Source of the DNA: Squalus acanthias | Lineage: Eukaryota | Assembly (NCBI GenBank): GCA_030390025.1 | Contig: JASTWF010000034.1 | Location: 992,001 to 1,056,000, forward strand | Direction: 5' to 3' | DNA length: 64,000 bases | Notes under the pieces: model-generated | Seen by the model: only the letters and a program-made list of their open reading frames with translations | Databases searched by the model: none | Told to the model about the DNA's origin: nothing | Shown: positions 1 through 64,000 of the stretch, piece by piece | Numbering within the stretch: the stretch's first letter is position 1 | Layout: each line of letters starts with the position of its first letter | Made by a program: the position numbers and the translations under genes

Positions 1-3000
1 ACCTGCCCTGGGATTATTTGATGGGACAGTGTAGAGAGTTTTTCTCTGTATCTAACCCGTGCTGTACCTGCCCTGAGAGTGTTTGATGTTACATTGCAGA
101 GGGAAGTTCACTCTGTATCTACCCTGTGCTTTACCTGCCCTGGGAGAGTTTGATGGGACAGTGTAAACGGATCTTTAATCTGTATCTAATCCATGCTGCA
201 CCTGCTTTGGGAGTGTTTGATGGGCCAGTGTTGATGCAACTTTACTTTGTGTCTAACTCGTGTTGTGCCTGTCTTGGAAGGGTTTGATGGGACACTGTAG
301 AGGCAGCTTTAGTCTGTATCTAACCCGTGCTGTACCTGCCCTGGGGGTGTTTGATGGGACAGTGTAGAGGAAGCTTTACTCTGTATCTAACACATGCTGT
401 ACCTGTCCTGGGAGTGTTAAATTGGACAGTGTTGATGCAGCTTTACTCTCTCTGCCTAACTCGTGTTCTGCCTGTCCTGGACGGGTTTGATGGGACAGTG
501 TAAAGGGAGTTTTACTCTGTATCTTAATCGTGCTGTACCTGCCATGGGGGAGTTTGATGGGACATTGTAGAGGGAGCTTTACTCTGTATCTACCCCATGC
601 TGTACCTACCCTGGGGGTGTTTGATGGGACAGTTTAGAGGGTGCTTTACTCTGTTTCTGACACATGCTGTACCTGCCCTGGGAGTGTTAAATTGGACAGT
701 GTTGATGCAGCTTTACTCTCTCTGCCTAACTCGTGTTCTGCCTGTCCTGGACGGGTTTGATCGGACAGTGTAAAGGGAGTTTTACTCTGTATCTTAATCG
801 TGCTGTACCTGCCATGGGGGAGTTTGATGGGACATTGTAGAGGGAGCTTTACTCTGTATCTAACCCCTGCTCTAACTGCACTGGGAGTGTTTGATGGGAC
901 ATTTTAGAGGGAGCTTTACTCTGTATCTACACATGCTGTACCTACCCTGGGAGTGTTTGATGGGACAGTGTAGTGAGAGCTTTACTCTTTACCAATCATT
1001 GTTGGAACCTGCCCTGGGAGTGTTGGATGTGACAATGTAGAGGGAGATTTACTCTGTATCTAACCAGTGCTGTACCTGCCCTGGACGGGTTTGATGGGAC
1101 AGTGTAGAGGGAGCTCTAAACTGTATCAAACATGGTCTGAACCTGCCAGGGGAGTGTTTGATGGGACAATGCAGAGATGCACTTTACACTATATCTAACC
1201 TGTGCTGTACCTGCCCTGTGAGAGTTTAATGGGACAGTGTAGAGGGAACTTTACTCTGTGTGAAACATATTCTGAACCTCCTGTGGGAGTGTTTGATGAG
1301 ACAGTGTAGAGTGAGATTTACTCTGTATCTAACCTGTGCTGAAAATGCCCTGTGTGGGTTTGATGGGACATTGAAGAGGGCGCTTAACTCTGTAGCTAAA
1401 TAGTGTTGTGCCTGTCCTGGGAGAGTTTGAGGGGAAAGTCTAGAATCAGCTTTACCAGTATCAAACATGGTCTCAACCTGTCCTGGGAGTGTTTCATGGG
1501 ACAGTGAAGAGGGAACTTTACTCTGCATCTAACCCGTGTTATACGTGTCCTGGGAGCGATTTGATGGAATAGTGTAGAGGGAGATTTACTCTGTATCTAA
1601 CCCGTGCTGTACCTGCACTGGGAGTGTTTGATGGGACAGTGTAAAGGGAGCTTTACTCTGTATCTAAATGGTGCTGTACCTGCCCTGGCAGTGTTTGATT
1701 TGACAGTGTAGAGGGATCTTTGCTCTATATCTAACCCGTGTTGTGCCTGTCCTGGACAGGTTTGATGGAACAGTGTAGAGGAAGCTTTACTCTGTATCAA
1801 ACGGTATGTCGGCGTTCATTGCAAGAGCATTTGAGTACAGGAGCAAGAATGTCTTACTACAGTTATACAGGGCCTTGGTGAGACCACACCTGGTGTACTG
1901 TGTGCTGTTTTGGTCTCCCTACCTAAGAAAGGATATATTTGCCACAGATGGAGTGCAGCGAAGGTTCACCAGACTGATTCCTGGGATGACAGGACTGACG
2001 TTTTAGGAGAGGTTGGGTCGACTAGGCCTGTATTCACTAGAGATTAGAAGAAGGAATGGGCATCTGATTGAAAGGTATAAAATTCTGACAGTGCTAGACA
2101 GACTGGATGCATGGAGGATGTTTCCCCTGGCTGGGGTGTCTAGAACGAGGGGTCACAGTCTCAGGATACGGGGTAGGTCATTTAGGACTGAGATGAGGAG
2201 AAATATCTTCACTCAGAGGGTGGTGAACCTGTGGAATTCTCTACCACAGAGGCTGTGGTGTCCAGATCACTGAATATATTTAAGAAGGAGATAGATAGAT
2301 TTCTAGACACAAAAGGCATCAAGGGGTATGGGGAGAGACCGGGAATTTGGTACTGTGATAGAGGAGCAGCCATGATCATGTTGAATGGCGGAGCAGGCTC
2401 GAATGGCCGACTCCTGCTCCTATTTTTCTATGTATCAAACATGGACTGAACCTGCCCTGAGGTCCTTTTATGGGACAGTGTAGAGGGAGCTTTACTCTGT
2501 ATCTAACCCGTGCTGCACCTGCCCTGGGAGTGTATGGCGGGACAGTTTAGAGGGAACTTTACTCTCTGTCAAACATGTTCTGAACATGCTCTGGGAGTGT
2601 TTGATGGGACAGTGTAGAGTGAGAATTAATTTGTATCTAACCTGTGCTGAAACTGCCCTGGGTGTGTTTGATGGGACATGGTAGAGAGCGCTTTACTCTG
2701 TATCTAACCAGTGCTGTACCTGCCCTGGGAGTGTTTGATGGGACAGTGTAGAGGGAGCTTTACTCTGTATCTAACCAGTCCTGCACCTGCCCTGGGAGAG
2801 TTTGATGGGACAGTGCAGAGAGCGCTTGACTCTGTATCTAACCCGTGCTGTACCTGCCCTGGGAGTGTTTGATGGGACAGTGCAGAGCGCGCATTACTCT
2901 GTATCTTACCCATGCTGTACCTGCCCTGGGAGTGTTAGATGGGACAGTGTAGAGGGAGCTTTATGCTGTGTCTAACTCGTGGTCTGCCTGTCCTGGACTG

Positions 3001-3375
3001 GTTGGAAGGGACAGTGTAGGGGGAGCTCTACCCTGTATCAAACATGGTCTGAACTAGCCATGGGAGTGTTTGATGGGCCAGTGTAGAGGGAGCTTTACTC
3101 TGTATCTAACCAGTGCTGTACCTGCCCTGGAAGTGTTTGATGGGACAGTGTAGAGGGAGCTTTACTCTGTATCTAACCCGTGCTGTACCTGCCCTGAGAG
3201 AGTTTGTTGGGCCAGTGTAGAGGGACCTTTAATCTCTATCTAACCTTTGCTGAAACTGCCCTGGGAGTGTTTGATGGGACAGTGCTGAGGGAGATTTACA
3301 CTGTGTCTAAGTCGTGTTGTGCCTGTCCTGGGAGAGTTTGATGGGGCAGTGTTGGGGTAGATTTACTCTGCCTCT
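1..3375 (+). repeat. 67-bp tandem satellite (ACCTGCCCTGGGAGTGTTTGATGGGACAGTGTAGAGGGAGCTTTACTCTGTATCTAACCCGTGCTGT), interrupted by a CR1 fragment; runs off the window start
   Basis: Periodicity read directly, e.g. TATCTAACC at 2701 and 2768; units are diverged. Confidence 0.95.
1803..2430 (+). mobile_element. 5'-truncated CR1 LINE (ORF2 C-terminus and 3' UTR)
   Basis: Translates to LQLYRALVRPHLVYCVLFWSPYLRKD...TRGHSLRIRG, matching ORF2 at 27409-30276; has an in-frame stop; ends in the CTCCTGCTCCTA...TTCTATGT tail; flanked by TGTATCAAAC on both sides. Confidence 0.93.
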
Positions 3376-3384
3376 GACCTATTC

Positions 3385-3998
3385 TGCCCAATTGGTTTGT
3401 GCCGGTTTTTATTCCCCACACAAGCCTCCTCTCACCCCTCTTCATCTAATTCTATTAGCATAACCTTATATTCCTTTCTCCCTCATGTGTTTATCGAGCT
3501 TCTCCTTAAATGCATCTGTACTATCCGCCTCCACTACTCCCTGTGCTAGCGAGTTCCACATTCTCACCTCTCTTTGGGTGAAGAATTTCTCCTGAATTCT
3601 CCATTGGATTTATTAGTGACTATCTTATATTGATGATCTCCAGTTTTGGACTCCCACAAGTGGAAACATTTTCTCTACGACCACCCTTTATAACCTTCTC
3701 ATAATCTTAAAGACCTCTATCCGGTCATCATCAGCATTCTCTTTCTTCAAGAGAAAAGAGACCCAGCCTGTTCAGCCTTTCCTGATAAGTATATCCTCTC
3801 AGTTCTAGGATCATCCTTACAAATCTCCTTCTCCAGTGCCTCTATATTAAGAACATAAGAAATAAGAGCAGGTTTAAGCCATTGGGCCCCTCGTAATAAT
3901 ATGGAGACCGAGCTTTTCACAGTACTCCAAGTATGATCTAACCCAGGGTCAGTACAAGTTTAACATAACCTCCCTGCTTTGCAATTCTATCCCTCTGG
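3385..3998 (-). mobile_element. Decayed CR1 3' fragments
   Basis: Reverse-complement similarity to the CR1 ORF2 3' end, with a short second tail (AAGAACATAAGAAATAAGAGCAGG) near 3850. Confidence 0.7.
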
Positions 3999-3999
3999 A

Positions 4000-6900
4000 A
4001 ATACCCCACGCCCCTCACTGTAACACTTTGTGATATATTCTATTTCCCTCGCTGTAACACTCTGATATACCCGACACCCCTCAATGTAACACACTGATAT
4101 AACCCTGACCCCTGACTGTAACACTCTGTTATACACCACACCCCTCACTGTAACACTCTGATATGCCCAACACCGGTCATTGCATTACTCTGATGTACCC
4201 TACACCCGTAACTGTAGCACTCTGATGCAAACCCACTCCCCCTGACTACAACACTCTGATATACCCCACACATGCCTTCGTGTAACACACCGATATACCC
4301 CACACCCCTTATGGTAACAGTCTGATATACGCCGCTCCCCTCAATTTAACACTCTGATATACCTCACACACCTCATTAACACTCTGATATACCCCATAAT
4401 TTAATCCTCTCTTACATATTTCAAACCTCTCACTGTAACAGACCGATATACCCCACTCACATCCCTTTAACACTCTGATATACCTCACACCATTCACTTA
4501 AATTCTCTTACATATCCCAAACCTCTCACTGCAACAGACCGATATACCCAACTCCCCTCCCTTTAACACTCTGATATACCCCACAACCCTTGCTGTAACA
4601 ATTTGATGTACCCCACACCCATCACTGTAATAATCTGATATACCCCACACCCCTCACTATAACACTCTGATATAAACCACACCCCTCACTGTAACACTCT
4701 GATATACCCCACACTCCTGATTATAACACTCTCTTACACCCCAAGGAAGGCAAATGGTATGCTGGCCTTCATTACAAGAGGATTTGAGTACAGGAGTAAA
4801 CAGGTCTTAATCCCTTGATATCGGACCTTGGTGAGACTGCACCTGGAGTACTGTTAACAATTTTGGTCTCCTTACCTTATTAAAGAAATACTTGCCATAG
4901 AGGGAGTGCAACGAAAGTTCACGAGATTGATTCCTGGGAAGGCGGATCTGTCGTATGAGAAGAGATTGAGTAAACTAGGCCTGTATTCTCTTGAATTCAG
5001 ATGAACGAGTGGGGATCTCATTGAAGCATTAACAATTATTACAGGGCTTGATAGGTTGGATGCTGGGAGAATGTTTATCTTGGCTGGGGAGTCTAGAAAC
5101 AGGGGCCACAGCCTCATGATAAAGGGTAGGCATTCAGGACTGAGATGAGAATCATAGAAACATAGAAGATAGGAGCAGGATTAGGCCATTCGGCCCCCCG
5201 AGCCTGCTCCATCATTCAATGCGATCATGGCTGATCATCCAAATTCAGTACCCTGTCCCTGCTTTCTCCCCATATCCCTTGATCCCCTTAGACTTGAGAA
5301 ATATATCTAACTCTAATAAAGACATTTCTTCACACAGAGGGTGGTGAATGTTTGGAATTCTCTACCCCAGAGGGTTGTGGAGGCTCAGTCATTGGGTATA
5401 TTCAAAACAGAAGTCGATAGATTTCTGACTAGTAAGGGCATCAAGGGATATCGAGATAAGGCAGGTGAATGGAATTGAGGCAGAAAATCAGCCATGATCT
5501 CATTGAATGGTGGAGCAGGTTCAAGGGGCCGAATGGCCTACTCCTGCTCCTATTTCTTACATTCTTATGTTCTTAAACCTCTCAGTGTAACACACCGTTT
5601 TACCCCACACCCCTCGCTGTAACACTCTCTGATATACGCCATACCCCTCGCTGTAACACTCTGATATACCCAACACCCCTCAATGTAAAACACTCATATA
5701 AACCCACACCCCTGATTGTAACACTCTGTTATACTCCATACCCCTCACTGTAACACTCTCTGATATACTCCATACCCCTCACTGTAACACTCTCTGATAT
5801 ACTCCATACCCCTCGCTGTAACACTCTGATAAAACCGACACCAGTCAATGTAACACTCATATAAACCCACACCCCTGATTGTAACACTCTGTTATACACC
5901 ACACCTCTCACTGTAACACTGTGTTAATTAACCCAACACCGCTCATTGTATTACTGTGATGTACCCCACACCTCTCACTGTAGCACTTTGATGTAAACCC
6001 ACTTCCCTGACTACAACACTCTGATATACCCCACACACCCCTCACTGTAAATATCTATATACCCAACACCCCTTACTGTAACACTCTGATATAAACCCAC
6101 GCCCCTGACTATAACACTCTGATATACCCCACACATCCCTTACAGTAACACACTGATATACCTCACACACCTCTCTGTACCACTCTGATATACCCCTTAA
6201 TTTAATCCTCTTATATATTACAAACCTCTCACTGTAACAGACCGATATACCCCACTGACCTCACTTTAACACTCTGATATATCCCACATGCCTCACTGTA
6301 ATGCTCTGATATACCGCACACATCTCGCTGTAACACTTTGATATACCCCACACCGCTCGCTGTAAAGCTGTGATTTAGCCGTCACCCCTCACTCTAACAC
6401 TCTGATGTATCCCACATCCTTCACATCAACACTCTGATATACCCCACATGACTCACTGTAACTCTCTGATATACCACACACCTCACTGTAACACTGTGAT
6501 ATACACCACACACCTCACTGTAACTCTGATATACCCCAACCCCTGCACTGTTACACTCTGATATACCCCACACCCCTCACTGTAACACACTGATATACCC
6601 CACACCCCTCACTGTAACACTGATATACCCCACACCCCTCACTGTAACACTGATATACCCCACACCCCTCACTGAAACACTGATATACCCCACACCCCTC
6701 ACTGTAACACATATACCCCACACCCCTCACTGTAACACTGATATACCCCACACCCCTCACTGTAACACTGATATACCCCACACCCCTCACTGTAACACTG
6801 ATATACCCCACACCCCTCACTGTAACACTCTGTTCTACCCCACACCCCTCACTGTAACACTCTGATATACCCCACACCCCTCACTGTAACACTGATATAC

Positions 6901-8950
6901 CCCACACCACTCACTGTAACACACTGATATACCCCACACCCCTCACTGTAACACTCTGATATACCCCACACCCCTCACTGTAACACTCTGTTCTACCCCA
7001 CACCCCTCACTGTAACACACTGATATACCCCACACCCCTCACTGTAACACACTGATATACCCCACACCCCTCACTGTAACACTCTGTTCTACCCCACACC
7101 CCTCACTAACACTGATATACCCCACACCCCTCACTGTAACACTCTGATATACCCCACACCCCTCACTGTAACACTCTGTTCTACCCCACACCCCTCACTG
7201 TAACACTCTGATATACCCCACACCCCTCACTGTAACACTCTGATATACCCCACACCCCTCACTGTAACACTCTGATATACCCCACACCCCGCACTGTAAC
7301 ACTCTGTTCTACCCCACACCCCTCACTGTAACACTCTGATAAACCCCACACCCCTCACAGTAACACACTGATATACTCCACACCCCTCACTGTAACACAC
7401 TGATAAACCCCACACCCCTCACGGTAACACTATGATATTCCCCACACCCCTCACTGTAACATTGATATACCCCACACCCCTCACTGTAACACTGATATAC
7501 CCCACACCCCTCACTGTAACATTGATATTCCCCACACCCCTCACTGTAACACACTGATAAACCCCACACCCCTCACTGTAACACACTGATATACTCCACA
7601 CCCCTCACTGTAACACACTGATAAACCCCACACCCCTCACGGTAACACTCTGATATACCCCACACCCCTCACTGTAACACACTGATATACTCCACACCCC
7701 TCACTGTAACACACTGATAAACCCCACACCCCTCACGGTAACACTCTGATATACCCCACACCCCTCACTGTAACACACTGATATACCCCACACCCCTCAC
7801 TGTAACACACTGATATACCCCACACCCCTCACGGTAACACTCTGATATACCCCACACCCCTCACTGTAACACACTGATAAACCCCACACCCCTCACTGTA
7901 ACACACTGATATACCCCACACCCCAACACTATGATAAACCCCACACCCCTCACTGTAACACTCTGATAAACCCCACACCCCTCACTGTAACACTCTGATA
8001 TACCCCACACCCCTCACTGTAACACTCTGATATACCCCACACCCCTCACTGCAACACTATGATAGACCCCACACCCCTCACTGTAACACTCTGATAAACC
8101 CCACACCCCTCACTGTAACACACTGATATACCCCACACCCCTCACTGTAACACACTGATATACCCCACACCCCTCACTGCAACACTCTCTGATATACCCC
8201 ACACCCCTCACTGCAACACACTGATATACCCCACACACCTCACTGTAACACTGATATTCCCCACACCCCTCACTGCAACATGCTGATAAACCCCACACCC
8301 CTCACTGTAACACACTGATAAACCCCACACCCCTCACTGTAACACTCTGATATACCCCACACCCCTCACTGCAACACTATGATAAACCCCACACCCCTCA
8401 CTGTAACACTCTGATATACCCCACACCCCTCACTGCAACACTGCTGATAAACCCCACACCCCTCACTGTAACACTCTGATAAACCCCACACCCCTCACTG
8501 CAACATGCTGATAAACCCCACACCCCTCACTGTAACACACTGATATACCCCACACCCCTCACTGTAACACACTGATAAACCCCACACCCCTCACTGTAAC
8601 ACACTGATATACCCCACACCCCTCACTGTAACACACTGATATACCCCACACACCTCACTGTAACACTGTGATATACCCCACACCCCTCACTGTAACACAC
8701 TGATATACCCCACACCCCTCACTGTAACACTCTGATATGCTGCACACCCCTCACTGTAACACTCTGATATACCCCACACCCCTCACTGTAACACTCTGAT
8801 ATGCTGCACACCCCTCACTGTAATACTCTGATATACCCAACACCCCTCACTGTAACACTCTGATATACACCACACCTCATTGTTATACTCTGATAAACCC
8901 CTCAATGTAATTCTCACTTACATACTGAAATACCCCACACCACTCACTGT
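4000..8950 (+). repeat. 30-32-bp C/A-rich minisatellite (CCCCACACCCCTCACTGTAACACTCTGATATA)
   Basis: Direct tandem periodicity; homogeneous core at about 6550-8870, diverged flanks. Confidence 0.95.
4743..5574 (+). mobile_element. 5'-truncated CR1 with a nested antisense CR1 3' end (about 5151-5313)
   Basis: AAGGCAAATGGTATGCTGGCC start and TTCTTATGTTCTTA tail; the internal CATAGAAACATAGAAGATAGGAGCAGG segment is a reverse-strand CR1 tail. Confidence 0.88.
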
Positions 8951-9551
8951 TGTCACTGCCACTTTAATCCCATGGGCTTCAATTTTGGTAATATGTGATC
9001 CTTTATTAAGCACCTTTTGTAGTGATTGGGAAAGTGTGAGTAGTATCAATCATACAACGATAGAATTGGAGATCCAAGTGGTATTGACAATTTGTTTAGC
9101 GTACTTGACGCCCCGCTCTGATCACAGGCCTCATCTGGTTTCAATCAATGAATTATAAAATCATTGATTTTAATCGTATTTTATTATTTCTATGTATTTG
9201 TTATCAGGCTTGGCGTGACTCTGTCAAGGTTGGTATCACTTGCCCATTCCTAGTTACCCATGAGAAAATGGTGGGCCTTCATCTTGAGCCGCTACAGTCC
9301 GTGTGGTGAAGGTGCTCCCACAATACTGTTACTGAAGGATTTTCAAGCTTTTGACCCAGTGACGATGAAAGAACGGCGATATATTTGAAGGGTAAGGTAG
9401 CATAGTGGTTATGTTGCTGGAATAGTAAACCAGATGACTGGACAAATGATCCAGATACATGTGTTCAAATCCGAAAAGCTGGGGGAATTTAAATTCAATT
9501 AATTAAACAAATCTGGAATGAAAAGCTTATGTCAATAAGGGTGACCATGAA

Positions 9552-9746
9552 AGCAGACAAGATAAGATTAACTGTAGTCAACTGGCTGTGTTCTCTGACT
9601 ATATATGCATCTCTTCACTAAACCTGACGAAGGAGCAGCGCTCCGAAAGCTTGTGATTTCAAATAAATCTGTTGGACTATAACCTGGTATTGTGCGACTT
9701 CTCACATTTGTCCACCCCAGTCCAACACCGGCATCTCCACATCATG
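9552..9746 (+). mobile_element. Penelope-like element 3' end (pseudo-LTR)
   Basis: Near-identical to the 3' end of the GIY-YIG-bearing copy at 59945-60468; flanked by CATGAA at 9546-9551 and 9743-9748. Confidence 0.8.
9615..9656 (+). ncRNA. Minimal type I hammerhead ribozyme motif
   Basis: CTGACGA (9624-9630), stem II GGAGC-agc-GCTCC, GAAA, palindromic AGCT stem III, UH; stem I TCAC/GTGA is offset by 5 nt. Confidence 0.65.
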
Positions 9747-10111
9747 AACGTACCGGATTGTTGTAAAGTTCCACCTGGTTCACTAATGACCTTTCGGGAG
9801 AGAAATCTGCCGTCCTTACCTGGTCTGGCTGAAATGTGACTCCCGATCCACTGCAATGTGGTTGACTCTGAAATGGCCCAGCAAGACATTCACTTGTCTC
9901 AAGCGGCTCCACACCACCTGCAGATGGGAAATAAATGCTGGCCTTGTCAGCGGTGCCCACATCCCAAGCATTAGTTATAAAAATGATTTATTAAGTGTCA
10001 TAATGATTGAAAAAGCGTCATTATGTTTTATTAATGGTCATAATGATTTATAAAGGGTTATAAAAGATCTGTAAAGTGGTATAATGATTTTAAAGTGTTA
10101 TAATGACTAAT

Positions 10112-10295
10112 AAAGTCCTGGTGCCGGGCCATCTCCTCCCCGGGCTGGGCTGCTCGGGGTCCTGTGGGCCGGGCCGGGCCAGGCTGCTCCGCCTCGCCGC
10201 CCGCTCTCACAGTAACCGGGACTCCAACTGCTCCCGCCATCCGGACACTCGACTCCCGCCGCCAGGGAAACACCCCGAGTGACTGCCACAATCCT
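10112..10295 (-). promoter_or_regulatory. CpG-island-like segment resembling a stranded first exon or promoter fragment
   Basis: Very GC/CpG rich with sharp AT-rich boundary; minus-strand GGATGGCGG ATG at 10240; protein not recognised. Confidence 0.35.
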
Positions 10296-10955
10296 TGTGC
10301 GGGGCTCCTGAGCCGCCATCTTTGTGCGGGGCTCCTGAGCCGCCATCTTTGTGCGGGGCCCCAGCGCTGCCATCTTTGTGCGCGGCCCCAGAGCTGCCAT
10401 CTTTGTGCGGGACCCCAGTGCCGCCATCTTTCTGTCGGGCGCCGGAGCCGCCATATTTGTGCAGGGCGCGGGTGCTGCCATCTTTGTGCTGTGCCCCAGA
10501 GACTACTTTTTGTGCTGGTCCCCAGAGACGCCATCTTTGTGCAGGGCGCGGGTACCGCCATCTTTGAGCGGGGTTCCAGACCCACCATCTTTTTGCTGAG
10601 CGCCAGAGGAGCCATGTTTGTGCGGAGCGCCAGTGCCCCCATTTTTGTGCGTGGACCCGGAGCCACCATCTTTGTGCGGGGCCCCAGAGCTACCATCTTT
10701 GTGCGGGACCCCAGTGCCCCCATTTTTGTGCGTGGACTCGGAGCTGCCATCTTTCTGCGGGTCCCCAGTGCCCCCATTTTTGTGCGTGGACCCGGAGCCA
10801 CCATCTTTGTGCGGAACCCCAGAGCCGCCATCTTTGTGCAGGGCCCCAGAGCCGCCAATTTTGTGCGGAGCCCCAGAGCCGCCATATTTGTGCGGAGCCC
10901 CAGAGCTGCCATCTTTGTGCTGGGCCCCGGAGCCGCCATCTCTGTGCGGGGCCCC
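10296..10955. repeat. 27-bp CpG-rich minisatellite, about 24 units, most containing a YY1-type GCCATCTT core
   Basis: Unit AGCCGCCATCTTTGTGCGGGGCTCCTG at 10311 and 10338; minus strand reads AAGATGGCGGC. Confidence 0.93.
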
Positions 10956-11011
10956 ACAATATCAGGCCCAGGGAACTGTCAACTCTCAGGCTGCAAAGTC
11001 TCAGTTTCTTC

Positions 11012-11913
11012 TCATCCTTTAATGAATTTTACAATCAGAGTAAAGGGATATTTCCCCACATTCTTCAGCTGCTCTCTGAACTTAGTCTGGGTCACGGCGT
11101 AAATTCCAGTGTTTGTGCAGCAACTCAGCAGCTGCAGCATGAAACCCAGTTCCATTACATAATACGGTAGATATACAGACTCATCCCCCAAATACCACAT
11201 CCGGCTCCATATAGAATACACCATAAACACTGCCCATAAAAGGATGAAATTGCCGGAGATAACAAGCAGTAAAATGATGGATTTCCTGCGGCTCTCCATC
11301 TCTGGGTCTCTGGGACTCTCCCCACTGCTGGGACCCCGGAGTCTCCTGCGGGCTCTGCTGGACACTAAAATGTGTCTGACGGTGACAGCATTGAGCAGCA
11401 GAATCACCACAAATGGGACACACGGGGTGAGAATATAATGAAGGAGCTCGATTGTTCCCCAGACCCGTGACAACTGAACATCCTCTGTGACATCACAAAA
11501 CCAGGGGGTGTTCTGAAGCCAATACCAACCTGTGAACATAAAATACCAGGTGATGTTCTTTAAACCGCTCAGCACAGTCACTGTTCCCAGAACCACAGCC
11601 GCCGTTTTCTCGGTGCAATATTTAGTTTTCAGCTTCTGGCAACAAATGGCCACAAATCGATCAAAGGTGAAAGTGACGGTGAACCAGACAGAACAGTCTG
11701 TGGCTGCGAACAGCAGGACGGCGTGGATATTACACACGGGGATGGAGTCCACGAAATAAAACTGTTCCCTATAAACAATCGGAATTTGCCTCAATATCAG
11801 GTCGAGGATAACGACCAGTAGATCCGCCGCTGCCATGGCCACCAGGTAGCGAGTGACACATTTGGAGAGACCGCACTTTCCCCGAGACAGGATCACAATC
11901 GTCACTAAGTTCA
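11012..11913 (-). CDS. Class A orphan GPCR, GPR139/GPR142-like, exon 2 (second half of TM1 through TM7 and C-tail)
   Basis: Open 300 codons with hydrophobic segments, TM2 AAADLL, TM3 Cys and TFDRF, ECL2 Cys, TM7 NTGIY; acceptor TTTATTTCACTTCCTCACAG ends at 11914; phase 1 matches exon 1. Confidence 0.92.
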
Positions 11914-13207
11914 CTGTGAGGAAGTGAAATAAACAGGGAAATTATTCATCAGGCTGGGAGCAAAAGCAGCAGTTTGATGGAATTCGGGGTGATATCTGCA
12001 ACTCATTACCGACATTGAATGATAAAATCTAATTCTATTACCTGTGGAGCTGAATACAGGGCTTATTGTAAGAATAATCGGGAATACATTGTGGAATCAG
12101 TAACTGAAATGGGAATAAATACAATATGAAAGTAACAGATGTTTGATCAAGGAGAGATTAAATGATCGATCTAAATTTAGCCCAGCAGACAAAAGCACCA
12201 CCCGAGGTAGCAGGGACACAAATGACCAGACCCTCTCAGGAAGCCTTCGTGTCCCGGGATCAGTCAGCATTTGGAGCGGTGCAGTTCGCTTCTGTGCCCC
12301 TGTGTTAGGGAGGGGGAAATCCCGCTTGGATTCCTGCTCTTGGTCAGAATATCCAATTTATTTAGAACTGAAAATGAATGCAACAGCAAAATACAGAAAC
12401 TGCAACCTTGGCATGCAATAATTACAGGCAATTGTATGTAAAATGTACGGATGTAATACGACAATGCTAAGATAATAAATACAAGTGCACTGCAGTTATA
12501 AAGATATGTTTTGGAGATTGAGTTTACTGCATTTTTGTTGAAATACACATATTCTAGCTCATTGAAAGGAAGATTTGCCAAGTAACATTGCAAATAATGG
12601 ACTCTGAATTAAAGTAAATAGTGATGATTGACCAGGTAATGTCCCACTAAATGCATATATCAGCATCGAAATCAGACGACTTAGCCCACAGGCAAAGTGC
12701 CGCCGAATGCTGCTGTAAAGTATCTGAACACAAGTGGAAGAGATTTATCCTTGTACTTTTTCACCTGTTGTTTCCAACCTGTGCAGAGAATATTAGACGA
12801 GAAGATATCAAAGGATGTTCTTATCCTCAGTACTTCAGTTAGAATCAGCGGGGATTGTTTATCCTGAAGTACAGCAGGAGGCAATAGAGAATCACTCTGG
12901 GTCTCACTGAGAGATCCACTGTACTGTGACAGACGGGCATGGGATCCAATTGCAAATTCAAAACAATGATCAGATAGAAATGTATTGAAATCTGGCTGAA
13001 TGAACGTTTTGTGAGAATGTAAATTATCCTTGTAATCCTACTTTAACCTTCAGAAGCAGTGCCAATAATGAAGAACTGGAGAGGATGGGAAAGGAGACAC
13101 TGACTGGAACTGAATGATTAGCGGATATTTCAGACATTTAAAGATGTGGATGTGATCTGCCAGGATTTATTCCTGTGACTCTGTAAGTAACCATACCGAG
13201 CATTAGG

Positions 13208-13350
13208 TGAAAACAAAAGCAAAATGCTGCGGATACTGGAAATCTGAAATGAAAACAGAAAATGATGGAAATACTCAGCGGGTCAGGCATCATCTGTGGA
13301 GAGAGAGAGAAACAGAGTTAACGTTTCTGGTCGATGGCCTTTCGCCATTA
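13208..13350 (-). mobile_element. 3' end fragment of a second Penelope-like family with a decayed hammerhead
   Basis: Minus strand has GGCCATCGACCAGAAACGTTAACTCTG (GAAA plus palindromic ACGT); related fragment at 47215-47290. Confidence 0.5.
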
Positions 13351-13564
13351 GCTGAAAAGTCTCCTAAACCAAGACAGCATTCTTCTGACCTGATACAAAT
13401 GTTCAGTGTCGGTAACAGACTGAAATTCGTTAAATAAAGAGTCACCACCAATAAATTTACTTGAGTTGAACATTTGAATCTTGGTAACACGAAATCAGCT
13501 TCAGAATCAACAGCTGACAGCAGCGCGGATGGGATGGGGAACGACAGAGAGAGAAACACAGATA

Positions 13565-14110
13565 ATCATGGGGGGAAAAGTCGGTTGGTTTGCACCTGCC
13601 CTGAGCACCTTCGGGGGGGTGGGGTAACGGGGCGTTAGGCGCTTAGCGCCCGAGCGCGGCTATTTTAGCGCCGCTCATGAAATTGACCAGTCGTTTTGCG
13701 CTGGCACTAAACACTGCCGCCACGATCTCCTGCGCCGACAGATCGTGACATCAGTCGAGCGTGCAATGCCTTGGTAGCACCCCGGACTGAAAATTGAGTC
13801 GCGTGCCCTGCCTCAGCCCCTGCCGCTAGGAACGACACGTAGATGGGGAATGTTTTCAAGTCGGGAAGGGGCTGAGGGAGCGCTATTTAAAGGCGGTTGC
13901 CTCCTGCCGTTTCTTGTCGGCGAAATTTTTGTTACATGCAGGTTGAGAGACGTCTGGAGAGATTCGACGCTCACCGAAGGAGTTTTGGGTCCTGAGCACC
14001 AATTTGGAGGTTTATTTTTATTTCACCTTCCTTCTAACGATATTAAGAAGCTTCGATGGGGGCTGCACTAACTTGAGGCATCGACGTCCAGCTTCACCTT
14101 CGGAGGCATC
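13565..14110. other. CpG-rich unclassified element abutting the 31-bp satellite
   Basis: High CpG density, local palindromes such as GGGCGTTAGGCGCTTAGCGCCC, no convincing ORF; possibly a DNA-transposon end. Confidence 0.35.
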
Positions 14111-14111
14111 C

Positions 14112-17100
14112 GGTCCTGTCTCTTTAAAAAGCCTGTGTGACTGGTCCTGTCTCTTTAAAAAGCCTGTGTGACTGGTCCTGTCTCTTTAAAAAGCCTGTGT
14201 GCAAAAGCCTGTCTCTTCAAAAAGCCTGTGTGACTGGTCCTGTCTCTTCAAAAAGCCTGTGTGAGTGGTTCTGTCAATTTAAAAAGCCTGTGTGACTGGT
14301 CCTGTCTCTTCAAAAAGCCTGTGTGACTGGTCCTGTCTCTTTAAAAAGCCTGTGCGACTGGCCCTGTCTCTTTAAAAAGCCTGGGTGACTGGTCCTGTCT
14401 CTTTAAAAAGCCTGTGTGAATGGTCCTGTCTCTTCAAAAAGCCTGTGTGACTGCTCCTGTATCTCTAGAAAGCCTGCGTGACTGGTCCTGTTTCTTTAAA
14501 AAGCCTGTGTGACTGGTCCTGTCTCTTTAAAAAGCCTGTGTGACTGGTTCTGTCTCTTCAAAAAGCCTGTGTGAGTGGTCATGTCTCTTCAAAAAGACTG
14601 TGTGACTGGTCCTGTTTCTTTAAAAAGCCTGTGTGAATGGTCCTGTCCCTTTAAAAATCCTGTGTGAGTGGCCCTGTCTCTTTAGAAAGCCTGTGTGACT
14701 GGTCCTGTCTCTTTAAAAAGCCAGCGTGAGTGGCCCTTTTTCATTAGAAAGCCTGTGTGAGTGGTCCAGTCTCTTTAAAAGGCCCGTGTGACTGGTCCTG
14801 TCTCTTTAGAAAGCCTGTGTGACTGGTCCTGTCTCTTTAAAAAGCTTGTGTGACTGGTCCTGTCTCTTTAAAAAGCCTGTGTGACTGGTGCTGTCTCTTT
14901 AAAAAGCCTGTGTGACTGGTGCTGTCTCTTTAAAAAGCCTGTGTGGTTGGTCCTGTCTCTTTTAAAAGCCTGTGTGAGTGGTTCTGTCAATTTAGAAAGC
15001 CTGTGTGACTGGTCCTGTCTCTTCAAAAAGCCTGTGTGACTGGTCCTGTCTCTTTAAAAAGCCTGGGTGACTGGTCCTGTTTCTTTAAAAAGCCTGTGTG
15101 AATGGTCCTGTCTCTTCAAAAAGACTGTGTGACTGGTCCTGTTTCTTTAAAAAGCCTATGTGAATGGTCCTGTCTCTTCAAAAAGCCTGGGTGACTGGTC
15201 CTGTCGCTTTAAAAAGCCTGTGTGAATGGTCCTGTCTCTTAAAAAAGACTGTGTGACTGGTCCTGTCTCTTTAAAAAGCCTGTGTGAATGGTCCTGTCTC
15301 TTAAAAAAGACAGTGTGACTGGTCCTGTCTCTTTAAAAAGCCTGGGTGACTGGTCCTGTCTCTTTAAAAAGCCTGTGTGAATGGTCCTGTCTCTTCAAAA
15401 AGCCTGTGTGACTGGTCCTGTCTCTTTAAAAAGCCTGTGTGACTGGTCCTGTCTCTTCAAAAAGCCTGTGTGAGTGGTTCTGTCAATTTAGAAAGCCTGT
15501 GTGACTGGTCCTGTCTCTTCAAAAAGCCTGTGTGACTGGTCCTGTCTCTTTAAAAAGCCTGGGTGACTGCTCCTGTCGCTTTAAAAAGCCTGTGTGAATG
15601 GTCCTGTCTCTTAAAAAAGACTGTGTGACTGGTCCTGTCTCTTCAAAAAGCCTCTGTGACTGGACCTGTCTCTTTAAAAATCCTGTGTGTCTTGTCCTGT
15701 CTCTGTAGAAAGCCTGTGTGACTGCTCCTGTGCTCTTTAAAAAACCTGTGTGACTGGTCCTGTCTCTTTAAAAAGCCAGTGTGACTGGCCCTGTCTCATT
15801 AAAAAGCCTGTGTGATTGGTCCTGTCTCTTTAAAAAGCCTGTGTGACTGGTCCTGTTTCTTTAAAAAGCCTGTGTGACTGATCCTGTCTCTTCAAAAAGC
15901 CTGTGTGACTGGACCTGTCTCTTTAAAAAGCCTGTGTGACTGCCCCTGTCTCTTCAAAAAGCCTGTGTGACTGGGCCTGTCTCTTCAAAAAGCTTGTTGA
16001 CTGATCCTTGCACTTTAAAAAGCCTGTGTGACTGGTCCTGTCTCTTTAAAAATCCTGTGTGGTTGGTCCTGTCTCTCTAAAAAGCCTGTGTGACTCGTCC
16101 TGTGTCTTTAAGAAGCCTGTGTGACTGGTCCTGTCTCTTTAAAGTCAGTGTGACTGGCCCTGTCTCTCTATTAAGCCTGTGTGACTGGACCTCTCTCTCT
16201 AAAAAACCTGTGTGACTTGTCCTGTCTCTTTAAAAAGCCTGTGTGATTGGTCCTGTCTCTTTACAAAGCCTGTGTGACTGGTCCTGTCGCACCAAAATGA
16301 CTGCGTGACTGGTCCTGTCTCTTTAAAAAGCCTGTGTGGCTGGTCCTGTTTCTTTAAAAAGCCTGTCTGACTGGTCCTGTCTCTTCAAAAAGCCTATGTG
16401 AATGGTCCGGTCTCTTCAAAAAGCCTGTGTGACTGGTCCTGTCTCTTTAAAAAGCCTGTGTGACTGATCCTGTCTCTTCAAAAAGCCTGTGTGACTGGTC
16501 CTGTCTCTTTAAAAAGCCTGTTTGACTGGACCTGTCACTTTAAAAAGCCTGTGTGAATGGTCCTGTCTCTTCAAAAAGCCTGTGTGACTGGTCCGGTCTC
16601 TTCAAAAAGGCCTGTGTGACTGGTCCTGTCTCTTTAAAAAGCCTGTGTGACTGATCCTGTCTCTTCAAAAAGCCTGTGTGACTGGTCCTGTCTCTTTAAA
16701 AAGCCTGTTTGACTGGACCTGTCACTTTAAAAAGCCTGTGTGAATGGTCCTGTCTCTTCAAAAAGCCTGTGTGACTGGTCCTGTCTCTTCGAGAAGCCTG
16801 TGTGAGTGTCCCTGTCTCTTTAGAAAGCCTGTCTGACTGGCCCTGTCTCTTTAGAAAGCCTGTGTGACTGGTCCTGCCTCAATCGAAAGCGTGTGTGACT
16901 GGTCCTGTCTCTTTAAAAAGCCTGTGTGACTGGCCCTGTCTCTTTAAAAAGCCTGTGTGACTGCCCTGTCTCTCTAAAAAGCCTGTGTGACTGGTCCTGT
17001 CTCTTTAAAAAGCCTGTGTGACTGGTCCTGTCTCTCTAAAAGACCGTTGTGACTGGACCAGTCTCTTTAAAACGCCTGTGTGACTGGTCCTGTATCTTTA

Positions 17101-20100
17101 GAAAGCCTGTGTGACTGGTCCTGTCTCTTTAAAAAGCCTGTGTGACTAGTCCTGCTTCTTTAAAAAGCCTGTGTGACTGGTCCTGCTTCTTTAAAAAGCC
17201 TGTGTGACTGGTTCTGTCTCTTCAAAAAGCCTGTGTGACTGGTCCTGTCTCTTTAGAAAGCCTGCGTGACTGATCCTTGCTCTTTAAAAAGCCTGTGTGA
17301 CTGGTCCTGTCTCTTTTAAAAGCCTGTGTGACTGGTGCTGTCTCATTAAAAAGCCTGTGTGACTGGTCCTGTCTCTTTAAAAAGCCTGTGTGACTCGTCC
17401 TGTCTCTTTAAAAAGCCTGTGTGAGTGGTTCTGTCAATTTAGAAAGCCTGTGTGACTGGTCCTGTCTCTTCAAAAAGCCTGTGTAACTGGTCCTGTCTCT
17501 TTAAAAAGCCTGGGTGACTGGTCCTGTTTCTTTAAAAAGCCTGTGTGAATGGTCCTGTCTCTTCAAAAAGACTGTGTGACTGGTCCTGTTTCTTTAAAAA
17601 GCCTATGTGAATGGTCCTGTCTCTTCAAAAAGCCTGGGTGACTGGTCCTGTCGTTTTAAAAAGCCTGTGTGAATGGTCCTGTCTCTTAAAAAAGACTGTG
17701 TGACTGGTCCTGTCTCTTTAAAAAGCCTGGGTGACTGGTCCTGTCTCTTTAAAAAGCCTGTGTGACTGGTCCTGTCTCTTCAAAAAGCCTGTGTGACTGG
17801 TCCTGTTTCTTTAAAAAGCCTGTGTGAATGGTCCTGTCTCTTCAAAAGACTGTGTGACTGGTCCTGTTTCTTTAAAAAGCCTGTGTGAATGGTCCTGTCT
17901 CTTCAAAAAGCCTGTGTGAGTGGTTCTGTCAATTTAGAAAGCCTGTGTGAATGGTCCTGTCTCTTAAAAAAGACTGTGTTACTGGTCCTGTCTCTTTAAA
18001 AAGCCTGTGTGACTGGTCCTGGCTCTTCAAAAAGCCTGTGTGACTGGTCCTGTCTCTTTAAAATGCCTATGTGACTGGTCCTGTCTCTTCAAAAAGCCTC
18101 TGTGACTGGACCTGTCTCTTTAAAAATCCTGTGTGTCTTGTCATGTCTCTGTAGAAAGCCTGTGTGACTGCTCCTGTGTCTTTAAAAAACCTTTTGTGAC
18201 TGGTCCTGTCTCTTTAAAAAGCCAGTGTGAGTGGCCCTGTTTCATTAAAAAGCCTGTGTGATTGGTCCTGTCTCTTTAAAAAGCCTGTGTGACTGGTCCT
18301 GTTTCTTTAAAAAGCCTGTGTGACTGATCCTGTCTCTTCAAAAAGCCTGTGTGACTGGACCTGTCTCTTTAAAAAGCCTGTGTGACTGCCCCTGTCTCTT
18401 CAAAAAGCCTGTGTGACTGGGCCTGTCTCTTCAAAAAGCTTGTTGACTGATCCTTGCACTTTAAAAAGCCTGTGTGACTGGTCCTGTCTCTTTAAAAATC
18501 CTGTGTGGTTGGTCCTGTCTCTCTAAAAAGCCTGTGTGACTCGTCCTGTGTCTTTAAGAAGCCTGTGTGACTGGTCCTGTCTCTTTAAAGTCAGTGTGAC
18601 TGGCCCTGTCTCTCTATTAAGCCTGTGTGACTGGACCTATCTCTCTAAAAAACCTGTGTGACTGGTCCTGTCTCTTTAAAAAGCCTGTGTGATTGGTCCT
18701 GTCTCTTTACAAAGCCTGTGTGACTGGTCCTGTCGCACCAAAATGACTGCGTGACTGGTCCTGTCTCTTTAAAAAGCCTGTGTGACTGGACCTGTCTCTT
18801 TAAAAAGCCTGTGTGACTGCCCCTGTCTCTTCAAAAAGCCTATGTGAATGGTCCGGTCTCTTCAAAAAGCCTGTGTGACTGGTCCTGTCTCTTTAAAAAG
18901 CCTGTGTGACTGATCCTGTCTCTTCAAAAAGCCTGTGTGACTGGTCCTGTCTCTTTAAAAAGCCTGTTTGACTGGACCTGTCACTTTAAAAAGCCTGTGT
19001 GAATGGTCCTGTCTCTTCAAAAAGCCTGTGTGACTGGTCCTGTCTCTTCGAGAAGCCTGTGTGAGTGTCCCTGTCTCTTTAGAAAGCCTGTCTGACTGGC
19101 CCTGTCTCTTTAGAAAGCCTGTGTGACTGGTCCTGCCTCAATCGAAAGCGTGTGTGACTGGTCCTGTCTCTTTAAAAAGCCTGTGTGACTGGCCCTGTCT
19201 CTTTAAAAAGCCTGTGTGACTGCCCTGTCTCTCTAAAAAGCCTGTGTGACTGGTCCTGTCTCTTTAAAAAGCCTGTGTGACTGGACCAGTCTCTTTAAAA
19301 CGCCTGTGTGACTGGTCCTGTCTCTTTAGAAAGCCTGTGTGACTGGTCCTGTCTCTTTAAAAAGCCTGTGTGACTCGTCCTGTCTCTTTAAAAAGCCTGT
19401 GTGACTGGTCCTGCTTCTTTAAAAAGCCTGTGTGACTGGTCCTGTCTCTTTAAAAATCCTGTGTGACTGATACTGTCTCTTTAGAAAGCCTGCGTGACTG
19501 ATCCTTGCTCTTTAAAAAGCCTGTGTGACTGGTCCTGTCTCTTTTAAAAGCCTGTGTGACTGGTGCTGTCTCATTAAAAAGCCTGTGTGACTGGTCCTGT
19601 CTCTTTAAAAAGCCTGTGTGACTCGTCCTGTCTCTTTAAAAAGCCTGTGTGACTGGTCCTATCTCTTTAAAAAGCCTGTGTGACTGGTCCTGTCTTTTTA
19701 AAAAGCCTGTGTGACTGGTCCTGTCTCTTTAAAAAGCCTGTGTGACTGGTCCTGTCTTTTTAAAAAGCCTGTGTGACTGGTCCTGTCTTTTTAAAAAGCC
19801 TGTGTGACTGGTCCTGTCTCTTCAAAAAGCCTGTGTGACTGGTCCTGTCTGTTTAAAAAGCCTGCGTGACTGGTCCTGTCTCTTTAAAAAGCCTGTGTGA
19901 CTGGTCCTGTCTCTTCAAAAATCCTGTGTGAGTGGCCCTGTCTCTTTAGAAAGCCTGTGTAACTGGTCACGTCTCTTTAAAAAAACTGTGTGACTGGACC
20001 TGTCTCTTCAAAAAGCCTGTGTGTGTGGTCCTGTCTCTTTAAAAAGCCTGTGTGACTGGTCCTGTCTCTTTAACAAGCCTGTGTGACTGGTCCTGTCTCT

Positions 20101-23100
20101 TTAAAAAGCCTGTGTGACTGGTCCTGTCCCTTTAAAAATCCTGCGTGACTGGTCCTGTCTCTCTAAAAAGCCGTTGTGACTGGACCTGTCTCTTTAAAAA
20201 GCCTGTGTGACTGGTCCTGTCTCTTTAAAAGCCTGTGTGACTGGCCCTGTCTCTTTTAAAAGCCTGTGTGACTGGCCTGTCTCTCTAAAAAGCCTGTGTG
20301 ACTGGTGCTGTCTCTTTAAAAAGCCTGTGTGTTTGGTCCTGTCTCTTTAAAAAGCCTGTGTGACTGGTCCTGTCTCTTTAAAAAGCCTGGGTGACTGGAC
20401 CTGTCTCTTTAAAAAGCCTGGGTGACTGGTCCTGTCTCTGCAAAAAGCCTGTGTGACTGGTCCTGTCTCTTTAAAAAGCCTGGGTGACTGGACCTGTCTC
20501 TTAAAATAGCCTGTGTGACTGGTCCTGTCTCTTTAAAAAGCCTGGGTGACTGGTCCTGTCTCTGCAAAAAGCCTGTGTGAATGGCCCTGTTTCTTTAAAA
20601 AGCCTGTGTGACTGGACCTGTCTCTTTAAAAAGCCCGTGTGACTGGTCTTGTCTCTTCAAAAAGCCTGTGTGACTGGTCCTGTCTCTTTAAAAAGCCTGT
20701 GTACTGGTCCTGTCTCTTCAAAAAGACTGTGTGTCTTGTCATGTCTCTATAGAAAGCCTGTGTGACTGGTCCTGTCTCTTTAAAAAGCCTGTGTCACTGG
20801 TCCTGTCTCTTTAAAAAGCCTGTGTGACTGGCCCTGTCTCTTTAAAAAGCCTGTCTGAGCGGCCCTGTCTCTTCAGAAAGCCTGTGTGACTGGTCCTGTC
20901 TATATAGAAAGCGTGTGTGACTGGTCCTGTCCCTTTAAAAAGCCTTTTGTGACTGGTCCTGTCTCTTTAAAAAGCCTGTGTGAGTGGCCCTGTCGCTTCA
21001 AAAAGACTGTGTGACTGATCCTGTCTCATCAAAAAGCCTGTGTGACTGGCCCTGTCTCTTTTAAAAGTCTGTGTGACTCGCCCTGTCTCTCCAAAAAGCC
21101 TGAGTGACTGGTGCTGTCTCATTAAAAAGCCTGTGTGACTGGTCCTGTCTCTTTAAAAAGCCTGTGTGACTCGTCCTGTCTCATCAAAAAGCCTGTGTGA
21201 CTGGTCCTATCTCTTTAAAAAGCCTGTGTGACTGGTCCTGTCTTTTTAAAAAGCCTGTGTGACTGGTCCTGTCTCTTCAAAAAGCCTGTGTGACTGGTCC
21301 TGTCTCTTTAAAAAGCCTGCGTGACTGGTCCTGTCTCTTTAAAAAGCCTGTGTGACTGGTCCTGTCTCTTCAAAAATCCTGTGTGAGTGGCCCTGTCTCT
21401 TTAGAAAGCCTGTGTAACTGGTCATGTCTCTTTAAAAAACCTGTGTGACTGGACCTGTCTCTTCAAAAAGCCTGTGTGAGTGGTCCTGTCTCTTTAAAAA
21501 GCCTGTGTGACTGGTCCTGTCTCTTTAACAAGCCTGTGTGACTGGTCCTGTCTCTTTAAAAGCCAGTGTGACTGGTCCTGTCTCTTTAAAAAGCCTGTGT
21601 GACTGGTCCTGTCCCTTTAAAAATCCTGCGTGACTGGTCCTGTCTCTTTAAAAAGCCTGTGTGACTGGCCCTGTCCCTTTAAAAAGCCGTTGTGACTGAC
21701 CCTGTCTCTTTAGAAAGCCTGTGTGACTGGTCCTGGCTCTTTAAAAAGCCTGTGTGACTGGCCCTGTCTCTTTTAAAAGCCTGTGTGACTGGTCCTGTCT
21801 CTTTAAAAAGCCTGTGTGAATGGTCCTGTCTCTATAGAAAGCATGTGTGACTGGTCCTGTCCCTTTAAAAAGCCTTTTGTGACTGGTCCTGTCTCTTGAA
21901 AAAGCCTGTGTGACTGGTCCTGTCTCTTTAAAAAGCATGTGTGACTGGTCCTGTCTCTCTAAAAAGCCGTTGTGACTGGTGCTGTCTCTTTTAAAAGCCT
22001 GTGTGACTGGCCCTGTCTCTTTTAAAAGCCTGTGTGACTGGCCTGTCTCTCTAAAAAGCCTGTGTGACTGGTGCTGTCTCTTTAAAAAGCCTGTGTGTTT
22101 GGTCCTGTCTCATTAAAAAGCCTGTGTGACTGGTCCTGTCTCTTTACAAAGCCTGGGTGACTGGACCTGTCTCTTTAAAAAGCCTGGGTGACTGGTCCTG
22201 TCTCTGCAAAAAGCCTGTGTGACTGGTCCTGTCTCTTTAAAAAGCCTGGGTGACTGGACCTGTCTCTTAAAATAGCCTGTGTGACTGGTCCTGTCTCTTT
22301 AAAAAGCCTGGGTGACTGGTCCTGTCTCTGCAAAAAGCCTGTGTGAATGGTCCTGTTTCTTTAAAAAGCCTGTGTGACTGGACCTGTCTCTTTAAAAAGC
22401 CCGTGTGACTGGTCTTGTCTCTTCAAAAAGCCTGTGTGACTGGTCCTGTCTCTTTAAAAAGCCTGTGTACTGGTCCGGTCTCTTCAAAAAGACTGTGTGT
22501 CTTGTCATGTCTCTATAGAAAGCCTGTGTGACTGGTCCTGTCTCTTTAAAAAGCCTGTGTCACTGGTCCTGTCTCTTTAAAAAGCCTGTGTGACTGGCCC
22601 TGTCCCTTTAAAAAGCCGTTGTGACTGGCCCTGTCTCTTTAAAAAGCCTGTGTGACTGGCCCTGTCCCTTTAAAAAGCCGTTGTGACTGGCCCTGTCTCT
22701 TTAGAAAGCATGTGTGACTGGTCCTGGCTCTTTAAAAAGCCTGTGTGACTGGCCCTGTCTCTTTTAAAAGCCTGTGTGACTGGTCCTGTCTCTTTAAAAA
22801 GCCTGTGTGAATGGTCCTGTCTCTTTAGAAAGCCTGTGTGACTGGTCCTGTCTCTTTTAAAAGCCTGTGTGACTGCCCTGTCTCTCGAAAAAGCCTGTGT
22901 GACTGGTGCTGTCTCTCTAAAAGACCGTTGTGACTGGACCTGTCTATTTAAAAAGCCTGTGTGAATGGTCCTTTCTCTTCAAAAAGCCTGTGTGACTGGT
23001 CCTGCATCTTCAGAAAGCCGGCGTGAATTGTCCTGTTTCTTGAATAAGCCTGTGCGAATGGTCCTGTCTCTTCAAAAAGCTTGTGTGAATGGTCCTGTCT

Positions 23101-25796
23101 CTTTAAAAAGCCTGTGTGACTGGTCCTGTCTCTTTAAAAAGCCTGTGTGACTGGTCCTGTCTCTTTAAAAAGCCTGTGTGAATGGTCCTGCCTCTTCAAA
23201 AAGCCTCTGTGACTGGTCCTGCTTTTTTAAAAAGCCTGTGTGACTGGTCCTGTCTCTTTAAGAAGCCTGTGTTACTCGTCCTGTCTCTTTAAAAAGCCTG
23301 TGTGACTGGTCCTGTCTCTTTAAAAAGCCTGGGTGACTGGTGCTGTCTCTTTTAAAAGCCTGTGTGAATGGTCCTGTCTCTTTAAAAAGCCTGTGTGACT
23401 GGTCCTGTCTCTTTAAAAAGCCTGGGTGACTGGACCTGTCTCTTTAAAAAGCCTGGGTGACTGGTCCTGTCTCTGCAAAAAGCCTGTGTGACTGGTCCTG
23501 TCTCTTTAAAAAGCCTGGGTGACTGGACCTGTCTCTTCAAAAAGCCTGTGTGACTGGTCCTGTCTCTTTAAAAAGCCTGTGTACTGGTCCTGTCTCTTTA
23601 AAAAGCCTGTGTGACTGGCCCTGTCTCTTTAAAAAGCCTGTCTGAGAGGCCCTGTCTCTTCAGAAAGCCTGTGTGACTGGTCCTGTCTATATAGAAAGCG
23701 TGTGTGACTGGTCCTGTCCCTTTAAAAAGCCTTTTGTGACTGGTCCTGTCTCTTTAAAAAGCCTGTGTGAGTGGCCCTGTCGCTTCAAAAAGACTGTGTG
23801 ACTGATCCTGTCTCATCAAAAAGCCTGTGTGACTGGCCCTGTCTCTTTTAAAAGTCTGTGTGACTGGCCCTGTCTCTCCAAAAAGCCTGAGTGACTGGTG
23901 CTGTCTCATTAAAAAGCCTGTGTGACTGGCCCTGTCTCTTTTAAAAGTCTATGTGACTGGCCCTGTCTCTCCAAAAAGCCTGTGTGACTGGTCCTGTCTC
24001 ATCAAAAAGCCTGTGTGAGTGGTCCTGTCTCTTCAAAAAGCCTGTGTGACTGGTCCTGTCTCTTTAAAAAGCCTGTGTAACTGGTCCTGTCTCTTCAAAA
24101 AGCCTGTGTGACTGGTCCTGTCTCTTCAAAAAGCCTGTGTGACTGGTCCTGTCTCTCTAGAAAGCCGTTGTGACTGGACCTGTCTCTCTGAAAAGCCTGT
24201 GTGGCTGGTCCTGTCTCTTTAAAAAGCCTGTGTGACTGGTCCTGTCTCTTTAAAAAGCCTGTGTGACTGGTCCTGTCTCTGTAAAAAGCCGGTGTGACTG
24301 GTCCTGTCTCTTTAAAAAGCCTGTGTGACTGGTCCTGTCTCTTCAAAAAGCCTGTGTGACGGGCCCTGTCTCATAAGAAAGCCTGTGTGACTGGTCCTTG
24401 CTCATTAAAAAGGCTGCATGACTGGACCTGTCTCTTTAACAAGCCTGTGTGACTGGTCCTGTCTCTTCAAAAGCCTGTGTGACTGGTCCTGTCTTTTTAA
24501 CAGCCTGTGTGAATTGTCCTGTCTTTTTAAAAAGCCTGTGTGACTGGTCCTGTGTCTTCAAAAAGCCTGTGTGACGGGCCCTGTCTCTTTAAAAAGCCTG
24601 TGTGACTGGTCCAGTCTCTTTAAAAGCCAGTGTGACTGGTCCTGTCTCTTTGAAAAGCATGTGTGACTGGTCCTGTCCCTTTAAAAATCCTGCGTGACTG
24701 GTCCTGTCTCTTTAAAAAGCCTGTGTGACTGGCCCTGTCCCTTTAAAAAGCCGTTGTGACTGGCCCTGTCTCTTTAGAAAGCATGTGTGACTGGTCCTGG
24801 CTCTTTTAAAAGCCTGTGTGACTGGCCCTGTCTCTTTTAAAAGCCTGTGTGACTGGTCCTGTCTCTTTAAAAAGCCTGTGTGAATGGTCCTGTCTCTTTA
24901 GAAAGCCTGTGTGACTGGTCCTGTCTCTATAGAAAGCGTGTGTGACTGGTCCTGTCCCTTTAAAAAGCCTTTTGTGACTGGTCCTGTCTCTTTAAAAATC
25001 CTGTGTGACTGGTCCTGTCTCTTTAGAAAGCCTGTGTGACTGGTCCTGGCTCTTTTAAAAGCCTGTATGACTGCCCTGTCTCTCGAAAAAGCCTCTGTGA
25101 CTGGTGCTGTCTCTCTAAAAGACCGTTGTGACTGGACCTGTCTCTTTAAAAAGCCTGTGTGAATGGTCCTTTCTCTTCAAAAAGCCTGTAGTGACTGGTC
25201 CTGCATCTTCAGAAAGCCGGCTTGACTTGTCCTGTTTCTTGAATAAGCCTGTGCGAATGGTCCTGTCTCTTCAAAAAGCCTGTGTGACTGGTCCTGTCTC
25301 TTTAAAAAGCCTGTGTGAATGGTCCTGCCTCTTCAAAAAGCCTCTGTGACTGGTCCTGCTTTTTTAAAAAGCCTGTGTGACTGGTCCTGTCTCTTTAAGA
25401 AGCCTGTGTTACTCGTCCTGTCTCTTTAAAAAGCCTGTGTGACTGGTCCTGTCTCTTTAAAAAGCCTGGGTGACTGGTGCTGTCTCTTTTAAAAGCCTGT
25501 GTGAATGGTCCTGTCTCTATAAAAAGCCTGTGTGACTGGTCCTGTCTCTTTAGAAAGCCTGTGTGACTGCTCCTGTCTCTTTAGAAAGCCTGTGTGACTG
25601 GTCCTGTCTCTTTAGAAAGCCTGTGTGACTGGTCCTGTCTCTTCAAAAAGCCTGTGTGACTGATCCTGTCTCTTCAAAATGCCTGTGTGACTGATCCTGT
25701 CTCTTTTAAAAGCCTGTGTGACTGGTCCTGTCTCTTTAAAAAGCCTGTGTGACTGGTCCTGTCTCTCTAAAAAGCCTGCGTGACTGGTCCTGTCTC
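14112..25796 (+). repeat. 31-bp satellite (AAAAAGCCTGTGTGACTGGTCCTGTCTCTTT), left arm, intronic
   Basis: Direct periodicity (GCCTG at 14131 and 14162) over about 11.7 kb. Confidence 0.98.
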
Positions 25797-26386
25797 CAGA
25801 GGTGCTGTGAGGTGCTGTGAGTATTTGAACTCACTTTCGCGGGCTTTTCTTCACAGGCTGTTGTCGGGAGCGAGGAGACCTGAGGTGCTGTGAGTATTTG
25901 AACTCACTTTCGCGGGCTTTTCTTCACAGGCTGTTGTCGGGAGCGACGAGACCGGAAGCGGACCAGGTGGGAAGCACCCAGGTGAACGGCATTTAAGGAG
26001 GGTGGTGGCTTAAACCCGAGAACCCCCACCCGCCCTCCTCCTCTAACCTACTAGTCTTTTAGCAGTCTAAAAACAGAGGTCACAAATTTTTTGGTCTCAG
26101 TTTCTTTTCAGCAGGGCAGGACGGTTACCGGGAGGAGCGGGAAGTCGGCGTAGGACCAAGGGGACACAAGACCGGGAAGTCAGCGAAAGACCAGGGAGGT
26201 AAGACTAACTGGTAAGTACTTTCCTCAAACCTTCCTAGAAAGTAAAACTAAAACTAGTGGGATTTGGTTAGTTTAAAAAGGAATAAGAGGAGTACAGTAT
26301 ACATTGGTCTAAGTAAGCTTCGGGAAAACAAAAGTCAATAAATAAACTAAAACTAGAAAATTAAAAAGTAATATAAGGGTTAAGTC

Positions 26387-27334
26387 ATGGCAGTAGAGCT
26401 CGGACCTGTGTCATGCTCCTCCTGTAACATGTGGGAAATCAGGGACGCTTCCTGTGTCCCTGACAACCATGTGTGCGGGAAGTGTGTCCAGCTGCAGCTC
26501 ATGTGGGACCGCATGACGGCCCTTGAGCTGCGGATGGACTCACTTTGGAGCATCCACGATTCTGAGAGGGTTGTGGATAGCACATTTAGTGAGTTGGTCA
26601 CACCGCAGGTTAAGGCCAGCGTAGATAGTACATGGGTGACCAAAAGGCAGAGCAAGGGCAGGAAGGTAGTGCAGAAATCCCCTGGGGTTGTCTCCCTTAG
26701 CAACAGGTTCACCGCCTTAGGTGCTGTTGTCGGGGGGGATGACTCATCGGGGGAAGGCACCAGCAGCCAGGCTCATGGCACCATGACTGGCTCTGTTGCA
26801 AAGAAGGGAGGGAAAAAGAGTGGCAGGGCTATAGTAATAGGGGATTCGATTGTAAGGGGAATAGATAGGGGTTTCTGTGGTCGCGACCGAGACTCCAGGA
26901 TGGTATGTTGCCTCCCTGGTGCAAGGGTCAAGGATGTCTCGGCGTGGGTGCAGAACATTCTGGAGGGGGAGGGGGAACAGCCATTTGTCGTGATACATGT
27001 TGGTACCAACGACGTAGCTAAAAAAAGGGAAGAGGTCCTACAAGTAGAATTTAGGGAGTTAGGAGCCAAGCTAAAAAGTAGGACCTCGAAGGTAGTAATC
27101 TCTGGATTACTACCAGTGCCACGTGCTAGTAAGAGTACAGAGAACAGGATAGTTAGGCTAAATACGTGGCTTGAGCAGTGGTGTAAGAGGGAGGGTTTTA
27201 AATTTTTGAGGCATTGGAACCAGTTTTGTGGTAGGTGTGACCTATACAAAAGGGACGGTCTACACCTGTGCAAAGATGGAACTGATGTTCTCGGGGTAAT
27301 TTTTGATAAAGCAGTTCGGGAGCATTTAAACTAG
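26387..27334 (+). CDS. CR1 ORF1p (Cys zinc finger, coiled coil, SGNH/GDSL esterase-like domain), 315 aa
   Basis: CSSC...CGKC, heptad LQLMWDRMTALELRMDSL, esterase blocks GDSIVR, PGA, GTND and DGLH. Confidence 0.93.
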   Translation: MAVELGPVSCSSCNMWEIRDASCVPDNHVCGKCVQLQLMWDRMTALELRMDSLWSIHDSERVVDSTFSELVTPQVKASVDSTWVTKRQSKGRKVVQKSPGVVSLSNRFTALGAVVGGDDSSGEGTSSQAHGTMTGSVAKKGGKKSGRAIVIGDSIVRGIDRGFCGRDRDSRMVCCLPGARVKDVSAWVQNILEGEGEQPFVVIHVGTNDVAKKREEVLQVEFRELGAKLKSRTSKVVISGLLPVPRASKSTENRIVRLNTWLEQWCKREGFKFLRHWNQFCGRCDLYKRDGLHLCKDGTDVLGVIFDKAVREHLN

Positions 27335-30276
27335 TATGGCAGGGGGCTAGAAACCTATGTAGTGAAATAGAGGAAAGTGAAAGGCAGACAGAAATAAATG
27401 GTAAAAGGGTGAGGAACAAAAAACAAAGGGCCAAACTAATTCATAAAAAATGTGAGCATAAAAAAAGCCTGAGGGTTTTATACCTTAATGCGAGAAGCAT
27501 CAGGAACAAGGTAGATGAATTAGCTGTGGAAATAGAGGTTAATAATTATGATCTAATTGGGATTACGGAAACATGGTTGCAGGGTGAGCAGGGCTGGGAG
27601 CTTAACATACAGGGGTATTCAGTATTTAGGAAGGATCGACAAAAAAGAAAGGGAGGAGGGGTAGCATTGCTGGTAAAAGAGGGGATAAATGCAATTGAAA
27701 GGAAGGATATTAACTCAGTTAATACAGAATCTATATGGGTGGAGCTAAGAAATAGCGAGGGGCGAAAAACATTAATAGGAGTGGTATATAGGCCTCCAAA
27801 TAGTAAAATAGAGGTTGGGGAGGGCATCACGAGGGAAATTAGAGAAGCGTGCAATAAGAGCACAGCTGTCATCATAGGTGACTTTAACTTACATATAGAT
27901 TGGACTAGCCTAATCAGTAAAAATAATGAGGAGGAGGAATTCCTTGAGTGTTTAAGGGATGGTTATCTGGATCAATATGTCGAGGAACCAACTCGGGAAC
28001 AGGCTATATTGGACTGGGTACTGTGCAATGAGAAGGGACTAATTGGTAATCTTGTTGTACGGGGACCCTTGGGTCAGAGCGATCATAACATGATCGATTT
28101 CTCACTCGAAATGGAGAGCGAAGAAATTGACTCCGAGACTAAGGTCCTGAATTTAAACAAGGGGAATTATGATGCCATTAGACGGGAACTGAGGAGGTCT
28201 GATTGGACAACGTTCCTGGGAGGACTGGAGGTAGATAAACAATGGCAAGCATTTAAAGATAGAATGACAAAATTGCAAAAATTGTTTATACCAATCTGGC
28301 ATAAAAGGAAATCTAAAAAGGTGACTCAACCGTGGATAACAGGGGAAATTAGAGACAGCATAAAATCCAAAGATAGGGCGTATAAAATAGCCAAAAAAAG
28401 CGCCAGAGCGGAAGATTGGGAACAGTTTAAGATAGAGCAAAGGAGGACAAAGGGCTTAATCAAGAGGGGCAAAATAGCTTACGAAAGCAAGCTGGCGGAA
28501 AATATAAAAACTAACTCCAAAAGCTTTTATAAGTATATCAAGAGGAAAAGACTGGTGAAAACCAAAGTTGGTCCATTGCAGTCAGATACGGGGGAATATA
28601 TAACGGGAAATAAGGAAATGGCAGACCAACTAAATGCATACTTTGGGTCAGTCTTTACGAAGGAAGACACAAAAAACCTCCCTGGGATATCGGGAAAAAT
28701 AGGGACATTGGCAAAGGAGGAACTGACGCAAATCAATATCTCTAAGGATATGGTGTTAAGGAAGCTAAAGGGATTGAAGGCGGACAAATCCCCAGGGCCT
28801 GATAACATGCATCCTAGGGTACTGAAGGAGGTGGCCCTAGAGATAGCGGATGCACTAAGTATGATTTTTCAGAATTCATTAGACTCGGGAACAGTGCCCA
28901 TGGATTGGAGGGTAGCTAACGTTACCCCACTATTCAAAAAGGGGGGTAGGGAAAAAGCAGGTAATTACAGACCTGTAAGCCTTACATCAGTTGTGGGCAA
29001 AATGCTGGAGTCCATCATTAAGGATGAAATAGCGGAGCACTTAGCAAATGGGGACAGGATAGGACAGAGTCAACATGGATTTACAAAGGGTAAATCGTGC
29101 TTGACTAATCTATTGGAATTTTTTGAGGGAGTAACTGGTAAAATAGATGGGGGAGAGCCAGTAGATGTGGTGTACCTGGACTTCCAAAAGGCCTTCGACA
29201 AGGTCCCACATAAAAGATTAGCATGGAAAATTGAAGCTCATGGGATAAAGGGGAAAGTATTGACGTGGATAGAGAACTGGCTGTCAGATAGAAAACAGAG
29301 AGTTGGAATAAACGGCTCATTTTCTGAATGGCAGGCAGTAACAAGTGGGGTACCACAGGGATCTGTCCTGGGTCCCCAGCTGTTCACAATTTACATTAAT
29401 GACCTGGATCAGGGAGTCGGATGCAGCATTTCCAAATTTGCAGACGACACTAAACTAGGAGGGGGGGTGGGCTCAGAGGAGGAGACCAGGAAGCTCCAGA
29501 GCGATTTGGACAGACTGGGTGATTGGGCGGATAAATGGCAGATGCACTATAATGTGGACAAGTGCGAAGTTATCCACCTTGGGTGCAGGAACGGGAGGGC
29601 AAATTATTATTTAAATGGCAATAAATTGGGAGAGGGGGAAGTACAGAGAGACCTGGGTGTTCTTGTACACCAGTCACTGAAGGCGAGCATGCAGGTGCAA
29701 CAGGCGGTCAAGAAGGCAAACGGTATGCTGGCCTTCATAGCAAAAGGGTTGGAATACAGGAACAGGGATACCTTGCTGCAGCTGTACAGGGCACTGGTGA
29801 GACCACACCTCGAGTACTGTGTACAGTTTTGGTCGCCTCATCTGAGGAAAGATGTTCTTGCCATGGAGGGGGTGCAGCGGCGATTCACCAGGCTGATACC
29901 AGGAATGGCGGGATTGACCTATGAGGAGAGACTATGTAGTTTAGGGATGTACACACTGGAGTTTAGAAGATTGAGAGGGGACCTCATAGAAGTGTATAAA
30001 ATTCTGACAGGTCTAGACAGACTAGATGCAGAAGGAATGTTTCCCTTGGCGGGTGAGAACAGAACTAGAGGACATAATTTAAGGATAAGGGCTAAACCAT
30101 TTAGGACAGAAATGAGGGGGAATTTCTTCACTCAGAGGGTGGTGAACCTGTGGAACTCATTGCCACAGAGGGCAGTGTACGCCAGCTCATTAAATATATT
30201 TAAGAGGGAATTAGATATATTTCTACAGGCAAAAGGGGTTAAGGGTTACGGAGAGAAGGCGGGGACGGGATACTGA
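27325..30276 (+). CDS. CR1 ORF2p (APE endonuclease plus reverse transcriptase); start undefined, frame open from 27310, probably entered by -1 frameshift
   Basis: YLNARS, ITETW, YRPP, GDFN, SDH endonuclease motifs; YLDFQKAFD, GVPQGSVLGP, FADD RT motifs; no stops; the ORF-track start at 27409 is a GTG. Confidence 0.93.
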   Translation, partial: FKLVWQGARNLCSEIEESERQTEINGKRVRNKKQRAKLIHKKCEHKKSLRVLYLNARSIRNKVDELAVEIEVNNYDLIGITETWLQGEQGWELNIQGYSVFRKDRQKRKGGGVALLVKEGINAIERKDINSVNTESIWVELRNSEGRKTLIGVVYRPPNSKIEVGEGITREIREACNKSTAVIIGDFNLHIDWTSLISKNNEEEEFLECLRDGYLDQYVEEPTREQAILDWVLCNEKGLIGNLVVRGPLGQSDHNMIDFSLEMESEEIDSETKVLNLNKGNYDAIRRELRRSDWTTFLGGLEVDKQWQAFKDRMTKLQKLFIPIWHKRKSKKVTQPWITGEIRDSIKSKDRAYKIAKKSARAEDWEQFKIEQRRTKGLIKRGKIAYESKLAENIKTNSKSFYKYIKRKRLVKTKVGPLQSDTGEYITGNKEMADQLNAYFGSVFTKEDTKNLPGISGKIGTLAKEELTQINISKDMVLRKLKGLKADKSPGPDNMHPRVLKEVALEIADALSMIFQNSLDSGTVPMDWRVANVTPLFKKGGREKAGNYRPVSLTSVVGKMLESIIKDEIAEHLANGDRIGQSQHGFTKGKSCLTNLLEFFEGVTGKIDGGEPVDVVYLDFQKAFDKVPHKRLAWKIEAHGIKGKVLTWIENWLSDRKQRVGINGSFSEWQAVTSGVPQGSVLGPQLFTIYINDLDQGVGCSISKFADDTKLGGGVGSEEETRKLQSDLDRLGDWADKWQMHYNVDKCEVIHLGCRNGRANYYLNGNKLGEGEVQRDLGVLVHQSLKASMQVQQAVKKANGMLAFIAKGLEYRNRDTLLQLYRALVRPHLEYCVQFWSPHLRKDVLAMEGVQRRFTRLIPGMAGLTYEERLCSLGMYTLEFRRLRGDLIEVYKILTGLDRLDAEGMFPLAGENRTRGHNLRIRAKPFRTEMRGNFFTQRVVNLWNSLPQRAVYASSLNIFKRELDIFLQAKGVKGYGEKAGTGY

Positions 30277-30369
30277 ATTGGAGGATCAGCCATGATCTCA
30301 TTAAATGGCGGAGCAGGCTCGAAGGGCCGGATGGCCTACTCCTGCTCCTATCTTCTATGTATCTATGTA

Positions 30370-33300
30370 TTAGAAAGCCTGTGTGACTGGTCCTGTCTCT
30401 TCAAAAAGCCTGTGTGACTGGTCCTGTCTCTTCAAACGCCTGTGTGACTGGTCCTGTCTCTTTAAAAAGCCTGTGTGACTGGTCCTGTCTTTTTAAAAAG
30501 CCTGTGTGACTCGTCCTGTCTCTTTAAAAAGCCTGTGTGACTGATCCTATCTTTTTAAAAAGCCTGTGTGACTGGTCCTGTCTCTTTAAAAATCCTGTCT
30601 GAGCGGTCCTGTCTCTTCAGAAAGCCTGTGTGACTGGTCCTGTCTATATAGAAAGCGTGTGTGACTGGTCCTGTCCCTTTAAAAAGCCTTTTGTGACTGG
30701 TCCTGTCTCTTTAAAAAGCCTGTGTGAGTGGCTCTGTCTCTTTTAAAAGCCTGTGTGACTGCCCTGTCTCTTTAAAAAGCCTGTGTGACTGATCCTTGCT
30801 CTTTAAAAAGCCTGTCTGACTGGTCCTGTCTCTTTAAAAAGCCTGTGTGACTGGCCCTGTCTCTCTAAAAAGCCTGTGTGACTGGTCCTGTCTCTCTAAA
30901 TAGCCGTTGTGACTGGTCCTGTCTCTTTAAAAAGCCTGTGTGACTGCTCCTGTCTCTTTAAAAAGCCTGTGTGACTGATCCTGTCTCTTCAAAAGCCTGT
31001 GTGACTGCTCCTGTCTCTTTAAAAAGCCTGTGTGACTGATCCTGTCTCTTCAAAAGCCTGTGTGACTGGACCTGTCTCTTTCAAAAGCCTGTGTGACCGA
31101 TCCTGTCTCTATAAATAGCCGTTGTGACTGGACCTGTCTCTTCAAAAAGCCTGTGTGACTGATCCTGTCTCTTCAAAAGACTGTGTGACAGGTCCTGTCT
31201 CTTTAAAAAGCCTGTGTGACTGGTCCTGTCTCTTAAAAAGCCTGTGTGACTGGTCCTGTCTCTTCAAAAAGCCTGTGTGGCTGATCCTGTCTCTTCAAAA
31301 AGCCTGTGTGACTGGTCCTGTCTCTTCAAAAATCCTGTGTGACTGGTCCTGTCTCTTCAAAAAGCCTGTGTGACTGGTCCTATCTCTTCAAAAATCCTGT
31401 GTGACTGGTCATGTCTCTTTAAAAAGCCTGCGTGACTGGTGCTGTATCTTTAAAAAGCCTGTGTGACTGGTCCTGTCTCTTTAAAAAGCCTGTGTGACTT
31501 TTACTGTCTCTTCAAAAAGCCTGTGTGGTTGGTCCTGTCTCTTTAAAAAGCCTGCGTGACTGGTCCTGTCTCTTTAGAAAGCCTGTGTGACTGGTCCTGT
31601 CTCTTTAAAAAGCCTGTGTGACTGGTCCTGTCTCTTTAAAAAGCCTGTGTGACTGGTCCTGTCTCTTTAAAAAGCCTGTGTGACTGGTCCTGTCTCTTTA
31701 AAAAGCCGGTTTGACTGGTCTTGTCTCTCTAAAAATACGTTGTGACTGGACCTGTCTCTTTAAAAACCCTGTGTGACCCGTCCTGTCTCTTTAAAAAGCC
31801 ATGTGCGACTGGACCTGTCTCTTTAAAAAGCCTGTGTGACTGATCCTGTCTTTTTAAAAAGCCTGTGTGACTGGTGCTGTATCTTTAAAAAGCCTGTGTG
31901 ACTGGTCCTGTCTCTTTAAAAGCCTGTGTGACTGGTCCTGTCTCTTAAAAGCCTGTGTGACTGGTCCTGTCTCTTTAAAAAGCCTGTGTGACTGGTCCTG
32001 TCTCTTTAAAAAGCCTGTGTGACTGGTCCTGTCTCTTCAAAAAGCCTGTGTGACTGGTCCTGTCTCTTTAAAAAGCCTGTGTGACTGGTCCTGTCTCTTT
32101 AAAAAGCCTGTGTGACTGGTCCTGTCTCTTTAAAAAGCCTGTGTGACTGGTCCTGTCTCTTAAAAAGCCTGTGTGACTGGTCCTGTCTCTTTAAAAGCCT
32201 GTGTGACTGGTCCTGTCTCTTTAAAAGCCTGTGTGACTGGTCCTGTCTCTTTAAAAATCCTGTGTGACTGGTCCTGTCTCTTCAAAAAGCCTGTGTGACT
32301 GGTCCTGTCTCTTCAAAAAGCCTGTGTGACTGGTCCTGTCTCTTTAAAAAGCCTGTGTGACTGGTCCTGTATCTTTAAAAAGCCTGTGTGACTGGTCCTG
32401 TCTTTTTAAAAAGCCTGTGTGACTGGTCCTGTCTCTTTAAAAATCCTGTGTGACTGATCCTATCTTTTTAAAAAGCCTGTGTGACTGGTCCTGTCTCTTT
32501 AAAAATCCTGTCTGAGCGGTCCTGTCTCTTCAGAAAGCCTGTGTGACTGGTCCTGTCTCTTTAAAAAGCCTTTTGTGACTGGTCCTGTCTCTTTAAAAAG
32601 CCTGTGTGAGTGGCTCTGTCTCTTTTAAAAGCCTGTGTGACTGACCTGTCCCTTTAAAAAGCCTGTGTGACTGATCCTTGCTCTTTAAAAAGCCTGTCTG
32701 ACTGGTCCTGTCTCTTTAAAAAGCCTGTGTGACTGGCCCTGTCTCTCTAAAAACCCTGTGTGACTGGTCCTGTCTCTCTAAATAGCCGTTGTGACTGCTC
32801 CTGTCTCTTTAAAAAGCCTGTGTGACTGCTCCTGTCTCTTTTAAAAAGCCTGTGTGACTGATCCTGTCTCTTCAAAAGCCTGTGTGACTGCTCCTGTCTC
32901 TTTAAAAAGCCTGTGTGACTGATCCTGTCTCTTCAAAAGCCTGTGTGACTGGACCTGTCTCTTTCAAAAGCCTGTGTGACTGGTCCTGTCTCTATAAATA
33001 GCCGTTGTGACTGGACCTGTCTCTTCAAAAAGCCTATGTGACTGATCCTGTCTCTTCAAAAGACTGTGTGACAGGTCCTGTCTCTTTAAAAAGCCTGTGT
33101 GACTCGTCCTGTCTCTTCAAAAAGCCTGTATGACTGATCCTGTCTCTTCAAAAAGCATGTGTGGCTGATCCTGTCTCTTCAAAAAGCCTGTGTGACTGGT
33201 CCTGTCTCTTCAAAAATCCTGTGTGACTGGTCCTATCTCTTGAAAAATCCTGTGTGACTGGTCATGTCTCTTTAAAAAGCCTGCGTGACTGGTGCTGTAT

Positions 33301-33600
33301 CTTTAAAAAGCCTGTGTGGTTGGTCCTGTCTCTTTAAAAAGCCTGTGTGACCGAACCTGTCTCTCTAAAAAGCCTGTGTGGCTGGTCCTGTCTCTTTAAA
33401 AAGCCTGTGTGACTGGTCCTGTCTCTTTAAAAAGCCTGTGTGACTGGCCCTGTCTCTTTAAAAAGCCTGTGTGACTGGCCCTGTCTCTTTAAAAAGCCTG
33501 TGTGACTGGTCCTGCCTCTTTATAAAGCCTGTGTGACTGGTCCTGTCTCTTTAGAAAGCCTGTGTGACTGGTCCTGTCTCTCTAAAAAGCCTGTGTGAAT
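30370..33600 (+). repeat. 31-bp satellite, right arm
   Basis: Same unit as 14112-25796, resuming in register after the CR1 tail. Confidence 0.97.
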
Positions 33601-34129
33601 GTTTTTTGTCACTGACTGTGGCTCCGGCCTCTTGTTTAGGTGTTCATCGCATGTTATACAATTAAGAAGTGTTGGAATGGATGTGTTTTTTTTTTAAACA
33701 GGGGACCATGGATTTTGGTACCACAGGGGTGTTGATGGTGCAGGATTACTGAGACTAGTTCTTTGACACTGAAGTAACTTCACTGAGTTACGGAGAAAGC
33801 TTTGCTGGAAAAGTAGTGTGAAGAATTGAAGCCCTAGGACTAGAAACCCGTCATTGACTGCAGTGGAACTGAATATCAGGCGCTGCGTGTAACGGGCGCC
33901 CGATCCGATACCACCCGTTTAACCCACGCCCGAGACAAATTTCTCAGCTCCTGTCAGTAGACATCGGCAAATATCAAATGTCACAGTGTGCTGGTGAATT
34001 GGACTAAGACTTTTCCTCTCAAAGGCTCGGCTTGAACCCATTCAGAGACATTTGTTATCATCCGAGACAGATTGCTCGAGGGGTGGGGAGATATAAGAGT
34101 TGTATCTAAAATTAATTACAAGCATTTCT

Positions 34130-34262
34130 GTCTCATCCGAAACTCTGCTGTCCGTGTCCTAACTCGCATCAAGTCCCGTTCATCCATCACCCCTGTGCTC
34201 GCTGACCTACATTGGCTCCCGGTCCGGCAATGCTTTGATTTTATAATTCTCATCCCCGTGTT
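34130..34262 (+). mobile_element. L2 LINE fragment
   Basis: IRNSAVRVLTRIKSRSSITPVLADLHWLPV matches the L2 ORF at 44529-45128. Confidence 0.75.
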
Positions 34263-34502
34263 GATCCCCAACACATTGCCAAGTGTCTAGTAAGGGATTT
34301 GCATCCCGAAAATGCCAAACGTTACTTTGTTTGTATTTAGTATTTTACTGTAAGTATGTCTCATCCCCAGGGTCAAAGGTGAATTTCTACTATTGGCATC
34401 AAGGGGCACAGGGAGGGGTTAGAGTTCGGCTCGGACTGTCGCACAAAACACCATCACAACCAAGTTCCAACTTCATGTCACACACCATCCAGGCTGGAAC
34501 AA

Positions 34503-35046
34503 TTTTTTATTCATTCATGGGATGTGGGCGTCGCTGGCAAGGCCACATTTATTGTCCATTCCTAATTGCCCTTGAGAAGGTGGTGGTGAGCCGCCTTATA
34601 AAACTAAATGGCTTGCTAGGCCATTTCAGAGGGCAGTTAAAAGTTAATCACATTGATCTGGGTCTGGAGTCACATTTCAGCCAGACTGGGTAAGGACGGC
34701 AGATTTCCTTCCCAGATAGGTTTTTATAAAAATCCCGTAGTTTCATGGTCACCATTCTTGATATTAGCTTTTCATTCCAGATTTGTTTAATTAATTGAAT
34801 TTAAATTCCCCAGCTGGTGGGACTTGAACTCTGGATCATTTGTCCAGTCATCTGGTTTACTAGTCCAGCAACATTACCACTATGCTTCCGTACCCTTCAA
34901 ATATATCGCCTTTCCTTCATCGTCACTCTGTCAAAAACCTGACATTCCTTCCATAACAGTATTTTGGGAGCACCTTCACCACAGGGGCTGCAGTGGCTCA
35001 ATTTGAAGGCCCACCATTTTCTCACGGGTAACTAGGGATGGGCAAG
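34503..35046 (-). mobile_element. Second copy of the composite SINE
   Basis: Reverse complement aligns with 9238-9980 including the junction GATATATTTGAAGGGTA; ends CATCCCATGAATGAATAAAAAA. Confidence 0.78.
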
Positions 35047-35049
35047 AAT

Positions 35050-37212
35050 ACGGGAGGAGGCCATTTGACCCATTGTGTCATCCGTGGTCGAAATAGAGCT
35101 CTGCACCCTAATCCCACTTTCTAGCTCTTGGTCCTTAGCCATGAAGGTTACAGCATTTCAAGTGCATATCCATGTACGTTTTAAACGTGATGAGGGTTTC
35201 TGCCTCGACCACACTTTCAGGCCGTGAGTTTCAGACCCCCGCACCGCCATCTGGGTGAAAACATTTCTCCCCATCTCCCCTCTAATCCTTCTACCAATTA
35301 ATTTAAATCTATGACCCCCGGTTATTGACCTCCCTGTCAGGGCAAATAGTTCCTCCCTATCGACTCTAGCTAGGCCTCTCAATTTTATACACCTCAATTA
35401 AATCTTCCCTCAGCCTCCTCTGTTCCAAAGTAAACAACCCCAGGCTATCCAATCTTTCCTCATAGCTAAAATTATCCAGTCCTGGCAACATCCACGTAAA
35501 TCTCCTCTATAATGTCTCTCGTGCAATCACATCGTTCCTGTAATGTGGTGACCAGAACTTTACACAGTATTCTAGCAGTGGCCTAACTAGTGTTTTATAC
35601 AGTTCTAACATAACCTCCCTGCTTTTATATCCTATGCCTCGGCTAATAAAGCAACGTATCCCACATGCCTTCTTAACCACACTATCTAGATGTCCTGATA
35701 TTTTTTGAAATATGTGGAAATGTACTCCAAGGTCCCTCTGTTCCACTGCAATTCTCAGGATCCTACCATTTATTGTGTATGCCCTCTTTTTTAGTCCTCC
35801 ACCAATCCATTACCTCACACTTCTCCGAAATGAAGTCCATTGCCACTGTTCTGCACACCGGACCAGTCCATTGATATCTTCTTGCAGTCCACAGCTTTCT
35901 TCCTCACTATCAACCACACGGCCAATTTTGTATCATGTGCAAACTTCTTCATCATGGCCGTAGCATTGAAGTCTAAATCATTAATATATACCACAAATAA
36001 CAGGGGACCTAGTACTGAGCCCTGTGGAACCCCACTGGAAACAACCTTCCACTCACAAAAACACCCGTTGACCATTAGGACCTTTGCTTCCTGCCACTGA
36101 GCCAATTTTGGATCCAACTTGCCACTTTCCCTTGAATCCAATGACCAACCTGTCATGTGGGACCTTGTCAAAGGCCTTACTAATATCTACGTGGACTACA
36201 TCAAATGCACTCCCCTCATCGCCCCTCCTCATTACCTCCACAAAAAATTCAATCAAGTTAGTCAGACACGACATTCCCTTAACATTACCATGCTGACTGT
36301 CCTTGATTAATCTGTGCCTTTCTAAATGCCGATTTATACTGCCCCTCAGAATCTTTCAATATTTTTTTCCACCACCAAGGTTAGACAGACTGCCCTGTAA
36401 TTACTCGGTCTATTCCTTTCTCCCTTTTTAAACAATGGTACAACGTTAGCAGTCCTCCAGTCCTCTGGCATCATGCCTGTAGCCAGAGAGGATTGGAAAA
36501 TGATGGTCTGAGCCTCCGCTATTTCCTCCCTTAAAAGCCTGGGATACATTTCATCCGAGCCTCGTGATTTATCTAATTTCAAAGATGCTAAACACCTTAA
36601 TGTTTCTTCTCTCACTATGTTTGTCTCATCTAATATTCCACACTCCTCCTCCTTAACTACAATGTCTGCATCGTCTCACTCTTCTGTGAAGACAGACACA
36701 AAGTATTTATTAAGAACCATGTCCACGTCTTCCGCCTCTACACACAGATTAACTTTTTGTTCTATAGTAGGCCAGACTCTTTCCTTAGTTATCCTCTTGC
36801 TCTTGATGTATGTATAAAACATCTTTGGGTTTTCCTTGATTTTACTTGCCAATATTTTTTCATGACATCGCTTTGCTTTCCTAATTTCCTTTTTAATTTC
36901 ACCCCTGTACTTTCTATACCCCTCTAGGCTTTCTGTAGTATTGAGCTCTCGGTATCTGACAAAAGCTTCCCTTTTTGTTCCCTTATCCTACCCTGTATTC
37001 CCCTTGACAACTAGGGGACTCTAGATTTGGAAGTCCCATCCTTTATCTTTTTGGGAATATATTTTCTCTGAGCCCTCACTATCTCCTCGTTGATTGCTTC
37101 CCACGGCTCCGAACTGATTTCCAATTAAGAAGCTGTTTCCAGTCCACTTTCCTAAATTACATCACAGCTTAGTAAATTTGGCCTTTCCCCAATTGAAAAC
37201 TTTGTACTTTTC
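35050..37212 (-). mobile_element. Decayed CR1 ORF2
   Basis: Frameshifted RT fragments (SSGVPQGSVLGPLLF, DISKAFDKV, LVRPLLEYC). Confidence 0.9.
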
Positions 37213-37214
37213 CA

Positions 37215-37580
37215 TTAGGGGAGATTTAATATACATGTTCCAGATTGTAATGGGTTTTGATAGAGTAAGTAAGTCGGTTTCCAGAGGCAGAATGGTGGGT
37301 AACCAGAGGAAACAAATTTAATTAATTGGCAAAAGAACCAGAGGAGAGATGAGAATTTTCTTTACGCAGTGAGTTGTGATCTAGAATGCACTGTCTGAGA
37401 ACGTGGTGGAAGCAGATTCAATAGTTAATTTCGAAAGGGAATGGGGTAATTAGATGAAGGGGAATTTTTTTATGGGGCTCTGATTAAAGAGTAGGACTGA
37501 ATTGATAATTCTTTCAAAGAGACGGCACGGACACGATGGGCCGAATGATCTCTGTTTGTGTTGTACCGTTCTATGATTCT
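37215..37580 (+). mobile_element. Decayed CR1 3' end with (TTCTATGA) tail, followed by a GA-rich tract to about 37715
   Basis: GATGGGCCGAATGATCTC and TTCTATGATTCTATGA tail. Confidence 0.7.
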
Positions 37581-37805
37581 ATGAGCAAGAGATAGAGAGA
37601 GAGAGAAGAGGGAGAGAGAGTGCAGAGGGAGAGAGAAGAGGGGTAGAGAGAGATAAAGGGAGAAAGAGAGAAATAAAAATAGAGACTGAAAGACAGGGAG
37701 AGGTACAGAGGGAAAGAAATTAACTTTAAAAGGGGAATTGGATAAATACCTGAAGGGAAAAATTTGCAGGACAATGGGAAAAGAGCAAGGGAATGGGACT
37801 AATTG

Positions 37806-38300
37806 CAGGGGTGAGGCCATGGTGGGATTTGAACATGAGGAGGAGAATATTTAAATCGAGTTGTTGCCGGATCGGCAGCCAATGTTGGTCAGTGATCACA
37901 GGGGTGATGGGTGAACGGGATATGATGTGTGTTAGGATAGGGGCAGCAGAGTTTTGGATGAGCTCTAGTTTATGGAGGCTTGTTACTGGGAGGCCGGCCA
38001 GGAGAGTATTGGAATAGTCGAGTCTGGATTTAACAAAGGCACGGATGAGGGTTTATGCAGCAGAAGGGCTGAGGTGGAGCGGAGATGGGTGAAATTTTGG
38101 AGGTGGCAGTCGGCAGGAATGGTGATTCAGAGGATATGAGTTCGGAACTCAGTTCAGGGACAAAAAGATCGCAGAGTTTGCAAACAACCTGGTTCAGCCT
38201 CAGACATTGACCAGGGAGGGGGACTGAATCGGTAGATAGAGAATGGAGTTTGTGACCAGGACCGAAGACAATGGCTTCGCTCTTCCCAAGATTTAAATGA
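37806..38300 (-). mobile_element. L2 LINE fragment
   Basis: Colinear with 44615-45100. Confidence 0.75.
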
Positions 38301-38541
38301 CAAACAGTAATTCAGTGAAACGTGATTTACAGACACAATTTCTGGATACAGAGACTTACTGGGACACCAACAGCAGCAAAGAATGAAGAATAGTAATACA
38401 GTTAGCAAAGGTTTGCAGATTTAATAGCTGGATAGAGAGACTTACCTGGAACAACAATCGCACCAAGGAGGGGAGAGTAAATGACACGAACAGTAATACA
38501 GTAAAACATGGTTAACAGAATAGCTGGATAGAGAGACTTAC

Positions 38542-38722
38542 CAGGCACACCAACAGCAGCAAGAAGGGGATAGTAAATGTATTGAATAATCCGAAGTGCC
38601 AACAGCATCCGATTGTCTAATGACATTTCATCATAATAGACTGAAAGAAAGTAAAACTCCAAGCTGAAACTCCTGCCCATTGTTGTAGCATTCCAATCTA
38701 CTGTTGTCAGATTCTGATCCAT
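38542..38722 (-). CDS. GPR139-like GPCR exon 1 (glycosylated N-terminus and first half of TM1)
   Basis: MDQNLTT...IQYIYYPLLAAVGVP then G|GTAAGT donor; 181 nt, phase 1; splicing to 11913 gives VGVP-V-NLVTIVILSRGKCGLS and a 360-aa ORF. Alternative ATG at 38680. Pairing with exon 2 is inferred. Confidence 0.85.
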
Positions 38723-38849
38723 TGTTGTAACATTCCAATCTACTGTTCTCAGATTCCGACTCCCTCTCTGTGGAGCAGCGCGCTGATCCCTGTTAGTGCC
38801 GGAGGTGATGCTCTCACTGACACTATGGATAACACATTGAAAGGAGTCC

Positions 38850-39020
38850 CTTATTAATTGAAGAGGGAAACCCTGCACTGATACAATTAGAGTCCATGGA
38901 GACTGACATTAATTACAGTCACTAAACAAACAGCTTCAGTTAACCCGTGGAGACTGACATTAATTACAGTCACTGAACAAACATCTTCAGTTAACCCCTT
39001 TCAATCCAACACTTTTTATA
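38850..39020 (-). promoter_or_regulatory. Putative GPCR proximal promoter with a 51-bp duplication and four TAATT(A/G) homeodomain motifs
   Basis: TAATTG 38855, CAATTA 38884, TAATTA 38910 and 38961; duplication 38897-38997; minus-strand TATAAAAA at 39013-39020. Confidence 0.45.
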
Positions 39021-39034
39021 CCACAGTAAAGTAG

Positions 39035-39703
39035 AACATTTACGCGCTCCGGATGGGAAGTATGAGGATTGCTGAGGGAAGGAATGGTGGAAATAGCGCA
39101 GGCTCTGGCCAGAATATTTCAATCATCATCGGATATGGGAGTGGAGCCAGAGGACTGGAGGGTTGCAAATGTTACACCCTGCTTAAAAAAGGAGAGAGGG
39201 ATAAACCCTGTAACTGCAGGACAGTCAGCCTAACGTCAGTGGTGGGGAAACACTAGAGCCCATATTCACAGAGAAAAGTATCTGTCTTTGGAAAAAACAT
39301 GCATTAATAAATGACAACCAGCACGGATATATTAGCGGCAAAGTGTGTCTGACAAACTTGATTAAGTTCTTTGATGAAGTAACGGAAATGGTTGATGAGG
39401 GTAGTGCGGTTGATGTTGTGTATATGGACTTTCAAAATGCATTTGATGAAGTGCAATTGAATAGACTTGTTAGGACCAAAGGGACAGTGGCAGTGGGGAT
39501 CTGACATTGGCGAAGGGACAGAAAACCGGGAGTAGTGGTGAACGGTTGTTGTGCAGACTGGAGGGAAGTGTACAGTGGTATCCCCCAGGGGTCGCTATTC
39601 GGACCACTGCTCTTTTTGATATACATTAATGATATAGACTTTTATATACACACAGAGCGGGATAGTAGTAGGCTTCAGGAGGACATAGGCAGACTGGTGA
39701 AAT
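39035..39703 (+). mobile_element. Decayed CR1 RT fragment
   Basis: Degenerate VTPLLKKG, MDFQNAFD and SGIPQGS motifs. Confidence 0.8.
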
Positions 39704-41380
39704 GAGCAAAGTGATGAAAGGTGCCGTCGACAGTGCTATTATGTGGCACTTACTCACTAATAACCTTCTCACCGATGCCCAGTTTGAGTTCCGGCAGGAC
39801 CACTCGGCTCCAGACCTCATTACAGCCTTGGTCCAAACATGGACAAAGGAGCTGAATTTCAGTGGTGAGGAGAGATTGACTGCCCTTGACATCAAGGCAG
39901 CATTGGACTGAGTGCGGCATCAAGGAGCCCCAGTAAAATTGTGTCAATGGAAAGCAGGGGGAAAACTCTCCACTGGCTCGAGTCATACCCGGCACAACGG
40001 AAGATGGTTGTGGTTTTTGGAGGTCAATCATCACAGCTCCAGGACATCGCTGCAGCAGTACATCAGGGCAGTGTCCTCGGCCCAACCATCTTCAGCTATT
40101 TCATCAATGACCTTCCCTCTATCCTATGGTCAGAAGTGGGGATGTTCGCTGATAATTGCTCAGTATTCAGTTCTATTCACAACTCCTCAGATAATGAAGC
40201 AGTCCATGCCCGCATGCAGCAAGACCTGGATGACATTCAGCCTTGGGTTGATAAGTGGCAAGTAATAATGACACCAAACAAGTGCCAGGCAATGACAATC
40301 TCCAACAAGAGCCACATCCCCTTGACATTCAATGGGATTACCATCGCCAAATCCGTCACCATCAGTATCCTGGGGGTTTCCATTGACCAGAACCTTAACT
40401 GGACCAGCCACATAAATACTGTGGCTAAAACAGCAGGTCAGAGGCTGGGTATTCTGCGGCGATTGTCTCACCTCCTGACTCTCCAAATCCTTTCCACCAT
40501 CTACAAGGCACAAGTCAGGAGTGTGATGGAATACTCTACACTTGTCTGGATGAGTGCAGCTCCAAAAACACTCAAGAAGCTCGACATCATCCAGGACAAA
40601 GAAGCCCACTTGATTGGTAGCCCATTCATCACCATAAAGGGGTAGAGAGGGTGGTAAAAAGGGAGGGTGTCGCGGTATTGATTAAAGAAACTATTACAGC
40701 TGTGAGGAGAGATGACATGTTGGAGCGATCATTAAACGAGGCCATATGGGTCGAATGGAAAAACAAAAAAGGGGCGACCACATTGCTGGGAGTGTACTAT
40801 AGACCCCCAAACAGTGAGAGGGAGATAGAAGAGCAAATATGTCGACACATTTCTGAGAAGTGCAAAAACTATAGGGCAGTAGTAGTAGGAGATTTGAACT
40901 ACCCCAATATTAACTGGGATAAGCTGGGTTTGTTTTCCTTGGAACAGAAGAGGCCGACTCCTGCTCCTACTTCTTATGTTATGTTCTTAAACATTCACTC
41001 CCTCCACCAGCGTAGCACCGTGGCTGCAGTGTGTACCATCTACAAGATGCACTGCAGCAACTTGCCAAGGTTTCATCGGCAGTACCTCCCAAACATGCAG
41101 CCTCTACCACCTAGATGGACAAGGGCAGCAGGAGCATGGGAGCACCATCACCTGTAACTTCCCCTCCAAGTCACACACCATCCTGACTTGGAAGTATATC
41201 ACCATTCCTTCATTGTCGCTGTGTCAAAATCCTGCAACTCCCTCCATAACAGCACTGTGGGAGAGCCTTTCCATCACCGACTGCAGCGGTTCACCACCGC
41301 ATTCTCAAGTGCAACTAGGGATGGGCAATAAATGCAAGGCGTGCCAGCGATGACCACAGCCCATGAATGAATAAAAAAGA
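39704..41380 (+). mobile_element. Second non-LTR LINE family (CR1/L2 group), RT plus 3' end; likely partner of the SINE
   Basis: ALDIKAALD, VHQGSVLGPTIF, MFADN, YKAQVRSVMEY; tail AGGGATGGGCAATAAATG...CCCATGAATGAATAAAAAA shared with the SINE. Confidence 0.85.
40639..40990 (+). mobile_element. Short internally deleted CR1 nested in the LINE above
   Basis: Endonuclease segment (GVAVLIKE, YYRPPN, GDLNYP) joined to KLGLFSLEQ and then the CR1 tail. Confidence 0.75.
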
Positions 41381-41429
41381 AAAACAAAATAGATGGCAGA
41401 TGAAATTCCATAAATTGCATAGATTTTAG

Positions 41430-42882
41430 AACGTTTGCCGCGGATTGGAATGTAGCAAATGTAACCCCAATATTTAAGAAAGGAGGGAGAGAGAAAACGG
41501 GGAACTACAGACCAGTTTTCCTGACATCAGTAGTCGGGAAAATGATAAAATATATTAAGGACGTAGTAACAGGGCACTTAGAAAATTATAATAGGATTGG
41601 GCAGAGTCAACACGGATTTATGAAAGGGAAATCGTGTTTGACAAATTTGTTAGAGTTTTATGAGGTTGTAACTAGCGGAACAGATAAGGGGGAGACAGTA
41701 GATGTGGTGGATTTGGATTTTCAGAAGACATTCGATAAGGGGCCGCACAAGAGGTTATTAAACAAAATGGGATTGGGGCTAATATTCTAGCATGGGTTGA
41801 GGATTGGTTAACGGACAGAAAACAGAGAATAGCAATAAACGAGTCATTTTCGGTTTGGCAGGCTGTAACTAGTGGGGTACCGCAAGAATCAGTGTTTGGG
41901 CCACAGCTATTTACGATATATATCAATGATTTGGATGAGGGGACCAAATGCAATATATCCAAGTTTGCTGATGATAAAAAGCTGGGTGGGAATGTAAGTT
42001 GTGAGGAGGATGCAAGGAGGCTTCAAGGGGATATAGACAGGCTAAGTGAGTGGGCAAGAACATGGCAAATGGAATATAATGTGGAGAAATGTGCAGTTAG
42101 TAAAAATAGTGAAGCAAGGTATGTTTTAAATGTTGAGAGATTGGGAAATGTTGGTGTTCAGAGGGACCTGGGTGTCCTTGTACATGAATCACTGAAAGGT
42201 AACATGCAGGTACAGCAAATAATTAGGAAAGCAAATGGTATGTTGGCCTTTATTACAAGAGGATTTGAATATAAGAGTAAAGACGTCTTACTGCAATTAT
42301 ATAAGGCCCTGGTGAGACCACACCTGGAGTATTGTGTACAGTTTTGGTCTCCTTACCTAAGGAAGGATATAATTGCCAAAGAGGGATCGCAACGAAGGTT
42401 CACCAGACTGGTTCCTGGGATGGGGGGATTGTCCGATGAGAACAGATTGAGTAGACTAGGCCTATGTTCTCTAGAATTTAGAAGAATGAGAGGTAATCTC
42501 ATGGAAATATATAAAATTCTTACAGGGCTTAACAGGGTAGATGCAGTGAGGATGTTTCCCCTGGCTCGGGAGTCTAGAACAAGGGGTCACAGTCTCAGCA
42601 AAAGACGTCGGCCAGTTAGGTCCGAGATGAGGAGAAAATTCTTCACTCGGAGGGTGGGGAATCTTTGCAATTCTCTACCCCAGAGGGCTGTGGATGCTCA
42701 GTCGTTGAGTATATTCAAGACAGAGATTGAAAGATTTTTGAATATTAAGGGAATCAAGGGATATGGGGATAGTTGAGGAAAGTGCACTTGAGGTAGAAGA
42801 TCAGCCATGACCTTATTGAATAGCGGAGCAGGATCGATGGGCCAAATGGCCTACTCCTGCTCCTATTTCATATGTTCCTATT
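41430..42882 (+). mobile_element. 5'-truncated decayed CR1 (RT to tail)
   Basis: ORFs 41542-41790 and 41892-42776 match ORF2, including FADD. Confidence 0.93.
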
Positions 42883-42889
42883 TTCTAAC

Positions 42890-43348
42890 TCTCAATATCT
42901 ATCCCTGTCTTTCTCTTCCCTCTGCCTCTCTCAGCCTGTCTGTCTCTCTCTGGCTGTCTGTGGCTCTCCCCCTGACTTTCTGTCTCTATTTCTATCTCTC
43001 AATCTGCCCACTCTCATTGTTTCTATTTCTCTGTGTCTGTCTGACTCTCTCTATGGCCCTCTCTATGGCCCGCTCAATGTATCCCTGATTTTAATCACTC
43101 CACCATTGGTGGCCATGCCTTCAGCTTCCTGGGCCCTAAGCTCTGGAATACTGTCCGTAAACCTCTCTGCCTCTCTCTCCTCCATCAAGACGCTCCTTAA
43201 AAATTACCTCTTTGACCAAACTTTTGGTTATCTGCCCAAATATCTCCTTATGTGGCTCGATGTCAAATGTTGTTTGATAAACTCCTGTGAAGCGCCTTGG
43301 GACGTTTTACTACGTTAAAGGCGCTTTATAAATATAAGTTGTTGTTGT
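42890..43348 (+). mobile_element. CT-rich tract followed by an L2 3' end with (TTG)n tail
   Basis: Matches the reverse complement of 44248-44500. Confidence 0.7.
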
Positions 43349-43359
43349 GCTTTGCTTAT

Positions 43360-44008
43360 CTCCAATTTAAGAATTAACAATTAACTTTACGCCATTGTTT
43401 ATTGGCTATCATACCGAATTTAACAATAAACTGTGACAGTTTTACACTGTGTATTGGTTATCATACCCAATTTAACAATTAACTGAGACAGATTTACCCT
43501 GTGTATTGCATATCATACCCAATTTAACAATTAACTGGGACAGTTTTACATTGTGTATTGGTTATCATACCCAATTTAACAATTAACTGTGACAGTTTTA
43601 CCCTGTGTATTGGTTAGCATACCCAATTTAACAATTAACTGTGACAGTTTTACATTGTGTATTGTTTATCATACCCAATTTAACAATTAACTGTGACAGT
43701 TTTACCCTGTGTATTGGTTATCAAACCCAATTTAACAATTAACTGTGACAGTTTTACCCTGTGCATTTGTTATCAAACCCAATTTAACAATTAATTGTGA
43801 CAGTTTTACCCTGTGCATTTGTTATCATACCCAATTTAACAATTAACTGTGACAGTTTTACCCTGTGCATTTGTTATCATACCCAATTTAACAATTAACT
43901 GTGACAGTTTTACCCTGTGTATTAGTTATCATACCCAATTTAACAATTAACTGTGACAGTTTCACCCTGTGTATTGGTTATCATACCCAATTTAACAATT
44001 AACTAACT
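43360..44008 (+). repeat. 52-bp AT-rich minisatellite (CCCAATTTAACAATTAACTGTGACAGTTTTACCCTGTGTATTGGTTATCATA), about 12 units
   Basis: CCCAA at 43466 and 43518, etc. Confidence 0.93.
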
Positions 44009-44247
44009 TTATTGACTTGTGTATTATTTATCAGGTCAAATTTAAATAACTGTAGCACTGGTTTCCCCTCTGTTGCTTAATGTGTCAATTTTTACAAATA
44101 ATTGAACGTTCTGAATAAAATAATAAATAAGACCAGGAGTAGGTCCTGCGCTGCAAACTGTTTATTAGTTTTCATGTCCAATTTATCAATCAACAGTGCC
44201 TTCGTTCCTCGGTGTATTGGTTACCACTTCCATTTTAAAACCACCTC

Positions 44248-45287
44248 AACAACAACAACAACTTGTATTTATATAGCGCCTTTAACGTAGTAAAACGTCC
44301 CAAGGCGCTGCTCAGGAGTTTAAGACACAAAATAGGCTCCGTTCCACAGAAGGATAAATTAGGGCAGGTGACCAAAACCTTGGTCAAAGTGGAAGGTTTT
44401 AATGAGCGTCTTCCAGGAGGAAAGAGAGGTAGTGAGGCGGGGAGGTTGAGGCTGGGAATTCCAGAGCTTAGGGCCGAGGCAACAGAAGGCACGGCCACCA
44501 AATGTTGAGCGATTATAATCAGGGATCCTCAAGAGGGCAGTATTAGAGGAGCGCAGATATCTCGGAGGGGCTGGCTGGGGAGTGGTTGTGGGGCTGAAGG
44601 AGAGTAGAGATAGGAAGGGGCGAGGTCATGGAGGGATTTGAAAACAAGGATGAGAATTTTGAAATCGAGGTGCTGCTTAACCGGGAGCCAGTGGAGGTCA
44701 GCGAGCACAGGGGAGATGGGTGAACGGGACTTGGTACGAGTTAGGACACGGGCAGCCGAGTTTTGGATGACCTCAAGTTTACATAGGGTGGAATGTGGCA
44801 GGCCAGCCAGGAGTGCGTTGGAATAGTCAAGTACAGAAGTAACAAAGGCATGGATGAGGGTTTCAGCAGCGGATGAGATGAGGCAAGGGCGGAGACGGGC
44901 GATGTTACGGAGGTGGAAGTAGGCGGCCTTTGTTATGCTGCGAGTATGTGGTCGGAGGCTCACTTCAGGGTCAAATATTAAACCAATGCTGTGAACAGTG
45001 TGGTTCAGCCTCAGACAGATGCAAGGGAGAGGGATGGAGTCAGTGGCTAGGGAACGGTGTTGGTGGCGGGGACCAAAAACAATGGCTTCGGTCTTCCCAA
45101 TATATAATTGGAGAAACTTTTGGCTCATTCAGAACTGTATCTCGGACAAGCAGTCTGACAATTTAGACACTGTGAAGGGGTCGAGAGAAGAGGTAGTGAG
45201 TTAGAGCTGGGTGTCGTCAGCGTACATGTGGAAACTGACTGTGTTTCTGGATGATGTCACCAAGGGGCAATGAGTAGATGAGAAATC
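44248..45287 (-). mobile_element. L2 LINE 3' portion
   Basis: ORF 44529-45128 (AYFHLRNIARLR, LDYSNALLAGLP, LHWLPV); (TTG)n tail. Confidence 0.9.
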
Positions 45288-45424
45288 TCTCGCTCTATTC
45301 CCCTCTGTGCTGGTTGTCATGTTCAAGTTAACAATTAATGATAAATTTATTGCCCTGTGTCTTGCTGATCAAGCCCAATTCACCAATTCACTGGATCTTT
45401 ATTCCACTGTGTATTTGTTATCAG

Positions 45425-47022
45425 GGAGAGCCAGCCCAGATTTGTTGAAGGCAAATCGTGTTTGACTGAACTGATTGAGAGTTTTGATGAGGTAACAGGG
45501 TTGATGAGGGCTGCGTAGTTGATGTTCTGTATCCAGACGTTCAAAAGGCGTTTGATAAAGTTTCACATATTAGGCTTGTTAGCAAATTGAAACCCGTGGG
45601 ATAAAAGGGGCAGAGGCAGCATGGATACAATTTGGATCAGGGACAGAAAACACAGAATTGTGTTGAATGGCTGTCTTCGGGCTGGAGGGAAGTATGTAGT
45701 GGAGTTCCCCAGGGTTCAGTACTGGGGTATGGAGGGAGGTATACAGTGGAGTTCCCCAGGGTTCAGTACTGGGGTCTGGAGGGAGGTATACAGTAGAGTT
45801 CCCCAGGGTTCGGTACTGGGGTCTGGAGGGATGTATACACTGGAGTTCCCGAGGGTCCAGTAGTGGGGTCTGGGTGGAGGTATACAGTGGAGTTCCCCAG
45901 GGTCCAGTAGTGGGGTCTGGTGGAGGTATACAGTGGAGTTACCCAGGGTTCAGTACTGGGGTATGGAGCGAGGTATATAGTGGAGTTCCCCAGGGTTCAG
46001 TACTGGGGTATGGAGGGAGGTATACAGTGGAGTTCCCCGTGGTTCAGTACTGGTGTCTGGGGGGAGGTATACAGTGGAGTTCCCCAGGGTTCAGTACTGG
46101 GGTCTGGGGGGAGGTATACAGTGGAGTTCCCCAGGGTTCAGTACTGGGGTCTGGGGGAGGTATACAGTGGAGTTCCCCAGGGTTCAGTACTGGGGTCTGG
46201 GGGGAGGTATACAGTGGAGTTCCCCAGGGTTCAGTACTGGGGTCTGGGGGGAGGTATACAGTAGAGTACCCCAGGGTTCAGTAATGGGGGCTCCATCTAC
46301 TTTGGAGCTTACTATGATAGAACCGATTACTTTGTAATTGATAAAAATCTTAAACAGTGGAGGTCCAAAGAGACTTGGGGGTCCATGTACACAGATCATT
46401 AAAATGTCATGGCCTGTGACAAAAAATAATCAAAAAGTCTAATGGAATGTTGGCAGTTATATCTAAAGGATTGGAAGATAAGCGGTCAGAAGTTATGCTG
46501 CTGCTCTACAAAGCCCTGGTTAGACCGTACTTGGTGCATTGTGAAAAGGTCTGTGCAGCACACTTTAGGAAGGATATCTTGGCCTTGGAGGTTTACCAGA
46601 ATAGTACCTGGACACCAAGGATTAAATCACGAGTGGAGATTACACAAACTAGGGCTGCATTCTCTGGAATTTAAAGCATTCAGGGCTAATTTGATCAATG
46701 TTTCAAGATATTAGGGGGAAGTGAGAGGTTGATAGAGAGAACCTATTTCCGCTGGTTGGGGAGTCTACGAATAGGGCCCAAAGTTAAAAATTAGAGCCAG
46801 CCCTTTCAGGAGTGAAATGAGGAAACACTTCTACATACAAAGGGTGCGAGAAGTTTGGAACTCTCTTCCGCAAACGGCAATTAGTGCGGGATCAATTGTT
46901 AATTTTCAACCTGAGATTGCTAGATTGTTGTTAAACAAAGGTATTCAAGAATGTAGGGCAAAGCTTTGTATAGGGAGTTAGTTCGCAGATCAACCAAGCC
47001 CTCCTACCCTTGCTCCTATGTT
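45425..47022 (+). mobile_element. Decayed CR1 with an internal tandem expansion
   Basis: RT motifs on both sides of the array; tail CCTTGCTCCTATGTTCC. Confidence 0.85.
45680..46292 (+). repeat. 46-47-bp G-rich minisatellite derived from the CR1 RT motif EVYSGVPQGSVLG, about 13 units
   Basis: GAGGTAT at 46064, 46111 and 46157; translation repeats the RT motif. Confidence 0.93.
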
Positions 47023-47444
47023 CCGAGAAACAGTCTGGTTGAGCCTCAGACAATCGCCAAGGACAGGAATGGAGTCGCTGATTAGGGAATGGAGTTTGTG
47101 GCGGGAACCGAAGAGAATGGAATCAGTTTTCTCAATATATAGTTGCAGGAAATTTCTGCCCATCCGCTGTGCATTGGTTACCATGCCCAAATTAACAATT
47201 AACTGCATCTTTATTACAGAAAACGCTGGAAAAACTCAGCAGGCCAGGCAGCATCCGTGGAGTGAGAAACAGAGTTAACGTTTCAGGTCATTCTTTATTA
47301 TCTTATGTGTTGGTTATCCACTCCAATTTAACAATTAACTGCATCTTTATTGCTCTGTGTATTGGTTATCGTTGCAAATTGGCCAGGGAATAAATTGAGG
47401 TACAGAAGAGGAGTATAAAGTGAGAGGAACTGCAATTACACTTT

Positions 47445-50125
47445 CACATCAAACACACCCAGGGCAAGTACAGCACGGGTTAGATACAGAGTAAAGCTGC
47501 CTCTAATCTGTCCCATCAAACACTCACATGTCAGGTACAGCACGGGTTAGATATAGAGTAAAGCTCCCTCTACACTGTCCCATCAAACACTCGCAGGGCA
47601 GGTACAGCACGGGTTAGATACAGGGTAAAGCTCCCTCTACACTGTCCCATCAAACACTCCCAGGACAAGTACAGCACGGGTTAGATACAGAGTAAAGCTC
47701 CCTCTACACTGTCGCATCAAACACTCCCAGGGCAGGTACAGCACGGGTTAGATACAGAGTAAAGCTCCCTCTACACTGTCCCATCAAACACTCCCAGGGT
47801 AGGTACACCACGGGTTAGATACAGAGTAAAGCTCCCTCTACACTGTCCCATCAAACACTCCCAGGGCAAGTACAGCACGTGTTAGATACAGAGTAAAGCT
47901 CCCCCTACACTGTCCCATCAAACACTCGCAGGGCAGGTACAGCACGGGTTAGATACAGAGTAAAGCTCCCTCTACCCTGTCCCATCAAAGACTCCCAGGG
48001 CAAGTACAGTACGGGTTAGATACAGAGTAAAGCTCCCTCGACACTGTCCCATGAAACACTCCCAGGGCAGGTACAGCACGGGGTAGATGCAGTGGAAATC
48101 TTGCATTTTACTGACCCATCAAACACTCACAGGGCAGGGGCAGCAAGGGTTAGATACAGAGTAAAGCTCCCTCTACACTGTCCCATCAAACACTCCCAGG
48201 GCAGGTACAGTACGGGTTAGATACAGAGTAAAGCTCCCTCTATAGTGCCCCCAAAAACACCATCAGGGCAGGTACAGTACGGGTTAAATACAGAGTAAAG
48301 CTCCCTCTACACTGTCCCATGAAACACTCCCAGGGCAGGTACAGCACGGGGTAGATACAGAGGAAATCTTGCATTTTACTGACCCATCAAACACTCACAG
48401 GGCAGGTGCAGCAAGGGTTAGATACAGAGTAAAGCTCCCTCCACACTGTCCCATCAAACACTTCCAGGGCAGGTACAGTACGGGTTAGATACAGAGTAAA
48501 GCTCCCTCTATAGTGCCCCATCAAACACTCCCAGGGCAGGTACAGTACGGGTTAGATACAGAGTAAAGCTTCCTCTATCCTGCCCCAGCAAACACTCCCT
48601 GGGCTTGTACGGCACGGGTTAGATACAGAGTAAAGCTCCCTCGACACTGTCCCACCAAACACTCCCATGGCATGTACAGAACGGGTTAGATACAGAGTAA
48701 ATCTCCCTCTACACAGTCCCATCAAACACTCCCAGGACAAGTACAGCACGGGTTAGATACAGAGTAAAGCTCCCTCTACACTGTCGCATCAAACACTCCC
48801 AGGGCAGGTACAGCACGGGTTAGATACAGAGTAAAGCTCCCTCTACACTGTCCCATTAAACACTCCCAGGGTAGGTACACCACGGGTTAGATACAGAGTA
48901 AAGCTCCCTCTACACTGTCCCATCAAACACTCCCAGGGCAAGTACAGCACGTGTTAGATACAGAGTAAAGCTCCCCCTACACTGTCCCATCAAACACTCG
49001 CAGGGCAGGTACAGCACGGGTTAGATACAGAGTAAAGCTCCCTCTACCCTGTCCCATCAAAGACTCCCAGGGCAAGTACAGTACGGGTTAGATACAGAGT
49101 AAAGCTCCCTCGACACTGTCCCATGAAACACTCCCAGGGCAGGTACAGCACGGGGTAGATGCAGTGGAAATCTTGCATTTTACTGACCCATCAAACACTC
49201 ACAGGGCAGGTGCAGCAAGGGTTAGATACAGAGTAAAGCTCTCTCTACACTGTCCCATCAAACACTCCCAGGGCAGGTACAGTACGGGTTAGATACAGAG
49301 TAAAGCTCCCTCTATAGTGCCCCCAAAAACACCATCAGGGCAGGTACAGTACGGGTTAAATACAGAGTAAAGCTCCCTCTACACTGTCCCATGAAACACT
49401 CCCAGGGCAGGTACAGCACGGGGTAGATACAGAGGAAATCTTGCATTTTACTGACCCATCAAACACTCACAGGGCAGGTGCAGCAAGGGTTAGATACAGA
49501 GTAAAGCTCCCTCCACACTGTCCCATCAAACACTTCCAGGGCAGGTACAGTACGGGTTAGATACAGAGTAAAGCTCCTCTATAGTGCCCCATCAAACACT
49601 CCCAGGGCAGGTACAGTACGGGTTAGATACAGAGTAAAGCTTCCTCTATCCTGCCCCAGCAAACACTCCCTGGGCTTGTACGGCACGGGTTAGATACAGA
49701 GTAAAGCTCCCTCGACACTGTCCCACCAAACACTCCCATGGCATGTACAGAACGGGTTAGATACAGAGTAAATCTCCCTCTACACAGTCCCATCAAACAC
49801 TCCCAGGGCAGGTACAGCACGGGTTAGATGCAGAGTAAAGCTCCCTCTACACTGTCCCATAAAAAACTCCCAGGGTAGGTACAGCATGGGTTAGATACAG
49901 AGTAAAGCTCCCGCTGCACTGTCCGATGAAACACTCCCAGGGCAGGTACTGTACGGGTTAGCTACAGAGTAAAGCTCCCTCTACACTGTCCCATCAAACA
50001 CTCCCAGTGCAGGTACAGTACGGGTTAGATTCAGAGTTAAGTTCCCTCTAAACTGTCCCATGAAACACTCCCAGGGCAGGTACAGCACGGTTTAGATACA
50101 GAATAAATCTTGCTCTAATTTGGTT
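47445..50125 (-). repeat. 67-bp satellite in inverted orientation with a 1071-bp higher-order duplication
   Basis: Reverse complement of the unit at 1-3375; identical ORFs at 48552 and 49623. Confidence 0.95.
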
Positions 50126-50362
50126 CATCAAGCACAACCAACTCTGATAGATCATGTGTTCAATGTAGCATACAGCCCAATGAAGCACAACCAGGTCAGG
50201 TACACCATGGGGTGATTAAAGATCCATCTACATGTAAGTGCCAAACACTCCAAGTGAAGGGCAAGGTTTATCTCCGAGTTAAGCTCCGCTCAACTTGTCC
50301 CATCAAAGGCCGAGCCTGACGGCAGATGTTGAACAGCTCCCAGTATCGTATTAGACTCTCAC

Positions 50363-50548
50363 CTCGGCAAAATCCTGGATGATGGGATTCTCAGTAAAGT
50401 TCCTCTCCTTTCCACTCATTGTTGAAGCTTCCCGTTTTATCCCGTCTCCGACACTGGGGGTCTTGGCCCCGCCGAATCTGCTCTGTGAACCCAAGGACAT
50501 TTCTCCAGTCCCTCTCCAGCTTCCTGAGATATTGCTCACTCCCAGAGA
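50363..50548 (-). other. Candidate isolated exon, 186 nt, open in phase 0-0, product unrecognised
   Basis: TTTTCTATTGACAG acceptor and GAG|GTGAGA donor; SLGVSNISGSW...ENPIIQDFAE; non-repetitive island. Confidence 0.45.
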
Positions 50549-50584
50549 CTGTCAATAGAAAAATGTTTCATATTAATCCCAGAG

Positions 50585-53500
50585 TCTCTAAATCTCCCCT
50601 CAAAACTTTGCTCCAAGGAAACCCGTTTCTCTAATCTCTGCACGTAACTGAAGTCCCTCATCCCTGGTGCCATTCCAGTAAATATCCTCTACACCCTCTC
50701 CAAGGCCTTGCCATCCTTCCTAAAGTGGTGCCGAGAATTGGACACAATACTCCAGCTGTGGCCTGACCAGTGATTTATAAACTTTTAGCATAACTTCCTT
50801 GCTTTTGTAATCTGCCTCTATATATAACGCTAAGGATCCCGTATATCTTTTTAACAGTTTTCTCAACCTGTCTTGCCACCTTCAAACACTTGTGGCCATA
50901 CACTCCCAGGTCTCTCTGTTACTGCGCCCTCTTCAAAATTATAACATTTAGTTTATATTGCCTCTCCTCATTCATCCGACCAAAATGAATCACATTACGT
51001 GTCTCTCTGGTAAATTTCATCTGGCCTGTGTCTGCCCATTTCACCAGTCTGCCTTTGTCCTCCTGAAGTCTGTTACTACTCTCCTCACTATTTATTACAT
51101 TTCCAAATATCGTATCATCTGCAAACTCTGAAATGATGCCTGTACACCTATGTCTAGTTCATTAATATATATCAAAAAGAGCAGTGGTCCCGACACCGAC
51201 CCCTGGGGGGCACCACTGCACACTTCCCTCCAGTCTGAAAAACAAGCGTTCACTGCTACTCTCTGCTTTCTGTCCTTCGCCAATGTTGCATCCACGCAGC
51301 CGCTGCCCCTTTAACACCATCGGCTTTTGCTAACAAGACTATTGTGTGGTGCGTTATCAAACGCCTTTTGAAAGTCCATATACACAACATCGACGTCACT
51401 ACCTTCACCCACCCTCTTCGTTACTTCATCAAAGAACTCAATTAAGTTAGTCAAGCATGATTTGCCATTAACAAATCAGTGCTGGCTTTCATAGAGTCAT
51501 AATGTCAAAGAAGGAGGCCATTCGGCCCATCGAGTCTGTGCCGGCTCTCTGTCAAGCTATCCAGTCAGTCCCATTCACCCACTCTATCCCCGTAGCCCTG
51601 CAAGTTTATTTCCCTCAAGTGCCTATCAAGTCTCCCCTTGAAAATATTGAGTGTCTCCGCTTCCACCACTTCCGTTGGCAGTGAGTTCCAGGTTCTCACC
51701 ACTCGCTGCATAAAAAAGTTTTTCCTCACTTACCCCCTGTATCTCTTGCCCAAAACGTTAAAGCTGTGTCCCCTCGTCCTTGTACCATCAATTAGTGAGA
51801 ACAGCCTTTCCCCGTCTAGCCTATCCAAATCCGTCATAATCTTGTACACCTCTATCAAATCACCCCTCAACCTCCTTTGCTCTAATGAAAACAAATCCAG
51901 CTTCTCCAACCTGTCCTTGTAGTTAAGATCCCCCATCCCCGGAACCATTCTGGTAAATCTCCTCTGCACCCTCTCAAGTGCCTTCACATTCTTCCTAAAA
52001 TGTGGTGACCAGAACTGGACACAATCTCCAATTGGGGCCTAACAAGCGCTTTATAAAGGTTCAGCATAACTTCTCTACTTTTGTACTCAATACCTCTATT
52101 ATGAAGCCCATGATCCCATATGTTTTGCTAACCACTATCTCAATACTTCCCGCCACCTTCAGGGACCTATGCACATTAACTCCCAGGTCCCTCTGTCCCT
52201 GCACACTCTTTAAAACGGTGCTATTAAATGTATATTGCCTCTCCCTGTTCCTTCTGCTAAAATGCATCACATCACACTTCTTTGTATTAAATTCCATCTG
52301 CCACTTGTCTTTCATTTATTAACTCATATTTGTCGAAGTGCCAAATCATTTTGTCCCGGATTAACGTCTCAGATTTTACCACCGACGTTAGGCTGACTGG
52401 CCTGTAGTTGCCGGATTTACCCTGTCCTGTTTATTGAACAGGGATGTAACATGTACAATCCTCCAGTCCTCTGGCACCACTCCCATACCCAAGGAGGATT
52501 GGAAGATTGTGGCCAGAGCCTCCGCCATTTCAACCCTAACTTCCCACAGCAACCTTTGGATGCAGCCCATCCGGACTGGGCGACTTTTCTACTTTGAGCG
52601 CGCCAACCTTTATAGTATCTCTGCTTTTTCTAATGTTATCCCATTCAATTTCTCCCCTATCTCGTTCTTCAGTGAACACAGATGCAAAGTATACATTTAG
52701 TACCTCAACCATGCCCTCTCTCTCCACAAGATCTCCTTTTTGGTCCCTAATTGGCCCCACCCTTCCTTTGACGAAGCTTTTACTATTTATATATTCAGGA
52801 AAGACTTTTGAATTACCTTTTATGTTACCCGCTAATCTATTCACTTTTCCCTCTCAGTTCCTTTTTCAGTTCTCGCCTGTACTTTTTGTATTCAGCTTTG
52901 TTCTCTACTGAACTATGAACATAGAACATAGAACATAGAACACAGTACAGGCCCTTCGGCCCTCGATGTTGTGCCGAGCATTGTCCAAAACCAAGATCAA
53001 GCTATCCCACTCTCTATCATTCTGGTGTGCTCCATGTGCTTATCCAATAACCGCTTGAAAGTTCCTAAAGTGTCCGACTCCACTATCACAGCAGGCAGTC
53101 CATTCCACACCCCAACCACTCTTTGAGTAAAGAATCTACCTCGGACATCCCTTCTTTATCTCCCCCCATGCACCTTATAGTTATGCCCCCTTGTAACAGC
53201 TACATCCACCCGAGGAAATAGTCTCTGAACATCCACTCTATCTATCCCCCTCATCATCTTATAAACCTCTATTAAGTCGCCTCTCATCCTCCTCCGCTCT
53301 AAAGAGAAAAGCCCTAGCTACTTCAATCTTTCCCCATAAGACCTCCCCCCCAAACCAGGCAGCATCCTGGTAAATCTCCTTTGCACACTTTCCAATGCTT
53401 CCACGTCCTTCCTATAGTGAGGTGACCAGAACTGCACACAATATTCCAAATGTGGTCTCACCAAGGTCCTGCACAGTTGTAGCATAACCTCACGGTTCTT

Positions 53501-56100
53501 AAACTCAAACCCCTTGTTAATAAACGCCAACACACCATAGGCCTTCTTTACTGCTCTATCCACTTGAGTGGCAACCTTCAGAGATCTGTGGATATGAACC
53601 CCCAGATCCCTCTGCTCCTCCACGTTCCTCAGAACCCTGCCGTTGACCCTGTAATCCTTATTCAAATTTGCCCTACCAAAATGAATCACCTCGCACTTAT
53701 CAGGGTTAAATTCCATCTGCCATTTTTTGGCCCAGCTCTGCATCCTATCAATGTCTCTTTGCAGCTTACAACAGCCCTCCACCTCATCCACTACTCCACC
53801 AATCTTGGCGTCATCAGAAAATTTACTGATCCACCCTTCAGTCCCCTCCTCCAAGTCATTGATAAAAATCACAAACAGGAACCTTACAATTCTCAGAAGC
53901 TCCTCTTTCTCCTTTATTTTAATCCATATCTTTACTTGTCCAGGGAGCTGCAGCTTTGATGCCCTTCCTTTACCCATCGTGAGAATGTGTCTGGTCTGTA
54001 CCCTAACTATCTCCTCTTTGAAGGCCTCCCATTGATCATTTACTGTTTTACCTGGCAATCTTTGATTCCAATCCACCTGGCCCAGAACTCTTCACAACTC
54101 ACTGAAATTAGCCCCACTTCAGTTGATTTTCCCTTGTCCTTCTCCATTACTACTCTCAACCTCATGATATTTTGGTCACTGTTCCCCAAATGCTCCCCCA
54201 CTGAACATTCTCCGCTTGCCCCACTTAATTCCCCAGAACTAGATTCTGCTTCCTTCCTCGTTGGGCTGGAAACACACTGACCAAGAAAGTTCTCTTGTAC
54301 ACATCTCAGGAAACCTCTGCCTCCTTTCCCTTTACAGTGTTACTATCTCAGTCTATATTAGGATAATTGAAGTCACCCATTATCACTCTGCTAAAGTGCT
54401 TGCATATTCTTGCAATTTGCCTGAAAATGTGCTCCTCTATCTCCTTCCCAGTATTTGGTGACCTGTAGTATATACCCAGCAGCGTAATAGCTCCTCTATT
54501 GTTCCTTAATTCTAACCAAATAGATTCTGACTTTGAACCCTGAAGTACATCCTCCCTTTCTAGAGCTGTGATCAGTACTGCCACCCCTCCTTTTATTCCT
54601 CCCGTATCTTTCCGGAATATATTGCAGCCAGGAATATTAAGTCCCCAATCCTCCCCTTGTCTGAGCCATGTCTCCGTTATTGTCACTATATCAGAATCCC
54701 ATGTGACTACTTGTGCCTGCAGCTCAGCAGCCTTATTTACCTCACTCCGTGCATTTACTCAATACAAACCTATCTTAGTCTGCCTTCCATTTCCCGCCAA
54801 CTAATCCCTCCTATTTCTGAATTACTCTTTACTCTAGTGCTAGTTGTCTCTCCCAATTCTCTGTGCACCTTGTGTATCTCTCTAATGCTTCATCCTGGTG
54901 CCCATTTCCCTGCCAAATTAGTTTCAACCCACCCCCACAGCACTAGTTAACCGTGAGGACATTGGTCCCAACTCTGTTGAGGTGCAACCGTCCGCCGTGA
55001 ACAGGTCCCAGTGCCCCAGGCATCTGAAGGCCTCCTTCCTGCACAATATGTCCAGCCACATGTTAGCCTCTCTTATCTTTCTGCTCCTATACTCACTAGC
55101 ACATGGTAATCAGAGTAAGCCATAGATTAATTCCTTTGAGGTCCTGTTCTTTAACTTCATCCTAAGTTCCTGAAACTCTGCCTGAAGGACCTCAACCATT
55201 TTCCTACTTACCTTATTGGTTCCAACATGGAACACGGATTCTGGCTGTTGCCTTCCCCTCTCAAAATGTTCTGCAGCTATTCAGTGACGTCCTTCACCCT
55301 GGCAGCCGGGAACCAACACACCATGCGAGACTCACGTCAGCGATTGCTGAAACCCCTGTCTGTTCCCCTGACTGGTGAATTCCCGATGACCACCGTATTT
55401 CTACACTTAGCTCTGCCCCCGGTGCAGTCTTTTGACCCACTGTGGCATGCTTGTGATCCAGTCTGCCGTCCCCGAGGTGTCGTCACCCTCACTGGTATTC
55501 AGCACTGGAAATCGGTTTGAGTGCCACACTCCTGCAGGACACCTGCACTGCCTGCCTCTTCCTACCCTGCCAGCTGGCCACCCACTTACTAATCCTCCTG
55601 AACTTTCTGTAGCTGCGGGGTGACCAGCTCCTAGAACATGTGTTCCAGGAAATTCTCAGCCTCCCGTCTGCCCTGCAGTGACTCCAGCCGCTGCTCAAAC
55701 TCAGAAACCCTGATCTCGAGTTCGAGAAGCTGGAGGCACCTCCTGCACCCGTGGTTATCCAGGACAGATGAAGCGTCCTGGAGTTCCCACATGGCACAGG
55801 AATTGTAGGCTACGGGTTTGACCTGTCCCATCATTTTATTTCAAAGTCTTTTTGCTTATTGTATAGAAATATGTTTTCAGTTTAGTATCCCCTTACTCCC
55901 ATTGAATATTTAATCATTTATGTATAACAGATTTTTATTTAATGTAATTCAGGGCCCTTTTAATGTCCGTATCCTCTAATTAGTTAATTGCAATTATCCT
56001 CTTAGATCTAACTAAACACTCTAATTATTTAACAATTTACTGTTGCCCCTTTTTTAAATTACACAGCACCTCTTCCCCCTCTGCATCGAATTCCCACCTT
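50585..56100 (-). mobile_element. Old near-full-length CR1 (ORF1 remnant about 54915-55834, decayed ORF2) with nested CR1 insertions
   Basis: ORF1 N-terminus MMGQVKPV..SCAMWE..CRRCLQLLELE; endonuclease ITETW and GDFN; RT pieces; nested copies at about 51490-52318 and 52917-53878. Confidence 0.85.
52917..53878 (-). mobile_element. Younger 5'-truncated CR1 with (CTATGTT)n tail
   Basis: (AACATAG)n on plus strand; long open RT C-terminus; GAAC at both junctions. Confidence 0.88.
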
Positions 56101-56665
56101 CCATACTTCCTGTGTAAAAACATCTCCTCATCTCGCCTCTGGTTCTTTAGTCAATCACCTTACATCTGTGTTCTCTGGCCACTGACCCTTCTGCCACTGG
56201 AAACAGTTTCTCCTTATTTACTCTATCAAAACTGTTCTTGATTTTAAACACCTCCATCATATCTCCCCTTTACCTTCTCTGTTCTAAGGAGAAAAACCCC
56301 AGTTTCTCCACTAAGCTGAAGAGTTTCTTCCCTGGTGCCATACTGGTAAATCTCCTCTGCACCATCTCCAATGCCTGGACATCCTTCCTGAAGTGTGGTG
56401 CCCATAATTACCCACAATACTCCATCTGGGGCCTAACCAGTGTTTTATAGAGGTTCAGCATAACTTCCTTGACTTTTGTACTCTATGCCTCTATTTATAA
56501 AGCCAAAGATTCCGTATGGCTTTTTAAAAGACTTCTCAACTTGGGAGTGTTTGTTTTCAACAAGCACCCCCAGGTCTCCCTGTTCCTGCACCCCCTTTAA
56601 AATTGTACCTTTACTTTATATTGCCTTTCCTCGTTCTTCCTACCAAAACGAAACACATCACACTT
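56100..56665 (-). mobile_element. Decayed CR1 3' fragment
   Basis: Similarity to the ORF2 C-terminal region. Confidence 0.7.
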
Positions 56666-57119
56666 CAGGCGAATATGTTGAAACTATTGAGAGGCAAATG
56701 TCGGACTGATATGAGCAAGTTCTTTACTTGAAGAGTAATAAGTTCAATGGAATGGAATGGAATGAGTAGGGTTGTGGAGGCAAACATCCCAGAATTATTG
56801 GGGAAACGTAGATGCAGTGACTTGGGGGGAGGAATTGTCGGCTCTTGCTGGATGAATGAACTAAGATCAGTGGAGGTCTTTATTTCTATCAATCTGGTGT
56901 ATTATCTCCTGGGCCGCGGTTTCCATTATTGCCACAATGAACCAGGTACCACAAGTTGTGCAACATGACCTGGGAACAATGCTCCCCATGATTCCCTTTC
57001 AACTCCTCTCCAAACACGAAGCACCTGCTCTTCCCGGAGCCCTTATCAGCCTCTTCTCTGAAGAATGATGTTCTTTCTGGGGCTGTGCACATAATTCAAT
57101 AAAAACATTAGACTTTTAC

Positions 57120-57280
57120 CAGCGAGTCGCAAGTCTTCGCTTTCTCCTCCACTTTCCCGGCTTTCTTCATTCTGTTGAGCCTCTTCTTTTCGATAGCTCC
57201 TGTCTGATCGTAGAGGGGGTCCTTGTCACTGTCGTAGACATCCTCGGCCTCCCCGTGTTTAGACTTTCACTTCCGAGAAA
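57120..57280 (-). pseudogene. SLC4A1AP: Orphan kanadaptin-like exon with an in-frame stop
   Basis: SRK*KSKHGEAEDVYDSDKDPLYDQTGAIEKKRLNRMKKAGKVEEKAKTCDSL resembles the kanadaptin segment as I recall it (SRKRKAKNWEDEDFYDSDDDTFLDRTGLIEKKRLNRMKKAGK); intact TTTCTTACCAG acceptor and CTG|GTAAAA donor; TGA at 57269-57267. Confidence 0.82.
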
Positions 57281-57435
57281 CTGGTAAGAAAGCAAATTGT
57301 GATGCTGTTAGTCTTAGTTTTGGAGCACAAAAAAAAGACACAACTTTCTACTAATGCTGAAAGTTCCTCCCTCTTAATGGATATTACTAAAGTTCGTGTC
57401 ATTGTGAGTGTGGGATTGTGTGTATTGCTGCAGTG

Positions 57436-57932
57436 ATTTCAAATCACTTCCTGGCCTTGCCCCTCCCTGTCTTTGTAATCTCCTCCAGCCTCACATCCCT
57501 CCGAGATCGCTGCGCTCTTCGAATTCTGGCTTCTTGAGCAGCCCCGATTTTAATTGCTTCACCATTGTTGGCTGTGCCTTCAGCTGCCTGAGCCCCAAGC
57601 TCTGGAATTCCCTTCCTAAACCTCTCCGCCTCTCTACCTCTCTCTCCTCCTTTAAGTTGCTCCTTAAAACCTATCTCTTTGACCTAGCTTTTGGTACCGG
57701 CCCTAATACCTCTTATAGTTTCCCTCTATCTACTCTGTCTGGAACCATCATGATTTTGAATACCTCTATCAAATCTCCTCTCAATCGTCTCTGCTCCAAG
57801 GAGAACAACCCCAGCTTCTCCAGTCTGTCAACGTAACTGAAATCCCTCATTCCTGGAATCATTCTGGTAAATCTTTTCTGCACATTCTCTAAGGCCTTCA
57901 AAGCCTTCTTAAAGTGCGGTGCCCAGAATTTC
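57436..57932. mobile_element. L2 3' fragment (+, about 57436-57710) abutting a CR1 fragment (-, about 57712-57932)
   Basis: FKSLPGLAPP...PKLWNSLP on plus; KRFTRMIPGMRDFSY on minus. Confidence 0.75.
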
Positions 57933-59944
57933 TGTACATTGCCTGATTATCAGATGTATTTGCAACCCGACATCTGCCATACATGCTCTGTTTCTGCTTC
58001 AATATATTGGCTATCTGTTGCGTCATCCAGGGAGCTCTGACTTAGGAACATAAGAAATATGAGCAGCAATAGGCCACTTGGCCCCTCGAGCCTGCTCCGG
58101 CATTCAATAAGATCATGGCTGATCTAGGACTCAAAGCCACTTCCCAGCCCGCTCCCATTAACCCTTCACACCCTTATCTTGCAAAAACTTGTCTATCTCC
58201 ACTTTAAATGTATTTAATGACACAGCCTCCACAGCTCTCTGGGGCAGAGAATTCCACAGATTTACGACCCTCAGAGAAGAAATTCCTCCTCATCTCAGTT
58301 CTATAAGGGCGACCCTTTATTCTGAGACTGTGCCCCCGAGTTCTAGTTATCCCTATGAGGGGAAACATTCTCTCTGCGTCTACCCTGTCGAGCCCCCTCA
58401 GTATCTTATATATTTCGATAAGATCACCTCTCATTCTTCTAAATTGCAATGAGTATAGGCCCAGCCTGCTCAACCTTTCCTCATAAGTCAAACCCTCATC
58501 TCTAGAATTAACCTACTGAATCATCTCTGAACTGCCTCCAATGCAAGTATATCCTTCCTTAAATAAGGATACCAAAACTGCACGCAGTACTCAAGGTGTG
58601 GTCTCACCAATACCTTGTACAGTTGCAGCAGGAATTCCCTGCTTTTATACCCCAACCCCCTTGAAAGAAAGGCCAACATTCCATTTGCCTTTTTGATTAC
58701 TTGCTGTACCTGCATGCTAACTTTTTGTGTTTCATGCGTAAGGACCCCCAGGTCCCTCTAAATTGTAGAATGTTGTAATCTCTCACCATTTAAATAATAG
58801 AATGTTTTTTTATTTTTCCTGCCAAAGTGGATAACCTCGCACTTTCCCACATTATACTCCATCTGCCAAATGTTTACCCTCTCACCTAGCCTGTCTATAT
58901 CCCTTTGCAGATTCCTTGAGTCCTCTGCACAACTTGCTTTCCCACCCATCTTTGTATCATCCGCAAACTTGGCTATATTACACTCGTTCCCTTCAACCAA
59001 GTCATTAATGTAGATTGTAAATAGTTGAGGCCCCAGCACCGATCCTTGTGGCACCCCACTAGGTACAGTTTGTCAACCAGAAAATGACCCATTTATCCCG
59101 ACTCTCTGCTTTCTGTTAGTTAGCCAATTCTCTATCCATGCTGATATATTACCCCCAACTCGGTGAGCTCTTATCTTATGCAGTAACCTTTTATGTGGCA
59201 TCTTATTGAATGCCTTCTGGAAATCCAAATTCATCACATCTACTGGCTCCACTTGTCCACCCTGCTTGTTACATCCTGAAAGAACACCAGCCAATTTGTT
59301 AAACATTATTCCCTTTTCCTAAAACCATGCTGACTCTGTTTGACTGCAGTATGTTTTTCTAAATGCCCTACTACTGCTTCCTTAATGAAGGACTCCAGCA
59401 TTTTCCCAACGACAGATGTTAGGCTAACTGGTCTATAGAGACCTGCTTTCTGTCTCCCTCCTTTCTTAAATAGGGGTGTTACATCAGCGGTGTTACATTC
59501 CGCTGGGACCTCTCCAGATCCAGGGAATTTTGATATATTGCAACCAATGCATCCACTATCTCTGCAGCCACTTCATTTTAGATCCCTGAGATGCAGGCCA
59601 TCTGGTCCAGGGGACTTGTCGTCTTTTAGTCTCATTATTTTACCGATTACCATTTCCATAGTGATAGTGATTGTCTTTAGTTCCCCACTCCCTGTGGCCA
59701 CTTGATTATCCATTTTTGGGATGTTGTTCCTGTCTTCTACAATTAAGACAGATGCGAGATATTTGTTGAGTGTCTCTGACATTTCCCCGTTCCCCATTAT
59801 TAATTCCCATTCTCATCCTATAAGGGACCAACGTTTACTTTAGCTACCCTCTTCCTTTTTTATACCTGAAGAAGCTCTTACTATCTGTTTTAATGTTTCT
59901 TGCCAGATTACTCTCATAATTCATCTTCTCTCTCATTATTTTTT

Positions 59945-60468
59945 CATGATGTGGAGATGCCGGCGTTGGACTGGGGTGGACAAAAATGAGAAGTCGCACA
60001 ACACCAGGTTATAGTCCAACAGATTTATTTAAAATTACAAGCTTTCGGAGCTGTCGCCCCTTCCTCAGGTAGAGTAACTGTGAGAGAATCTATCAAAATA
60101 TAAACACAGAGAAAATGTATTCAAATCTTTCACCTACATCAAAGACACACTAAGAGCACAGCCAAGACAATGAGATGTGTCCCAGGGGGTCCAACGTGTC
60201 AAAACACCTGCTGGCTGCATATCCTCTCCAGTTGGGTTTGTTTCTTGTGCTTGTTTTTTTTAAAAAGCTGGAAAGACCGGCAACGATGTCAAGTCACGTT
60301 CTGTATCGTGACATGAACCCGATATCCCGATTGAGGCCATCCTCATGAGTGCGTAATTTGGCTATCAGTTTCTGCTCGATGATTTTGCGTTGTCGTGTAT
60401 CCCGAAAGCCGCCTTGGAGAACGCTAATCCGCAGATCCGAGGCTGAATGCCCCTGACTGCTGAAGTGT
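59945..60468 (-). mobile_element. Penelope-like element 3' fragment (GIY-YIG C-terminus plus pseudo-LTR)
   Basis: 60467-60300 translates HFSSQGHSASDLRISVLQGGFRDTRQRKIIEQKLIAKLRTHEDGLNRDIG, typical of the PLE GIY-YIG end (HF...E...GLN). Confidence 0.85.
60036..60071 (-). ncRNA. Minimal type I hammerhead ribozyme motif
   Basis: TAC-CTGAGGA-A-GGGGC-gaca-GCTCC-GAAA-GCT-T-GTA on the minus strand. Confidence 0.72.
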
Positions 60469-60967
60469 GTCATCCCTTGCTGTTTTTTAAAAATTTACAA
60501 TCCTCTGGTCTCCCACCAATCTTGGCAACATTGTATGCCTTCGTTTTCAATTTGATACCATCCTTTACATCCTTAGTTCGGCACGGATGGTGCTCCCTTC
60601 TCTTAAAATCTTTCTTTCTCACTGGAATATATTTTTGTTGAGAGTTATGAAATATCTCCTTAAATGCCTGCCACTGCATTTCAACCTTCTTGCCCTTTAA
60701 TTTGTTTTTCCAGTCCACTTTAGCCAGTTCTTCCCTCATGCCATTATGATTGCCTTTGTTTAAGTTCAATTGATTAATTAGTTTTAAAATTTGGAACGCT
60801 TATATCTTTTAATCTACACCAAGGCACTTACATTTAGACGCTCAAGTTTGGAAAAAATCGAGAAATAGAGAAATACTCACCAACCAATCACTTAACTGCT
60901 TTCTGGTGACGTCACACTTCGATTACCTTTTACTTCTTAGCACTCACCGGTCCGTTGTATCTCAGCG

Positions 60968-61486
60968 TGTCCCGGGTTTTGAACTCTCCCGGGTTTTGGC
61001 GCTCTCGCTCTGCTCCAGCTGCTTTTCAACTCTCCCGGGTTTTGGCGCTCTCGTTCTGCTCCCGCAGCTTTTGAATTTTCCCGGGTTTTGGCGCTCTCGC
61101 TCTGCTCCCGCTGCTTTTGAACTCTCCCAGGTTTTGACGCTCTCGCTCTCCTCCCGCTGCTTTTGAACTCTCCCGGGTTTTGGCGCTCTCGCTCTGCTCC
61201 AGCTGCTTTTCAACTCTCCCGGGTTTTGGCGCTCTCGCTCTGCTCCGGCAGCTTTTGAACTCTCCCGGGTTTTGGCGCTCTCGTTCTGCTCCCGCAGCTT
61301 TTGAATTTTCCCGGGTTATGGCGCTCTCGCTCTGCTCCCGCTGCTTTTGAACTCTCCCAGGTTTTAGCGCTGCTCCCGCTGCATTTGAACTCTACAGGGT
61401 TTTGGCGCAATCGCTCTGCACCCGCTGCCTTTGAACTCTCCCCGGTTTTTGCGCACTCGCTCTGCTCCCATTGCTTTTGAACTTCC
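60968..61486. repeat. 46-bp CpG-rich tandem repeat, about 11 units
   Basis: Unit GAACTCTCCCGGGTTTTGGCGCTCTCGCTCTGCTCCAGCTGCTTTT at 60981, 61027 and 61073. Confidence 0.92.
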
Positions 61487-61487
61487 T

Positions 61488-62960
61488 GTGTCACAGGGGT
61501 ATAGTTTACAGGGGTTATCACGTGGGTATACTATACAGGGGATTGTCACGGGTATAGTACACAGGGGGTGTCACAGGGGTATAGTATACAGGGGCCTTTC
61601 ACAGGGGTGTAGTATGCAGGGGTGGGTGTCACGGGTATAGTATACAGGGGGTGTCAGAGGGGTATAGTATACAGGGGGCTTTCACAGGGGTGTAGTATAA
61701 AGGGGGAGTGTCACATTGGTATAGTATACAGTGGCGTGTCACGGGTAGGATACAGGGGAAGTGTCACGGGTATAGAGTTCAGGGGGTGTCACAGGTGTAT
61801 AGTATACGTGGGTGGTGTCAAAGGGCTATGGTATACAGGGGTTGTGTAACAGGGGTATTGTACACAGAGGGTGTGTCACTGGTATAGTATACAGGGGATG
61901 TTACTGGTATAGTGTACAGTGGGTGTCACAGGGCTATAGTATACAGGGGTTTTACAGGGGAATAGTATACAGGGGTTGTCACGTGTAAAGTATTAAGGGG
62001 GAGTCTCACGGGTATAGTATACAGGGGGTGTCACAGGTATAGTATACAGGGTTGGTGTCAGAGGGGTATAGTATACAGGGGATGGGTGTTACAGGGGAAT
62101 AGTGTACAGGAGTTGTCACGGGTATAGTATTAAGGGGAGGTTTCACGGGTATAATATACAGGGGTGTGTCACGGGTACAGTGTACAGGGGTTGTCACACG
62201 TATAGTATACAGGGGAGTGTCACAGGGCTATAGTATACAGGGGATTGTAAAGGTTATAGTATACTGGCGGTGTCACAGGTATAGTATAGAGGTGGTGTCA
62301 GAGGGGAATAGTATACGGGGGAGTGCCGCTGGGGTATAATATACGGGGGGTGTCATGGGTATAGTATACAGGGACTGTCACAGGGGTATAGTAAATGTAG
62401 TGTCATGGGTATAATATACAGGGGACTGTCACGGGTATAGTATACAGGGGAGTGTCACAATGGTACAGTATACAGGGGAGTGTCACAGGGGTACAGTATA
62501 CAGGGGGAGACAAAGGTATAGTTCATAGGGGGTGTCACGGTATAATTTATAGGGGGTATCACGGGTCTATTATACACAGTTATTATACAGGGTTGTGGAA
62601 GAGAGTATCACAGTCTAAGGATAAGTGGTAAGCAAATTAGGACTGAGATGAGGAGCAATTTCTTCAGCCAGAGAGTGGTGAACCTGTGGAATTCTCTACC
62701 ACAGAAGGCAGTTGAGGCCATTTCATTAAATATATTCAAGAAGGAGTTAGATATGTTTCTTAAGGCTAAAGGGATCAAGGGATATGGGGAGAAGGCAGGG
62801 ACAGGGTACTGAATTTGGATGATCAGCCATGATCTCATTAAATGGCGGAGCAGGCTCGAGGGGCCGAATGGCCTACTCGTGCTCCTATCTTCTATGCTTC
62901 TATGCTATGCACAGGGGCATTACACAGGGCGTCGTATATGGCGGATATTTTACAGGGGTG
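61488..62960 (+). repeat. About 26-29-bp degenerate minisatellite (GTCACAGGGGTATAGTATACAGGGG..), interrupted by a CR1 3' end
   Basis: Recurrent TATAGTATACAGGG core. Confidence 0.88.
62608..62905 (+). mobile_element. CR1 3' end
   Basis: Close match to 30070-30369 with TTCTATGC tail repeats. Confidence 0.88.
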
Positions 62961-63144
62961 ATGGAGATAAACTTGGTGATTAGAGACAGCGGAGGGGATG
63001 AATTAACAGGGGGGGGGATAAAAACGGGCAGTTCAAGGGGATCGCGGATTTAGAAATACAGATGGGGGGATAAACGGCAGGGCGGGTGACAGCCCGGGGG
63101 CTTAAAAGCCACTGGTGGTGTGGGTTGCAATCACAGGTAGGTAA

Positions 63145-63380
63145 AATACGGGTTAGAAACAGAGTACAGCTGTCTTTAACTGGCCCCATCAAACGTTCCC
63201 AGGACAGCTAGAACAGGGATTGGATAAAGAGTGAAGCTCCCGCTACACTGTCCCATCAAATACTCCCAGGGCAGGTACAGCACGGGTTAGATACAGAGTA
63301 AAGCTTCCTCTACACTCTCCCATCAAACACTCCCAGGGCAGGTACAGCATGGGTTAGATACAAAGTAAAGCTCCCTCTAA
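63145..63380 (-). repeat. Short block of the 67-bp satellite
   Basis: Same unit and orientation as 47445-50125. Confidence 0.88.
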
Positions 63381-64000
63381 ATACTTAAGAAAAGACATTC
63401 TTGCTCTCGAGTCAGTCCAAAGAAGGTTCACTCGGTTAATCCCGGGGATGAGGGGATGGACACATGAGGAGAGGTTGGGTAGATTGGGACTCTACTCATT
63501 GGAGTTCAGAAGAATGAGAGGCGATCTTATTGAGACATATACGATTGTGAAGGGGTTGGATCTGGCGGATGCGGGGAGGATGTTCCCGATGATGGGTGAA
63601 ACTAGAACTAGGGGGCATAGTCTTAGAATAAGGGGCTGTTCTTTCAAAACTGAGATGAGAAGGAACTACTTCACTCAGAGGTTGGTAGGTCCATGGAATA
63701 TGCCGCCCCAAAAAGCTGTAGAAGCTACATCATTACATAAATTTAAAACGGAAATAGACAGTTTCCTAGAAGTAAAGGGAATTAAGGGTTACGGGGAGCG
63801 GGCAGGAATTTGGACATGAGTCTAGGTTCGGATCGGTCATGGCCCTGTGGGTAGCGTAGCGGGCCCAGGGGCCGTGTAGCCTGATCCTGCTGCTATTTCG
63901 TGTGTCCAATTCTGTTAGGTTCAGGAGATGGTTCTGTGATAATAGATTTGCGGTTAGGATCAGATCAGCCATGATCTTATTGAATGGCGGAGCAGGCTCG
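63381..64000 (+). mobile_element. 5'-truncated CR1 with two tandem 3' UTR modules; runs off the window end
   Basis: ORF 63448-63819 is the ORF2 C-terminus; diverged UTR module at about 63830-63905, canonical module from about 63960. Confidence 0.87.

Follow-up and report, generated by a model that had tools for sequence, protein, structure and literature searches.

The 64,000-nucleotide stretch of Squalus acanthias DNA analysed here (the window) carries an intact, young, esterase-type CR1 LINE at 25797-30369, in which ORF2 is probably translated by -1 programmed ribosomal frameshifting (-1 PRFS) at a slippery heptamer at the end of ORF1, yielding a predicted esterase-endonuclease-reverse transcriptase (RT) fusion of 1296 aa. 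Ribosomes are likely to slip back at this site because a phased heptamer and stop codon are combined with an ORF2 set in the -1 frame and lacking any AUG ahead of the endonuclease core.

Esterase-type CR1 elements end in a 3' stem-loop and a tail of short tandem repeats, without poly(A). The window element has this type of tail, together with an SGNH esterase in ORF1 and an APE endonuclease followed by RT in ORF2 (Table 1). ORF1 contains N-terminal Cys pairs and an SGNH/GDSL esterase with the motifs GDS, GTND and DGLH, which matches PF13472 (E 1.7e-10) and the ORF1 esterase of PDB entry 4c1b (E 9.3e-29). The ORF2 frame comprises 988 codons from stop to stop, the 5' UTR is ATG-free, and the 3' UTR fold had a z score of -2.08, with 6 of 200 shuffles equally good. 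Sister copies of the element are 97-99.6% identical, and the closest ORF1 relatives are proteins of sharks, rays and reptiles, teleost L2-type ORF1 being further away. The viral contigs searched contained no relative of the element. Eighteen weak genome-contig matches from bacterial records (22-29% identity), two of which were inspected, were not used.

Table 1. Features of the CR1 element and of its ORF1-ORF2 junction (positions in the window).
Feature	Position	Strand	Remarks
CR1 5' UTR	25797..26386	+	5' boundary from sister copies and minisatellite end
73-bp duplication in 5' UTR	25808-25953	+	
Splice donor in 5' UTR	26211/26212	+	RNA-type contigs exit the element at 26211
ORF1, 315 aa, ATG 26387	26387..27334	+	ends ...HLN stop
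ORF2 frame (-1): linker, APE endonuclease, RT	27310..30276	+	PF03372, PF14529, PF00078
Slippery heptamer T_TTA_AAC (TTTAAAC), ORF1 phase	27325..27331	+	
ORF1 stop directly 3' of heptamer	27332..27334	+	TAG
G-run, candidate unstructured stimulator	27342..27346	+	starts 11 nt after heptamer
CR1 3' UTR: stem-loop and short terminal repeats	30277..30369	+	without poly(A)

The 3' end of ORF1 reads CAT TTA AAC TAG, with an X_XXY_YYZ heptamer in phase, and the ORF2 frame, which is -1 relative to ORF1 with a 25-nt overlap, is open from the heptamer onwards, as expected for -1 PRFS. The first in-frame ATG of ORF2 is codon 261, at 28090, just past the SDH motif, and the ATG at 27336 belongs to the third frame, where it opens four sense codons only. 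The initial annotation had described the junction in the same terms (a phased T_TTA_AAC ahead of the ORF1 stop, a -1 ORF2 overlapping by 25 nt from 27310, no ORF2 ATG until about 28090 and a short third-frame ORF at 27336), and frame analysis agreed with it on each point. On both strands of the window, any canonical heptamer directly precedes a stop triplet in 22 of 5986 cases and exact TTTAAAC in 2 of 5986; with Leu-Asn taken as given, the expectation from background codon use is 0.011 per lineage. The heptamer-stop arrangement exceeds chance.

Conservation at silent sites was assessed in a cross-lineage set of 21 representatives, which share ancestry, with a median pairwise identity of 34% over the last 80 ORF1 codons. 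The terminal Leu codon was TTA in 20/20 representatives (background, 16 of 178 Leu codons) and the terminal Asn codon AAC in 20/21 (background, 32/75), and the first base of the heptamer was T in 19/21, though its codon encodes seven different residues. On a tree of 20 representatives, all 20 control columns showed codon changes; silent changes averaged 4.6 per control column, none having 0, compared with 0 at the Leu and 1 at the Asn codon. By this silent-site test the heptamer is kept beyond protein constraint. LN is the C-terminus of all 36 CR1-type ORF1 proteins whose tail is complete and of 0 of 35 others; a C-terminal LN protein motif was nevertheless ruled out as the explanation, since it does not account for the fixed codons.

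The same arrangement recurs within the genome of origin, where TTTAAAC followed by TAA or TAG was found at the place predicted from DGxH in 162 of 179 anchored loci (one of 180 was dropped, its anchor missing); these loci were found by protein search with queries that included the terminal LN, which biases the residues but not the codons. Among metagenome loci reaching the end of ORF1, located through upstream peptide patterns, nine of 11 had TTTAAAC-TAG, one GTTAAAC-TAG and one a decayed TTTAAAC-AAG. The same combination of heptamer and stop, followed by G-rich sequence, appears in published consensus rows coded bowfin, frog, chimaera, crocodilians, coelacanth, sawfish, dogfish and tortoise. 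In every intact lineage the heptamer phase and the -1 relation persist, although the linkers span 31-86 codons. The junction alignment proposed earlier as a check showed the phased heptamer and stop held synonymously in different shark families as well as in distant vertebrate-type CR1. The stop itself is TAG in the window and TAA in other families, its TA being invariant; TGA was never found in this position, for which the frameshift model gives no reason.

In the proposed mechanism, a fraction of ribosomes would slip one base back at U_UUA_AAC to produce the fusion ...HLN/LVWQG..., and the remainder would terminate, releasing ORF1p. The Leu and Asn tRNAs probably slip in tandem, since the first heptamer base is retained as U or G, something a shift involving the stop only would not need. 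The previously suggested product of about 1300 aa stands (315 + 981 = 1296), but its junction Lys (KLVWQGAR) does not, since tandem slippage predicts ...REHLN/LVWQGAR. As in Gag-Pol, such shifting would hold ORF2 at a low, fixed ratio to ORF1 and would tether RT to ORF1p multimers. The adjacent stop codon probably causes the pause jointly with the unstructured G-run 11 nt downstream, which would act in the mRNA entry channel or via a bound protein.

G occupied positions 11-15 after the heptamer in 19, 18, 19, 20 and 17 of 20 representatives, respectively, and the silent positions 11 and 14 were nearly invariant, lending weight to an early guess that the G tract matters. Folding of the window and the representatives likewise upheld the initial impression that no strong pseudoknot lies downstream: z was +0.66 in the window and averaged -0.21 (n = 20) and -0.03 (n = 19) across representatives, with no common stem, and a two-tier G-quadruplex pattern was present in just 7/20. 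A local hairpin, a pseudoknot stem 1 and a G-quadruplex were accordingly rejected as stimulators, not being conserved. An upstream hairpin scored z -3.0 in the window and was strong in two others too, but with a mean z of -0.45 over 20 it was not conserved either. Across 28 elements the junction had no common long-range partner; BYDV-like pairing of the G-run with the 3' UTR, which ranked second-best in the window and was not the common top partner, was rejected, and two further regions yielded no junction. The usual -1 stimulator is a structure 5-9 nt downstream (PMC3542737); as no conserved stem-loop or pseudoknot occupies that interval, the site is not classed as classical structure-stimulated PRFS.

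The main competitor is termination-reinitiation, in which ribosomes would stop at the end of ORF1 and resume in ORF2 at an AUG or non-AUG codon close by, the heptamer and G-run serving as reinitiation signal. It has precedents in the UAAUG of SART1 and the AUG-independent initiation of L1 (PMC3894237, PMC2881922, PMC5009743), and the restriction of stops to UAA and UAG would suit it. No start codon, however, is common to the lineages. An AUG ahead of the endonuclease was absent in 29/29 open copies of the window family and in 27/28 and 5/5 of two others, and none of the 29 had an in-frame AUG on the stop or close to it. One shark family carries an in-frame TAATG stop-start overlap in 16 of 19 open copies, two other families have a later AUG upstream of the endonuclease, and AUG is the third codon in four of eight bird-like loci. 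From lineage to lineage, codon 2 in the -1 frame varies (GTA, ATT, ATG, ACT, GTT, GCT, ATA, GAA, GGT, GAC, GAT), so the check for a conserved ORF2 AUG returned none common to lineages, though some families carry one. The window offers in-frame CTG/GTG codons (GTG at 27409; 27469), but its ATG is out of frame and missing from 15/15 copies of one family. Nor does reinitiation call for an in-phase X_XXY_YYZ or for an open -1 frame starting at the heptamer, both seen in every intact lineage. It is unlikely as the explanation, but may supplement frameshifting in the AUG-bearing families.

Less probable still is that TTTAAACTA..GGGGG serves some other purpose as a DNA or RNA element, such as a TATA-like box for an ORF2-only transcript or a packaging or protein-binding site, standing at the junction by coincidence. 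TTTAAA is short and AT-rich, the published SquAca_CR1-3 consensus has the same 10-mer in its 5' UTR and the TA after the heptamer is invariant, but ORF2 would still lack an AUG, and ORF1 phase and the -1 relation are held in all intact lineages across linkers of 31-86 codons. The most improbable alternative is that splicing connects the 5' UTR donor with an acceptor on the ORF1 stop or close to it, giving an ORF2-only mRNA: the donor itself is genuine (it is exactly where contigs from runs X7 and X8 exit), the window stop sits in CTAG and one contig of X3 continues into other sequence at 27348, but the stop varies between TAG and TAA, with TAA instead of AG in 88/179 loci of the genome of origin, pyrimidines make up just 41% upstream of the stop, the 5' UTR supplies no ATG, and the search for a spliced leader found no joint into ORF2 in seven RNA-type runs, while contigs of five runs bridge the junction unspliced, all in contigs whose RNA-type status is guessed and which lose rare forms.

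The proposed frameshifting at this heptamer has close viral parallels. Coronavirus and arterivirus 1a-1b and retroviral gag-pol share the heptamer (U_UUA_AAC of IBV), its phase and the joining of a structural-type ORF to a polymerase ORF; CR1 differs in that no downstream pseudoknot or hairpin was found and in its host, a non-LTR element. For mammalian ribosomes U_UUA_AAC is listed with the most shifty heptamers, and a natural variant, G_UU(A), occurs in equine arteritis virus (PMC5009743). The G-run starts at position 11, as does the PRRSV CCCANCUCC motif 3' of its shift site, a likeness of spacing only, since the CR1 run is G-rich rather than C-rich and has no known binding partner. The Semliki Forest virus 3' stimulator is comparable as an unstructured or protein-dependent stimulator, again a short, single-stranded motif with fixed spacing. 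Tentatively, and at somewhat short of even chances, esterase-type CR1 across jawed vertebrates may express its endonuclease-RT as a Gag-Pol-like fusion via one ancient -1 signal, stimulated not by an RNA structure but by the adjacent stop and a position-11 G-run read by the entry channel or a G-binding protein, possibly as a host or element transposition switch.

Among LINEs, -1 shifting has precedent in the APE-type Dictyostelium elements TRE5-A and TRE3-A, whose ORF2 needs a -1 frameshift according to a review (PMC5911963); they differ from CR1 in an unrelated ORF1 and an amoebal host, and the review passage gives no slip-site sequence or experiment. L1 and SART1 resemble CR1 in a bicistronic RNA with ORF2 dependent on ORF1 translation, but reinitiate to yield free ORF2p, with a spacer or UAAUG in place of a -1 overlap with slippery site. 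Reviews treat LINE ORF2 translation as an open question, the worked-out cases being reinitiation (PMC3894237, PMC2881922, PMC5009743). Vertebrate esterase-type CR1 has been described with the same esterase ORF1, APE and RT ORF2 and short-repeat tail (PMC13343379; ZfL2-1 esterase 4c1b, PMC3905857), but ORF2 was handled there as a separate protein, and the main text of PMC13343379 has no occurrence of "frameshift" or "overlap". The file searched from the PMC4316615 supplement gave no matches, and the literature searched, older CR1 papers aside, contained no earlier report of CR1 -1 frameshifting. In most vertebrates the dominant retrotransposons belong to the CR1 group, which accounts for 22-34% of the genome in sharks and rays (PMC13343379). 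If the frameshift reading is true, the CR1 enzyme would be redefined as an esterase-EN-RT fusion, ORF2 start annotation and the design of CR1 expression constructs would change, and the junction would provide a natural, compact frameshift cassette of 30 nt whose stimulator is apparently unstructured.

A weak search for naturally fused families retrieved six longer proteins, none of them a full CR1-type fusion. A single genomic copy, L214, reads through in frame.

The CR1 LINE of the window (see table), which lies in a genome of 3.7 Gb, belongs to a young family, since the last 82 residues of ORF1 were identical in all 150 matches scored in a search of the Squalus acanthias genome and the 30 sister copies retrieved were 97-99.6% identical to it. 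The nearest named ORF1 relatives in a protein search came from sharks and rays. A CR1 ORF1 57% identical to that of the window (P0009) is catalogued as an SGNH hydrolase of Pseudomonas aeruginosa, on a contig of 4 kb, and is probably host contamination.

Features of the S. acanthias window
Feature	Position	Size	Description
Intact CR1 LINE	25797-30369		Insertion within a 31-bp minisatellite
ORF1	26387-27334	315 aa	SGNH esterase
ORF2 frame	27310-30276		APE endonuclease and RT
31-bp minisatellite	14112-33598	~480 copies	Interrupted by the CR1 insertion
Decayed fragments	39890-42776, 44529-45128, 53318-54091, 63358-63819		Other CR1/L2-like LINEs
Open frame (-)	11012-11941	309 aa	DRF motif and several hydrophobic segments; single-exon, G-protein-coupled receptor-like by eye

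The initial annotation had proposed that a -1 frameshift joins ORF1 and ORF2, and its description of the junction was borne out: the heptamer T_TTA_AAC is in ORF1 phase at 27325-27331 and directly adjoins the TAG stop, ORF2 is in the -1 frame and overlaps ORF1 by 25 nt, its first ATG is codon 261, 3' of the SDH motif, and the ATG at 27336 is out of frame. Heptamer and stop were retained in 30/30 sister copies, 29 of which have the -1 frame open as far as the endonuclease motif, and no AUG upstream of this motif was found in the ORF2 frame of these 29. Tandem slippage at the heptamer would produce a ...HLN/LVWQG... fusion of 1296 aa. A single genomic copy (L214) has an ORF1 that continues in frame into ORF2 via ...GFKLVCQG, and the same read-through is present in two ray database gene models (P0035 and P0122).

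Divergent relatives supplied ORF1 tails for five additional searches (30 loci retrieved of 150 scored per search), which brought the S. acanthias set to 180 loci, 179 of them anchorable on the DGxH motif, which lies 26 codons upstream and is independent of the heptamer. TTTAAAC followed by TAA (88) or TAG (74) was found in 162 of the 179; in the remaining 17 the site was altered by a substitution confined to one copy or displaced by an indel. Because the queries ended in LN, the set is biased towards these two residues, but not towards particular codons, a particular base before them or a particular stop. Peptide patterns lying well upstream of the junction recovered 34 metagenome loci, of which 11 extend to a vertebrate-type ORF1 end, with TTTAAAC-TAG in nine, GTTAAAC-TAG in one and a decayed TTTAAAC-AAG in one. 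Two distant esterase loci (L062 and L063) have an ORF1 end without the heptamer, and the other 21 stop short of the ORF1 end or lack a recognisable one. C-terminal LN was present in 36/36 CR1-type ORF1 proteins with a complete tail and in 0/35 teleost L2-type and other relatives, 49 of the 120 proteins being left out for lack of a scorable tail. In the PMC13343379 supplement, whose sequence cells, cut at 400 characters, are informative for positives only, the heptamer-stop 10-mer occurs at least 12 times, 11 of them at an apparent ORF1 end; those rows carry codes for tortoise, crocodilians, bowfin, frog, chimaera, coelacanth, sawfish and dogfish. The family of loci L233-L234 has a 3' UTR unlike that of the window, yet an identical junction motif.

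Silent sites were compared in 21 real copies that each represent a different lineage (11 from the S. acanthias genome and 10 from metagenomes), with a median identity of 34% across the last 80 codons. The terminal Leu codon was TTA in 20/20 (the remaining copy has Val) against 16/178 other Leu codons, and the Asn codon was AAC in 20/21 against a background of 32/75. Heptamer base 1, which closes codons for Gly, Ala, Asp, His, Ser, Thr or Cys, was T in 19 lineages and G in two; a lone copy (L205) is the source of one G and of the sole AAT. On a tree of 20 representatives, silent changes numbered zero for the Leu codon, one for Asn and two for base 1, the 20 conserved control columns required 1-8 (mean 4.6), and the stop alternated between TAG and TAA four times. 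The conservation of Leu, Asn and base 1 suggests that the heptamer nucleotides are under selection, including the base relevant only to P-site re-pairing in tandem slippage. Passages of a 2016 frameshifting review describe U_UUA_AAC as one of the shiftiest heptamers and G_UU(A) as a naturally occurring variant (PMC5009743).

By these sequence comparisons, a dominant vertebrate LINE carries a genuine recoding-type signal of deep conservation, and -1 ribosomal frameshifting, the best explanation of the CR1 junction, is probable. A frameshifting proposal for CR1 was not found in the literature searched, although an earlier passing one may be present in the first descriptions of CR1 from chicken and turtle. 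The 1997 CR1 papers reportedly remarked on close or overlapping CR1 ORFs. The non-LTR elements mentioned in passages of the 2016 review are HeT-A, TART and L1, and not CR1 (PMC5009743). A review legend gives -1 frameshifting as required in Dictyostelium TRE5-A and TRE3-A (PMC5911963).

Classical -1 signals, as outlined in an excerpt of PMC3542737, have an RNA structure 5-9 nt downstream of the slip site. Structure downstream of the heptamer was not found in the window (fold z +0.66) or across representatives (mean z about 0, no stem in common), a G-quadruplex pattern was not general (7/20 representatives), and a search for a distant pairing partner common to the elements found none. A G-run was conserved at positions 11-15 after the heptamer (G in 19, 18, 19, 20 and 17 of 20 representatives), with a weaker one at positions 18-20. 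Position 14, a synonymous site in a Gly codon, was G in 19/19 against an ORF2 background of 65/212, and position 11, in most cases the synonymous site in a Lys or Gln codon, in 18/19 against 138/257. Known unstructured stimulators are that of Semliki Forest virus and, in PRRSV, a protein-bound motif 11 nt downstream; by its position and conservation, the G-run may be an unstructured stimulator.

Termination-reinitiation, documented as the ORF2 route of L1 and SART1 in passages of PMC3894237, PMC2881922 and PMC5009743, could contribute to ORF2 translation where the ORF2 frame has an early AUG: two shark families have AUGs at codons 14-57, 4/8 bird-like loci have one at codon 3, and in 16/19 open copies of one shark family (L173-L202) the stop overlaps an ORF2-frame start as TAATG, in addition to the heptamer. 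SART1 likewise has a TAATG-type overlap, and the shark family could employ both frameshifting and reinitiation. However, three families without an AUG before the endonuclease (29/29, 27/28 and 5/5 open copies) all retain the heptamer.

Splicing from a 5' UTR donor at 26211 into the ORF2 region would also allow ORF2 expression, and this donor is in use in contigs of runs X7 and X8, which join outside sequence there, but a splice joint into ORF2 was not found in the seven runs examined of the 20 listed (contigs of runs guessed to be RNA), contigs of five runs bridge the junction, and half of the loci have a TAA stop. The 5' UTR part at 26100-26211 is flanked by splice sites, and in several runs RNA-type contigs join the element near 26100 or 26127 and exit at 26211 into unrelated sequence, which suggests that this segment serves as an exon in host transcripts.
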